Assembly: GCA_009602735.1 (NCBI GenBank)
Contig: WELA01002202.1
Coordinates: forward strand, 1-64,000
Length of the DNA stretch: 64,000 nt
Reading direction: 5' to 3'
Source of the DNA: Mesotaenium endlicherianum
Taxonomy: Eukaryota
Position numbers and translations under genes: made by a program. Below are positions 1 through 64,000 of this stretch, in pieces. Numbering within the stretch: the first letter of the stretch is position 1; each line of letters opens with the position of its first letter. The notes under the pieces were generated by a model. It had not been told where the DNA came from and did no database searches. It saw nothing but the letters and a program-made list of their open reading frames with translations.

Positions 1-3000
1 ATATTACTGTGCGAACTCCTGACCACGACGAGGAGATTATGATGCCCAACGGATTCTCCAACAAAACTCTTCCAAGAGGACGTACCTTTTAGCACTCACT
101 ATCAAATGTTTCAAGGATAGAGTAATATTCTCTCCCATGCAATTGGGCAAGTGCGACGTCATCCTAAGGACGCCTTGGTTGACCAAGCACAACCCCCAAG
201 TTGATTAGAGGGACGGTACCACCAAGGTCAAGAACGACATTACTTCAAGAATCATTATTTTGCGCGCGATCAAGAATATCCAGACCCAAGACATCAAGAA
301 GCCGGCACACGAGATGCTATTACCCGCCCAACTCAAGAGACTTGTGAGGAAGGGACACGAGCTTCTTTGACCTTGATCACGCCAAAAGACGTCAAGAATG
401 ACGTCAAAATTCAAGAAGGCAGCCCCATTCCCAAGGAGATACAAGAAGTCTTGAAGGACTACAAAGAAGTATTCTCCTCGGAATTGCTGAAGGGCCTACC
501 CCCCCAGAGATTCGTAGGCCACAAGATAGAGTTGGAGCCCGGAAGCAAGTCCATCTCTCGGCCTACGTTCAAGATGTCATACACGGAGCTAGACAAAAAC
601 AAGAAGCAAATCAAGGAGCTACTGGAGCATGGCTTCATTCGACCCAGCAAGTCGCCATTTGGAGCCTCGGTGCTATTTTTCAAGAAGAAGGATGGTACCT
701 TGAGGATGTGTGGGAACTATCGCACCCTCAACAAGATCACCATCAAGAATCAATACCTGCTACCGCGCATGGATGAGCTCATGGACCGGCTGGTTCGAGC
801 CAAGTACTTCTCGAAGGTGGATTTGAGAAGCGGCTACCACCAGATTCGCATCGCTGAACCTGACATAGAGGAGACAGCGTTCAGGACAAGATATGGACAT
901 TTTGAGTTCATGGTCTTGCCATTTGGACTCACCAACGCGCCAGCAACTTTCATGACTATGATGAACACCATATGTAAGCCCATGTTGGATAGATTTGTGG
1001 TGGTATTCATCGACGACATCCTTATCTACAGCAAGACCCTCGACAAGCATGCAAGACATTTGAAAGAAGTCCTCGAAGTATTGAAGCAAAACAAGCTATT
1101 TGCAAAGGAGTCAAAGTGCGAGTTTGCCAAACAAGAAGTGGAGTTCTTAGGTCTCCACGTGACTGCTGATGACATCAAGACGGACCCCAAGAAGACCACG
1201 GTGGTGGAGGAATGGCCAACCCCCACGACAAAGAAAGAACTCCAATCATTCTTGGGATTTGCCAATTGGTACAGGAGATGAATCCCGAGCTTCTCGCACA
1301 TAGCAACTTCCCTCGTGGATTTTCTCAAGAAGGACAAGCCATATGTTTGGACCAAAAAAGAGGAGGGAGCATTCCAACCACTGAAGCAAAGATTGACGAC
1401 ATCTGCGGTGCTCACACTTCCAAGTCCAAACCCAGATTGGCCCTTACACGTCGTCATCGATGCATCTTCCTATGCAATAGGAGCAATCTTGCTTCAAGAC
1501 CAAGGCAAGGGACTGTAGCCCATTGCCTACGAGTCAAGGAAGCTAAATTTAGCCGAGCAAAATTATACAACCACGGAGCGAGAGGCGTTGGCAATTATAC
1601 ATGCCTTCAAGGTTTGGCGCTGTAACGTTGAAGGACGCAAGGTGCTGATCACTACGGACCACGAGGCGTTGAAGCACCTCCAGACGCAGCCGTATCTCTC
1701 AAGGAGACAATCAAGATGGAGTAGATACTTGCAACAATACAATATCAAGATTTGGTACCAACCCGGGAAGACATATTCAGCCGACCCCCTTTCAAGACTA
1801 CAAGTGAACTTGATTACGACAACCTTGCATACGGATTTGGAGGCAAGATTTTCAGCCGCCTATAAAAGAGACCCGTACTACAAGAACGGAGAAGCAACCT
1901 TGGACCCATACAAGAAGCAAGAAGGCGATTTTTGGGTGAGGCAAGACACGGGCCAAAAATGTGTTCCTAATGATTTGGACCTCCGGCTCTTGCTTCTACA
2001 AGAAGCACACGACAACCCTCTTGGAGGACACTTTGGGATCCTAAAGACCACGGGCGTTCTAGCTAGGACTTTTTGCTGGCCAGGCATGTCTAAGCAAGTC
2101 AAGGAGTATTGCAGAAACTGTGACACATGCCAAAGAATCAAGCCATCATCACAAAAGGCGGGAGAACTTCTTCAACCACTACCAATTCTCGAGAGACAAT
2201 GGATAGATATCTTCATGGACCTCATTGTGGACTTGCCAGTGACACCACGAGGCCACAATGCAATATTAACAGTGATGGACAGACTTACCAAGATTGCTCA
2301 TTTCATCCCAACAACGAACAAGGTTACAGCACCCCAGTTAGCAAGACTTGTCTTTGACAACATCTTTTGACTCCATGGACTACCATCAAGAATTGTGTCG
2401 GATAGAAATCCAAGATTCACAAGCCATTTCTAGAAATACCTCTTCAAGACCTTGGGTACATCGCTGGATATGTCCAGTGCCTACTACCCGTAATCAAATG
2501 GACAAGCAGAGCGTATGAATTGTACTCTAAAGACCTCTCTAAAGGCCTACGTGTCTAGCTTGTAGCAAGATTGGGAAATGTACTTGGCCCCCTTGGACTT
2601 TGCCCACAACAACACGATGCAGGCCTCTACCCAAGAGTCCCCATTCTTCCTCAAGAGTGGCTTCCATCCAACCACGCCGCTGAGCTTCACGGCTGGCCAT
2701 GATTAAGTATGTGCAGTTGCAGATTTTTTGGAGACATTAGAAGCAACCCTTGCAGCAGCCAAGAAAGCTCTACAACACGCGCAAGAGTGGCAAACAGGTC
2801 TAGCAGAGAAATTACGTACTGAGTGGGTGACAACGTGTTACTATCATCCAGTAACATTTCCCTGAACAACAGGCTTGCCGACAGCAAGTTCTTTTCCAAG
2901 TATTTGGGACCCTTTAAGATTATCCAGCATGTCAACCATGTTGCTTTCAAGCTATAACTTCCCCAGACTATGCACATCAATTCCGTACTCCACGCCTCCC

Positions 3001-3240
3001 TCTTCAAGCCATATGTGCAACCGGACAACAAGTTCTCAGGACGAGTGACAACCCCACCAGCCCTAACAATAGGGGATGATCATTTGGAGTATGAAGTGGA
3101 AGACATATTGGAAATGAGAAATTTCAGGAGACAACAGCAATAGTTGATCAAGTGGAAAGGATATCCATGTAATGAGAATAGTTGGGTGGCGGCGCATTAC
3201 CTTGACAAAGTTTAGAGAAAGCTGAAACGCTTCCATGTCA
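1..3240 (+). pseudogene. Gypsy pol remnant (protease C-terminus, RT, RNase H, integrase, chromodomain)
   Basis: CDVILRTPWL (protease end). RT ORF 367-1281 with [17 protein letters not shown] and FIDDIL. RNase H IDASSYAIGA. Integrase HDNPLGGHFG...CDTC. Chromodomain EYEVEDIL...LIKWKGY...NSW near 3087-3190. Several in-frame stops. Confidence 0.95.
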
Positions 3241-4158
3241 CCAACCCGCATCTTGGACCAGCTCCTAGCCCCTAGCCTCTATCCAAAGAACCAAAAGACT
3301 TCAGAGTGGGAACCTGCCATCATCAAGAAACAGCAGAAGACCCCTTGGAGGCAGCCTGCAAGAACGAGAAAGAAGAAAAATGGACATTAGACACTCTTCT
3401 TTTCTCGTAATTTTTGAACAGAAAACTAAAACTGCTACTCTTGATAGGTCTCTATATATTGAATCTTGAAATTTCACCTGGCTATATTCCATGAGTAGAA
3501 AGTTTGTTAGAATTTAAGTTTACTCAAATTGGAATTGTGGACAAAGAGATAAAAATCTCTGAACAAAAGGGGATCAGGCTGCTGGCATTATTAGGGCAGA
3601 ATATGCCTTCTGACATTGTGCCCTCCCCTGAACTTGGAGTTCTATGAGACTCAAGGATATGATAGATGACATTTTTGCAGACATTATTGCGCCCAGAGAT
3701 TAAGTTTGCAGAGCTTGAAGAAGTAGAGAAAGACTTATGATTTTCAGAAGTTTCTGCACAGATTTGGAGTGCCTCCTCACTCTGCTTTCGACGGCACTCC
3801 AGAAGTTGGAGTGCTATCAAATTTGCTAACCAGGTAGATTTCTTTGACGCGCTCCGTCTAACACTAGAATTTTTCAATTTGGAGCAATTCTGTGGATGCT
3901 ATGAATTTTTGAATCCATGGCAGATTTTGGGCCAACTTATACCATTTTCCTTATTATCAAGGAGCAGGCTAGCCAATGAGGTCACACCACCCACGACCTT
4001 GCGAAGTCTACCTTACATGGGTAGCACCTGACTTAGAACCTCTGACTAACCTACTTTACATGTGTGGCACCTAACTTGAAGTCTTTGACTAGTCTTCTCC
4101 CCATGTGTAAGACCAAACTTGACGCGCCGAGACGTCGTTTTTTCTGTCGGGGGAGTGA

Positions 4159-4641
4159 TGCAGTGATGTGTGTTAGAATATATTTGTTTGTTTTCATTTG
4201 AATGCTTTTGAATATTTCTAGAGAAATTTTGTGTGGATTCAACTGTGAACAGATACTCTAATAACTTGGTTCATGTCCTTTAAATCTTCAAAGGCATTTT
4301 TAAAGTTAAAGAAAGGACCTAGAAGAACTTCATGTGACAAAAGTCAAATATGCCATTTTTTAGGTCAAAAGAACATCTGTACATTATTCTAGAAAGAGGT
4401 GGCAAGTTTTGGGATGTGTTGGGTGCCAACACATCAACATGTACCTTCTTAGGAATTAATTATGTAGCAAGTATGTAAACAAGAGCTAAAACATAGAAAA
4501 GCATTGGAGAATCAATTTTGTACTTGCTAAAGTCCAGAAATATATTGACTTTCAAGAAGCCATCTCTCTTTCAAGAAGCTACCACTTGTGTTCAAAATAT
4601 CCTTGTCTTGTTTAGATGAAGTACTTTAGTAAATTAAGTAC
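4159..4641 (+). repeat. Element D 3' LTR, major part (remaining 22 bp at 33346-33367)
   Basis: Starts with TG directly after the PPT. Its terminus CACTACA is found beyond the B' target duplication. Confidence 0.65.
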
Positions 4642-5681
4642 TGTAACGTTTCTGCAAGACGTTCTAAATTTGGAGAGTCTTTTCCTTGGTATTCAAGGAA
4701 ACTTTGATAATATTGAAAGGAAAATATCTCTAAGTCGCTATTTTCACTAAGTGTTCAAGAACGAGAGAGAGAGAGAGGTAGCGCGTAGCTATAGATTTAG
4801 TGCTTGTGGGAGTTGCACTCACAGTGACTCTCGCAGGTATTTATACCTATTCAAAGTGAGGCACTTGAGCACTTCGAGTCACCACCTAGGGCACCGGTCA
4901 TGTCAACGAAAACGATCAAATGAATGTGACCATTTTGACCGAATGCTGGAAATCGCGTCGTGTGGCGGTTTTGAGACTTTCGACGAATCGCGACAAATCG
5001 TAACGAATCGTTTCGCGCCGGATCGGCGTAGTCGCGTCTTTTGAATAGACGTGATTGTTCATAGTGACGTCTACGAACCTTTTCGATAGAAGTGACTTTT
5101 TGCGGTCGTGTCTTTTGAATATTTTTGATAGATGTGACCGTTTGTCGCGCGCACATTTTTTCGTCATGACCGAGTAGTCGTAATAAGTACTTTGCCAATA
5201 GGTTAGGTGTAATCGTCTCAAACGAGAGGTCGCGAGTTTGAATCCGCATGAATGCAAAGTAACTTTGCTTTATTATTTCGTTTGAGTTTTACGACTTCGT
5301 TCGGTTTAACGACTTGTTGTAAGTCCGAAGTCGGCAATTGTGCATTATTGAAGTCGGCAATTGTGCATTATTGAAAATAATGTCAATCTGAAATTCCAAT
5401 CAATCCATAATTGATTATGTTATCATCTAATTATATAGAAAAGTACTTTATGAATAGTTATGTCTTACTATTGCGAAGTAGTCGAATTACTTTACGACGC
5501 TTTTTGCAATAGCATCTTGGTCACATCGCTGAACGACCAAGAATTAGTCGGCACACAAGTGTGGCGATTAATTGATCAAGATGCAATTATTTATCAAATA
5601 ATATATTGATATATAGCGTAACATATTTTATGTAATTAGGACAACGTCCCAAATATGCCTAAAATAGCTCGAATCATTACA
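4642..5681 (-). repeat. B' 3' LTR
   Basis: Alignable by eye to the B LTRs at 20628-21561 and 25908-26850. Followed on + by CTTTTCCCCCC, the reverse complement of a PPT. Internal 23-bp tandem duplication at 5327-5372. Confidence 0.9.
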
Positions 5682-5819
5682 CTTTTCCCCCCTTAAGAGA
5701 ACTTAACGTCCTCGTTAAGCCTTGTCTTTTAAGTCATATGTGCCAATACTTACCATAATTAACAAAAAATACCGGTGAGCGAATGGTCTTTGCATCATCA
5801 CAGGGACGGAAAAGAGCGT

Positions 5820-6487
5820 TTACTTGGCCGCGTCTCTTTTGCGTTTATTCTTTGGTGTACAAAGAGCGCCTGGTAGCACACTTGCCTTTGCGCAAAGCCT
5901 TTGTGCATTGATCCATCGTAACCAATACTGCTGAACCTGGTCCTTGCAATTAAGAAAGATTTTGTCCTCAGGTTTGTACAAGTTCCAATTGGAATTGTAA
6001 TCAAGCCACTTGATCAAAAGCTCCACTCGTGGAGGCTTATGTCGGGTGTAGCGGTGTCCTAAGACCTCCTTTACATCCCAGGCTTTATCATCATTTGCAA
6101 GTTCCAACTCTAGTGCTTGTGGCTGGTAGCGGCTATTGAATCAAATCAGCTTTAGTAATCTGGTATGAAACACAGGATGCGTACGCCCCATGGGTTTAGG
6201 CAAATCTAGTCGGTATGCAACAGGTCCAACCTTTGCAATAACGATAAAAGGGCCTACCCAACGAGGCAGAAGCTTTTGCTTTTCTGGGTGCTTGAGCTGC
6301 AGGTTTTTGGTTTACAAAAGTACTTTATTGCCAACCTAAAAGCTCAACTCAGTCCAGTGCGTATCAGCAAATTTCTTATGCCGATTGCGAGCAGCGGCTA
6401 GAGCCATTTTTGGTTGTTTGCGCACCTCTTGAAGAGAGTGGACAAAGAGGCGGGCACTTGGTACTCTCATGTTTGACATCCCCGTCA
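5820..6487 (-). pseudogene. B' integrase C-terminus (GPF motif) and chromodomain remnant
   Basis: LLPRWVGPF...HPVFH and WDVKEVLGHRYTRHKPPRVELLIKWLDY, closely similar to 21703-22354. Homology to B stops at ~6487. Confidence 0.9.
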
Positions 6488-6496
6488 AACCTGGAA

Positions 6497-6897
6497 CTAG
6501 GTGTGCCGGGGGGGGGTATCATACCCTGACCTGGCCTCTTCTGGGGTCTCTTCACGTCTTGATCTTGTTGTTCCGGGAGGTGAGCTCCCAAAAATCTGGC
6601 TGTGAGTGGCGATTCTCACAGATGATGGGGTGCCATGCGTATCGTCTTCCACTCCTGGTAGCGGTGCTGCTTGCTGAGGCGCTTGATCCCTCATGGGTGT
6701 ATCCCCTCTTTCCAGAGATGCTTGTAATTCATTGGTCCGATTATCAATCCGGTCCAATAGATCCTGACATCTCATCAGTTCTGCCATCCTATCTCCCCTT
6801 TATGCTCTGTCTATAGCGGCTTCCGCTGCGTCTCTTTGCACCCAGTATTCTTCTTGTTGCTGATGTGCCGTTCTGATAGCCCTATGATCAGATGTTG
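6497..6897 (-). pseudogene. C-terminal continuation of the E1 DNMT polyprotein
   Basis: Removing element C (TSD TGTTG) joins ...GINVVPT to SDHRAIRTAHQQQEEYWVQRDAAEAAIDRA*RGDR-MAELMRCQ..., in the same frame as ORF 6497-6787. Confidence 0.75.
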
Positions 6898-7948
6898 TGT
6901 AATGAATCAGTTCATTATTTATTTAATTAATTGCATGCATAAATGCAACACTAAGTATGTATTATGTCAATATACTCACAGGCGCGAGTTTATTAAAATG
7001 AATGTATGTCGATGTAATGCGAGTTTACTTACTTTGTCAAAAAGGTCAGCAGGATGACTTTTGTATCATAGTGTAGTTTGCTGACTTTGTTGAAAAGATT
7101 AGCAGGATGACTTTTGTATCATAGTATACTTTGCTGAGATTTATATATCAGTTATATATAGGATGTAATATCAGCAGGATGACACATACTAAGCTCGCTG
7201 GATATTAGTCAGTATACTTAGCTTCAGTACGCTGAGGGTAGATATATTCATTCAGATTATTATTTGTAGATTGGCACATGTGACCGTAGTATACTGAAAG
7301 TCACAAGGTCGACTGAGATTCGGTAAATCGATGTCCTACCAGTGTGGTTAACTCCTGGGTAGGCGGAGCCGTCGTCAGTCAACTTAACAATTAGGACTTT
7401 AGTCAACCGACCAATTAATATGGTCGTTATACCTAGATCCGTGGGTCCCAACTTAACAGGTTTCCCACAAAACGGCGCACCTTGCGCCGTGGTCAACCAG
7501 GTGGTCACTAGGTACATAGCAGGCTGGGATCTCGTGGTCCCTCATTCTGGACAGTAGGCTTTACAGTCGGATTTCTACTTGCAAGTCATGTGTGCACTTT
7601 TGGGTTCGTTCTAATGACCATCCTTCACGGAAATAGACATGGCTGCTTTGTTTGCGCTCCAAATGGAGCGAACTAGAACTTTTCGGAAAGGTCTTGTCAA
7701 GATGCATCTGTTGCCGTTCAGTTTGCTCAGTTTGGAGCACTATTGACAGAGTTATGCCCTCTGACAGTTTGGGGTCACACAGCGGACAGATTCCATGGTT
7801 TTGCACCTAAGTCAGTGGGATGTGTTTTAGCTACTTTATGGTCATCTGAATGAGAGCGCCTTTGCTATTCAGTCCCCTGACGTTGTGTATGTGCTTGTAC
7901 ATGCTTGTATGCCTGGTAGGCAAGAGGTCATGAGATTCTAAAGGAGAC

Positions 7949-8666
7949 TGAAATGAATCGACTTACCAAATAGGCGATTAACAATTAATAAAGATCTTTA
8001 TATCAGCAAGTAATCTTATGGTATTTCCGTTAACTAGTTAAACGGCAAAGGACAATACACTAGCAGGGAATAATACTCGTAAGTCAAATGCGAGTAAACT
8101 AGCATCAATGATGCAAATCAGTAAACTCATACATAAGCAAGGTTAGAAGACAGTGCGTATCAATGGCTTCTCGCCTTGGATTCAGATCTCTCTCAGTAAG
8201 CTGTACAAGAGAGTTGGCCTCGTTTCCGAATGCCGAACTCGAGAGCAATGCCTAGCATATGTACATGGAATGAGTTTACTGTTCAACGGTCAGTGCGATG
8301 GCACCGCCTACCCGGGAGTTAACCACGTTGGTAGGACCTCGGTTAACCAAATCCACCGCCATCTCCCATCATCCCGAATAGCCATCCATCATAGGGATGT
8401 CATCTGGCTATTCATCTAGCATATCGCACTTAGATGCATATCAAGGCAGTTCGCTGCTACCGAGTACGGAAGTCAGCTGGCTGTCAAAGAATGTGTCAGC
8501 AAGCTGACTTAAGTTGACTTCAGCCTGCTGCTTTCGGCTGAGTCATTAAACTGATAATTATGTAAAGTCCAGCAGACTGACTATTAACTAAAGTTCAGCA
8601 GGCTGAACTTAATTAACTATTATATTTAAATGAATATTATATCCACTAATATACTGATTCATTACA
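7949..8666 (-). repeat. Element A 3' LTR
   Basis: Direct repeat of 16022-16741, with about 17 substitutions and 2 single-base indels by manual count. Confidence 0.97.
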
Positions 8667-8667
8667 A

Positions 8668-8702
8668 TCCCTCCAACTTAACTTGTTGTCGCCTCGACAA
8701 CA
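8668..8702 (-). promoter_or_regulatory. Polypurine tract with upstream 8-bp hairpin (element A)
   Basis: Minus strand reads TGTTGTCG-AGG-CGACAACA AG TTAAGTTGGAGGGA T|TGTAATG. The same arrangement occurs in C (20479-20514) and A' (48370-48405). Confidence 0.85.
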
Positions 8703-8779
8703 TTAAACTGCAGAAATTTTAAATAAGGGAACTGAACCTGACCAGCCTCCCTTACTGACTGCCTCTTCAGCGTGTCACC

Positions 8780-10456
8780 TTAAGGGGTTGTTCCTGGGGC
8801 TTCAGGATCAGGAGACGGAGATCTGGACCTAGATCTGGACAGCCCTCTAGGTCTGTCAGCTGGCCTTCTAAAGAACCCTGTTTGCTCTAAAGTTGGCCCT
8901 CGAGGAGAACGGAGGATGGTGGCCTGCTCTTCAACCACTTGGGTGTTGATTCCCACATAGACAGGCATTCCAGTAGGATGCTGAAATACATTGGCTAGAG
9001 GTACATGCCCCTGAGCGGAGGGGGAGGCTGGCATACCTCTGGCCCACCCGCGTGTCCCTCTTCTGGCACCCCTGTCCTCTGGGGATTTCTGTCTGTGTCT
9101 GCTGCCCAGTACAGTCAGATCAGCTTCTTCCCCTGCTTGGGCAGGTGGGCTGGGGGAGCGAGCGCGGGGTCCAGTTGTCGCCATAACGGGGATCACATTC
9201 CAAACACCTGATCGTGGTTCTTTAAGAAGCGCCCCTGCCTGTCCCTGGGTATCCTGAGTACCTGCTGCTGATGCTTCTCCTCTGCCTTGTTCTTCTTCCT
9301 CATCCTCCTCATCCTCCTCCTCGGAGAGAGTAGGGGTCTCGTCCACTAAGTCGTCCTGCTCCCTAGTAGACATGGAGTAGTCTACCGACCTCCCTTTCTT
9401 AGGGCGCGCTGGAGGTTGCTTGGCCTTCAGCCTACTGATATCTATCCGGCCTGCATTCTTTGCCCATTTGACAAAGGCATGCTTTCCCTTAGAGAAGTAC
9501 TCTCTTCCCCTCCTCCTATGTTCCTTGGTCTCTGCATTCATATTGCTCAGGCATCCATTCAGCCTGGGGTCCCAAGGGGCAATGTGAGGTGGTAGGATGA
9601 GATAGCCGTCTAGGCCATAGTGGAAGTCATCCGGTTGGGCTCGGTCACACTCCTGCTTCTTATTTGTGACGGTCATCCACCTCCAGTCTGTTGGCTGCTG
9701 GTAGTACTGGGGTCCGTGCTCAGCCTTCCTCAGTTTACACGGGAACCAGTGGGGAGAGAACATCTGCTGTCCTGCTTCCCTGGCCAAGTACTCCCAGCTC
9801 CTTCTCTCAACTTCATTGTAAGCTGGCAGGAGTGTGAGGTAGAATACCGTATCCTTAAAGCTATCGGGCCGCATGCTCACCATCCGGATGAGTCTCTGAT
9901 CTCCCACTATTCCCGGTATGGGGACCGGCTTGTCCTCTGAATCATCTGCGAGATACCGGGCCTGCTCTGCTGTATAGCCCACCATCTTAGCATAATCTTC
10001 GTAAAGGACCACGCCGGTGTGTGTCTCGATGTACCTGTCCAGTGCTGTAGCTCCTTCCTTCTGTAGCAGTGTTGTCTGTTCCAGCCTGTTGATCTCCTGG
10101 GCTGCCAGCAATGCTTCCTTCAGGTTATCGAAGTTTTGGCCACCCACCACAGTATACCTGTAAGTGGCCAAGCTCTTCTGTCTGTCCGCTTCAATCTTTT
10201 TTCTTTTCTCCTCTTCTGCCGCTGCCGCTTCTTCTTGCTGTTTCTTCTGTCTCTCCTCCTCAGCCTTCCTGAGGTTTTCCGCTTCCTGATCCTTCTTCCT
10301 CTGTGCCTCTTCTGCCGCCTCTTGTTGCTTGCGGACCCTTTCTTGTTCTCTCCTGGTGAGGGACGTCGCCGCCAGCTCCTTCTGGTATTGCTCCATTGTC
10401 CTCCTGGCTTCTTCTGCCTTGCGCTTTCTGTCCTCCTTTTGTGTGGTGGGCGCCAT
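8780..10456 (-). CDS. Retrotransposon ORF3, ~558 aa, unknown function (charged coiled-coil N-terminus, conserved globular core, acidic and RS-rich C-terminus)
   Basis: Uninterrupted ORF between pol and the PPT. Homologous remnants at 34581-36136 (-) and ~47030-48294 (+). The ATG at 10456 follows a putative splice acceptor. Confidence 0.85.
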   Translation of the reverse strand: MAPTTQKEDRKRKAEEARRTMEQYQKELAATSLTRREQERVRKQQEAAEEAQRKKDQEAENLRKAEEERQKKQQEEAAAAEEEKRKKIEADRQKSLATYRYTVVGGQNFDNLKEALLAAQEINRLEQTTLLQKEGATALDRYIETHTGVVLYEDYAKMVGYTAEQARYLADDSEDKPVPIPGIVGDQRLIRMVSMRPDSFKDTVFYLTLLPAYNEVERRSWEYLAREAGQQMFSPHWFPCKLRKAEHGPQYYQQPTDWRWMTVTNKKQECDRAQPDDFHYGLDGYLILPPHIAPWDPRLNGCLSNMNAETKEHRRRGREYFSKGKHAFVKWAKNAGRIDISRLKAKQPPARPKKGRSVDYSMSTREQDDLVDETPTLSEEEDEEDEEEEQGRGEASAAGTQDTQGQAGALLKEPRSGVWNVIPVMATTGPRARSPSPPAQAGEEADLTVLGSRHRQKSPEDRGARRGTRGWARGMPASPSAQGHVPLANVFQHPTGMPVYVGINTQVVEEQATILRSPRGPTLEQTGFFRRPADRPRGLSRSRSRSPSPDPEAPGTTP

Positions 10457-10723
10457 CCTGCACATGTAACCAGGGCACAAGTTAGTAGGATATGGACCTT
10501 TGTCATAGGGATTGCAGGAAGTATGTTAGTATTTAGTATAGTGGCTTCGCTGCTGTTTACCTTACAGGATGATTGCTAAAAGTTGACGTAGTTGCGATGC
10601 GCTACACATAAACGTATGAGTGTGTTTTTATCGCTCTCGCTCACTAACTGTCATATATTTTCCCCTCCAACTTAAATGGAGACAGGACCGCCTGTCACCT
10701 TCCCGTGTCAACTGAAATGACAG

Positions 10724-13700
10724 TTATGGAGGGACTCCAGCGGCCCGAAGGTGGAACCGTGTCAACGCCCCTTTGGCATTGGTCAAGTGGTCCTTAAACT
10801 CCCAAGTGTCCCCAGAGGCATCGTAACCCTTCCATCGAATGAGGTATTTCATGACATATTTAGACGATCGACGGACCGAGCGAGCGTCTAAAATCTCATC
10901 GACCTCATATTCCTCAGGGTCGCCGTCCCGGACAGCGGGGACCGGTCCCGGTTGGACAGGGAACCGACCTGTGAACAGTGTATCACCTTTGATGTACGGT
11001 TCCAGGAAGGAGACATTAAAGACCGGGTGCCCCTTGTATTCAGCTGACATGTTCAGTTTGTAAGCATTCTGACCGACACGACGGACCACCGAATATGGAC
11101 CGACCCAGACAGGGCCAAGCTTTTTCTTGACCACACCAGGGAGGTACAGGTGCTGAGAATGCAGTTTGACTAAATCCCCCTTGGAAAATGTCAGTTCCCG
11201 ACGGTGTTGATTAGCGTATTTTTGTTGGTTTTCTTGGGCCGTGTGCAAGTTTCGTTGGACTTCTGACAGGGTGTCAGCAAACTCCTGAGTTAACTGGAGG
11301 GAGACCGGGTTGTCAATCCCTTCAGGGTGAGTTAAAGATTCCCCTAGCACATCTAGAGGAGACTTAGGGACTCTACCCAGGCTGAGTTCAAAAGGAGTTT
11401 TGCCCGTTGACGCGTGCACCGCACTGTTGACCGCAAACTGAATTTGAGGCAACAGGTCATCCCAATTATCTTGTTTTTGGTTAATATATGCTCTCAGCAC
11501 CTCCTGCAGAACTCGGTTAGTTCTTTCAGTCTGCCCATCAGTCTGAGGGTGGTTTGCTGTGCTGAGCAGCTGTTTGACTCCCATTAACCCCATTAAAGCT
11601 CTCCAGAACTTAGAGGTGAATTTTGAGTCTCTGTCTGAGATGATATTAGAAGGGAGCCCATGTTGGCATACTACATGGTTGTAAAACTGTCTCGCTGTTT
11701 CGAGTGCAGTCACTTTGACAGTTGTGGGGATAAAAATGACCATTTTTGTCAGTTTATCCACGACTACCAGTATTGAATCATGCCCGTTGGCAGTTCTTGG
11801 TAGTGAGACCACCCAGTCCATGGATATAGTTTCCCAGCGTCCCGCTGGGATGGGTAGCGGTTGCAAGAGACCTCCGGGTGGTGTGTGCCGAGACTTATTT
11901 CTCTGACACTGGTCACAGGACTTGACATATTTCAAGACCTCCCGGGGTAACCCCTCCCAATGATAATGTTTTGCCAGTTTGCCAACAGTTTTGGCCTGCC
12001 CCAAATGTCCACCCAGGAGACTGTCATGAGCTTGACTCAGTAAGAGAGACCTTATTTCCAAATTATTAGGAATGACCAGCTTCAGCCTGCCTGAAGTGGT
12101 TTCAGTCACCCAGACCCCTCCCTTGAGCTTATACCCGAGTGCAGTAGCACGACACACACCAGTAGTGGGGCTGGGCTCAAATGTTGGGTCAGAAAGGTAG
12201 GCTTTCCTAAGTTGTTCAAGGAAGGACTTTTTCACCTTTAGTGAAGTGAGTGCACACAGGACTTTATCTACAGCATGCTGACTAAAGTTCCTTTCTTGCA
12301 AGTCAGGTCTTCTAGAGAGTGCATCAGCAGGATTCAACTTCCCTGGTTTGTAGTCGATCTGGACTTGGAACTGCTCCAGCATCTGGCTCCAGCGGTTCTC
12401 CCTCCTCGACAGCTTGGACTTCTTCTGAAAGTGGGTCAGAGCTAGATGATCTGTAATCACCTTAAAAGCTTTACCATGTAAGTATGCTCTCCACTGTTTG
12501 AGTACATGAATGATAGCTAGCAGCTCTTTATCATGCACTGAGTAATTAATCTCCGCTGGATTAAATTTCATAGACTCATACAACACAGGATGCCACTCCT
12601 GCCGTACCTTACCATCCTTTGTGGTTTTGTCAGCAGGCTGCAACAAAATAGCACCCATGGCAAAATCAGAGGCATCAGTAACCACCTGCACCGGTTTGCT
12701 GGGGTCATACACGGCTAGCACTGGGGCAGAACAAAGGGCATCTTTAAGGGTCTGGAAGGCAGCCTGCTGCTCTTCCCCCCACACATACCCGATGTCTTTC
12801 TTAGTAAGGTCAGTCAGTTTACTGGCCTTTGTGGAATAATTCTCAATAAATCTCCTATAGTAGTTAGCCAACCCGAGGAAGGATCTAACTTCAGAGACAG
12901 ACTGTGGTACTGGCCAGTCCCTTATGGTCTGGACTTTCTTAGGATCCACACTGATGCCCTCTTTACTGACAACGTGGCCTAAGAATTCAATACTTTCCTT
13001 AAAGAAATCACACTTGCTCATTTTAGCATACAAGTGATTTTTCCGCAGAGTGTCCAGCACTTTCTTTAAGTGTTCAGTGTGCTGAGCTTCATCTTTAGAG
13101 AAAATTAAAATATCATCCAGGAAAACTTGCACAAACTTATCCAAATAAGGTCTGAAAATGTCATTCATAGCACCCATAAAGGTAGCAGGAGCATTAGTCA
13201 GTCCAAATGGCATCACGTTGAACTCATAGTGTCCATAACGTGTGCGGAAAGCAGTCTTGTGTTCATCCCCCTCAGCAATTCTGATTTGATGATAACCACT
13301 CTTGAGATCTATCTTACTGAACACCTTAGCGCCAGACAGGGTATCAAGCAAGTCCTCGATTCTGGGTAAAGCATACTTGTTCTTTACTGTAATTCTGTTC
13401 AGGGCTCTGTAATCCACACACATCCGCATACTGCCATCCTTTTTCTTAACAAATAGGATAGGTGCGCCGTACGGTGATTTACTGGGAGAAATGTAACCAT
13501 TTTCCTCCAGCTCTGCAATCTGTGTTTTCAACTCCTCGCTCTCCAAATAAGACAAGCCATAAGTGCGTTGCCAGGGTGGCTGGCTACCAGGTAATAGATC
13601 AATCCTATGATCTACTTCCCTTTTAGGGGGTAGTCCTGGAGGCATGTTAAACACATCAGTGTACTGAGCAACAATTTTTGCAGCAGTAGGGTGCTCCGGA

Positions 13701-14533
13701 GGGCTTACCTTTTTCTCAACCACTTCTTCAGGTTGAGGAGGTACCTCTCTTAGCAGCAGACAGAACATTCTGTCTTCCTTCTGGTTCCAGCTTTTGACGA
13801 ACTCCATTGCATTCAGCAACTTGCATCCTTCTGGAAGCCTCTTCTTTTCCTTCATTTGCCATCCACACAGGACAAGAGGAAGAGCACTGGTGGGTGCCAA
13901 GTCAGTCTGCCCATCACTGGCTCCTCTCACTTTAACTGTACCTCTGCTCCAACACACTTCAGCTTGATGTCTATTAAGCCAGGACCTGCCTAGCACGAGA
14001 TCATAAAAGCCAGTGTTGAGTACCTCAAATGTAAGCGTTTCAGTTAGAACTGCAATGCCAGAACCTAACTGGACCTCAATAGGCTTGGTTATAACTCCTC
14101 CCGGGATACTTGAGGCATCTCCAAGGAATATTTTTCTATTCCCTTGGGTGACAGTAGGCAGCCTTAGCCGCTTAACTAAGTCCTTGTGAATAAAAGTATG
14201 TGACGCCCCTCCGTCAACAAATGCCCTCACCTTCCTACCTGCAATCATGCAATGCAGTAGGATAGGGGGGACTGTCTTTTCCTGACTTTCGCATTGTTCT
14301 CCTGACGTAGCAAAGAAATGTTGGACATCAGGTGGAACAAGAGCATCCAGAGTGTGCACTCTCTGGACGTCTATATTACTGATGGTCTCCTTTATCTGTT
14401 TGTCAGGCATGCATAGTGAATCCAGTTCAGCAGGACCCATAATACCTGCTACGAGGGCAGCTAGTGACGACTCACTATCTCTAGCATCCTCACAGTCAGT
14501 AGACTGGATTACTGACTGTTGCTGTCTTTTAAA
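10724..14533 (-). CDS. pol: Pol polyprotein (protease, RT, RNase H, integrase, chromodomain), probably entered by -1 frameshift
   Basis: 1238-aa ORF from the ATG at 14440; the frame is open back through the slippery site. Motifs [43 protein letters not shown] and [20 protein letters not shown]. Confidence 0.97.
14492..14533 (-). promoter_or_regulatory. -1 programmed ribosomal frameshift signal (U UUA AAA + 7-nt spacer + 10-bp hairpin)
   Basis: Heptamer at 14527-14533 is in gag phase. Stem ACAGTCAGTA/TACTGACTGT at 14492-14519. Pol is in the -1 frame. Confidence 0.8.
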
Positions 14534-15987
14534 GGCTGGTCTTTTCTCTCGACCTTAGGCAGGTGCTTGACCGGACACTGTTCTCTGTAGTGGCCTTTCT
14601 GCTGACAATGGTAGCAAGTAGATTTTGCTGAGGCTGGTCTCGGCTTAGTCCTACCACCACCCCTTCCATAGCCACCTCGAGAGGGACCACCTCTACCTCT
14701 AGACTGAATAGCATTGTACTCATACTCATATTCATCACCCTGATTATCCTCAGCCTGGTCTCCTTCAACTGCATTGTAGGAACCGTGGGGCTTTTTGACA
14801 ATCTTAGACACCAAAGCGTTACTCTGGCGCTTGTGATTGAACTGCTGCTGATCCCAGGCGTCAGCATCCTGGATCAAGTCAGCCAGTTTCTCATACTTTT
14901 TCTCAGCAAAATGACCAGAGACCTCGGATTTCAAGCCATACCTGAAGTATGCTATCCTATACCGTTCTGGCAAATCAGGCTGCTTCATCATGTTCTCTTG
15001 GAACTTTTGAGCAAACTCAGCAACTGAAGTGGTCTGCTTCAGTGTCAGGGAGATCATCGCATAGATAGCTTTCTCCTGCTGGTTGATGACATCAAACTTC
15101 TCATGCAACTTCTCGACAAACTCTACCCACGTAGGGTCACCGAGTTGCCGAGCCTTACGCTCTTCCTTCCAGTAAAGCCACCAGTCTGCGGCACTGCCTT
15201 TCAGTAGCGCACCGGTGTGCCTGACCTTCTCGTAATCTTGCAGTTCTGGGTAGTTCTCCAGCCACTGCTCAACATCCGCGAGAAACTTGATCAGGTAATA
15301 TTTTCTGTTTCCCTCAGGATCATAGTCCTGGGGAGGTTTCGGCTTGGGCTTACTAGGCCCTCGGCCACCACCACTAGTGGTGTGAGACCCCAGTTGGTCT
15401 CTGTCCCGGAGTAGGGACATTATGATTCTTTTGTCCTCCTGCTGGGACTGATACATGGTCGCCATTTGCGACTGCATCTGAACGAACAATGCTCCCAAGT
15501 CTACATTTTGGGGTGGTAGATTAGCAAATGCAGCAGCAGCATTGGCATCTACTCGCTGAGTAGTGTCCTCAACAATCCCTCTTGCTCCTGCAGCAGCAAT
15601 TCCTGCCGCATTCAGCCGGTCACGTATTTGACCTAGGGGTACATTGAGTTGTACGGCAGGAGGTGGGTTCAGAACATTGGCCCTTGATGCCATAAGTTCT
15701 TCAACAGTGCGCTCGTCAGCTGGCTGTCCTTCCCTCCTTTGTATATCTTCAGCGGCCTTTGCTACTTGTTCAGCTTCTAGTCTGGCTATCTCCTCCTCAG
15801 CTTGCTGAGCTGCGACTGAGGCAATAGCAGCTGCCTCATCTGCAGCCTCCCTAGCTGCAGTATCCGCTACTGCTTCCGAATAGGTACGGTTTCCCGCTAC
15901 ATGGCTTTCCGCCTGGTTTTCGACATTCTCGTTATCCTGGTTCTCCATGTCTCGGGAGTTGCTAGTTTGAGACCTTGTCCTTACCAT
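14509..15987 (-). CDS. gag: Gag polyprotein, 492 aa
   Basis: [28 protein letters not shown], an RGG-rich segment and a CX2CX4HX4C knuckle ([14 protein letters not shown]). Confidence 0.95.
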
Positions 15988-16008
15988 ACAAAGAAGACTG
16001 TGATAACT

Positions 16009-16020
16009 GCTCCGATACCA
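16009..16020 (-). promoter_or_regulatory. Primer-binding site (initiator tRNA-Met type) of element A
   Basis: TGGTATCGGAGC, one base after the LTR end. Confidence 0.9.
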
Positions 16021-16021
16021 C

Positions 16022-16741
16022 TGAAATGAATCGACTTACCAAATAGGCGATTAACAATTAATAAAGATCTTTATATCAGCAAGTAATCTTTATGGTATTT
16101 TCCGTTAACTGGTTAAACGGCAAAGGACAACACACTAGCAGTGAATAATACTCGTAAGTCAAATGCGAGTAAACTAGCATCAATAATGCAAATCAGTAAA
16201 CTCATACATAAGCAAGGTTAGAAGACAGTGCGTATCAATGGCTTCTCGCCTTGGATTCAGATCTCTCTCAGTAAGCTGTACAAGAGAGTTGGCCTCGTTT
16301 CCGAATGCCGAACTCGAGAGCAATGCCTAGCATATGTACATGGAATGAGTTTACTGTTCAACGGTCAGTGCGATGGCACTGCCTACCCGGGAGTTAACCA
16401 CGTTGGGAGGACCTCGGTTAACCAAATCCACCGCCATCTCCCATCATCCCGAATAGCCATCCATCATGGGGATGTCATCTGGCCATTCATCTAGCATGTC
16501 GTACTTAGATGCATATCAAGGCAGGTCGCTGCTACCGAGCACGGAAGTCAGCTGGCTGTCAAAGAATGTGTCAGCAAGCTGACTTAAGTTGACTTCAGCC
16601 TGCTGCTTTTGGCCGAGTCATTAAACTGATAATTATGTAAAGTCCAGCAGACTGACTATTAACTAAACTTCAGCAGGCTGAACTTCATTAACTATTAGAT
16701 TTAAATGAATATTATATCCACTAATATACTGATTCATTACA
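16022..16741 (-). repeat. Element A 5' LTR
   Basis: Direct repeat of 7949-8666; adjacent to the PBS. Confidence 0.97.
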
Positions 16742-19700
16742 GAGAAGCTCTAGTCCTCAAGCTCGCCTCTTTCTTGTGCCTTGTATTCGTGTGCATTTAT
16801 GGCACACTATGATAAGTGAATTAAGGGTTATAGATGAGTAAACGGAATTCATTATAAGGGCCAAGATTGCTCCCTGATTTCACACGCTTCCACCTATCTC
16901 TGATCTTATATATTTGATTGAAATATATTTATCTTGAATAAGCAAGATTGATTTCAGTGGTATCGGAGCTAAGTCCTTTCTTGAATGTCCGTGCTCGTCT
17001 TCTTTGTCTCATGAGGTAAGTGTGTGAGGCTTACTTGTGTGGTATGATGAGTCTAGGTGGAGCTTGGGAAGTGTATGATGTAGAGCATTGCACATCCTGT
17101 CCAGGATCCTTCCACTTGCTCATCTAGTGTGTCTCTGGACTCAATGTACTATGCGGCATACTAACTTGACTTCCTTAGCCTCTTGTGTACAGATCCACGC
17201 AACGAGAAGCCTAAAGTGGAGGCTTGATGGAAGAGGTGTCTGCAAGCATCAAGGGCAGCCTCAAGGGAGTTGCATCATAGCAAGCTAGATATGACTCATT
17301 TACCTCACTTGATCATAGTCGTTGTGTGTTGTTATATGCAATCCACGGCTAGAGTAGAGAGGGGTGTTCACTCCAGCGGTGCTAGAGGACTTGTTAGTCC
17401 GTTGTGCTATCCCTTCGAGCTTAAGCTTGTTGCTTTGCAAGAGACGTACCTCTCCCATTATTTGTGTGGCAATTAGGTTGAGGGAGCTTGAGTATGGCTG
17501 CATGTGTTGAGACATTGAGACAATACGTGCACACATGATTTACTAACTTAAGTTTCCAAGTATGGATTAACAACAGGTTATCCTCGCCACGGTCCAAGTG
17601 CACTACGTCGTCCACAAGCTTCAGTTAGCCGCAACTTCTATGTGAAGAGGCTTCGGCAGCAACAATGGCATCCTCCAGATACCCCCTACTCCCAACCGTG
17701 GCTGTGATATTGTGTGCTTCTCTCGTTTGTCACATTGTTTGTGCTCGGAGGATTTAGGGTATGTGCCTTGTGCTTGAATGCTTTGTATTAGACGGTGATT
17801 TGTGGTACTTGGTGGGATCGTAGGAGCTTGGGTTTAAGCTTAAGACGGGTTTAGTCAGTGTGCTGAGGTTTATGGATGCGGGTCTTATGTGATTGCTGAT
17901 TTAGGTTGAGTCAGCCTGCTGAATTATTTGACCTAATGTGGTTAAAGGGATTAAGGGATTGGGTTTATGGACGCAGTGGCTTTTCTTTGACTCGCTTTTA
18001 CTTTGCATGGTTTATTAAGGGTCCAAGAGCAGCCGCGGACAATGAGTACTTTGAGTGCTTGAGCTAAATGAGCTCTGGGTGTTGCCAGGCTATAGATCAG
18101 CATATCGGGACTTAGGTTGTACGGTGTGTTGACTGACGTATGGAAAGTCAACGTGGATACTAGAGGGGGCTTGACTACTTGCCTCGGGTCCAGTTGGCAA
18201 TTTGTTCTTGGATGCCACCTGTACACTTGGTGAAGTGTATGGAGGTTTGTGTCTTTGTTATAGGGACAAACTGGGCATATTAGCAGTGTGCTAAGTCTCT
18301 GCCGACCTCGCAGCGAACTGAGCTCGCTAGAGGCGCATGCTAGATAGCATGCAAGATGCATTTGTATATGCGTCAGGTGCATGGAATTTGCATCCCGGGT
18401 GCTAGAGGTAGTGGATCGCCGTTAGCATACCGTAGAGCAGGTGTAAAATGGGCCCTGCTGTAATAGATTCACCATGCACACCTAAGTAAAGATAGAAGAG
18501 ACCATCGACATTATAGACGATCTCGCAATGCATGGCTTGAATGATCTTGTTCAGTCTGATGCACAAACATTGTTCTTGCTAGCTTGGGGTTACAATGCGA
18601 AAGTCTTACCAATGATTTATGCACGTTGTTGTTATTGGCTTGCTAAGGGCTTGCTGCAATTGCAATAGGTGCCATGTATGTGCCTCTAGAGAGGAACTTA
18701 GTTTTGAGCTATGCTGAGTTTGCCCATTGTCATTGGTTGAGTCTATGTGATCCCAATGTTTGTTTCGCCCTCCCGGGAATCATGTAAGATGGAGTCATCA
18801 GATCTTGACTGGACTGATGCAACTAGAGTGTGGTGTTTACCACGCGTAGCTAAGCTCATGGAAGGCAACTTACACACTTGCTTGTTGTCTGTTCGACAGA
18901 CTGAGACCAGCAAGCAGAGTATGAAGCAATGGTGACATACAGGTCGAGAGAGGCCGAGGAGTTGGCATGCTGGACGTTGCCACGTGACGCTTCCCCACTT
19001 GTCCTCTGGGCAACTCCAGGCAGTAAGGCGTGAAGGAGGGAGTATCCTGAAACATCAAAACTGTGATATTGTTGGTTGTTTTTGTTCCCTTTTCACTTGG
19101 ATTGTTGACTCTCACTATTTGGTGGTTGTCATTTTGGCGTATGTCTTGCTAGGAATGACTGGTATGAGTCATTGTATGCATGCGTTGGTAGAGTCAGCTA
19201 ACTGAGCTACTCTTTGGTATCGGAGGAACTCGCTAATGGGGCCGGTTGTCTTTATCTCATAGCAAGCTATCTACACTTCCAAATGGAAGGGTGTAATACG
19301 CTGGCGAAGTTTGGGTTATTCATTTATAGAGCTTTGAAGTTTATGGTGAGAGGGTCTGAATGGTAGTTTACTTGTCCCTATGCCACTTTGGGCATTGCTC
19401 TAATCCGGATAAATGAACTTTTTTTGGGGGGGGGAGGGGGGGAACTTTCTTTCTTGCTTACTTGGGTGTTTGCACTGTGTGTCCTCTCTTAATTTTCCTT
19501 TGTTGATTCATCTCCACCCACTCGTACCGCCGCAATCCTCTGTGACTGTCACTCTGTGTGCTTCTTATGATGCCGAGTTGTAGGCACTTCTTGGTGTGCT
19601 TATGCGGTTAGAGCTGTCGGGTTGACAGCTATTTAAGTTGGGGAGAGGGAGATGAGATGTGTTTTAGGAGTATGCAGTAAGCTGTGCTTACCTGCATACT

Positions 19701-21070
19701 CAGCAGCAAGTGTATGTACTAATTGAGTCATACACTGCCACGTCCTATGTATGTACTGCATTAATATCAGGAGCATCAGTGACTGACTGGTGTAAACTGT
19801 GAGTTGCAGTACACTGTTGGAGCAAGTGTACGTACTAACTGAGTAAGTACATTGCCATAAGTTGGGATTGGGTAGCAATGATGCATGGCACATCGAGGAA
19901 CTGCTTGAGGTGACCAGCATGTTGCTCAAAACCATATGTTTCTTTGAACTTAGTCTTTTCTAAAAATGTGGTTAGAATTTGAAATTTTCTTGGGCTCATT
20001 CACCTGATGCTACTCATCTTGTAAGGGCATTCAATGCCATCAAATCAGTTGGTCTCCCTCGTCCTTCAGTACGCTGAATTTTGAGCAAGTACCTAAGTCA
20101 CAAGAAATTGCTTGTGAGAAGCTTTCAAGGTGTGAGCACGGCAGGAGTTGAAGACCAAAAGAAGGAGAATAGGCTTAGTTCAGTTGGCTGAGCCTTAATA
20201 ACATTCTTTCATTGTTTGACCTCGAAAGGAGGCTGTTCGATTTGGGTGTGGTTTCCATAGTGTGAGCTGCTCTATTGTGTCTTTCAGCTGGAAGGACTAT
20301 TGTGAGTAGGGGTAAGTCCATGCATGTCTTCAGTTATTGATGGTGAAGTCAGATGGTGGCTTGCAGGACAGTTTGCTGTGATTAATTTTTACTTGCATCG
20401 GGTAGGTGAATATATCACGCTCATGTTTTGTTTGCTTGCTTTGCTTCACCTAGTTAAATAATTGAATTGTATGCTGAGTGTTGTCGAGGCGACAACAATT
20501 TAAGCTGGGGAGATTGTAATGAATCAGTTCATTATTTATTTAATTAATTGCATGCATAAATACAACACTAAATATGTATTATGTCAATATACTCACAAGC
20601 GCGAGTTCATTTAAATGAATGTATGTCTGTGACGTTTCTGCTTTTCGAGAGGATCTTTCCTCGGTATTCAAGGAATATTCAATTCAAGTGGGGGAAAATC
20701 TGTATACTAGTGGAAATTGACGAATACTCGAAAGAGCGAAAGTGAAAACTAACGTAGAATGTGTGCTTGCGAGAGTTGCACTCACAATGACTGCAGGTAT
20801 TTATACTTGCACAACATGAGGCACTGGAGTGCTTCGAGTCACCACCTAGGGCACTGGTTCATGTTCAACGAAAACGGTCAAAGGGACGTATCCCATTCGG
20901 CCGAATGCTCGAAACGCGCAGTTGGCCGTTTGGAGACTTTTCGACAGTTTCCGAAAAACCGTTTCGCGCCAAACGGGCGTTTTCGCGTTCTCGCGACTTT
21001 CCGAAAAAGTCGCGATTGATCGCGGAGTCGCGTCCACATGCTTTCGTCATAAACCGGTAGTTTAAAAAGC

Positions 21071-21141
21071 TACTTTGGCCAATCGGTTAGGTGTGAACGT
21101 TTCAAACGAAAGTCGCCGGTTCGAATCCGCTCGGATGCAAA
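21071..21141 (+). other. tRNA-like A-box/B-box module inside the B LTR (antisense to the element)
   Basis: TGGCCAATCGG at 21076-21086 and GGTTCGAATCC at 21118-21128, at tRNA-like spacing. Degenerate copies at ~5190-5258 and ~26355-26425. The acceptor stem does not pair. Confidence 0.55.
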
Positions 21142-21702
21142 GCGACTTTGCACATTTCGTTTCGCTTGACTTTACGACTGTTTGTTCGTATTAATGATAC
21201 GACAGTTTCTTCGTATTACGACTAGTCCCGAAATCTGTGATTGTCCATTACTCGTAATAATGACAATCAAATTAACTTAATCAAACAATGATTAATCAAA
21301 TTATCATCTCATAATTATTCAAAGTAACTTTATGAATAATTATGTCGTACTTTTGCGAAGTAGTCGAATTACGTTACGACGCTTTTTGCAATAGTATCTT
21401 GGTCGTTTCGCCAATCGACCGGGAATTAATCGGCACACGTGTGTGGCAAATAATTCAATGTGATGCAATCATTTATCAAATAACTTATGATAAGTAGTAT
21501 AACGTATTTTAGGTAATTGGGAAAACGTCCCATATACGCCTAAAAAGCTCAAATTGTTACACTCCTCCTCCCTTAAAAGAACTTAACGTCCTCGTTAAGC
21601 GTACGTCTTTTAAGTCGCAGATGTGTCGATACTAGCCTTGACTAGCGGAAACCACTGGTGAGCGATTGGACTATGCATCATCACAGTGACGGAAAAGAGC
21701 AA

Positions 21703-24700
21703 TTACTTGGCCGCGTCTCTTTTGCGTTTGTTCCATGGCTTACGAAGAGCGCTTGGTAGCACACTTGCCTCGGCGCAAAGCTTTTGAGCATCAGCCCATT
21801 GTAAACAATATTGTTGGACCACGTCCTTACAATTAAGTAGGATTTCGTCCTGAGGTTCGTACGAGTTCCAACTGGAATCGTAATCTAGCCACTTTATCAA
21901 AAGCTCCACGCGTGGAGGTTTATGACGAGTGTAGCGGTGTCCTAAGACCTCCTCTACATCCCAGGCCTTATCATCATCGGCGAGTTCCAATTCCGATGCT
22001 TGTGGCTGATAGCGGCCATTGGACCTAAAACAGCTTCAGTAAACTGACATGGAACACAGGATGCGTTCGCCCCATGGATTTAGGCAAATTCAGTCGGTAT
22101 GCAACAGGTCCAACCTTTGCCATAACGATAAAAGGGCCTACCCAGCGAGGCAGAAGCTTGCGCTTTCCTGGGTGCTTGAGTTGGAGGTTTTGAGTTTGCA
22201 AAAATACTTTATTGCCAACTTGAAAACTTAACTCAGTCCTGTGCGTGTCAGCAAACTTTTTCTGCCGATCTCGAGCAGCGGCTAAAGCCAGCTTCGCGTT
22301 TTTGTGCACCTCTTGAAGAGAATGGACAAATAGGCGTGCACTTGGTACTCTCATGGTTGACAGCCCCGCCTCAGCGTAAACGACGCGCTTGAGAGGAGTG
22401 TGCGGATGTCGCCCTTAGTTAAGGAAAAATGGAGTTTCCTTAACACTTTCCTGATAAGCATTATTAACTGCGAACTCTGCGACTGAAAGGAGGGTATCCC
22501 AGTCGTCTTGGCGAGGATTCACATAATGCCTAAGGAACTGTTGCAGAACGCGGTTCATTCGTTCTGTCTGACCATCGGTCTGAGGATGGAAGCTAGTTGA
22601 CATCTTAAGTTTCGTGCCGAACAAACTTCCTGCCAGAAGTGGCTCGTAAATCTACTGTCATGATCACTTATGATTTCTTTCGGCATGCCATGCAACTTGA
22701 ACACGTGATCTACGAAGAGACGTGCGGTCTCGACGGCATCAAGTGCTGGGGTAGTGGCCACAAAGTGTACCATCTTAGTGAAACGATCCACGATCGTTAG
22801 CACCCCATTGTGTCCTCGATCGGTGGTAGGCAATTCAACGACAAAGTCGAGGCTTATGCTTTCCCAAGGAGCACATGCAAGTTCCAATGGTTGCAACTTC
22901 CCAGCGGGCAACGTATTGCTCGGCTTATTCCTCTGACATGTTGCGCAGTTGATGATGTACTCGGCAACATTAACCTTAAGGGACGGCCAAATGTGCCCTC
23001 GGCGCAAAGAGTGTGTGGTTTTGGTAATTCCATGATGACCTGAGTAAGGAGAGTCATGCGCTTCTCGTAGTAGCACATGTCTTACTCGGCCTTCTGGGAC
23101 AGCACTGCGCCCATTATGCCACCAAAAACCGTCCTCAAACGAAGAGTATGAGTGTTCTTTCCTTTTATCCATACTGTCCATCGTTACGGCTACACCGTTC
23201 AAGCCAGTACCCTGGAGATCTAGGAAAAACAGATCTTTGAGATAGCCCTCGTGAAATAGTTGATGCAGGTCAAGTATTTCCGAGTTATGCATGCTATCCA
23301 AATCGGGTGTGCCCGCGTCACCAGGCTGGTTGCGGTCAGACGTCTGGGAAGGTACAGCAGAATCAAGGGTGGCCGCCCTCGAAACCTGACCATTTCGTTC
23401 TCGCAAGCTCGCAACAGTCCCCAACATCAAGTGGTGGTGAGGAATTCGACTTAGAGAATCAGCAACATTGTTGCGGCCTGGGCGATACGCCCACTCAAAG
23501 TGGAATCGTTGCAAGAACTCAGACCATCTCGTTTGTCTCCTCGATAGCGTTGGCTGAATTTGAAAGAAAGTATTTGGGCAGTGGTCCGTAACCACTGTCA
23601 AACTTTTGCGGCCTTCCAAATAACATCGCCAAGCGTATATGACTGCCCAGAGCTCCTGCTCTGTCGTTGAGTAATTTTATTTGGCAGGTGTCGGCTTTCG
23701 ACTCTCAAAACTGATAGGCTGGCCTGCCTGCAGCAGTACAGCCCCTATTCCAACACCAGACGCATCAGCGACGACCTCGTAAGGCAAGTCGAGATTGGCT
23801 TATGAAAGAAGTGGCGCATTCATGAGTGCATACTTAATGCGCTCAAACGCATGTTGCGTATTCTCATCCCAAATGAACGTCTTATCTTTCCTTGTCGGAG
23901 CAGTGAGTGGCGCGGCCATCACTGAATAACCTTGCATAAACTTACAAAAGTAGTTAGCAAACCCGAGGAATGAACGTACAGTATGTACATCGGTTGGGAC
24001 AGGCCAGTCAGCGACACACTCTATCTTGGCTGGGTCAGGGCGCACCCCTTTCGAACCCACTATATGTCCCAGGTACAACAGTTCATCCTTTAGGAAGGAA
24101 CATTTCGTGAGCTGAGCGTACAGCTGCTGCTCACGAAGGATTTGCAACACCAACTCGAGGTGCTTGTAATGCTCGTCCCTGTTCTTTGAGTAGACGAGGA
24201 TATCGTTAAGGTAAACCTGGACGAATTTCCCCAAGTAAGGTCTAAACAAATCGTTCATGGTACTTTGGAATGTCGCTGGTGCATTGGTAAGTCCAAAACT
24301 TAGGACTTTGTATTGGAAATGCCCAATAGGCGTTCGAAACGCTGTTTTGGGGACATCCTTTGGTGTTATTCGAATCTGATGATAGCCTTGGGCTAAATCA
24401 AGCAAGGAGAACACGCATGCCCCCTGCAGCGAATCAAACGAATCATCAATGCGAGGCAACAAATAACGGTTCTTGACCGTTATGTTGTTCAGCGCACGAT
24501 AATCAATGCACATTCTAAGCGTCCCATCTTTTTTTTGGACAAAGAGGATGGGGGCCCCGAATGGAGAAGAGCTCGGCTCAATACAGCCTTTCTCCAGCAA
24601 GTCGCTAATTTGATCTTTCATCTCGGTCATTTCCAACGGGCTTAGGCGATAAATCGATCGCCAAGTCGGTTGAGAATCGGGAACGAGAGGGATGGTATGT

Positions 24701-25310
24701 CCAATACCCCTATCAGGCGGAAGCCCGGCTGGTATTTCAGTTGGAAACACTGACTTATACTTTTGCAAAGAGTAAAAAGGTCGGCTGTGAGTGTTTCTTC
24801 ATGACCAGTAGTGTCCAACATCGGTTCTTGCGCAAAGAGCGTAGTTGAAATTGCTGGGGAATCGGGTCTCAGTAATCCAAAGAAAACATTTTGACCGTGC
24901 TTTGCCAAACGTCGCGCTTGCTTTATGGACAATAGAAGAGTCTTCGAAGGACTTTCCAAGGCCATATCGGGCTTAAGGGACTAAAGAGAAATCTTCCTGG
25001 TCCCTTTGCGTACAATGCATGTCTTTTGATCGAAGTCAAGCAATGTACTTATTTGCGTAAGCCAATCATTATCCAAAACTGCGTCGATTCCATGCGGCAA
25101 TTCAGTTACGTAGAATTGTACACGCCCATGGAAGGACTGCACGCTGAGCGGTAATTTAAGCATTCCAGTAATGCAAGCTAACGAGCCATTGCCAAGGCAA
25201 AGAGTCTCGTCCTTGAGTATTGGAAACAACTTCATCCCTTGTGCAAAACGTGCATTAATGAAGCTTACTGACGCGCCTGAATCAATAGCTAGACAATAGC
25301 TATTTATCAC
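21703..25310 (-). pseudogene. Element B pol (protease, RT, RNase H, integrase, chromodomain), fragmented
   Basis: AIDSGASVSF; RT ORF 23800-24768 (LDLAQGYHQ, YLNDIL); [31 protein letters not shown]; chromodomain ORF 21703-21990. Confidence 0.95.
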
Positions 25311-28003
25311 AAATAAGGGCAGCGAATATAATCGACGCTAGCAAATATGCAGTGGCCGCAATAATGGTCGCTTGACCGATTACGGTACAAATCCCTGTCA
25401 AAGAGATGCTCGGAAAGACTAACACGGTGGTTAGACCACATGTAATCAACATGCCCACGATATGTTGTGTATCCGCGAACGGACATGGGCGGACGGACAA
25501 AACCCGAACGGTTGCGGAAACGAATACTATGCACATTTTGGGAGGTGTGGGTGACGAGCGTTCCGGCGAAAGTATCTCGTACGATCGAAGATCGACGGGC
25601 GACGAGCGCTGCGAGCCGGGCGGAGCCATAGGCGATTAAGTCGGCGACGGCCGAGTCGGCGCCGAGGCACCACGCGGCGAGACGCGAGGCCGGCGGGGTG
25701 AGTCGTCGTCGATGTAGATGATTTCGATCCGACGACCGCGAGCCATGGCGAACTGGAAATGAATCGGGGGCGAATCTATACAGAATCAAGAAATCGGTTA
25801 GATTCGACGACAGAATCCGGCAGAAAATGCGATAGATTTTCTGACCACAATAAAAAAAATAATAAAAAAAAATTCTTTGGAGAAACCGAGATCGGCTCCG
25901 ATACCAATGTGACGTTTCTGCTTTTTGAGAGGATCTTTTCTCGGTATTCAAGGAATATTTAATTCAAGTGGGAGGAAAATCTGTGTACTTGTGGAAATTG
26001 ATGAATACTCGAAAGAGCGAAAGTGAAAACTAACGTAGAATGTGTGCTTGTGAGAGTTGCACTCACAATGACTCTGCAGGTATTTATACCTGCACAACAT
26101 GAGGCACTGGAGTGCTTCGATTCACCACCTAGGGCACTGGTTCATGTTCAACGAAAACGGTCAAAGGGACGTGTCCCATTCGGCCGAATGCTCGAAACGC
26201 GCAGTTGGCCGTTTGGAGACTTTTCGACAGTTTCCGAAAAACCGTTTCGCGCCAACCGGGCGTTTTCGCGTTCTCGCGACTTTCCGAAAAAGTCGCGATT
26301 GATCGCGAAGTCGGGTACACATGCTTTCGTCATGAACCGGTAGTTTAAAAAGCTACTTTGGCCAATCGGTTAGGTGTGAACGTTTCAAACAAAAGTCGCG
26401 GATTCGAATCCGCTCGGATGCAAAGCGACTTTGCATATTTCGTTTCGTTTGACTTTACGACTGTTTGTTCGTATATTATGATACGACAGTTTCTTCGTAT
26501 TACGACTAGTCGTAATCCGAAATCTGTGATTGTCCATTATTCGTAATAATGACTATCAAAATAACTTAATCAAATAATGATTAATCAAATTATCATCTCA
26601 TAATTATTCAAAGTAACTGCATGAATAATTATGTCGTACTTTTGCAAAGTAGTCGAATTACGTTACGTCGCTTTTTGCAATAGTATCTCGGTCGTTTCGC
26701 CAATCGACCGGGAATTAATCGGCACACGTGTGTGGCGAATATTTCAATGTGATGCAATCATTTATCAAATAACTTATGATAAATAGTATTACGTATTTTA
26801 GGTGATTGGGAAAACGTCCCATATGCGCCTAAAAAGCTCAAATCGTTACAATGTCGATGTAATGCGAGTTTACTTACTTTGTCAAAAAGGTCAGCAGGAT
26901 GACTTTTGTATCATAGTGTAGTTTGCTGACCTTGTTGAAAAGGTCAGCAGGATGACTTTTGTATCATAGTATAGTTTGCTGAGATTTATATAGCAGTTAT
27001 ATATAGGATGTAATATCAGCAGGATGACACATAGTAAGCTCGCTGGATATTAGTCAGTATACTTAGCTTCAGTACGCTGAGAGTAGATAAATTCATTTAG
27101 ATTATTATTTGTAGATTGGCACATGTGACTGTAGTATACTGAAAGTCGGAAGGTCGACTGAGATTCGGTAAACCGATGTCCTACCAGTGTGGTTAACTCC
27201 TGGGTAGGCGGAGCCGTCGTCAGTCAACTGAACAATTAGGACTTTAGTTAACCGACCAATTAATATGGTCGTTATACCTAGATCCGTGGGTCCCAACTTA
27301 ACGGGTCTTCCACGAAACGGCGCACCTTGCGCCGTGGTCAACCAGGTGGTCACTAGGTACATAGCAGGCTGGGATCTCGTGGTCCCTCATTTTGGACAGT
27401 AGGCTTTACAGTCGGATTTCTACTTGCAAGTCATGTGTGCACTTTTGGGTTCGTTCTAATGACCATCCTTCACGGAAATAGACATGGCTGCTTTGTTTGC
27501 GCTTCAAATGGAGCGAACTAGAACTTTTCGGAAAGGTCTCGTCAAGATGCATCTGTTGCCGTTCAGTTTGCTCAGTTTGGAGCACTATTGACAGAGTTAT
27601 GCCCTCTGACAGTTTGGGGTCACACAGCGGACAGATTCCATGGTTTTGCACCTAAGTCAGTGGGATGTGTTTTAGCTACTTTATGGTCATCTGAATGAGA
27701 GCGCCTTTGCTATTCAGTCCCCTGACGTTGTGTATGTGCTTGTACATGCTTGTATGCCTGGTAGGCAAGAGGTCATGAGTTTCTAAACGAGAAGCTCTAG
27801 TCCTCAAGCTCGCCTCTTTCTTATGCCTTGTATTCGTGTGCAACTATGGCACACTACGATAAGTGAGTCAAGGGTTATAGATGAGTAAACGGAATTCATT
27901 ATAAGGGCCAAGATCGCTCCCTGATTTTACACGCTTCCACCTATCTCTGATCTTATATATGTGATTGATATATATTTATCTTGAATAAGCAAGATTCATT
28001 TCA

Positions 28004-29070
28004 TGTTGGCACCACATTGATCCCAATTGTCACTGGTCTTGGTCTCGGCATAGGCTTGTCAGTGAAGGTCAACAGTTGCCATGTCATGATTGTTTCCACC
28101 AACCAAGTCATAGAGTGCTGCCCAATCATGTTGCCATAAATCTTTGCAGCCTCATCTGATCCTACTGCACCAGCTATAAGCCGAGCTATGTTGTCGGGTA
28201 TGCCAAGGTTTTTGCCCTTTTCCATCGTGGTGGGCTCTCTCCACACGGCGTCTCTTTTATATATGTCTTTGACCATTCCTGGTCCACCTTCGCTGAAGGC
28301 TTGGGATCCTGTATATGTTGGAAAGGTAGGCAGTACCACTCTTGGCTGACCTGGTTCGTTAATGACACACTGTGGATAGGAATCCCTCCGGGTCACTGAT
28401 CTGGTATGCACCGCCAGTGCCTTTTCCACTGTCAATGCTGTTGGTGATTGCCGTGTAATGTCCTCCATTTCTCTCAGAACCTCGATAGACATGCCGTTGG
28501 TCCAAAATATCCTGGCCCCATGAGACAATCCTCCGTGCTTGGCGTCGTTGATTAGCACATGATGGCCCAAAGTGGAGTCGAGCCATGGTTCTCCCGGCTT
28601 CATCTGCTTGTAGTCCATTCCTGGATGTACGTTCTCAATCACAAACACAGGTGGGTGATAGTGCTGACGTTCCCGCAGTATGGTGATGATTTTCACCATC
28701 CATCCCCAGTGTTGTGCTCGTGGATCACTAAATTCCCTCCTGTTTCCAGCTTGACAAAATGGTTGACAAGGGAATCCAACAAAGATCCAATCAATCTTGT
28801 AGCCATACAGGTATTTAGGCTTCACGTTTATAATGTTGCCTCCAGCAATGCGCTCAACATTGCTATATATAGGCGCCAACCCTTGAAATGATGCATTTGC
28901 CGCATCTGATTCATGACCTCTTAGAATGCTCGAAAAGCGTAGTCATCGTTGTCCACATACAGTACTTTGGCCACCTGTATTCCTCGCTGAATCAATGCTA
29001 TGGTCCCAGAGCCAAGTCCGGCGAATAATTCCAACACCACCACTCCCCTTTTGCGGAAAGGATCTTCCAT
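28004..29070 (-). pseudogene. C5-cytosine DNA methyltransferase domain within the E1 polyprotein
   Basis: Motif I VLELFAGLG (FAGLG at 29011-29025), II YVD, IV GFPCQPF..AG...DPR (28763-28777), VI FVIENV (ENV at 28628-28636), VIII-like HGARIFW, IX REPTTME..NLGIP, X YGN. One TAA at 28921-28923 and a frameshift near 28880. Confidence 0.9.
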
Positions 29071-29082
29071 CCTGACAATGCC

Positions 29083-30141
29083 TTACAGCAGCGGCTCCAC
29101 TCTAGGCATCAGATTTGCAGAGGAGGTAACTGGATAGGGTACTGGCAGCAGCTCTTGCGGGCCGTGGTCCCCATTACTCACAGTTTTCAGCTGCTTCATG
29201 ATCCGGGATTGCCATACCAAGGGTGTTGGCATGTTGATGCTTGTATAGCCTTCCTCTTCTTGCTTCATAAGGTTGTCGCTGGCTTCTGGGTACCTGTCAT
29301 TAACGTAGCAGTCTAGCAGTCCATAGTTTGCTTCTCCTATGCAAACCATTTTCACATGAATTTCTCCCGCCGGCTTCCTATCTGTTGACTGGTAAGTCAC
29401 TCTCTGTTTCCGCAGATCAATGATCATACCCAAGGGAATCAGTGCTTCTGTTCCCAAGAGAACATCATAGTTCTCAGCTTCCATCACTGTGCACTCCATG
29501 AATAGTGACGCCTCTTCAGGTTTCCTTGGATTTACTGTGATTTTCACAGGCTTGCGGGTAATCCCACAAGACTTTGAGACTTGTCCTGAGGCAGTTCTCG
29601 ACTGAAAAGGACTCTCTTTCATGTCCCTTGTCGTCAAACCTAAAGCTTTCACAGCTCGTTTTCCCAAAATGACTGGCTGTGCGCCTGCATCCAACAAAAT
29701 GTTGGGAGCTGCCCAGTTGTTGAAGATCAATGCACCATCCTTATTTTGCACCCTCACGGTGCTAAAATTGGTGGGCAATGAGGCGCTATTTGCACCTTCC
29801 TCAGCTATATCTAGCTGATGTCCGGCCTCTTCAATCGTGAATGGGTAGGTGATGTGCAAATCAGCGAGAGAAAGCAAAGGAGCATGCTGGATCTGATGTT
29901 CCACCAGAGCCTTCAGCTTCTCCAGTGAAAAACTGAATGTCTTGCGCGACCCGGGCCTGGTTTGTCGTAGCTGCGAGATCTCGTTTTCATCCAGAGTGAT
30001 CCGAAAAGTCTGAGGAAGCTTCCCAGTATTCTTTGGCACCAGACGGTTGTGATCTGCTTGCTCGGCAGCCGTTGCATTCACATCCTTTTTAGGCAGCCGC
30101 TTCTCGCCTTTGCAGACGGTCATAATAAACATCGGGCGCAT
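29083..30141 (-). pseudogene. E1 retropepsin-like aspartic protease region
   Basis: ILLDAGAQPVILG...TASG...YDVLLGTEAL. In frame with DNMT motif I across a single TAA at 29083-29085. Confidence 0.85.
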
Positions 30142-31700
30142 TTAGCATTGCAAACTGTGCTTTCAACTCAGCGATTTCTGCACTCAAAGCTTCATACTTC
30201 TGCTTACCCTTGCGATTACCAGAGCCACCCTTTTCTTTCTTTTTCTCTTTGTCTGCCTCTTTCGTGGCAGCATTTGCCCAGGGCGGCTTTAAATTTGGAT
30301 TCTTAGACCAGCACTCATCTTCCGAGTGTCCCTTCTTACTGCAATGTGCGCAAATCTGCGCTTTGCTAGCGAATAGTTGCTTAGCATCTGGGTACGAACA
30401 GTCTCTCTTCTGATGTCCTAATTTCCCGCAATTCCAACAACTCTCTGCTGTTTCAGCAGTGTTGGCGTGCTTAGCAAACTTATTGAAAGACCCGCTCTTT
30501 TTCTTATATTGAAAATTAGAGCTGTTGGCCTTAGGCGAAGAGAATTCCTCTCTCCTCTCAGGAGCCATACTTTACCTTCTTCGACATTACGTGCTATTTT
30601 AGCCGTCTTGTCGATGTCCCAGTCAATCCCGTGCTTTGCGGACAGATGTGGCCTGACTTCACGATCTGTTTGCCCAAGCACAACAGAAACTTGTCAGCCA
30701 CTATTCTGGGCTCGTATATTTTTGCCTCTTTGGCGAGGTCTACCAATCTGGATTTGACCTCCATGACTGTCTCGTTCTTTTGACGAACAAAATGCACATA
30801 ACGGTGCACTTTAAGACTGCGATCCTGTGGGAATCGTGCTTCAAGCAACTTGAAGAAACGACGCAGGCAATGCGTGGAGTCTAGCTGGTCATCCCCAGCC
30901 TCCATATCCTTACGACAGCTAGCCAAGGCTTGCGCATGGCTTGCCTCTGTTGTGGCGCTATCGCTTTGCTGACCATTGAGAGGTGTAGCTCTGCGTGTTA
31001 CTCGTTCTTGAGCTTTAGCAATCTTTTCAGATAGTTCTGCACACACCTTTCGCAATTTTGCTACAGAGCCGACATCATCATCTTAAGTGGCAGCCTTCCG
31101 CTGGCCCTCAGTGAGTTGCCTCATGGCCAGTGTTAATTCTTGTGTTAGTGCAGCTAAGTCTATGTTCTCAACAGGTGCAGATGTCACTGTTCTTCTTGAA
31201 GATAAAGCGGACATTCGGGCTTTCGCAGCCTCTTTCTGGATTTTTAAATCCCTAGCCCTTTTTTGTTCTACAAACGCCCATTCCTGGGTGAGGTCCTCAT
31301 CCTTCCGGAATTTGTGATATAACAGCAGGGTATCCTTGTCCAAGTACTGAACCAAGCCTATAAATGCGACAAATTGCGTACAAAAAGAATCCTTCCGAAT
31401 CTTCTCAAAGAATTATGCCCAATAGATCTCATCAAACTCTTCGAAAGTGAAACCATTTTCGCTGGTTCGTCCACTAAAACACTTTGCAGACAGCTTGAAC
31501 TTACGATTTTCATCCTGATCATCACCGGCCATTTCGAACGGTGAACAGGACTCACTGAATCTTCCCCACACGTCTTGCTCTTTGCCCAAATCAGGTACAA
31601 AGGCTCGTGTATTATCTGGGTTCTCACCGCTTGCAGAGTTATGACGAGACTCGTCTCTCGACGTTTCCTCGCTCCACCGGTTGTCAGTATGCTCAGACGT
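30089..31700 (-). pseudogene. E1 gag remnant with two zinc knuckles
   Basis: MHR-like FVRQKNETVMEVKSRLVDLA; knuckles CWNCGKLGHQKRDC and CAHCSKKGHSEDEC. Broken by stops and frameshifts; the start is approximate. Confidence 0.85.
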
Positions 31701-33140
31701 CTCACTTTCTTGTAGACTCTAGCTAGATTCAAAACCTTCTTCAGGCTCCACAGAGTGGTAGAGTCTTCCACTCCTCAACCGCATATATAGTTGAATTTCT
31801 CCGGGTCCCCTTCCAGGTTGAATACCGGCAGCCTTTACAGGCCTCGATCCCCAACTGACTTGGGAATTCTTGTTCACCTGAACCAATCAACCGAAGTTCT
31901 TAGAAGTAGGACAGAAGCGTCCTACTTCCACACAGGCTTTTGCCCAAGTTGAGGGTTTACATAATGAACAAGTTTGTAGTTTGCAGAAATCACGTCTAAG
32001 CAGCTTAACAGGCCATGTCAAGTTCAAAAAATATCGCACTTCAAGGCTTTCGCTTAACTTCCACGAGTCACAGCTTACAAAACTCTGAACTGCACATCTA
32101 TGCTGGCCTGGTCTGAGCTCTTCGCTCAACACCGCGCCTTAACAGCTCTTCACTGCTTAGCTAGGCTCACTCAGTTCTTCACTGAGGCTTTTGCTTGTTA
32201 ATACTACTCTTGCTATCAGCAATTCAACAATGGAGAATTCTGAGAACTTGGAAACTAACACAGCACTCACCATTTTAAGTGACCTTGCACGCTGGTGGCG
32301 TTTGACCCAAATTTGTGCTAATCTTCTAATTGATTCTATTCTGCAGCTCTCTACTTTCTACCAGCGAGATCCTCTCTTGGGAACTCCTGAGGTCTAACCT
32401 TTCTATGATACACTTTAGGAAGAAATCTTCCAGCGTCGGTAGAAGCGTGGCGCCCTGGCTCTTTTATGGCCTTGGGAACTCCTTCTTCTTCGCGCTCCTT
32501 TTGCTTCCTTAGCTTCCTTCGACAACCATGCGAGCAAGAATGAGGCAGCTTCAGGCAGGGCTCGTGCCTTTCACAGGCACCACACATTATCCTCTCTTGA
32601 GAATGCCAATGCTTAGCCACCGCGCTTTGCTTGCTTGCCGTCCTTACCCGGCAGCTCTCTCATAGCTTAGAAGTTGTCATTCAGCATGCATGCATGCATG
32701 CATTGGGATTGTTGCGCTTGACCACTTAGCCTTCCAGCTGGCAATCACGCCTATGTGGCTGGCTGGCAGCGTTTAGGATGAACGCTCAGGTCGTGACCAG
32801 TCACCTAAGGGCCTAGCCGAGGCGGCACACAACGCCCTCTGCAACATCCCTGCTGTACTTGGCTTGGATAGCTGATTGATCAGTACCTTTCTTGGCACTT
32901 GCTAGTCTGGCTCATTGCTGGTTCCATCTCCCTAGCCTTTCGGCTGACCGCTCGGTCCACATCCCCATCCCGTCCTGGGTGTGGGTGTGACGTGTCGTGA
33001 CCACTTTGATAGTGACAACGACTTCAACACGGCCGCTGACTCGGTCCTCTGGTCGGTGAGTCAATGCTGACTTCCCGTACCTGGGCGGCCGTGACTTGCG
33101 CTGCGCGTGCGGCACCGTCAAGTGGACAGCAGTCGCGACA

Positions 33141-33340
33141 GTAGTCGAATCACTTTACGTCGCTTTTTGCAATAGCAAAAAGCTTTGCTAATCGACCAGG
33201 AATTAGTCGGCACACAAGTGTGGCGATTAATGGATCAAGATGCAATCATTTATCAAACAACATATTGATAAATAGGGTAACGTATTTTAGGTAATTGGGA
33301 AAACGTCCCGAATATGCCTAAAATAGCTCAAATTGTTACA
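33141..33340 (-). repeat. B' 5' LTR remnant
   Basis: Matches the last ~200 bp of the 4642-5681 LTR (GTAGTCGAAT...AAATAGCTC..TTACA). Confidence 0.85.
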
Positions 33341-33367
33341 AGTGCTTTATCTATGTATTTCACTACA

Positions 33368-34455
33368 CAACGTCGGAAGACGAGTCTCGTCGGATCTCCG
33401 CCAACGGTGAGAATCCGTTTAGCGAGCGATTCTCTGCACTTGATTTGGGCAGAACGCGTGACGCTTGGATGAGAGTAAGTGATTGCTGGTCATCTTTTGA
33501 GATGGCTAGCGATGAAAGGGATGAGAATCCTAAGTTTAAGTTGATTACAAAGTATTTTAATGAACAAACTGACGATAGTCTCACTTGCTAAGAGTTTGAT
33601 GAGATCTATTGGGGGACTTCTTTGAGAAAATCCGAAAGGATGCCTTATACACACAATCTGTGGCATTCTTATGTCTGGTTCACTACTTGTATAGGAATGC
33701 CTTGCTACTCTATCGTCAATTCCGCAAGGATGAGGACCTTACCCAAGAATGGGCCTTTGAAGAGCAAAAAAAAGGCAAGGCATTCAGAAATCCAAAAAAA
33801 GGTTACTAAAGCAAACACAATCGTTTGTCTTCAAGAATGGCAGTGCTTGCTGCATCTGTGGAGAGCGTAGACTTGACTGCGTTGACACGAGAAGTAGCCG
33901 ATACATTGCAGCAACTAATTGATGGCCAATGGAGGGCCGCTGCACGCTTGATCCGTGAAAGAGTTACAAGAATTGTGTGCAGATTTTTTTGAAAGAATTG
34001 CGAATGCTCAAAATTTGACATGCAGAGCACCATTTAATGGTCAGCATGGCGATAGCGCCACCACTGAAGCCAATCATGTGGAAGTATTGGCCGATTGCCG
34101 TAAGGGTATGGAAGCTGGAAATGACCACCTTGATCCTTGGCATTACCTGCGTCATTTTTTTAAGTTGCTGTAGGAACGCTTCCCAGAGAATCGCAGTCTC
34201 AAAGTGCTTTTCTACGTGCATTTTGTTCGTTGGAAGAACAAAACAGTTTTGGAGGTCAACTCCACATTCGTAGATCTTGCTAAAAAAGCAGGTATGTATG
34301 AGCTCATGATTGTGGCTGAAAAATTTCTGTTGTGCTTGGGGAAGGAAGCAGATCAAGAAGTCAAGCCACACCTCTTTGCAAAACGCGAAATTGACTGGGA
34401 CATCGACGAGGCTGCTAAAATAGCACATAATGTCCAGGAAGGTGAAGTCTGGTAC
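33368..34455 (+). pseudogene. Element E2: second, inverted gag remnant of the E (DNMT-bearing) family
   Basis: FRKDEDLTQEWAFEEQK, DSATTEANH..LADCRKGMEAGNDHLD and VAEKFLLCLG..EVKPHLFAK..IDWDIDEAAKIA match E1 gag. Confidence 0.9.
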
Positions 34456-34580
34456 GTGAGGGACTTGTTTTGGGATAGTGTCCTTTCTTCGTACAATCCA
34501 AAGATTACCGTACGGTCGTACCATCGACGAGTTTTGCACCCTGCGGGATTTGAACCCTCGTCTCTTGGACACGATTGCAT

Positions 34581-37500
34581 ACACAGTTTGCAAGTTAATA
34601 GTAGCTGCACGCTCTTGCTCAATTTGCAAGCTGACAAGAACAAGCACAAGATCCCCAGAAGAGTGCTGCATGACATGGGCCAAGGGCACATAACCCTCGT
34701 GGGAGGGTGATGCTGGTGTCCCTCTGGCTGTCTGCTTGGCAACCCTCCTGGTAGCCTTTTCTGCCTGAGTATCAGCCCCCATGGGTGGGGTTTCCTTTGC
34801 TGCTGCTCCCCAGCCAAGTGATGTCCTCATTCCCAGCTGACTCCCTGCTGGTCTCCTCTAACTGCTTCAAGGCCCTCTTGGCCACAGACAGTCCATTCTT
34901 TTGCTGCGTAGGAGATCTTGCAGAAGTCTGGGCCCTTGCAAGACTGTCCCTATGTCCTGTTCCTCTTCAAACTCACCTTGCTCCTCAGAAACTACTGGGG
35001 TTGACTTTGTCATTCTGTCCAGCTAGACCCTAGATAGAGAGTAGACAACTCATCTCCCCCTTCCAGCCTTAGATGGTGGCTATCGCGTCCTGTCTGTGCT
35101 AAGGTTGTTTGTCCCTTGCTTGCCTGCCCATTTGACTAAAGCATGCTTGCCCCTTAGAGAAAGAGTCCCGAGCTCTGGTCCCCTCCTCCTTCATGTCTTC
35201 ATTAATATGCATTTATAGCCCATCCAGTCTGGGGTCCCAGGTTGCAATATGAGGAGGTAGGGAGATGAAGTCATCCAATGCAGGGTCGAAGTTGTCTTCT
35301 ACAGCCCTGTCATTTTGTTGGTCCTCAATGGTCATGGTCATCCAGCGCCAGTCCGTAGGCTGCTTGACAAAAGCAGGGTCTCCTCTCTTCTGTGTACAGG
35401 GGTACCAATGGGCTAGGAACAGTTGTTGATTGGTCTCCCTGGCTAAAAATTCCCAGCTCCTCCTCTCCACCTCAATATACGGAGGCTTAAACCTGTGGTA
35501 GGATGTTACATCCCTGAAGCTATCCGATAGCATTCGAATCATCTTGATGACTCAATGGGATCCTACTATCCCTGGTACTGGCACTAGTGGGTCCTTAGGA
35601 AGTATGGTCAGGTTCTTGGCTTCCTTGGCAGGATACTCCACCATCCTGGTATAGTCATCATACAGGACAAGTCCAGTCTGAATACCAATACACTTGTCCA
35701 CAAATTCCACTCCATCCCTTTGCAGGATCGCTTTCTGTGTTGTTACTCTGCTCTCCTGGGCATAATTCAGTGCCTCCTGCAAACGACCAAAGCTCTTACC
35801 CAGGACCGTATATCGATAGCTCTCACTCTACTTCCGCTATTCCTCTTCTGACTTCTGTTGCCTTTCTCCTTCAGCCTTCCTATCCTCCTCAGCTTTTTTG
35901 ATTCTGGCCTCGTCATCTTTTGTGTCCTCCTTAACCTGCCTGAGTCTGTCTTTCTATGCTTTCCTGGCTATGTCCTCCTCTTCCTGCTTCTTCTAATCCT
36001 CTCGCTTAAGTCGTAGGCGCTCCGTCTCGCGTGCCGATATGGAAGTTGCTTCAATATCATCCCGAAATTGCTCATAATGTTACAGCGCCTTCGCCGTCTT
36101 TCTCTTCTTCTTGAGTTTGTTTTTTTACTTGGTCATCCGGCTCACACATACCACAACTTAGTTAGTATAATAGTAGAGTATGAACGATGGGGCAGAGAGT
36201 AATAATAGAGGTAGAACGTAGTTATACTGGCATACTGATTCCAATATACCTTGTGGGAGGAGTGAGCGAAAGTGGTAAACTGGAGAAAGAGGTGTTTATA
36301 TGAGTGTAACACCATGAGTGAGTGTGAGCGCAGTTGAGTGTGAGAAATGTATATGTAATGATGGGTTCCTCAATCCTGAAACACTGCCACACTCTCTCCA
36401 ACTTAACCTAAGGTGGGCTGCCTGTCACATATGTCACTTAATTGGCACTTTATTGTCACATTCCCCTCCAGCTTATAGGGAGACAGGACCTCCTACCGCC
36501 TGTCCATGTCAATTGAAATTACAGTTAAGGTAATTTACCAACTTTTTGAAGATAGAAACGTCCCAGCGCACCTTTTCCGTTGACCAAATGGTCCTTAAAT
36601 TTCCATGTGTCCCCAGATACATCATACCCCTTCCATCTGACCAGGTACTTCATGACATATTTAGATGATTGACGGACAGAGCTTTTAAAATCTCATCCAC
36701 TTTATATAATTTAGGGTCCCCATCTCGGATGGCGGGGACCGGTCCCGATTGGACAGGCAACCAACCTGTGAACAGGGTGTCACCCTTAATGTACGGTTCA
36801 AGGAACGAGACACTATATTCCGCTGACATGTTCAATTTGTAAGTATTTTGACCGACTCGGTGTACCACCGAATATGGACCGACGCAAATTTGGCCAAGCT
36901 TTGTCTTGACCACGCCAAGAAGGTACAGGTATTGAGAATGCAATTTGACCAAATCTTCCTTTGAAAATGTTAATTATCGACGGTGTTGATTAGCGTATTT
37001 TTGCTGTGTCTCTTGTGCTTGATACAAGTTTTGTTAGACTTATGACAGAGTATCAACAAACTCCTGGTTAACTGGAGAGACATCGGATTGTCAATCCCCA
37101 CAGATTGAGTCAGGGATTCTCCTAGTACATCTAAGGGAGATTTAGGAACTACCCAAACAGAGTTCATAAGGAGTCTTGCTCGTTGAGGCATGAACAACGC
37201 TGTTGACCGCAAACTGAATCTATGGCAACAAGTCATCCCAATTATCCTGCTTTAATTTGATATAGGCTCTCAGCACCTCCTGAAGAACTTTGTTCATCCT
37301 CTCAGTTTGCCCATCAGTCTTGGGGTGGTTTGCTGTGCTGAGTAGCTATTTGACTCCTAATAACCCCATTTTAGCTCTCCATAACTTAGAGGTGAATATT
37401 AAGTTTCTGCCTGAGATAGTGTTAGCATAGTATTAGCCCGTGTTGGCATAATACATTGTTGTAGAACTGTCTTGCACTTTCGAGAGCATTTACCTTGACA

Positions 37501-37676
37501 GTAGTGGGGATAAAATTGACCATTTTTGTCAGTTTATCCACTACTACCAATATAGAATCATGCCTATTGGCAATTTTAGGTAGTATTACCACCCCGCCTA
37601 TGGATATGGTTTTCCATCTCTCAGCTGGAATAGGTAATGGTAGTATTATCCCCCGGGTGGTGTGTGTCTAGATTTA
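34581..37676 (-). mobile_element. A'': truncated family-A fragment (integrase/chromodomain and ORF3 remnant)
   Basis: 36525-37676 aligns with A integrase. 34581-36136 carries EVERRSWEFLARE..HWYPC..QPTDWRWMT..LPPHIATWDPRL. Confidence 0.9.
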
Positions 37677-40600
37677 TGTCGTGCATCAGGGGGTCGAGTG
37701 CGCACCACCGGTGTAAGCAATACACAAATAGGCAAGCAGGCGATGTTGCAATGGAAGCGAAAATGCATGTAATCTTCAAGGCCATAAAGAGAGTCAGCTG
37801 TCAAATGTTTCAATTAAGGAGTGTGTACTCTCCAGAGTGAGCACCTCAAGAGCGACAACTACTGAAGTATGGCCCAAAAGATCACTGGAAGCACATCATG
37901 ATCTTCAAGAGTAGTCCTATGGCAGAGGTTTAATCTGTGACTTTGCTCACCACTTGTGAAGTTCTTTAAGTGATTGGAAGCCAAGAGGGCTTGCTCTTCA
38001 CAAGAGGGAGACTAAGTGGTCCTGAAAACATAAGAGGTGAAAGTGTAAGCTATACTAATAACTCTGTTACTCATAGCTGGCATAATGGACTTCTAAAAAG
38101 ATGTCCCTCTAGGGGCAGCTACTGCTATATACTCCCTGCAAAATCGACGTTGAAGTTAAAGGTTTGCGACTTGAAATGTTGCAAACCAAGGTTTGACAAG
38201 TGTTCAAATTTCATCAATTCACACGTATTTGTGTTTTCATCAACAAACGACATCCTCATAAGGCTTCATTTTTCAAAGAAGCCTCATTGCAGCAGGAAGG
38301 TAGCTGCTACACATAGGCGCGTAAATTTTTGCTTGCCGTGACATAGTAACACAATCTACGTCGAGCATACAGGTAACAGAATCGCTTGATAGAATACCAT
38401 AGATCCGCAACTAACAGAGACGCAGACGTGTTCCCTCATTTGCGAACAATAACAGAAAGAGGAGAGGGGAGCCAGGGAGGCCCAAGTGGCTTACGGAATG
38501 ATGGCGAGCAAGTCAGTGGCGAGAAGAATGCCGCAATCGGTAGGGCGAGCATAGCAAGCCAACTAATTGTTGTCGAGCTCGCTAGGTTACATGCGAAATT
38601 TCTTAGCGAGTAAGAGAATGAGCAGGATGAGCTCAGCAAGGCTGAAGCGGGTGATGTAATGAACAAGTATGTTGGATAGATATGATATTCATCTAGAAAT
38701 AATAGCTAAATATATTCAGCCTGCTGAGATTTAGTTAATAATAAGTTTGCTGAATATTTAATACTTAGTTAAATGACTCAGTCGAGAGCAGCAGGCTGAA
38801 GTCAATTAGGTCAGTTTGTTGACTTGGGTTAACTTGCTGACACATTCTTTGACAGTCGGCTGGCTGCCGTACTCGACAGCAGCGAATTGCCTAACTATGC
38901 ATCTAAGTGTGGTGTGCTAGACGAGTGGCCAGATGACACCCTTAAGGTGGTAGGCGATTCGGGATGATGGGAGATGGCTGTGGATTTGGTTAGTTGAGGT
39001 CCTACCAACGTGGTTAACTCCCGGGTAGGCGGTGCCATCGCATTGGCCGTTGAATAGTAAACTCATTCCATGTACATATGCTAGGTTTTGCTCTCGAGTT
39101 CAACATTTGGAAACGAGGCCAATTCTCTTGTACTGCTTAGTGAGAGATATCTGCATCCAAGGCAAGAAGCCATTGATACGCACTGTCTTCTAGCCTTGCT
39201 TTTGTATGATTGCACTGATTGCATTATTGATGCTAGTTTACTTGCATTTAACTTGCGAGTGTTGTTCACTGTTAGTGTGTTGTCTTTTGCTGGTTAATCA
39301 ATTAACGGAAAATACCGTAAAGATTACTCGCCAATATAAAAATCTCTATCAATTGATAATTGCATATTGGTAAGTCGATTCATTTCAGTGATATCAAAGC
39401 AGTTATCACAATAGTTGTGTATAGTAAGGTCTAGGTCTCAAGCTAGCAACTCTCGGAAAATGGAGGGTGAGGAAGATGATAACATTGTAAAAGGGCAGTA
39501 CAAAAGTCGCGTCTTTGGACCCTGTACCTATTTAGAAACGCTCCATGATGCAGGAGCTAGAGAAGCTGCTGAATAGGCAGCAGCTCTTGCTGCAGTAGCA
39601 GTCCAGCTGGCTGAGGATGAGCGTTTAGCCAAAGAGGTAAAGGAGGCAGTAAAGAGGAGGGCCCCTGATGGAAGGACGGTGGAGGAGGAGATGGCAGAGA
39701 AGGCCAATCTCCAAAACCAACCTCTTGCTGTGCCTACTGTTATACCTCTGCCTCAAATTTACAGACAATTGAGCGCAACAGGCATAGCCGGAGCGGCGGC
39801 AATCAAGAATGCCGAAGCTGATACTGATCGAGCTAATGTTGCTGCTGTTGCGTTTGCTGGGCTACCACCTCAGAATGTAGATCTCAGAGATTTATTTGTG
39901 CAGACGCAATCGCAAATGGCGAGCATGCATCAGTCCCAACAGGAGGACAAAAGGATCATGATGGCATTGCTGCGTAACAATGACCAACTGGGTTCTCAAA
40001 CCAGTAGTGGTGGTTGAGGGCCTAGTAAGCCTAAGGCAAAACCTCCTCAGGATATTGACCTTGAGGGAAATAAAAAGTATTACTTGATCAAGTTTCTCGC
40101 TGATGTTAAGCGGTGGCTAGAGAAATACCCAAAACTACAGGACTCTACGAGAAGGTCAGGCACACTGGTACTCTACTGAAAGGCAGTGTAGCAGACTAGT
40201 GGCTGTATTGGAAAGGAGAGCGTAAGGCTCAACAACTCGGTGACTTTACTTGGGTAGAGTTTGTCGAGAAGCTGCATGAGAAGTTGGATATTATTAATCA
40301 GCATGAGAAAGCTATCTATGCCATGATCTTCTTAACACTGAAGCAGGTCACTTCAGTTGCCGAGTTTGCTCAAAAGTTCCAAGAGAACATGATGAAGCAG
40401 CCAGAATTGCCAGAGCGGTATAGAATGGCATACTTCAAGTATGGCTTGAAATCCAAAGTTTTAGTTCATTTCGCTGAAAAAAAATGATGAGAAACTGGTT
40501 GACCTGATCCAAGATGCTGATGCCTGGGATCAGCAACAGTTCAATCATAAGCGCCACAGCAATGCTTTGGTGTCTAAGATTTGTCAAAAAGGCACATGGT

Positions 40601-41555
40601 TCCTACAATGCAATTGAAGGAGGTCAGGCTGGGCACGATCAGGGTGATGAGTATGAGTATAGTGCTAAGCAGTCTAGAGGGAGAGGTGGATACTCTCGAG
40701 GTGGCTAAGGAAGAGGTGGTGGTAGGACTAAGTCGAGACCAGCCTCAGCAAAATTTGTGTGCTTCCATTGCCAGCAGTTGGGTCACTTCAAAGAGCAGTG
40801 TCCTAGCAAGCACCTTCCAAAGGTTGAGAGAAAAGATCAGCCTTTAAAAGATATCTACGGTCAGTATTCTAGTCTACTAACTGTGAGGATGCTAGAGATA
40901 GTGAGTCGTCACTAGCTGCCCTCGTGCCAGGTATTATGGGTCCTGCTGAACTGGATTCGCTATGCATGCCTGACAAACAGATGAAGAAGACCATCAGTAA
41001 TGTAGACCTCTAAAGAATGCACACTTTGGATAATCTTGTTCCACCTGATGTTCAACATTTCTTTGCGAAGTCGGGAGAACAATGCCAAAATCAGGATAAG
41101 TCATTCCCCCCTATCCTACTGCATTGTATGATTGCAGGTAAGACGGTGAGGGCATTTGTTGATGGAGGAGCGTCACATACTTTTGTCCATAAGGACTTAG
41201 TTAAGCGGCTAAGGCTGCCTACTGTCACCCAAGGGAATAGAAAAATATTCCTTAGAGATGCCTTAAGTCTCCCGAGAGGAGTTATAACCAAGCCTATTGA
41301 GGTCCAGTTAGGTTCTGGCATTACAATTCTTATTAAAACGCTTATATTTGAAGTACTCAACATTGGCTTTAATGATCTCGTGCTAGAAAGGTCTTGGCTT
41401 AACAGACATCAAGCTGAAGTGTGTTGGAGCAGAGGTACAATTATAGCGAGAGGAGCCAGTGATGGGTAGACTAACTTGGCACCCGCCAGTGCTCTTCCTC
41501 TTGTCCTGTATGGATGGCAAATGAAGGAAAAGAAGAGGCTTCCAGGATGATGCAA

Positions 41556-42276
41556 TGTAAGGTTATAAATGTGTAGTTTGTATTTTTTTAGCATTTTATA
41601 TGCATAGAGTGAAGTGTTTGGAGAACTTTGGCCTTTATTTCAAGTCATTTGGACAAGTATTGAGAATGTTATGAGTTTTGGGAGTTTTTAGTGAGTTTTT
41701 AATGTCACAGATTCAATTCAGTGACAAGGACAGGTCCAGCGACGAAAATTTCGGTTGGAGTCCAGAAAGTAGGACATTGAAACATGAGGGTTCCAGAAAG
41801 TACGTACAATTACGTAGAGTGCCAAAGTGATTGTGGAGATTCTAGAAACTCCGTGAGGAGTTAGTGGATTGTGTAGTAGAATATTCTAGAGCGTGATTGC
41901 GTGCGTGTGAGTGTGCTAGCTTGTCCAACTAGGCAAGGTCACCTACATGGAAGGAGCCATAGTAGAAGGTTCTGAAGATACTTTGCTAAAGAGGACACTT
42001 AGAATTAAAGCATAAATAGGATGCACAAAGAAGTAGAGGGAGTCTAGTCTAGTTAGTCTAGTCTAACCTTCTTATCTTGTACACGACTTTTCTTAATAAA
42101 GTGAGTTCTTTTCCACTCCTCTCTCATGTAGCCCTTTAATTCTTGCAAGGGTGGCACACCACCAGGCCACTCCACCTTGTGTATGCAACTATGAAAGGTC
42201 CTCGTGCACGCTTCCACTCGCGGGTGAGGGTGCGTGAGAGTGTGTGGGCGCACTCCCCGCACCCTTCTCCCTTTCA
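41556..42276. repeat. Solo LTR of an unrelated family inserted in A' pol
   Basis: TGTAAGG...CTTTCA flanked by TSD TGCAA (41551-41555 and 42277-42281). Pol homology resumes after it. Confidence 0.85.
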
Positions 42277-42876
42277 TGCAAATTGCTGAATGCATTGGAG
42301 TTCATCAAAAGCTGGAACCAGAAGGAAGACAAAAGGTTGTGTCTGCTGCTAAAAGAGGTACCTTCTCAACCTGAAGAAGTGGTTGAGAAAAAGCTGAGCC
42401 TCCGAAGCACCCTACTGTTGCAAAATTGTTGCTCAGTATATTGATGTTTTTTAATATGCCTCTAGGACTGCCCCCTAAACATGAAGTAGATCATAGGCTT
42501 AAATTATTACTTGGGAGTCAGCTACCTTGGCAACGCACCTATGGCTTGTCTAATGTGGAGAGCAAAGAGTTGAAAACACAGGTGGCAAAGCTGGAGGAAA
42601 ATGGTTATATTTCCCCCAGTAAATCACTTTATGGCGCACCTATCCTATTTGTTAAAAAGAAGGATGGTAGCATGCGAATGTGTGTGGATTTTAGAGCTCG
42701 TAACAGAATTACAATAAAGAACAAGTATGCTTTACCCAAAAGTGAGAATTTGCTTGATACCCTGTCGGGTGCTAAAGTATTCAGCAAGATAGATCTCAAG
42801 AGTGGTTATCATCAAATCAGAATTGTTGAGGAGGACGAACACAAGACTGCTTTTCGCACACGTTATGGACACTATG

Positions 42877-44136
42877 TGTAATGAATTAGCTGATTATTTA
42901 TTTAATTAATTGCACATATTATTATAACCTTAAATAAGTGTCATGTCAATATACTGACGTGTGCAAGTTCATCTAAATGAATGTATGTCGATATAATGCG
43001 AGTATACTTACTTTGTCAAAAAGGTTAGCAGGATGGCTTTTGTATCATAGTGTAGTTTGCTCACTTTGTTGAAAAGATCAGCAGATTACTTGTGTATCAT
43101 AGTATAGTTGGCTGAGATTTATTAACCAATTATATATAAAGCATAATATCAGTAAGTTGATGTATAGTAAGCTTGTATAAACATAGTCAGTATATTTGGA
43201 CTCAGTACGGTGAGGTTAGACATATTCATTTAGATGAATATTTGTAGATTTGGCACACGTGACCGTAGTATACTGAGACTCAAAGGGTTGACTGAGATTC
43301 GGTAAACCGATGTCCTACCAATGTGGTGAAATCTTGGGTAGGCGGAGCCGTTGTCAGTCAACTGAAAAGTTAGGACTTCAGTCAACCGACCAATTAATAT
43401 GGTCGTTATACCTAGATCCGTGGGTCCCAACCTAACGGTTTTCCCACACAACGGCGCACCTTGCGCCGTGGTCAACCAGATGGGCACTAGGTACATAGCA
43501 GGCTGGGAGATCTCGTGGTTCCTCATTCTGGACAATAGGCTTTAGAGTTGGATTTCTATTGGCAAGTGATGTGTGCACTTTTGGGGTTTGTTATTATGAC
43601 CAGCTTTCACAAAAATTGACATGGCTGCTTTGTTGGTGCTCCAAATGGGCAAACTATATCTTTTCGGAAAGCTCTCGTCAAGATGCGTTTGTTGTCATTA
43701 AGTTTGCTCAATTTGGAGTAGTGTTGACAAAGTTATGCTCTCTGACATTTCGGGGACACATAGCGGATAGATTCCATGGTTTTGCACCTAAGTCTGTGGG
43801 ATGTGTTTTAGCTACTTTATGGTCATTCAAATGAGAGCGCCTTTGCTATTCAATCCCCTGATATTGTGCATGTGCTTATACATGCTTGCATGCCTGGTAG
43901 GCAAGAGGCCATGAGTTTCTGAAGGAGAAGCTCTAATCCTCAAGCTCGCCTCTTTCTTGTGCCTGGTGTTTGTGTGCAACTAGGGCACACTACGGTGAGT
44001 GAGTCAAGGGGTATAAATGAGTAAATGGAATCCATTCTAAGGGCAAAGATTGCTCCTTGATTTTTCACGCTTCCACCTATCTTTGATATTATATATTAAA
44101 TGGAATATATTTCTTGAATAAGCAAGTTTCATTTCA
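42877..44136 (+). repeat. Solo LTR of family C inserted in A' RT
   Basis: TGTAATG...CATTTCA with TSD CTATG (42872-42876 and 44137-44141). Matches the reconstructed C LTRs. Confidence 0.93.
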
Positions 44137-47100
44137 CTATGAGTTTAATGTGATGCCATTTGGACTGACAAATGGTCCTGCAACCTTCATGGGTGCTATA
44201 AGGACATCTTCAGGCCTTACTTAGATAAGTTTGTGCAAGTCTTCTTGGATGATATTTTATTTTTCTCGAAAGATGAAGCTAAGCATGTTGAGCATTTATA
44301 GACAGTCATGGACACTCTGAGAAAGAATCAGTTATATGCTAAAGTGAACAAATGTGATTTCTTTAAAATAAAGTATTGATTTCTTGGGCCACGTTGTCAG
44401 TAAGGAAGGCATCAGTGTGGATCCTAAGAAAGCCCAACCCATAAGGGACTGGCCACAGTCTGTCTCAAAAGTTAGATCCTTCCTCGGGTTGGCTAATTAC
44501 TATAAGAGATTTTTTGAGAGATATTCTACAAAGGCCAATAAACTGACTGATCTTACTAAGAAGAACATAGGATATGTGTGAGGGGAAGAGCAGCAAGCAG
44601 CCTTCTAGACCCTTATAGATGCTCTCCGTTCTGCCCCAATCTTAGCTGTGTATGACCCCAGCAAACCTGTGCAGGTGATTACTTATGCTTTTGACTTTGC
44701 TATGGGTGCTATTTTGTTGCAGTCTGCTGACAAAAGCACAAAGGATGGTAACGTGAAGCAGGAGTGGCACCCTGTGCTGTAAGAGTCTATGAAATTCAAT
44801 CCAGTTGAGATTAATTATTATGTGCATGATAAAGAGCTATTGGCAATCATTCATGTTCTCAAACAGTGGAGAGCTTACTTACATGGCAAAGCTTTTAAGG
44901 TGAATATAAATCACCTAGCGCTGACTCACTTCTAAAAGAAGTTCAGGCTGTCGAGGAGGGAGAACCGCTGGAGCCAGATGCTGGAGCAGATAGACTACAA
45001 ACCAGGGAAGTTGAAGCCTGCTGATGACTTGCAAGAAAGGAGCTTTAGTCAGCATGGTGTAGATAAAGTCCTCTGTGCACTCACTTTATTAAAAGTCAAA
45101 AAGACCTTCCTTGAACAACTTAGGAAAGCCTACCTTTCTGACCCAACATTTCAGCCCAGCCCCATTGATGGTGTGTTACCTGCTAATACACTCGAATATA
45201 GGCTAAAGGGCGGGGTCTAGGTAAATGAGACCACTTCAGGATGGATGAAGTTGGTAATTCCTAATAACTTGGAACTAAGGAATTTATTAGTGAGTTAAGC
45301 TCATGACGGTGTACTGGGTGGATATTTGGGGCAGGCCAAAATTGTTGGCAAATTGGCAAAACTTTATCACTGGGAAGGGTTGCCTCGGGAGGCCTTGAAA
45401 TATGTTAAGTCCTGTGATCAGTGTCAGAAAAACAAGTGTAGACACACCCCACCCGGGGGGCTATTACAACCATTACCCATCCCAGCTGGATCATGGGAAA
45501 CAATATCCATGGATTGGGTAGTAACACTACCAAGACCTGCCAATGGACATGATTCTATACTGGTAGTAGTGGATAAATTGACAAAAATGGTCATTTTCAT
45601 CCCCACCACTGTCAAAGAACTGCACTCAAAATTGCGAGACAGTTCTACAATCATGTAATATGCCAGCATGAGCTACCCTCTAATATTATCTCGGACAGGG
45701 ACTCAAAGTTTACCTCTAAATTTTGGAGAGCTTTAATGGGGTTAATGGGAGTCAAACAGCTGCTTAGCACAGCAAACCACCCTCAGACTGATGGGCGGAC
45801 TGAAAGAACTAATCAAATTCTGCAAGAGGTGGTGAGAGCATATATTAATCAAAAACAAGACAATTGGGATAACCTGTTGCCTCAAATTCAATTTGCGGTC
45901 AACAGTGCGGTGCATGCGTCAACAGGAAAGACTTCTTTTGAACTCAATCTCGGTAGAGTCCCTAATTCTCCTTCAGATGTGCTAGGGGAGTCTTTAATTC
46001 ACCCGGAGGGGATTTCCCACCCGGTGTCTCTCCAATTAACTCCGGAGTTTGCTGACACCCTGTCAAAAGTCCAACAAAGTTGGCACAAAGCCCAAGAAAA
46101 TCAACAAGAATATGCGAATCAACACCGTCGGGAGCTGACATTTACTATGGGCAATTTAGTCAAACTGCATTCTCAACATCTGTACCTGCCTGGTGTGGTC
46201 AAGAAAAAGCTTGGTCCAATTTGGGTCGGTCCATATTCGGTGGTGCGCCGTGTCAATCATAATGCTTACAAACTGAACATGTCAGCGGACTACAAGGGTC
46301 ACCCGGTCTTTAATGTGTCTTTCCTGGAACCATACATCGAAGGTGACACACTGTTCACAGGTCGGTTACCTGTCCAATCAGGACTGATCCCCGCTGTCCG
46401 GGATGGTGATCCTGAGGAATGTGAGGCTGATGAGATTTTAGAAGCTTGGTCTGTCCGTCGATCATCTAAACATGTCATGAAATATCTGGTTAGATGAAAG
46501 GGTGACGATGCCTCTGGGGACATCTGGGAAGTTAAGGACCATTTGACCAATGCCAAAGGGGCCTTGAAATGGTTTTATCTTTGGGAGGCTGGGACACCTC
46601 CCTAACTGTCATTTCAGTTGACATGGGCAGGTGACAGGAGGTCCTGTCTCCATTTAAGTTGGAGGGGAAATGTGGCCAAATGAGGCCAAAAGTGACAATT
46701 AGTGACAGAAAGTGACAATAGTTGACAGTAAGTGACAGTTTTGAGAGGCACCCCAGTGACAATTTGGTCAGGCAGCCCACCTTAAACATTAAGTTGGAGG
46801 GAGTAGGATAAACATCTCGGGAACTAGCTGATTGCCGTTACATATCCATCCTCCACACTCAACTGCGCTCACACTCACTTTTCTCTCAAGCACACTCACA
46901 CTTTCAATTTACTTACACCAAGTATTGCATGCTACAACTCCCACTATTACGTTCTTACCTGTCAAGGTACTCAATCCGGTGCATAATATCATGACTACAC
47001 TAATTCAATTGTGGTATGAATGAGCAGGAGGACTCAAAAGTTTGAACTCAAGAGGAAAAGAAGGGCGGTTGAGGCGCTGGCGAAGTACAAGAAGTTCCGT

Positions 47101-50004
47101 AGCGACATCGAATCATCCTCCATCTCTTCTCGAGAATCAGATAGGTGATTCTGAAACGGTGCCAATACCTGGGAATTGGGGCACAGACAGGGTCATCGGG
47201 TTGATCCCTATGCATACAGACAGCTTCGAGGATACCACTTCCCACAACCGGTTCAAGGCCATGTATAACGAGGTGGAGAGAAGGAGCTAGGATTTCTTGG
47301 CAAGGGAGACCAATCAGTTGGATTTCTCAGGTCACTGGTACCCCTGTACTTTGAAGAGGACTGATCCTGCTTTCTTTCTGCAGCCCACTGACTGGCGCTG
47401 GATGACCATCACCATCAAGGACCAGCAAAATGACAGAGCTGAGGAAGACGATTTCCTGGCAGACTTGCAGGTGAAGATAGTGCTACCACCTCACATTGCA
47501 GCATGGGACCCAAGACTGGATGGAGTCAGGGACTGCATGAGTCAGGAGACACAGGAGGATAGGACTAGGGCTAGAGATTCCTTCTCTAAGGGGAAACATG
47601 CTTATGCCAAATGGGCAAGTAAACAAGGGGAGAAAGACCTATATGCTATCAGGACCCAGCAACCCCCATCGGCATCCAGAAGGGGGAAGTTAGTGGGATA
47701 CTCTTTTTTTCAAAAATGGTTGGAGATGACCAGAGAGACTCCAGAAGTCTCAGAGGAACAGGAGGACAAAGAGGAGGAAGGCGCCGGAGAGGAGTCTAGT
47801 CCTGCTGAGGCACATACCCCCGCTACATCCCCCACTCTACAGCAGGTTGGAAGGGCCTTTGCACAGGCAACCCTGCAGCAGCTTGGGGATACCAGCCCAC
47901 CCATAGATCCAGATCTTCAGTGGCTGGGAAGTTTCAGCAGGACGAGTCCCACCCCAGGAGGTGAAACTCAGTCAGACAGAGCAGACAGAAGGGCTGCCAA
48001 GGAAGCAGCCAGAGGGTAGCCAGCATCCCCCTCTCATAGAGCGCATGTACCCTTAGCCCATGTCATGCAGCACCCCTCTGGTATGCCAGTGTATGTCCCT
48101 GTCAGTTTGAGAGCTGCACAAGAGAGAGCGGTCTCCATCAACTTGTAGACAGTGCAAGAGCAGGCTGCTCAGTTGCTGCGTTCACCTCTTGGTTCACCCT
48201 GGTATGAGCCCCCAGGTTTCAGGAGGCCATCAGATAGAAGAAGGAGATCCAGTTCCGGGTCTCGCTCCCCAGACGATAGAGCCTCTGGTACTTAGTTTGC
48301 TGTTCTTTGTCTTAGTATCAGTCAGTTGTGTTGCATGTGGGTTACTTTGTTGTAAATAATAGTAGGAAGTGTTGTTGAGTCGACAACAATTTAAGTTGGA
48401 GGAACTGTAATAAATTAGTCTATTGGATAGACATAGTATTTATTTTGATATATTAGTTAAACAAGTTCAGCTTGTTGAGCTTTAGTTAATATTAAGTTTG
48501 CTGAATATTTAATACTTAGTTAAATGACTCCGAGAGCAGCAGGCTGAAGTCAATTAGGTCAACTTGTTGACTTGGGTCAGCTTGCTGACACATTCTTTGA
48601 TAGTCAGCTAGTTGCCGTACTCGGCAGCAGCGAACTGCCTAGCTATGCATCTAAGTGTGGTGTGCTAGATGAGTGGCCAGATGACACCCTTAAGGTGGAT
48701 GGCGATTTGGGATGATGGGAGATGGCTGTGAATTTGGTAAGCCGAGGTCCTACCAACGTGGTTAACTCCCGGGTAGGCGATGCCATCGCACTTGCCGTTG
48801 AACAATAAACTCATTCCATGTACATATGCTAGGTTTTGCTCTCGAGTTCGGCATTTGAAAACAAGGCCAACTCTCTTGTACTGCATACTGAGAGATATCT
48901 GAATCCAAGGCGAGAAGCCATTGATATGCACTGTCTTTTAGCCTTCCTTATGTATGAGTTTACTGATTGCATTATTGATGCTAGTTTACTTGCATTTGAC
49001 TTGCGAGTATTGTTCACTGCTAGTGTGTTGTCTTTTGCTGTTTAATAAGTTAATAGAAAGTACCACAACGATTACTCGCTAATATGAAGATCTTTAGTAA
49101 TTGTTAATCGCCTATTGGTAAGTTGATTCATTTCAGCTGTGCTCAAAGCTGCGCAGCAATCTTCTCAACTCCAAATGGCTAAATTACAGGAGTTGTGAAC
49201 AAACTAGCGCAAAGCATGGCAGCACAAGCTTATGAGGCAAGGGGGCTGATTGCATACTACTACTCCTACTATTTTTCTCTAAGATCACCTTCCTTCTTTC
49301 CGTAATCAGGCAATTTGAACACAAATTGTTAAAGCGGCGGATTCAATGCACACAGTCACACTTGGAGGCTCGGTGGTTGTGTTGTTTTTTTGGCAGGCCC
49401 GGTCTGCTATGCCACATTCTATTGCACTTTTAGGTATTTGCCCTTTTAACATCTGCACGTCGGATTTTGTTGGTACAGTATCTACCCACAAATCCGTCCT
49501 GTTAGGATGAGTGAATGTCCTCCCCCACTGCGGCCATGGCTAATTGCTGCACTACCATGCCTCTACAAGCCATATTCCTCCAACCTTTGTGCACCTATAT
49601 TAGCGGAGGCCACACCTTCCAATCTTTAACCCAAGACGTCTCCATACCACTCTCCTCTTTGCCCCATTGCATTCATACGTGCACTTCGACCATTGAACTA
49701 ACGCACTATAGGAGCTACTGAGACTGACTAAGACCAACTCACAATCCACTAAGGGCCCTTGACTTAATTGACTTTGTGTCCTTATATATCCCTCAGCTCC
49801 AATTATAACACTAGTTTTACCTAGTCTACCTATCTTGCAGACCAATATAGCGATGCTGAAGTGGTGAACATTGTTAAGAAAAGGTGTCCTCATTCAAAGG
49901 TACCTGAGGATCACAAGGTCTCGTAAGTGGGGATTGCAACCACCAAAAGGCTCTACATGTACCAGCGTGCAATATAGATGGCCAGATGAACAATTCTCAT
50001 CCGT

Positions 50005-53000
50005 TCAATTAGCAGGCTCGACAAGGGTGAGGGGTTGACCAGATTTGACCTGCTGCACCGTTTCGTTTATGATCTGCACCCAAACACGCCACGCATCATT
50101 CGTAAAGCGAGGATGCCAACACGATATTTGCAGCAGGCACCGGCCAAGTGGCCTTCGCTTCTTGAAGCTCCTGGGTCGCGACAAGTGGGACCTGTACCTT
50201 GGACAGGGCAGAGGTGGAGAGATTCCCCGGCAGCCCGCAACACAGCACAACAAGGTGCTCCGCGATATGTACGACTGGGGCTGCCTAGAGCCTAGTACGA
50301 GGAGCCAGCTGTCGGTCTGAATGCAGCATCAGCAAGCAGGAGGAGCACGAGGGGAGCGCGTGAAGGAGGTACTCTGACTCGACACCCACGGCCCACGGGG
50401 GTGGAGGGGGCACGTAAGCAAAACTCTCTCTTTTTCTCTCACCTCTGCCATGCGCTGGTAGGAGAGCTCAGTCACGCCTCCAATGTGAGGCGTGATGATG
50501 ACCTTGGGATGCTGGGCAATCGGATCCTCGGGATCAAAGGGCTCCTGCCACGCCACGTCGATTCCTAGCCCCCCCAGATGGCCCGAGTCCAGAGCCTCCC
50601 TCACGGCCGCGTAGTCTAGCAAGCCCCCCCGGGCGATGTTGACCAGCACTGCTCCCTGCCAGGAGGCAAGCAATCAAACAAGCAAGCAGAGGAAGAACAG
50701 TCAGGAGTGGGACTGGAGTGTCGAGCCTCCCAGCGACAAGAGGCGGCTCTGTTGTCTCATCTGCACATTGGAGCAGAGCAGCAGGAAGGTCAACAGGTGG
50801 GGCAGGCAGAGGTGAACGGCGGGCCATCGGTCCAGCTAGCCGGCCAAAATTGCAACGTTTGGACATGCGGAAGCCACACTCGGCACACATCTCGCTCAGA
50901 GAAAATTGAGTTCCTACCCACTTGCGCAGCTCACCAAATCACCAAGTCATCACAAGCGTTCGTTTCTCTCCGCCACCACACCTGCGGGAGCCCAAAAGCC
51001 GACATGGCGCGAGATTGTGGGCACCATCCCCCCTCCTCTTGCAAGCTGAGGCGGATCCCCTCCTCTCGCGGGTAGTGCTCAGTTGCGCACCTCATCACAT
51101 TCATGAGGGGGGGGCTCCGAGAGGAACAGAGGCGCTGTCACCTTGATAGACAGACGACGCTCAGCATCATCAGGTCTGGTGCTTGCGAGAGTCGGAGCAA
51201 AGCAGGAGGATGCAAGCCAGCGCGGGTGACCGCGCTCCCACAGGCCGGGCCCGCCTGGGACCGCAAGCAATTTGCACAGAAGCATCCTGACTTTGACTAC
51301 TCGTTTGAACAACAAGCACGAGCAGACAAGGGGCACAGCAGGAAGCCCGCTGTCGGCGGCCCGGCGACCACAAGCCTGACCGACGCAGGTCACAAGCCCG
51401 CGTGAAGAGGCCAGGCATGGATGATGCACCTGCCAAACACAATGAGAATGTCGATGGCCCTCGGAGCCTGAGGGCAAGAGCGTGAGCAAGCGAGTGAGTG
51501 AGACAGTGAGTGAGCGCGCGGACCTTCTTCATGGAGCCCAGGAAGGCCTTGTCCACCATGCCAGCCTGCTCACCCCGCAGGCAAAGACGACGCCGACCAG
51601 TGCCACGTGGCAACACGGGCTCGGCGTGGCCCGCATGCATGAGTGCGTGCATGGACGTAATCATGCACCCACGGACGCATGCACCTGCAGCGGCTGACTG
51701 CCAAAACGGTTGCACTCAGCGCACCCACGCACGCACGCAGGCATCGCGCACCAAGGCAGGCAGGCGCGGAAGCCAGGAGGCCCGGCGAGTGAGCGAGGCA
51801 GAGCGAGGCAGGAAGGAGTGGCTCTCACGGTCTCGCGCGTGAGCAGGCAGGACATGACCACCACGTCCGCCCGAGCCAAGAAGCGCGGCAGCTGCGCGCT
51901 GCCCCCCCTCTCGTCCAGGTACTCCTCGCCCCCGCTGCCACCGCCGCCGCCAGCTGTCGGCCTCCCAGTGTCCGGGGCTTCGCTCGCCAGCCGGACTGCT
52001 GCGGCTTGCTGATCCGTCTCAGCGGAGTCCACCGGCTCGCTGTCTGGAGAGGTACATGGCTCACGCCCACGCACACACCCACACACACACACACGAACAC
52101 ACACGACACATGCACATTCATTCATTTATTCTCATTTTCATCCCAGTGCCGCCGCTGCCGCTGCCGCCGCTCCTGCTCAAGCTCATGGTCACGCTGCTGC
52201 CAATATTGCTACGAACATATATATGGACCGACCGCGGCTGACAAAATTGAAAGCGGAGGTGCAGCCAGCTCCTGTGTACTCACTGGCTCATTCCTCCTTG
52301 CCCGCTTCTCTCTGGCATTCTCCACTTGCAAGACCTGATAGAAGATGTCGGACGGCAATACGAGCGGCTGAAGAGTACGCGCTGAAGGAAAGTGCCACGT
52401 CTGGGAAAAAGAAAGCGTAGCTGGTGCACATGTGTGTGTGTGTGAGTGTATGTGTGCGTGTGTGTGCGCGTGCGTGCGTGTGCCCGGGCACCACAGTTTT
52501 TCCAAGCTGGGCTGGGCTGTCCCTCCACCCCTAAGCAGAAGAAGGGAGAGGGGCTGGCTCCCATTGTGGCACGCCAATTGCAGCCAGCCCGCCAGCAATG
52601 CATCCCGGTCCACTTTCGCTGAAAGCCCACCCTTTCATGCCTTCCCCACGACGATGACAGGGGCTCCCACACGAATGAGAAAGAATTGCAGTACTGGCTT
52701 GGAACGTGCAACTGCAGTGCACCGTAGATGTAGCCAGAGTTGTCATAGTAGTAGCAGTAGCAGCAGTACGGCAGTCTCATCTTCCCTGCGGCTGGAGTGC
52801 ACAAGAGTGAGAAGAAAGTTAGTGAATAGTAGTACGAATAGTAGACTGGATAGTAAAAAAGCGCAGAGGTGAATTCTCACCTTCCCCTAAAATGGGCCAT
52901 TCCTCGGGGCGACCCGAACTGCCGGGCGGCAAGGCGGCGGCAGAGGCGGCAGAGGAGGGGGCGTCGGCGTTCCACGAGCGGCGGACCGCAGAAATGGAGA

Positions 53001-56000
53001 CGCCAAACGGCCTCAGGCGCGGCGCCAGCTCTCGCCCGATGCCTCCGTATCCCACTATCAGCACCTAGCAAGAGGGGGGGTGGGNNNNNNNNNNNNNNNN
53101 NNNNNNNNNNNNNNNNNNNNNNNNNNNNNNNNNNNNNNNNNNNNNNNNNNNNNNNNNNNNNNNNNNNNNNNNNNNNNNNNNNNNNNNNNNNNGGGGGGGG
53201 GGGAGGGGGGGGAGTGAGAGGGGGAGTAAAGGGACACATTCAGAGGGATGAGAACAGTAAGCACTGGCGCTCTCATAAGCCATGCCTGGAAGGTTACAGG
53301 TCAGCACCCTGCGCGCTTGGCCACTGGGAGAGCGCCTCTGCCAGAGTACATTGGTACCCTACTTGCGGGCGCGTGTGAAGAGGTGCACGCAGGCACTTTC
53401 TGGCCCCCCCCGCTACTGCCTGCTGGCTCGCTCTCCCCCTCTCTCTTTTGGTGACCCGCAAGGCCTGACTCAAAAGCCCAAAGCAGACAGAAGCTTGAGA
53501 TCCCTGCTAGAGCTCGGGAACATATCCTCGTGGCTCCTGAGAGGGGATGGGGGGGGGGGCAAGCCTCTGAGGAAGGGGTGCGTGAGGCGAGGCTTCCACG
53601 CAGATTCCACACTGCACTACCGCTGCTTCCTACATCCTTCCCCGGGTAGCAGAGTGCCATTGCACTGCTGCCTTTTACAAGTGCACGTGTACATGTACGT
53701 GCGTGCCCATTTGTGTGTGTGTGTGTGTGTGCACACGCGCGCGCGCATACGTGAGGACCGGCTGGGCAACACATGCTGCACAGAATCTGTATTTGAGCTG
53801 GCCGAGAAGAGGTAAAAGAGGGGCTGACGACAGGTTTTAGCCCCGCGCCAGAGGGCGAGCAAGGCACAAGCCGAGGAAGCGGGGGAGGGCAGGGGTGTGT
53901 TAGAGGCTCACATTTTTACCAAACAGGGTCTGCCCGATGGGCTGGCCCAGCCGCCGCTCCTTCACGGCCCTGGCCATGCCGTGCTGCCACACGCACGCAC
54001 ACACGCACACGCACACGAACAAGAACACAGACATACAACCGTGAGTACGAGCGTGCAGGTCTTGCAGAAAGGGACCGACAATCTTTTGCAGAAGGGAGGT
54101 GCCACGTGGATGCCAGCGGTGCACTCCCTGAGGACTACAACAACTGCACTGCTTCCTCCAGCACCAGCACCAGCACTCGTTCTCCAGCCAGACTGCTGCC
54201 AATGCTGGCGACCCTTGTGCAGGAACGCGCACACCCTGCACTCTACAGCATCCGCCGCCTGCCCAGCAGGGCTGCTCATCAAGCATGCGTCTCCTGCGAG
54301 AAGGCAGCGGCACACAACACAGTAGCCCCAGCAGCCGCCGCCGCCCCCCCCACTACTGGTGCTCCCTCTGCTCTCCAGCTGCCCAGGAGGACATCAGTGC
54401 CTCTCGCGAGGCAACCTGTTCTGCACAAAGACACTGGGACGCGCGGAGGCCGCCCCGGGGAAGGCCTGAGGGACCGGAAGTGATGCGCAGCTGAGCACAG
54501 CCAGCGAGGGGCCGCCTGGCCTACCCAGGAAAGCACGCAGGCGCGCCCGGGATTGCAAGAGGGGCTGCCGCCACGTGGCGCACGCGCGGGCGCGCTCTCA
54601 CCTGGTCGCGCAGCAGGCCCAGGATGAGGTAGATGCAGTGCTCCGCGCATGACACGGCGTTGCCCGTGGCGGAGCTGCCGATGCGCGCCACCTGTATGCT
54701 GGCTGCCGTGGCTGCCGGGATGTCCACGCCTGCACCAAAGACACTCGCATGCATGCTCTGGAGAGCTTAGGACCAGTGAGAGAGGACTCTTCTGTCTCAG
54801 TGTGAGCCCAGCTCAGCACGCCCCAGATGGAGGGAGAGCTCAGAGTCCAGCTGCAGCCCCTCTGGCTCTGCCTCTGCCTCTGCCTTGTGGGTCCCCAGTA
54901 TGAGAGAGAGCAAACCTCTGCACTCGATTTCAAGTCCACGTGCTGCAATGGGTGGCTCGGGCAGTGTGCTGACGTGGCACACGGTAAGGCTGAGCTGGCG
55001 CTCATATGGGATGCAGCAGACGGCACAGTTGCAAAGCAGAGAGAAATGAGAGAGAGAGGGAGAGAGAGACAGGGAAAGAGAGGGGGAGCTGATCTGGTAG
55101 AATCAGCACACATGAACAGCTCAAGGGGGCCCTGAGAGCAGCAGCAGCAGAATAGACAAGGGTTTGTTTCCAGCTGCCCCTTGCCCCCCTCCCTACCCAT
55201 GCAAACATCCCTCTCCCAGATTACGTGGCTAAGGCATGGCAGATAGAATGGTATGTGTGTGTGTGTGTGTCTCTGCACCTTAATGGGGAGTTTAGAAATA
55301 ATGCCCTGTGCTCATAAGAGAGACGAGCGGTGAGAAAGCATGTGCTCAAAGGAGAGTGGCGAGAGGTGCTACACTACGTACCTTCGAGGCCAACCCCAAA
55401 CTGCACAATCAGCCGCAACTTCTTAGCGCGCGCCAGCGTGGCGGCGTCCAGGCGCGTCATGCGCGGGACCACCACCTCGTACTCGCCGATCTCCTGCGGC
55501 ACTTGCTCGCGCGGGAAGAACGCCACCTGGCAGCTCCTCGGCGAGCGGGTGAGTGTTTCTTGTTAGAGGATGCTGGCAGGCACCCGAGAGCGAGCAAGCT
55601 CTTGTTGCACGAGTGCCTCTCTCCCACTCTGGCTGCAAGGCCGGGGTTCTGCCAAGGGTGAGTGCGGGCACTCGCTTTGCTGTGCTTTATATGTGGACTA
55701 GCTCAACCCACAGCCCCCAGTCACGTCCGCTGAGATTATCCAAACACCCTCTCCCCTCTCTCTCACACACAAGCACGCACACAGGCCCACACGCACACAC
55801 AGAGAAGCCAGAGACAAAGCAAGTGGCAATGCATGCTTGCAAGCAAAGGACTAGAGTGGACCAGATGCAGCGTATCACGCCAAGGAACATACATAAGTGC
55901 TTGCGTGTGCTCAGAAACATCTGGACGGGGGGATGGCAGAGGGACACATGTCAGAGCCTGAGGCTACGAGTGAGAGGAACATGTTTCCAGGACCACATGG

Positions 56001-56453
56001 CTGCTTGCGCGCCACTACCCCAACAGCTATGAACTGGCTGGCAGGCGCCGCAACCCCCGCTGTCGACAACGCAGCTCAGCAGCTGCCGCTCGTGTGCTCC
56101 GAGAGGGAGAGCTGATCCTTGCCGCAGAGGGAGCCCGCTGGGACTGGGTATGCACACACAATAAGTCTGCACATATTGGGTGTGGATCTCAGTCTGAACA
56201 CATTTGTGCGTGCATGTGCATGCGTGTGCACGTGTGTGTGTGTGTGTGTGTGCGCCCGTGCATGTGCGCATAGTGTATGTGTGTGCGTGCGCATGTGCGT
56301 GCGTGCGAGTGTGTGCTGTCTAGACAGGGTGGTCAATCTGAACTTCCAGACGAGAGCGGGGGGGGGGGGACGCACGTGGATGGAGGGATCGCGGGTGAGC
56401 AGCTGCTTGCTGTACTCGTACGCCTCGGGAAACTCCACCCCACAAAACAGCAC
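50005..56453 (-). CDS. D-isomer-specific 2-hydroxyacid dehydrogenase family protein (multi-exon; first exon not established)
   Basis: Phase-consistent GT-AG exons: 56376-56453, 55382-55526, 54602-54729, 53912-53983, 52881-53064, 51829-52043, 51524-51565, 50443-50655, 50005-50073. Motifs QFGVGLEGVD, IVGYGGIG (Rossmann), LVNIARGG, GIDVAWQEP and ITPHIGG. Confidence 0.92.
52430..52482. repeat. Intronic (TG/CG)n microsatellite; similar tracts at ~52066-52110, 53713-53746, 55251-55270 and 56205-56315
   Basis: Read directly from the sequence. Confidence 0.9.
53085..53191. other. Assembly gap (N run) flanked by poly-G
   Basis: Read directly from the sequence. Confidence 0.99.
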
Positions 56454-59400
56454 CTGCGCCACACGCCACGCCACGTCATCCCACGTCGCATCAAGTCCTC
56501 AGCGGGCAGTGCTTGTGGCGTGTCTACCATCACCAGCTTCTTTTCGATGGAGCAATCGCCGACAGATTGCGGCGGGCCCATGGATGTGCATCCAGTCGGT
56601 GGTGGGCATGCACATCAGCCCCAACAGGCATCACCGCATCAGATCTGCGGCCTGTCCAGCTGGCAAGTGTCAGCTGGCACGACACAAGGCGGAGATTGCT
56701 CTCCGCCCGCGCACGCTTGCTTCACCATCAGGGAGAAGGCACGCGGACGCCGGGGGTTGCCAAAAAAAACGCAATAGCAGTGGCTGCATGCTGCACCTGT
56801 CTGAGTATGTATGTCCGTCTTTCAGGACACCGGGGGGCAGGTGTCAAGCAGATACGCATGTGACGGGGGCCAGGAGCAGCTGGCCAGCCCAGCCTTGCGG
56901 CCCGCCCAGCCGCTCATGCAGCAGCCGGTAGGGGTGCGCAGATCACGAGAACGAACAGTGGGAAGAGTGGAAAGCGCAGGCCAGGCCAAGAGCTTGGCCT
57001 CCCTCAACCAGCGCACAAGTCGCCTCCCCCCCCAGACAGCACACGCCCTCACGCCTGCACACAGCCGCACCGGGCAAATCCCACTGCTCCTGCCCGCCTG
57101 CCAGCTCGCTGGCTGGCTGGCTGGCTCTGCCTGCAGCTCTGGTCCCTGAAGGCCACGCCCAGGGGATGGCAAGGGGGGAGGGGGAAGGGGGACTGTTTCA
57201 TGCTCCCTCGTGCAACTTGTGGGTGCAGTAGAGGCAATGATTGTCAGGGGAGGGAAGGGCGGGTGGCGGGTGGCGGGNATTTGACAGCATGCCGTGTAGG
57301 TCCCCGTGGCCTGTAGGCCGTACCGGAGAACGCCTTTGCCCCCAACTTTCTGTAGGATTAGACTGATGAAGTGCTCATTAGGCTCCCAAGCGAAGCACGC
57401 GAAAGCAAGGCCCCACTGACGACCGTGAGTGCCTCTCACTCATTGTGAACCCGAGAAGCTCCGGAGTGTCGGGTTTGGAGTTTAGGGTTTAGAGTCTGGG
57501 TTTATGGTCCAAGGCACGATGTAGTAGGCTGGTGAGCTTCGCAAGGTACAGGACGCATCGCCCGCCCGCGCACCTACGGACACACACACGCGCACACTCC
57601 GCCTGCAACAGGCGCATGCGCGCTTGCTCAAACAGCAGGGAGGGCCCAACGTCGCCAGGTGGACTTTGGGAGGAGCCAGCTGTTGCCCTCAGCCGTGCCG
57701 GCTCCATGCGGCAGGCTGAGCACCCCTCCGATCATTCTCGCTCCCCTGCCACCTGCCGCAATCGCATGCCAGTGTCGTCTCTCCCACAGAGAGCATGCAT
57801 GCACGTAGCTCTGCATGCCACGCATGGCGCGCGTGGCAGGCTCTAGCTAGATGCCCTTATGGCCTGCAGATGGACGGGGCAAGTGCGTTCACCCGGCAGC
57901 CTGGAGCGACAACCGCCAGCTAACCAGCTGGCAACCTGGTCAGCTGTGATCTGGCAACGCAACGGGCGCTTTGCTCACTCTCCCCTCCTTCTATCTTGTT
58001 CCCGTGGTGGCCTCTGCCACAGTGTCACATGTTCTGCTCGCTCTCTGTATACATTTGGTAGAGCTCATTCTTGACCATTTACTGTTAGAACCACCGACAA
58101 AGAGGCCGAGGGGGTGACCAGCAATTTGCGTCTTTGTTTTGTCTGTCGTGTGGTCTCACCTTGAACTTGTCACCCGGCTGGGGCTGGGTGGAGAGCTCCC
58201 TCCTTGCACTGAAGCAGCGCGGTGATGCCTCCCAAGCCTGCCACCTGTCAGTCCTTGAGCTCGTGGACAGGTGCCTCCATGTGACTCCAGTGGGACTCCC
58301 ACTTCTGGCGAACTTCCCACATCTTGCTGGCAGGCCCTGGCCTTCTGTAAGCTCAAGGTGCCCAGCACACTGTCTGGTGACTTCGACGTGCCCATGAGAT
58401 GTGGCGGACACGCGTCCAGCTGGACCGAGTGCACCTGCTGGTCTGCTCACCAAAGTGCTAGCGTCTTGGACAAGGCTGTGTCGCACCCTGGCGTTGCTTG
58501 GGGCATAAGGAAATGTGGCGGTTCCTACCGGCCTGACACCCCTGTCAGGTGCATGATGGGGCGATAGAGGGCTTTCCGCCTCGAGAGGGAGGCCAGAAAA
58601 CCATGGAGTGGCTTGAGGGCGTGCAGCTCTGCACTTCCTCCAAGCTCCCCTTGAAGCTGCTGTAAGCATTGGGCTCACAAAAAACGGGAAAACTTTTCAG
58701 TGCATCAAGGAGCGATATCATGGGCAGGTAATACATCAACCAAAGAGAACTGCAGTGGGAGAGTGCGAGCACCATGCGGAAGATGGAGTGAGAAAATCAC
58801 AGGGACAATCTCGTTCGTTGCTGTTACTTGTACTTGAATTACGAGAGTGTTACGGGTGCAAGCGCCGTAGTACGAGCTGACATTGGCCGTGCACATTGGC
58901 TTGAGGCAGCTTGAAATTACATTAACCCGAATCTCCAGGTTACTATACCTATATTGACTCCTTCAATGTGTCTCCACGTAAAAGGTGCCTTCCTGCGGTC
59001 TTAGCTGCATGCAGGCTCTCCTTGTGCCTGTGGTGTTGCTTAGACAGAAAGACACCCATTTCACGTCTGGTGCGTGGGCGATTTGCCGTCAAATGACGGT
59101 GATTGTGAAGCTTGCACAAAATGACAACCGTGCCTGTAGGTCTGGAGGCTTCACATAGCTACTTGCCAGCTCTCACGTCCCCTTTCTCCCTCCACAACTC
59201 CTTCTCTTATCCTCAGGCGAAAGCAACAAGCAAGGGTGGTCGGAGGAAGCCCTGTGCAATTCAGAGCCGTAGTGTTGACTGGCGACATGTCATTTCCACA
59301 ACAGGTCGGTTTCCTTCTTACTGCAAGTCCGTTCTTTCCTTGATTCCCATCACTCTCCGATTCCTTGGTGGATGTCAAGGTGCTGTGGCCGAGAGCATAA

Positions 59401-59652
59401 TCTGTTAGATAAAAAGTGAATGAGTCATTACCTGCCGCATGTGGGCCAAAGGGAGCAGCCTTTGTTCAGGTAGAAGCTCCTGATCAAATACAGGCCTTCC
59501 CCGTCGCAGTTGGTGGTCATTTTCTTCGAAAACGAGCTCGACTTTGTCAGTAAATGCTTATCGGTCCTCACTCGTACACCTCCATGGCCACCATGCCCTG
59601 CACTAATATATGAAGAAGTTCCCTTAGTTCCCTTAACTTCTCATTTCGGCAG

Positions 59653-61603
59653 GTTCGAGGACCACAGCGCCAGCAAGCTCCCAGAGGAGCAGGCCAGGGT
59701 GGTCGGCTGGACACGCCAGCTGGCAGCTGTCAGCCGTGGGAGGCAGCACCGTCAGTAGCGCTCGGTCAGCGCAGCCAGCAGAACCAGCAGCCACCTTGGA
59801 CCAAGCTAAGCCTTCGCAGCCCCGGGTGAAGGGCGCGGGAGTCAGCGAGTTTTTCGAGAGAGACATCGTCAACTATGGTGATCGCTACGAGCGCCCTGAC
59901 CGGTTCCCTCGGCTGAAGGCGTCCGGGCCCCGCCACGTGGCGCCCCAGGAGTGGCTCCGACGACTGCGGCAGGACCTGCACCAGCTGTGCGGAGATGACG
60001 CTCTTGGTCTAACTCCGGGGCCGTCCGCAAGCGGAGGAGCCTGTCTGGAAGAGGGGCCACCAGCTGGCGAGGCTGACGAAATTGCCCGGCGGCATCGCCT
60101 GCTGCTCGCTCAAGGGCGGCTCGAGGAGTGCGTGGAGCTCATCAGCAGCGACAGTGCTGCGCGCAGGTAGGCGCCAGGAGTTAGCCCGCTACTAGTTTTT
60201 AAACTCCCCCATGCCCCGCCTGTCCTTCCCTTCCCTTTCTTTCCTAGCCCTTGCCCTTGTCTCCTCTGCAGCCGCCGTTTCTCGCCCATCAGCAGCAGTC
60301 CTGCACTTCTGAGTCAGCCCCTTCGCCTACGTAAGGCTTCCCCAGGCTTCCCCTTCTCTTCCTCCCATCTCCCTTCGCTCACCTCGTCCTCTTGCTCAAT
60401 CAGGGCAGAGCTGCTGATCGTGGCTGTGGCTGCAGTCCAGTGCCGGCTCTGCCAGGTGTCACGCTGATTGCGCCAAGCCCTGTCCAGAATGCTTGAGCCG
60501 GGTTGCATCTGAATGTTTGTGACTATTGAATCGGTTACCTTACACGGGCGGGGCCGGAGCAGCTTGTTTCGGCAGTCAGGTAGGTGGGGGGTGATATCCT
60601 TATACTGGGGCTTGCTGTGCCTCGTATGGAGGGTTTGCATCAGTAGAGGGCACTACACACGAGGCCCCAAGAAGTCATCACTGTAATTGCGGTTTTTTTT
60701 TTGGGGNNNNNNNNNNNNNNNNNNNNNNNNNNNNNNNNNNNNNNNNNNNNNNNNNNNNNNNNNNNNNNNGGGGGGGTGAGGAGGGGGGAGGAGGGGGTTA
60801 ATTTGGCGGAGCTTGCCACTCATATACAGCGGCGCGGTCATATGTCGATTTATCTAGGCACTCGATGCCCCTGTGTCGCATAAGAGCTTCTTTTAGGGGT
60901 GTCTTGTCTTTGAGACCCTTGATGTCGTGGGTAGCAGCTCCCTGAAGGGCATGTGCTTGTCAAGAAACCTGTCAGATTTTTTTTCTGGTGGTTGTCTCTG
61001 TGAAGGCTCACAACTTTGGTGGGGTGTGTGTGCCACAGCCGTGCGAGAGAAGGGGTCCTCAGAGCAGGCTTCCCTCCCATCCTCCAACCGTAGACCAACG
61101 CACAAAGAGGATGAGAAGCAAGCACCATCTCCTCCTCATGGGTTACGAATAGGATGGGCCAAAATGCATGCCCGGGCAACGACCCAGTGGGGGCAATCCC
61201 ACCGACAGACAAAGAGCACTCACATGCCCCGTTCTCCTACTCACGTGAGCCATGCATGTCCCATTCCAACTTGCTTTTATTGGCGGGGCGGCGGCGGCGG
61301 CGGCGACGAGGCCGGGGGAAATGCAGGTCGGAGCAGGCGCAAGCGCAGGCGGCGGGGGGCGGCGGGGGACTGGACCACGAGGGCGTGCTGTGCGCGGCGC
61401 TGGCGGGCGGCAACGTGGAGGTGGCATTCGAGTACGCGTCCCTGCTGGCGCCGCCATCTGTGCACTGGTACAACGTGCTCATGGCGTGCTTCGTGTGCGC
61501 GCGCCACCACGACGGCCTGCTGCTGGCCCTTGGCACCCTGCAGCGCCGCGGCCTGCGGCCGGACGCGCTCACCGTCGCGCTCCTCGTCGCGGGCCATCAC
61601 CAG
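59653..61603 (+). CDS. Pentatricopeptide-repeat protein, partial (exons ~59653-60166 and ~61327-61603)
   Basis: S/R/A-rich, transit-peptide-like start; a 35-aa PPR motif VHWYNVLMACF...LQRRGLRPD; phase-compatible splice sites. Start and downstream exons not found. Confidence 0.65.
60707..60769. other. Assembly gap (N run) flanked by poly-G
   Basis: Read directly from the sequence. Confidence 0.99.
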
Positions 61604-64000
61604 GTGCTGCTGCTGTGGACGTGTGACCTCCCGGCCTTTGCCCTTGTCTCAAGAGCAGCCTCTCTCCTTGCCACACCTCCGTAACCTCTAAAGTCAACCC
61701 TTAAAACAGTAATTGGTAGCCTCCTCGTCTCCCTCCCCTTTAGTGGCGGCGTAGGGGGCGGGGAGTCCTTACGGGCGAATCTACTCCTGGCGGCATTCTT
61801 CGTACAAAGCGAAGGGCCTAGAAGAGCAACTGGCTTCTGGCTGCACCCAGTCAATCAGCGCCTCCCCAACGAGAGGCCGGCGTGTCTGAGGCTTTAGTCT
61901 CTTCCGGCCAGCGGGGCTTTGCGCCCGCCCTGCAGCGCCGCCTTTGCATCGCCTGAGCTTGCCAGCTGGCAGCTTCTTTGCTCTCTAGCTGTGAATCTGG
62001 CTGATGGCTCCTCCGGGTACCATTCGAATCCTAGTTAACACGTGTCGAGCCTGTGCCTGTGCATGTATGTGAGACGTAGTTTTGCAGGCAGGAGAGCTGC
62101 AGGAGGCCGAGAGGGTCTATGGAGAAGCCCTTGCTGTGGGGACGATCTCAGGCGCTGTGTCTCTGGAGGCTTTGAAGGAGGCGGCTGCACTTCCAAGCAG
62201 CTGACTGGATCTCCTTGTGAGACGGGTCCAGGTTGAGTCGGAAACCTCGTGAATCTGCCGCCATATGCGCACGTGCTATGTATTCGCCTTGGCACCGACG
62301 ATAGTAGGTATTCTGGGGGAAGTGACATGGTTTGTCCAGCGTGTAGCCCGGGACAGCATTTCGGTTGGCGATTGATGCGTGATTGATGCATGGAGGCCAT
62401 CATGTCACCCAAGCCTGTGGAGGATGTGAACTTATGTTACAGTTAATTGGGGTATTGGAGAACTCATAACCTGCCAGGTAGCATGGTGTGAAGCGCTTAT
62501 CGGGAGAGCGGTAGAGCCAGGCTCGTTCGGGTATAGTTCTCGGTTTTGTACAATTTGCATTTCATTTGTTTTGTTGTTGTTCCACTGCTGATGGTCACAA
62601 GCATGCTCAGAGCTTTGGCGCGGAATAAGTTTGTATCACATGTATCTCGAAAGGCCTTTTTGGAGACACATGAGTATGTTTTAGTGCTGTTCGCGGCACA
62701 TGAGGTGTGCCGAGCCTGTGGGGGTCGCAACTAATAGGATCACTGGCTAATGAGTGTCTAAGCAACCGCACTAAACCCCAATGGCTGATCATAAGGAAAG
62801 CGTACTGCCTGGGCCAAGTAAGGAAGGCCCAAGGGAAACTGTTGGTGAGAGATGTTCAGCAAACTGGAGCATCTTTGAGCAGGGATGCTCCAGACTCCAT
62901 GTCCAGTAGAGTGAGGACCTCCTCTTCAAGACTGCTTCCCCTCAAGCTCAATCACCTTCAAGCCTTTTAGATGCACTGAGAAGGCACCTGGCAAGAGAAG
63001 GAGAGACTGAAGAGGGCAAATGCATTTGAGTTTACAAGGGTAGGGGTTGTGGCTTGCCACCTAGTGCAGCCAGGACCCCAAAAATGAAAAAGAACCTGAC
63101 CCGCAGACTAAGCTAACAAGGACCCAATTACTCCCCCCAAGCTGAGGCCTTGAGGCCGAGTCAGCTGCAATTGGGTCAGAACCAAGCGCCAATGGGAACG
63201 CAGCTAAGTGGAGGTGTGAAAATAACCGGCGTTACATGTCTCGCGAAGCAGCCTTTGGGCGGGGCAGTTCCGCTTCAACAAACGTAGCACGGGTGGTTGG
63301 CTGGAAAAGCGGCTATTGTGGGGTCATGTTCAAGTTGAAGGATGGGTAGATGGCAAGACAAAGGGCAAATTACCAAAATAGCCCCAAACTTCACATAATG
63401 AACCAGACCCAGCGCTGAACTTTCAAAGAATTCCAAAGTCGGACTCGCACATGCAGTCCTAGTCAACATTAGAACCAGCTGGCAAAGCTGGCGTGAGAAT
63501 GTATTCCACGCGAAAATTGGCCTGAGAAAACATTTTTGCCCTTTTCGCATAAACCTGAACCTAAAAACCTTTTTCACGATAAATACTTGTGACTACTTAT
63601 AACCTGCTTAAAAATATATGGCAATATTTAAGATCCTTGCCAGCCCTAACAAAAAGAAAGTTACACAAAGTCCTGGCGGGCCGGGCCTGTTGGGGCAGGG
63701 AGTTGACGGGAATTGATTCTTTCGCGATTTCAGGAGGGGGGGCCGAATAGCATGGGAAAAACCATCCGCGACCATGGATTGGGCTGTATATACATATGTC
63801 GTGACGTCTACACTGAAAATAATATCTTCGGAATTGAGAAACTATTTAATATTTTCCGCATCACCTTCTCATTCTCAGATCTACAACAGAAAGGCTTGTC
63901 ATGTTAGTTTTCGCGTGGAATACACTCTCATGCCGGGTTTGCCAGCTGGTTCTGATGTTGACTAGGACTGCATGTGCGAGTTCGACGTTGGAATTTTTAG

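Follow-up and report, generated by a model that had tools for sequence, protein, structure and literature searches.

Plant LTR retrotransposons carry thousands of extra open reading frames (ORFs) to which no function has been assigned, according to the available parts of two surveys (PMC6317226, PMC7264820). The locus described here raises the question of what one such frame does in an otherwise complete element, and why it differs so strongly between copies. Element A lies in a 64-kb stretch of Mesotaenium DNA (hereafter the window), in which nested LTR elements are followed by a GC-rich host gene; the host is a culturable zygnematophycean alga, belonging to the lineage sister to land plants, and the element is intact and young. 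Its third frame, ORF3, is placed between the stop of pol (10724) and the terminal polypurine tract (PPT; 8680-8667). The comparison of copies covered A and its relatives A' and A'' within the window, together with public sequencing runs.

Element A is a chromovirus of the Ty3/gypsy group by its domain order, TG...CA LTRs, primer binding site (PBS) and PPT (Table 1), and the 2.4% divergence of its LTRs marks it as young. The order is gag-PR-RT-RH-INT with a C-terminal chromodomain; RVT_1, RT_RNaseH, Integrase_H2C2, SH3_Tf2-1 and Chromo score above the Pfam cut-off in pol (Chromo 34.5 bits against 25.1), and the gag zinc knuckle scores slightly under its cut-off. The pol frame is open 5' of its own ATG and overlaps the end of gag in a different frame across U UUA AAA, so that a -1 frameshift is predicted, the slippage role of this heptamer being proposed by analogy with known slippery sites. 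The PBS is taken by us to be of the tRNA-Met type; no tRNA gene for comparison occurs in the window. A putative target-site duplication, for which 4-5 bp would be typical, reads as 5 bp with one mismatch or as 4 bp plus one extra base when compared with the uninterrupted LTR copy at 27775-27805. Two clades were considered, and a usual trait of each is lacking in A: Chlamyvir, because the gag and pol frames of A differ and overlap whereas 80% of members have a single-frame/single-stop layout, and Tcn1, because A has a tRNA-type PBS after the LTR whereas 83% of members are self-priming, although the overlapping frames agree with the prevailing layout of Tcn1. An RT-RH tree of 34 rows, built without REXdb references, places A on an unsupported polytomy (best identity 62%), and the best relatives of pol among the matches listed reach 48-58% over the region searched.

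Table 1. Features of element A, of ORF3 and of neighbouring sequences (positions in the window; residues for parts of the protein).
Feature	Position	Strand	Basis or remark
Element A, intact chromodomain Ty3/gypsy	7949-16741	-	
5' LTR of A (TG...CA)	16022..16741	-	97.4% identity to 3' LTR; K2P 0.024
TATA-like box, predicted, near LTR end	16070..16075	-	sole TATA-like match in LTR scan
5' splice donor G/GTAAGT, predicted, upstream of PBS	16034..16040	-	sequence
PBS	16009..16020	-	sequence
gag, 492 aa, intact	14509..15987	-	Ty3_capsid and Retrotrans_gag above cut-off
-1 frameshift heptamer U UUA AAA, predicted	14527..14533	-	in gag/pol overlap
pol (PR-RT-RH-INT-chromodomain), 1238 aa from first ATG, intact	10724..14440	-	Pfam
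Hairpin and internal PPT copy, left cassette edge	10662..10696	-	common to A, A', A''
Putative exchangeable cassette (spacer and ORF3 with 3' untranslated part)	8703..10658	-	identity profile
Branch point TACTAAC and acceptor CAG, predicted	10458..10487	-	one base before second ATG
ORF3, 561 aa	8780..10465	-	558 aa from second ATG at 10456
Terminal hairpin and PPT, right cassette edge	8667..8702	-	tract itself 8680-8667
3' LTR of A	7949..8666	-	pairwise LTR comparison
A' ORF3 homologue, decayed	34440..36140	-	tblastn E about 2e-74
A'' ORF3 homologue, decayed	47020..48295	+	tblastn E about 3e-74
ORF3 N-terminal part	residues 1-100		charged, helical, basic patch
ORF3 conserved core	residues about 100-345		normal hydrophobic content
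ORF3 acidic tract	residues 346-420		20 D+E
ORF3 second conserved block	residues about 465-505		
ORF3 C-terminal tail			RS/SP-rich; RS run; 11 SP/TP sites in protein
Element B	6897-20627 and 26851-28003	+	non-coding inside; A inserted into its 5' LTR
Insertion of 726 bases in A'' pol	41550-42276		probably solo LTR
Stop-free frame with GFPCQ motif and related blocks	28001-28942	-	
Protease-like and zinc-knuckle gag-like frames	29083-31082		beside the GFPCQ frame
Host D-isomer 2-hydroxyacid dehydrogenase gene	49374-52045	-	spliced, expressed

Several neighbours of A were recorded. Element B shares with family A the LTR ends, the PBS, both terminal and internal hairpin-PPT units and 210 bases left over from the gag/pol junction; its longest sense stop-free stretch is 89 codons, it holds no ORF3 match, and it is likely a non-autonomous partner of that family. 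It also has motifs of its own (GGTAAGT at 17015; TACTAAC at 17159, 17541 and 19833). The family of the 726-base insertion reaches RNA bin depths of 223,050, 12,095 and 272 in runs X17, X14 and X23, and its reads continue into a PBS, which indicates that an active relative exists elsewhere. The frame with the GFPCQ motif presumably resembles a C5 cytosine methyltransferase, and the region 28001-31082 is possibly a DIRS-type element carrying one. The last exon of the host gene comes as close as about 250 bases to the 3' LTR of A''; its exon 50443-50655 matches a jgi/Mesen1 record at 100% identity and the other records listed at 66-79%.

An earlier note on this DNA, made from the letters alone, had reported a 558-aa frame with homologues in A' and A''. 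Both statements hold, the frame being three residues longer from its first ATG, and a homologue stands at the same place in all three pol-bearing copies of the family in the window. The sequence blocks it had named as shared are likewise all present, some of them damaged: the W of EVERRSW is a stop in A'', which has further stops and a deletion of residues about 42-176, and A' is frameshifted within FSKGKHA, with 12 stops in 534 aligned codons. The annotated frame is the best of six against both copies (177 against at most 88 bits; 225 against at most 137 bits), and differences in the core peak at third codon positions (0.48-0.54 against 0.29-0.34). Over the whole frame pN/pS is 0.46 (0.39-0.54) and 0.50 (0.45-0.57) against the two relatives, and 0.38-0.43 in the core, the upper bootstrap bounds for whole and core lying at 0.49-0.57; these values err on the cautious side, silent sites being close to saturation and the relatives having decayed after insertion, whereas the protein-guided alignment, which favours similar residues, biases them the other way. 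To judge from the decayed homologues and pN/pS of 0.38-0.50, ORF3 is under purifying selection, and it is almost certainly a functional gene. That it is instead a captured passenger without present function would suit its lack of reads in three poly(A) runs (see below) and the persistence of the non-coding element B, which does without it, but is scarcely credible beside 561 open codons in a young copy and a dN/dS that stays far below 1 where silent divergence is saturated; selection largely refutes it.

The protein is also more diverged than pol, as the note had judged by eye (42-47% against 77-81% amino-acid identity in pairs that include A). Its description as fast-evolving is mostly wrong, since silent sites are equally diverged and the ORF3 core, with an omega of 0.09-0.22, does not exceed pol (0.18-0.29); dN/dS near 1, which the note had said would count against its reading, was not found, the values in this comparison with pol being well below 1. 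Exchange of an old cassette accounts best for the surplus divergence. At the nucleotide level A and A'' are 85-92% identical through pol to 10659 and 84-92% identical again from 8702, and the interval of about 2 kb between these points is 62-66% identical or unalignable. All three copies have a post-pol block, about 65 bases long, that ends with a hairpin and PPT copy, directly past which the alignment of A to A' and A'' collapses. At fourfold sites A and A'' differ by 0.59-0.75 in ORF3 and 0.09-0.26 in pol, and A' and A'' by 0.36 and 0.35, the ORF3 values being rough as each pair offers only 25-33 such sites. Site patterns group A with A'' in pol (162:74:49, 374 codons) and A' with A'' in the ORF3 core (55:51:76, 148 codons), a conflict with a Fisher p of about 1e-10 over codons common to the three copies. 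Contigs of run X4 depart from the reference at 10662 and 8706, which suggests a further relative with a different insert, and over 1475 bases of the cassette region they differ from A by 2 substitutions and 1 deletion; this run, which covers the whole element and not the host gene and could be RNA or DNA, was used for sequence only. On these comparisons A very probably received a distant ORF3 cassette by recombination, in an exchange between lineages.

A different explanation is that the cassette was never exchanged and mutates far faster than pol, for instance through different replication between PPT units. The diverged block does coincide with the interval between two PPT copies, and by NG86 ORF3 likewise shows the higher silent divergence for A' versus A'' (pS 0.67 against 0.48 in pol; omega 0.15 and 0.23), so that part of the excess is general; the 5' part of gag is another raised stretch (0.48-0.50 at fourfold sites). 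Faster mutation is nevertheless quite improbable, as A' and A'' differ equally in the two genes at fourfold sites, A alone is far from both, the closest pair changes, and the X4 contigs are nearly identical to A. The raised part of gag is its first 200 codons (15390-15987, minus strand) in A versus A'', against 0.16-0.29 at silent sites elsewhere in the gene, and is perhaps a second exchanged module. On another view, ORF3 variants would be competition or incompatibility factors between subfamilies, each acting on its own type so that old types persist, for which copy-number control in Ty1 is a model. At least two deeply diverged cassette types on similar pol backbones, and the additional type suggested by the X4 contigs, would agree with this; direct evidence is lacking and 3' modules are exchanged without such selection as well, which makes competition very unlikely.

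The edges of the cassette point to how it may have moved. A scan of the window for the PPT core gave 12 matches against about 1 expected, 10 of them within the internal regions of A, A', A'' and B or at their 3' ends and the other 2 in the LTRs of B, and all 7 first-internal or terminal matches have stems of 6-8 bp directly upstream. The non-coding element B has kept the internal hairpin-PPT, which suggests a role in cis for the internal tract, likely as a second site of plus-strand priming; it would also supply homology for template switching. Template switching at the common hairpin-PPT blocks during reverse transcription would, in all probability, be what swaps the cassette. A second internal PPT-like copy, without an upstream hairpin, occurs in the spacers of A'' (46790, plus) and A' (36405, minus) and is absent from A.

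Around the internal PPT the spacers of A, A'' and A' hold 4, 8 and 4 copies of TGACA against 0.3, 0.9 and 0.6 in shuffles. Such clustering in all three spacers, which travel together with ORF3, would be expected if ORF3 worked like VANC or a transactivator, expressed from an internal promoter in the spacer, binding short DNA motifs of its own family and countering methylation or boosting transcription; the targets of VANC are tandem motif arrays in non-coding parts, as far as the available text describes them (PMC5735166). The CpG depletion of the element (observed/expected 0.40 against 0.76 in the host gene region), which implies methylation pressure, and the acidic tract of ORF3 would also suit such a protein. 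Against a null of the best 5-mer, however, TGACA is significant only in A'' (p <0.001; 0.16 in A and 0.74 in A'), and it is identical across highly diverged cassettes, whereas the targets of VANC diverge. As no DNA-binding domain was found in ORF3 and the conserved splice motifs described below are left unexplained, a role of this kind is rather unlikely.

The protein itself offers compositional features and no recognisable relative. The best 19-residue Kyte-Doolittle window scores 0.73 and the first 25 windows score -1.0 or less; without a hydrophobic helix ORF3 is not Env-like, and the statement of the note that it has neither signal peptide nor transmembrane stretch is borne out. The N-terminal basic, NLS-like patch that the note had pointed to is present in all three copies, residues 310-362 include 17 K+R, and the RS tail, also seen in the note, is matched in A'' and unmatched in A'. 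A word-indexed homology search found no relative among 7,991 scored candidates (lengths 253-807 only), and phmmer with the 272-residue core against 1.84 billion representatives returned nothing at E 0.001; matches in Pfam were all below threshold, those in PHROGs had E 0.17 or worse, and PDB sequences gave none at E 10. Related loci numbered 0 of 29 among viral and 0 of 36 among prokaryote genomes. A known accessory domain of transposable elements, the other finding that the note had named as contrary, was thus not matched in Pfam or PDB searches, and its overall picture of a conserved, selected, non-Env accessory ORF without recognised domain is supported. Two AlphaFold runs gave no confident fold (pLDDT 34.1 and 33.8). 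Three leads were discarded: neighbours in the ESM Atlas forming a 130-aa cluster (0.83 and 0.91; 102 and 125 of 256 features shared) were judged noise; one metagenome match in 247 was put down to chance, its 21-residue match spanning a stop on a bacterial-looking contig; and the reading of conserved His/Cys residues as a deaminase or zinc site found no support. As the collections are poor in masked-repeat transposon ORFs, this blank does not confine the family to this alga. The core of ORF3, about 240 residues long, is a further orphan protein that every search and predictor has left unplaced.

Splice signals around the gene suggest how it might be expressed. In the 8.8-kb sense strand of A the motif GGTAAGT occurs only 18 bases before each LTR end, and the perfect donor is present in all four LTRs of A and A''. 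TACTAAC occurs only twice in the same strand, both times within 70 bases upstream of ORF3 (the second at 10531), and all three occurrences on the minus strand of the window are just upstream of ORF3 copies. In each of the three copies exactly 23 bases separate the branch-point-like heptamer from the point where CAG (in A and A'') or CCG (in A') ends, a spacing that is constant though the spacer of A is otherwise unalignable (background 7e-5 per base). The base after the acceptor position is G, followed by ATG, in A and A'; A' has no AG at the acceptor position and A'' no second ATG, both copies being decayed. On these motifs we lean slightly towards a spliced mRNA in which the LTR donor at 16040 is joined to the acceptor at 10457 and ORF3 is read from its second ATG. 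If the TATA-like box, which has a similar motif at the matching place in the A'' 5' LTR, served as promoter, no more than a few bases would be left for exon 1. A and A'' have an in-frame ATG upstream of the acceptor, which would suit an unspliced RNA, or one from an internal promoter, just as well, and no spliced ORF3 read was seen. Two further routes were rejected, namely read-through from pol, which is in the same frame yet separated from ORF3 by several stops, and a donor right after the gag ATG, which would meet the acceptor out of frame.

Coverage by RNA, which the note had proposed to check, differs between runs. In the poly(A) runs X22-X24, of which 6-12% of each was read at a threshold of 92%, depth is zero in all 6 bins over 8712-10535 in all three, and depth on pol is low and comes mostly from reads 90-99% alike. 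At least 0.71 of the words of 8700-10700 occur in 20 of the 24 runs listed, from 7 studies, none of them labelled as RNA. Runs X14 and X17 hold 0.77 and 0.73 of these words, a share that needs ORF3 itself but carries no strand or level and to which multi-copy family DNA could contribute. Both runs contain spliced RNA that lacks three host-gene introns and matches the window with 0 differences; in X14 there are intron-containing contigs as well. Next to no cover falls on the decayed A' ORF3 in either run, and relatives of the A''-type ORF3 appear at depth 13-16 in X14 and 2-4 in X17. Under some conditions ORF3 is probably transcribed.

A strong donor and acceptor would make the genomic RNA intron-containing and pose a problem of export or retention. 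As a tentative prediction, ORF3 may be a nuclear regulator of the unspliced RNA of its element, comparable to Rev and CERV. Splicing from the LTR donor to the ORF3 acceptor would remove the PBS, gag and pol; the protein would self-associate through its charged helix and bind element RNA through its basic stretches, and its RS/SP tail would contact splicing or export factors, so that unspliced genomic RNA could escape splicing or retention. Of the two nuclear roles that the note had offered as examples, anti-silencing and RNA handling, the sequence signals slightly favour the latter, in that the basic patch is kept in every copy and is joined by the K+R stretch, the RS run, the SP/TP sites and the lack of a hydrophobic helix. 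Against such a regulator stand the lack of a fold or homologue that would support RNA binding, the zero depth in the poly(A) runs, the RS tail unmatched in A' and a spacer folding unlike the Rev response element (z against shuffles +0.6, +0.1 and -1.2 in the spacers, -0.7 to -1.8 in the common post-pol block). Elsewhere in A, the 3' untranslated part (8660-8785, minus strand) folds with z -3.7, the terminal PPT being paired in a long stem; the value for A'' is -0.1. The cassette spacer lies within the predicted intron, so that protein and RNA target could be swapped together. The fuller proposal, a Rev-like regulator that evolved independently and is packaged with a splice acceptor and cognate target on a PPT-bounded cassette, the pairs being swapped as specificity modules, is speculative and on balance unlikely.

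The role of P6 in caulimoviruses provides the analogy for a cytoplasmic alternative, in which ORF3 would be a helper or Gag cofactor serving assembly sites, translation or suppression of RNA silencing. The position after pol, the long charged helix, the low-complexity linkers, the basic stretches and the lack of a membrane anchor are all compatible with such a helper, but the NLS-like patch in three copies and the RS/SP tail indicate the nucleus and the searches found no similarity, which makes a cytoplasmic role improbable.

Natural divergent ORF3 alleles on near-identical backbones, together with exact predictions (one splice junction, two recombination edges and a second priming site), make the function of a non-Env third ORF directly testable.

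Extra ORFs after pol form a known class, and the ORF3 protein family and cassette layout appear undescribed. As far as the available parts of the sources go, extra ORFs are listed for 3,372 Ty3/gypsy elements, in 314 groups of which most have no domain (Neumann et al. 2019, PMC6317226); Tekay (18% 3'F) is the one chromovirus lineage with 3' sense ORFs in the REXdb table, and Chlamyvir (44 elements), Tcn1, Reina, Galadriel and CRM have none of these (PMC6317226). Accessory roles have been suggested for the class (Vicient and Casacuberta 2020, PMC7264820). ORF3 resembles the aORF-3S or eORF-3'F type in position, orientation, retention in copies and lack of a known domain, and splicing is reported for some of these, e.g., Bagy2; the sense ORFs on record frequently resemble env and carry transmembrane segments, which ORF3 lacks (PMC7264820, PMC6317226, in part). 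That type is defined by at least 250 codons of sense orientation, lying between pol and the 3' LTR, and by presence in most copies with selection; ORF3 has 561 codons, occurs in all three copies of the window and shows pN/pS of 0.38-0.50. A swapped cassette bounded by two PPT units was not found in the available parts of these two papers, and a search for literature on Mesotaenium chromoviruses, or on Mesotaenium LTR retrotransposons with methylation and Ty3, returned none, its coverage leaving out most subscription papers; among the other literature listed, no title or opening of an abstract describes the ORF3 family.

Three systems invite closer comparison, each from partly available text. 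VANC of the VANDAL DNA transposons is, like ORF3, element-encoded, with conserved and variable parts and motif clusters nearby (Hosaka et al. 2017, PMC5735166), but it belongs to a DNA transposon system, no homology to ORF3 was found, and TGACA is the same across ORF3 types. Tekay's 5' aORF proteins in sunflower and grasses are likewise chromovirus accessory proteins with predicted NLS, helices and disorder, although they lie 5' of gag, in seed plants (PMC11728184), and no similarity to ORF3 was found. CERV of Cer1 in C. elegans, an accessory protein made from a spliced mRNA that exports genomic RNA, has G, M and Cys-loop domains, to which ORF3 showed no sequence similarity in any search, and folding of the ORF3 spacer against shuffles brought out no structured response element of the Rev type. 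Like ORF3, however, CERV and HIV-1 Rev are non-Env accessory proteins with proline-directed S/T sites and an unspliced genomic RNA to export, and they are made from spliced mRNA, as is predicted for ORF3 (PMC10309623).

Follow-up and report, generated by a model that had tools for sequence, protein, structure and literature searches.

Retrotransposons that carry their own C5-cytosine DNA methyltransferase (DNMT), an enzyme that normally serves to silence them, have been published for Symbiodinium and for one charophyte, and that work treats the purpose of the domain as still open (PMC5890265). KnitGypsy-Dnmt3 of Klebsormidium nitens harbours an unrearranged Dnmt3-related domain in the Gypsy-type Pol of a streptophyte alga. 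DIRS-like repeats were described for the K. nitens element, its copies are silent or nearly so, and its enzyme showed no activity in yeast, a result given as inconclusive by the authors (PMC5890265). The Symbiodinium element SymbioDIRS-Dnmt3 methylates CG de novo in yeast; SymbioDIRS-Dnmt3 and SymbioLINE-Dnmt are likewise retrotransposons with a C5 methyltransferase, but they belong to other classes, DIRS and LINE (PMC5890265). The EpiLTRs of Cymbomonas and Euglena also carry a C5 methyltransferase, but theirs is sister to DNMT4 and is accompanied by DAM and a chromodomain, and the preprint sets EpiLTRs apart from streptophyte Gypsy-DNMT3 (bioRxiv 10.64898/2026.05.21.726589).

The locus reported here lies in a 64-kb stretch of Mesotaenium DNA (the window), in which a host exon matches a protein labelled Mesen1 (Mesotaenium endlicherianum) at 100 % identity. 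The locus shares with KnitGypsy-Dnmt3 the unrearranged domain in a Pol that is likely of Gypsy type, as well as the near silence of its copy. It differs in host class (Zygnematophyceae), in an identity of only ~27-30 % and in that no reverse transcriptase (RT) is seen in the window copy. It is best read as a new, divergent member of the Gypsy-DNMT3 kind, which is already known (PMC5890265). The methyltransferase is a family-wide part of a repeated Gag-protease retrotransposon; the window copy itself is dead, truncated and nearly silent, and it reveals no new mechanism.

Layout of the element and its lost 3' half

The initial annotation had described, on the minus strand, a Gag with two CCHC knuckles, a protease (LLDAGAQ) and, across one TAA, a methyltransferase with FAGLG, YVD, GFPCQ, ENV, RIFW, motif IX and GN. 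All of these were recovered on that strand and in the order Gag, knuckles, protease, methyltransferase, the frame being broken by two stops and one frameshift. The features are as follows.

33141..33340, minus: beginning (200 nt) of an older LTR of the B family; identity with the window's other B-family LTRs 81-86 %
32016..33140, minus: putative 5' LTR, TGTCG...TGACA, with 32016 as its probable inner end
32004..32015, minus: candidate primer-binding site (PBS), begins TGG, proposed from sequence only
30594..31532, minus: degenerate Gag with stops at 31415, 31085 and 30596; weak tblastn match to the Gag of the Closterium relative P0017 (E 3e-5)
30311..30439, minus: two CCHC zinc knuckles (30439-30398 and 30352-30311; PF00098, E 4.1e-6, and sequence)
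29419..29739, minus: retropepsin-type aspartic protease (PF13975, E 1.3e-6; local profile)
29083..29085, minus: in-frame TAA between protease linker and methyltransferase, read from the sequence and absent from other copies
28090..29050, minus: predicted C5-cytosine DNA methyltransferase, DNMT3-like family, motifs I-X unrearranged (PF00145, motifs, profile, structure model)
6898..28003, plus: nested LTR element X, target duplication TGTTG at 6893-6897 and 28004-28008
6490..6892, minus: in-frame continuation past the insertion, without similarity to RT; 134 codons, two of them stops (6802 and 6499)

The putative LTR begins with TG, and its CA abuts TGG at 32016/32015, which is a candidate LTR/PBS boundary. 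At its outer terminus, 33140, 79 contigs of DNA run X1 and 72 contigs of DNA run X2 extend into dissimilar flanks (agreement 0.38), and the element was likely inserted into the older B-family LTR that adjoins it. Gag starts at about 31532. The protease motif LLDAGAQ (29697-29677) shows D-A-G where relatives have D-S/T-G. Only the 5' end of the element is present: within the 64-kb window neither a second LTR nor its RT, RNase H, integrase, 3' LTR, polypurine tract (PPT) or target duplication was found, and Rfam and ARAGORN gave no matches over the window.

Element X, an insertion of ~21 kb, cuts the frame of the DNMT element just past the methyltransferase, and the frame picks up at 6892. Position 28003 is not where the open reading frame would naturally end; it owes its stop to the TG end of this nested element. 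The repeat at 28003 was also considered as the 3' LTR of the DNMT element and was ruled out, because it closes a plus-strand element, of which it is the 3' LTR and which has a PBS, a PPT and a target duplication of its own. The LTRs of element X are 96.7 % identical over 1261 nt, and both are interrupted by elements of the chromodomain type (A, about 7948-16741; B, 20628-26850). The continuation at 6490..6892 stops where it abuts the integrase tail of an older element of the B family, and this end of the frame likely reflects a deletion. No RT was found in the 184 residues past the methyltransferase domain, and the tail beyond the nested insertion gave no match past its first 29 residues among the proteins compared. 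The RT is missing from the window copy because of the nested insertion together with the likely deletion.

Methyltransferase domain and its relatives

Motif I, FAGLG (29025-29011), follows the TAA at 29085-29083 in the same frame, and YVD is found at 28959-28951, GFPCQ at 28777-28763, ENV at 28636-28628, HGARIFWTN (motif VIII) at 28522-28496, an EPT that resembles motif IX near 28237, and GN at 28135-28130. Motif VIII has a Gly at a position that is Arg in 90 % or more of the rows aligned. Motif I had been said to be hidden by two stops and a frameshift, which agrees with the stops at 29085 and 28923 (a second TAA, 28923-28921) and the frameshift near 28890. The profile proposed for checking, PF00145, matched the open reading frame 28001-28942 with E 4.9e-12 and 46.3 bits (cut-off 22). 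When the breaks were bridged with X, the translation aligned to positions 2-292 of 305 of a profile of relatives (E 6e-56). The order of motifs I-X is unrearranged and not of the DRM type. The domain lacks introns and is colinear with its relatives, and only one stop separates it from the protease, whose frame in Pol it shares.

The family profile matched DNMT3A/B/C with E 1.6e-24 to 6.7e-19, DRM with E 3.6e-12 to 1.1e-9 and HhaI with at best 4.7e-10. An AlphaFold model of a 294-residue part (pLDDT 82.5) matched, among the rows listed, C5-methyltransferases throughout, with TM-scores of 0.49-0.61 for DNMT3 chains and 0.46-0.57 for HhaI/HaeIII; Foldseek E-values rank HhaI first, whereas TM-score and rmsd favour DNMT3. 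A PDB search with the single sequence of the window domain gave weak matches led by DNMT2, HaeIII and HhaI and made no subfamily call. Relatedness to Dnmt3 is therefore likely at the level of the family profile and by TM-score and rmsd of the predicted structure, while the single window sequence does not set Dnmt3 apart from the other types.

The initial annotation was right to point to de Mendoza et al. 2018. K. nitens GAQ93235.1 shows the same knuckle-protease-DNMT order. This protein was the best match over protease and DNMT among 166 proteins compared, aligning over 558 residues at 27 %, and it may correspond to the figured KnitGypsy-Dnmt3. The Gag-protease-DNMT order occurs also in Closterium, Marchantia and Sphagnum. 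The protease-DNMT-RT Gypsy proteins of Marchantia polymorpha (e.g. Mp_4g09160), Sphagnum fallax and Closterium are annotated as hypothetical, and no description of them as DNMT elements was found in the literature searched. They lie on the window's side of the DNMT tree but are only about 25-28 % identical to it, and the Marchantia protein P0168 is the best overall match to the window over protease and DNMT (E 8e-51, 27 %). Among the 150 matches listed, 17, including GAQ93235.1 and Closterium proteins, have a protease-DNMT or DNMT-RT layout, and 60 have the layout RT-RNaseH-DNMT-integrase-PHD, the commoner one among those matches. The latter is exemplified by KAF8056149.1 of Scenedesmus sp. 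PABB004, a Gypsy protein with the same DNMT family as the window; its DNMT differs in being located between RNase H and integrase, and proteins of this type usually have a PHD finger after the integrase. The 30 top-ranked or long matches scanned with Pfam were all methyltransferase-only or retrotransposon proteins. An rve integrase is present in the relatives, and the domains listed for the 30 scanned include no chromodomain. A DIRS (tyrosine-recombinase) element was rejected on the presence of the protease in the window and of rve integrase in the relatives.

A word-index search with the window domain among fused proteins of 516-2000 aa yielded none from 748 candidates, which is weak evidence, and a pattern scan of metagenome contigs gave 34 pattern matches and no relative. 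An alignment scan of metagenomes kept 80 loci, of which only one (L001) has retrotransposon domains. L001 is LTR-bounded and has one in-frame stop between its DNMT and the RT behind it; its open reading frame shares 58-68 % identity with the proteins from Marchantia and Sphagnum.

It had been suggested that the DNMT occupies the place where RT would normally start. In this wording the suggestion found no support: RT comes after the DNMT, 104-315 residues further on in complete relatives (22 proteins), and also in L001. As RT, RNase H and integrase continue after the DNMT in complete relatives, including the complete Gag-PR-DNMT-RT-RH-INT proteins P0054 and P0160 and, with stops in the frame, L001, the domain is, by analogy with them, an insert before RT and not an RT replacement. 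Alternatively, the Mesotaenium family might be non-autonomous, consisting of Gag-protease-DNMT plus a tail, with its own RT and integrase absent and mobilisation in trans; its methyltransferase would then act either from the particle or upon the genome of the host. The stretch of 184 residues without RT would fit this, the stop at 6802 would leave a tail of ~80 residues, and 34 protease-DNMT relatives, K. nitens GAQ93235.1 among them, lack an RT within the same polypeptide, with tails that reach 514 aa. However, the frame stays open for ~100 codons past 6802 before it is cut by the junction with another element, DNMT-RT spacers reach 214-315 aa in 6 of the 22 relatives, many of the RT-less proteins are partial or from short contigs, and the RT of L001 lies behind one in-frame stop. 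A non-autonomous family is thus considered unlikely.

In the DNMT tree, which included no host DNMT3, the window domain was placed on the side of the split that holds GAQ93235.1 (SH-aLRT 97), on a long branch of 1.5-1.9 changes per column and in no starred small clade. FastTree with the bacterial outgroups placed the domain basally, next to these outgroups. The RNaseH-DNMT-integrase-PHD proteins formed a branch of their own, with 16 of 16 rows in the tree of DNMTs (SH-aLRT 97) and 15 of 16 in that of RTs (98/99), and the same subgroups were recovered in both. The RTs of DNMT-bearing relatives separated from the three other RTs of the window (100/100); the RT of the window family is not among the rows.

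The long branch and the basal position could point to an independent capture of a host DNMT3, viral or bacterial enzyme into the same Pol slot, with no link by descent to KnitGypsy-Dnmt3, and so could an identity of at most 30-37 % to any relative (best match 35 %). The tree tool flagged the join with the outgroups as a meeting of long branches, however, and the window domain shares with the retro-DNMTs the variable-region signature N-x-PGQPR..LPT..S-x-A..GPG..EPT. The alignment to K. nitens and Marchantia proteins is continuous over protease, linker and DNMT (E 1e-42 to 8e-51), and the Pfam-scanned matches, all 30 of which were methyltransferase-only or retrotransposon proteins, likewise speak against it. 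Such a capture is improbable. Whether the acquisition is known or new had been left undecided; GAQ93235.1 inclines the answer to the known kind.

A domain common to the copies of the family

About 20 different contigs of the DNA runs cover single places in the DNMT domain, as many as in the protease, and the summed depth in X1 was 7,600-20,900 over the methyltransferase bins against 13,600-19,300 over those of linker and protease. At the TAA at 29085 another letter is found in all of the covering depth, in X1 (20 contigs), X2 (19) and X13 (1). One contig under a further organism label bridges 28488-29328. With a coverage of the methyltransferase similar to that of the protease, and with a stop at 29085 that is not common to the copies, the domain belongs to the family. 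Insertion of a host methyltransferase gene or retrocopy once, in the window copy, which had been named as a possible refutation, is highly improbable: the window contains just one further Gag fragment of this family (33369-34460, 72 % identical), which lacks an adjacent DNMT but is cut off upstream of the knuckles and is thus silent on the domain, whereas the protease-like depth across copies largely refutes a single insertion, and the DNMT is in frame with the protease in a fusion common to relatives in several lineages.

Possible role of the methyltransferase

The window probably holds a dead copy of a repeated, likely Ty3/Gypsy family, with a likely DNMT3-type methyltransferase between protease and RT, whose intact copies would methylate their own cDNA. 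Ty3/Gypsy elements package their polyprotein along with Gag, and their protease cleaves it. By analogy with the relatives, intact copies would make the DNMT as part of Pol, RT, RNase H and integrase would follow it in full-length copies, and a single old capture of the DNMT may be common to the Klebsormidium, Closterium and bryophyte elements and the window family. Packaging and cleavage, as generally in Ty3/Gypsy elements, would place the DNMT beside the nascent cDNA; the enzyme might then methylate the element's own new cDNA, which could either shield this cDNA or dampen the new insertion.

A broader proposal can be made only tentatively, the odds being somewhat against it as a whole: a Gypsy lineage captured Dnmt3 once, in the distant past, and has retained it throughout the green plants (chlorophytes, Klebsormidium, Zygnematophyceae, liverworts, peat moss); a single change of place within Pol then produced the two layouts protease-DNMT-RT and RNaseH-DNMT-integrase-PHD. 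The Mesotaenium family would be a deep, highly amplified branch of this lineage, whose packaged enzyme methylates every new copy before it integrates. If true, some of the methylation on transposons in the sister group to land plants would be of the transposons' own making. The locus adds a repeated family from this algal group, in a species with public RNA data, and the database relatives make the DNMT-Gypsy lineage far wider than published, with two layouts. This eases testing of self-cDNA methylation through natural intact copies in Mesotaenium, Closterium and Marchantia.

No element-specific CpG depletion was seen: CpG observed/expected was 0.62 for the element and 0.53 for the DNMT domain, and the element was no lower than three of four neighbouring RT-bearing, DNMT-free elements (0.41, 0.43, 0.59 and 1.05). 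RNA coverage came from four runs that carry the same species label, 6-24 % of each being read; the methyltransferase bins had zero reads in three of them and a depth below 1 in two bins of the fourth. The RNA reads fell mainly on the putative LTR.

Domain order and decay of the element

The initial annotation had described Gag, two CCHC knuckles, a protease and a C5-cytosine methyltransferase (DNMT) in 28004-33140 (minus strand). All were found to be present in that order, with Gag in a degenerate state. A Pfam scan of 18 ORFs or pieces of the window included the proposed PF00145 check and yielded the following matches:

28001-28942, minus strand, ORF with C5-cytosine methyltransferase (PF00145, E 4.9e-12)
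29083-30141, minus strand, ORF with aspartic protease (PF13975, E 1.3e-6)
30089-30571, minus strand, ORF with CCHC knuckles (PF00098, E 4.1e-6)

The two stops and the frameshift suspected within the methyltransferase region were located as well (TAA at 29085, TAA at 28923, frameshift near 28890). Motif I (FAGLG) lies in the protease-linker frame, past the TAA at 29085, and the other two lesions sit between FAGLG and GFPCQ, ENV, motif VIII and motifs IX-X, in the motif numbering usual for C5-methyltransferases. With the letter X placed at the breaks, the domain matched a profile built on seven relatives, covering 2-292 of its 305 positions (E 6e-56). The copy itself is dead, because Gag has three stops, the protease triad is D-A-G and a glycine replaces the near-invariant arginine of motif VIII. 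The knuckle and protease frames overlap by ~50 nt (30089-30141) with a +1 shift, which may be programmed or due to decay, given that relatives have knuckles and protease in one ORF.

Relatives, layouts and possible origin of the methyltransferase

A phmmer search with the window's DNMT domain against 1.84 billion representatives gave 274 matches at E ≤0.001, the best being 35 % identical. Layouts were assigned by local profiles among the 150 matches listed. The DNMT follows the protease and/or precedes the reverse transcriptase (RT), as in the window, in 17 of these, and follows RNase H and/or precedes the integrase in 60; the remainder are the domain alone (72) or another arrangement (1). The protease-DNMT group takes in GAQ93235.1 of Klebsormidium nitens and six Closterium clusters (10 proteins looked up), and its order is seen in complete Gag-knuckle-protease-DNMT-RT-RNase H-integrase proteins (P0054 and P0160). 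Metagenome locus L001 encodes protease-DNMT-RT-RNase H-integrase flanked by direct repeats (94 % over the 307 nt compared), and a search with its DNMT ORF returned 60 proteins at 58-68 % identity, 15 of them named Marchantia polymorpha and one Sphagnum fallax.

For the element's family, the 64-kb window yielded neither a second LTR nor RT, RNase H or integrase. It is nevertheless unlikely that this family is non-autonomous: spacers between DNMT and RT span 104-315 aa in 22 proteins, and the 184 RT-free residues here, being within that range, therefore do not show a family without RT.

The RT-RNaseH-DNMT-integrase-PHD layout is represented by P0007, P0008, P0043 and others, among them a Scenedesmus protein; some also have G-patch or Tudor domains. 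This layout joins a methyl writer to a predicted chromatin reader, and no description of it was found in the literature searched. In P0064 the DNMT directly follows RT, with no RNase H detected between them, which makes it either a third layout or the result of a deletion.

When the window domain and 43 relatives were combined into a profile, its best PDB matches were DNMT3A, 3B and 3C (E 1.6e-24 to 6.7e-19), ahead of DRM (3.6e-12 to 1.1e-9) and HhaI (4.7e-10 at best); searched by itself, the window sequence matched only weakly and unspecifically. For the part downstream of the frameshift, the predicted structure (pLDDT 82.5) resembles C5-methyltransferases, with HhaI first by E-value and DNMT3 chains first by TM-score and rmsd. 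In a FastTree phylogeny of 115 rows, including 8 bacterial-type outgroups and excluding domains <270 aa and six near-duplicates, the window row was basal to the retro-DNMTs, with a long-branch warning. A quick IQ-TREE run with 44 hand-picked rows and no outgroup parted the two layouts by a single branch (SH-aLRT 97). The window row falls to the protease-DNMT side of that branch, where its position was not fixed. In an RT tree built from 31 DNMT-bearing relatives plus the three other RTs of the window, the subgroups of the DNMT tree reappeared, and 15 of the 16 rows with the RNaseH-DNMT-integrase layout formed one clade (98/99). These trees, in which host DNMT3s are absent and DNMT-free RTs number just three, would fit one possible history, a single old DNMT capture and a later shift of the domain within Pol. 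That the domain represents an independent capture is quite improbable.

Family copies, standing and proposed mechanism

Four DNA sequencing runs, of which X1 and X2 represent one sample, were aligned to 27700-33400 at 80 % likeness. From X1, 6,760 contigs aligned, leaving none of the 30 bins empty. Depth summed across the methyltransferase (7,600-20,900) was similar to that over linker and protease (13,600-19,300), such sums being no measure of copy number, and single places in either region were each covered by ~20 different contigs. At 29085 the entire covering depth in three runs carries a letter other than that of the window. The TAA there is therefore not a family trait, and the runs may lack this particular copy. 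Seventy-nine contigs pass 33140 into dissimilar flanks (agreement 0.38), which thus mark an element terminus and many insertion sites. A single contig under a further organism label covers 28488-29328. Of four RNA runs (6-24 % of each analysed), three had zero reads on the methyltransferase domain and the fourth a trace. The methyltransferase is real and part of the retrotransposon family; a one-off insertion is scarcely credible.

De Mendoza et al. 2018 (PMC5890265) described a Gypsy element of K. nitens whose Pol contains Dnmt3-related domains. Such elements in streptophytes are also mentioned in the accessible parts of PMC12344493 and bioRxiv 10.64898/2026.05.21.726589, where further hosts are not named. 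No description of DNMT elements of Mesotaenium, Closterium or bryophytes was found in the literature searched, which covered few subscription papers, nor in the accessible parts of PMC11244446, PMC10952607 and PMC6453930. The element has three of the features that define Gypsy-DNMT3 and is probably a divergent member of that kind, working in the same way. It adds a host class to this known kind, without any new mechanism.

In intact copies the methyltransferase would most likely be made within the Pol polyprotein. The enzyme would be packaged together with Gag and released by the protease, steps drawn from general Ty3/Gypsy biology, and once freed would methylate nascent cDNA. This proposal is based on the domain position, Ty3/Gypsy biology and the activity of SymbioDIRS-Dnmt3. 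The latter showed de novo CG activity in yeast; for the K. nitens enzyme the same assay showed no activity, a result called inconclusive (PMC5890265). That inactivity is against or neutral for the mechanism, as is the CpG depletion: three of the four DNMT-free neighbours are depleted at least as strongly as the element (observed/expected 0.53-0.62).

The nested locus and its surroundings

The window consists of nested LTR elements. Element X (6898-28003, plus strand), with LTRs 96.7 % identical to each other, is flanked by a TGTTG duplication (6893-6897 and 28004-28008), and its insertion explains why the frame of the DNMT element stops at 28003. The LTRs of X are themselves interrupted by A, a chromodomain-bearing Gypsy element, and by B. 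Past X the frame picks up at 6892 and runs 134 codons, with stops at 6802 and 6499; near 6484 this continuation meets the integrase tail of an older B-family element. At its other end the element begins with TG at 33140, within the first 200 nt of a B-family LTR. In the simplest reading, the element would have inserted into an old B-family element and a later deletion would have taken its 3' half. An inverted Gag fragment of its family (33369-34460, plus strand, 72 % identical) ends before the knuckles.

Element A (7948-16741, minus strand) looks intact, with LTRs 97 % identical and the coding order Gag, then PR-RT-RH-INT-SH3-chromo. Between Pol and the 3' LTR lies an additional ORF of 581 aa on the sense strand (8780-10525); it had no convincing Pfam match, and degenerate repeats of it occur at about 34600-36170 and 47160-48220. 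The interior of X (16957-20514) is just 3.6 kb, contains no RT by local profile and holds a remnant (18397-18605) resembling the protease-proximal region of A; X is likely non-autonomous. B (21562-25907) is without CpG depletion (observed/expected 1.05 vs 0.41-0.62 in neighbours).

Host gene exons occupy the GC-rich part of the window. Those at 59637-61690 (plus strand) likely encode a pentatricopeptide-repeat protein, which we take to be MRL1-like, and those at 51664-52125 (minus strand) presumably a D-2-hydroxyacid dehydrogenase, judged by a motif. The exon at 61379-61597 matches, with 100 % identity across 73 aa, a EukProt protein whose label, jgi/Mesen1, presumably denotes Mesotaenium endlicherianum (Zygnematophyceae); it was the one match among 7,997 scored.
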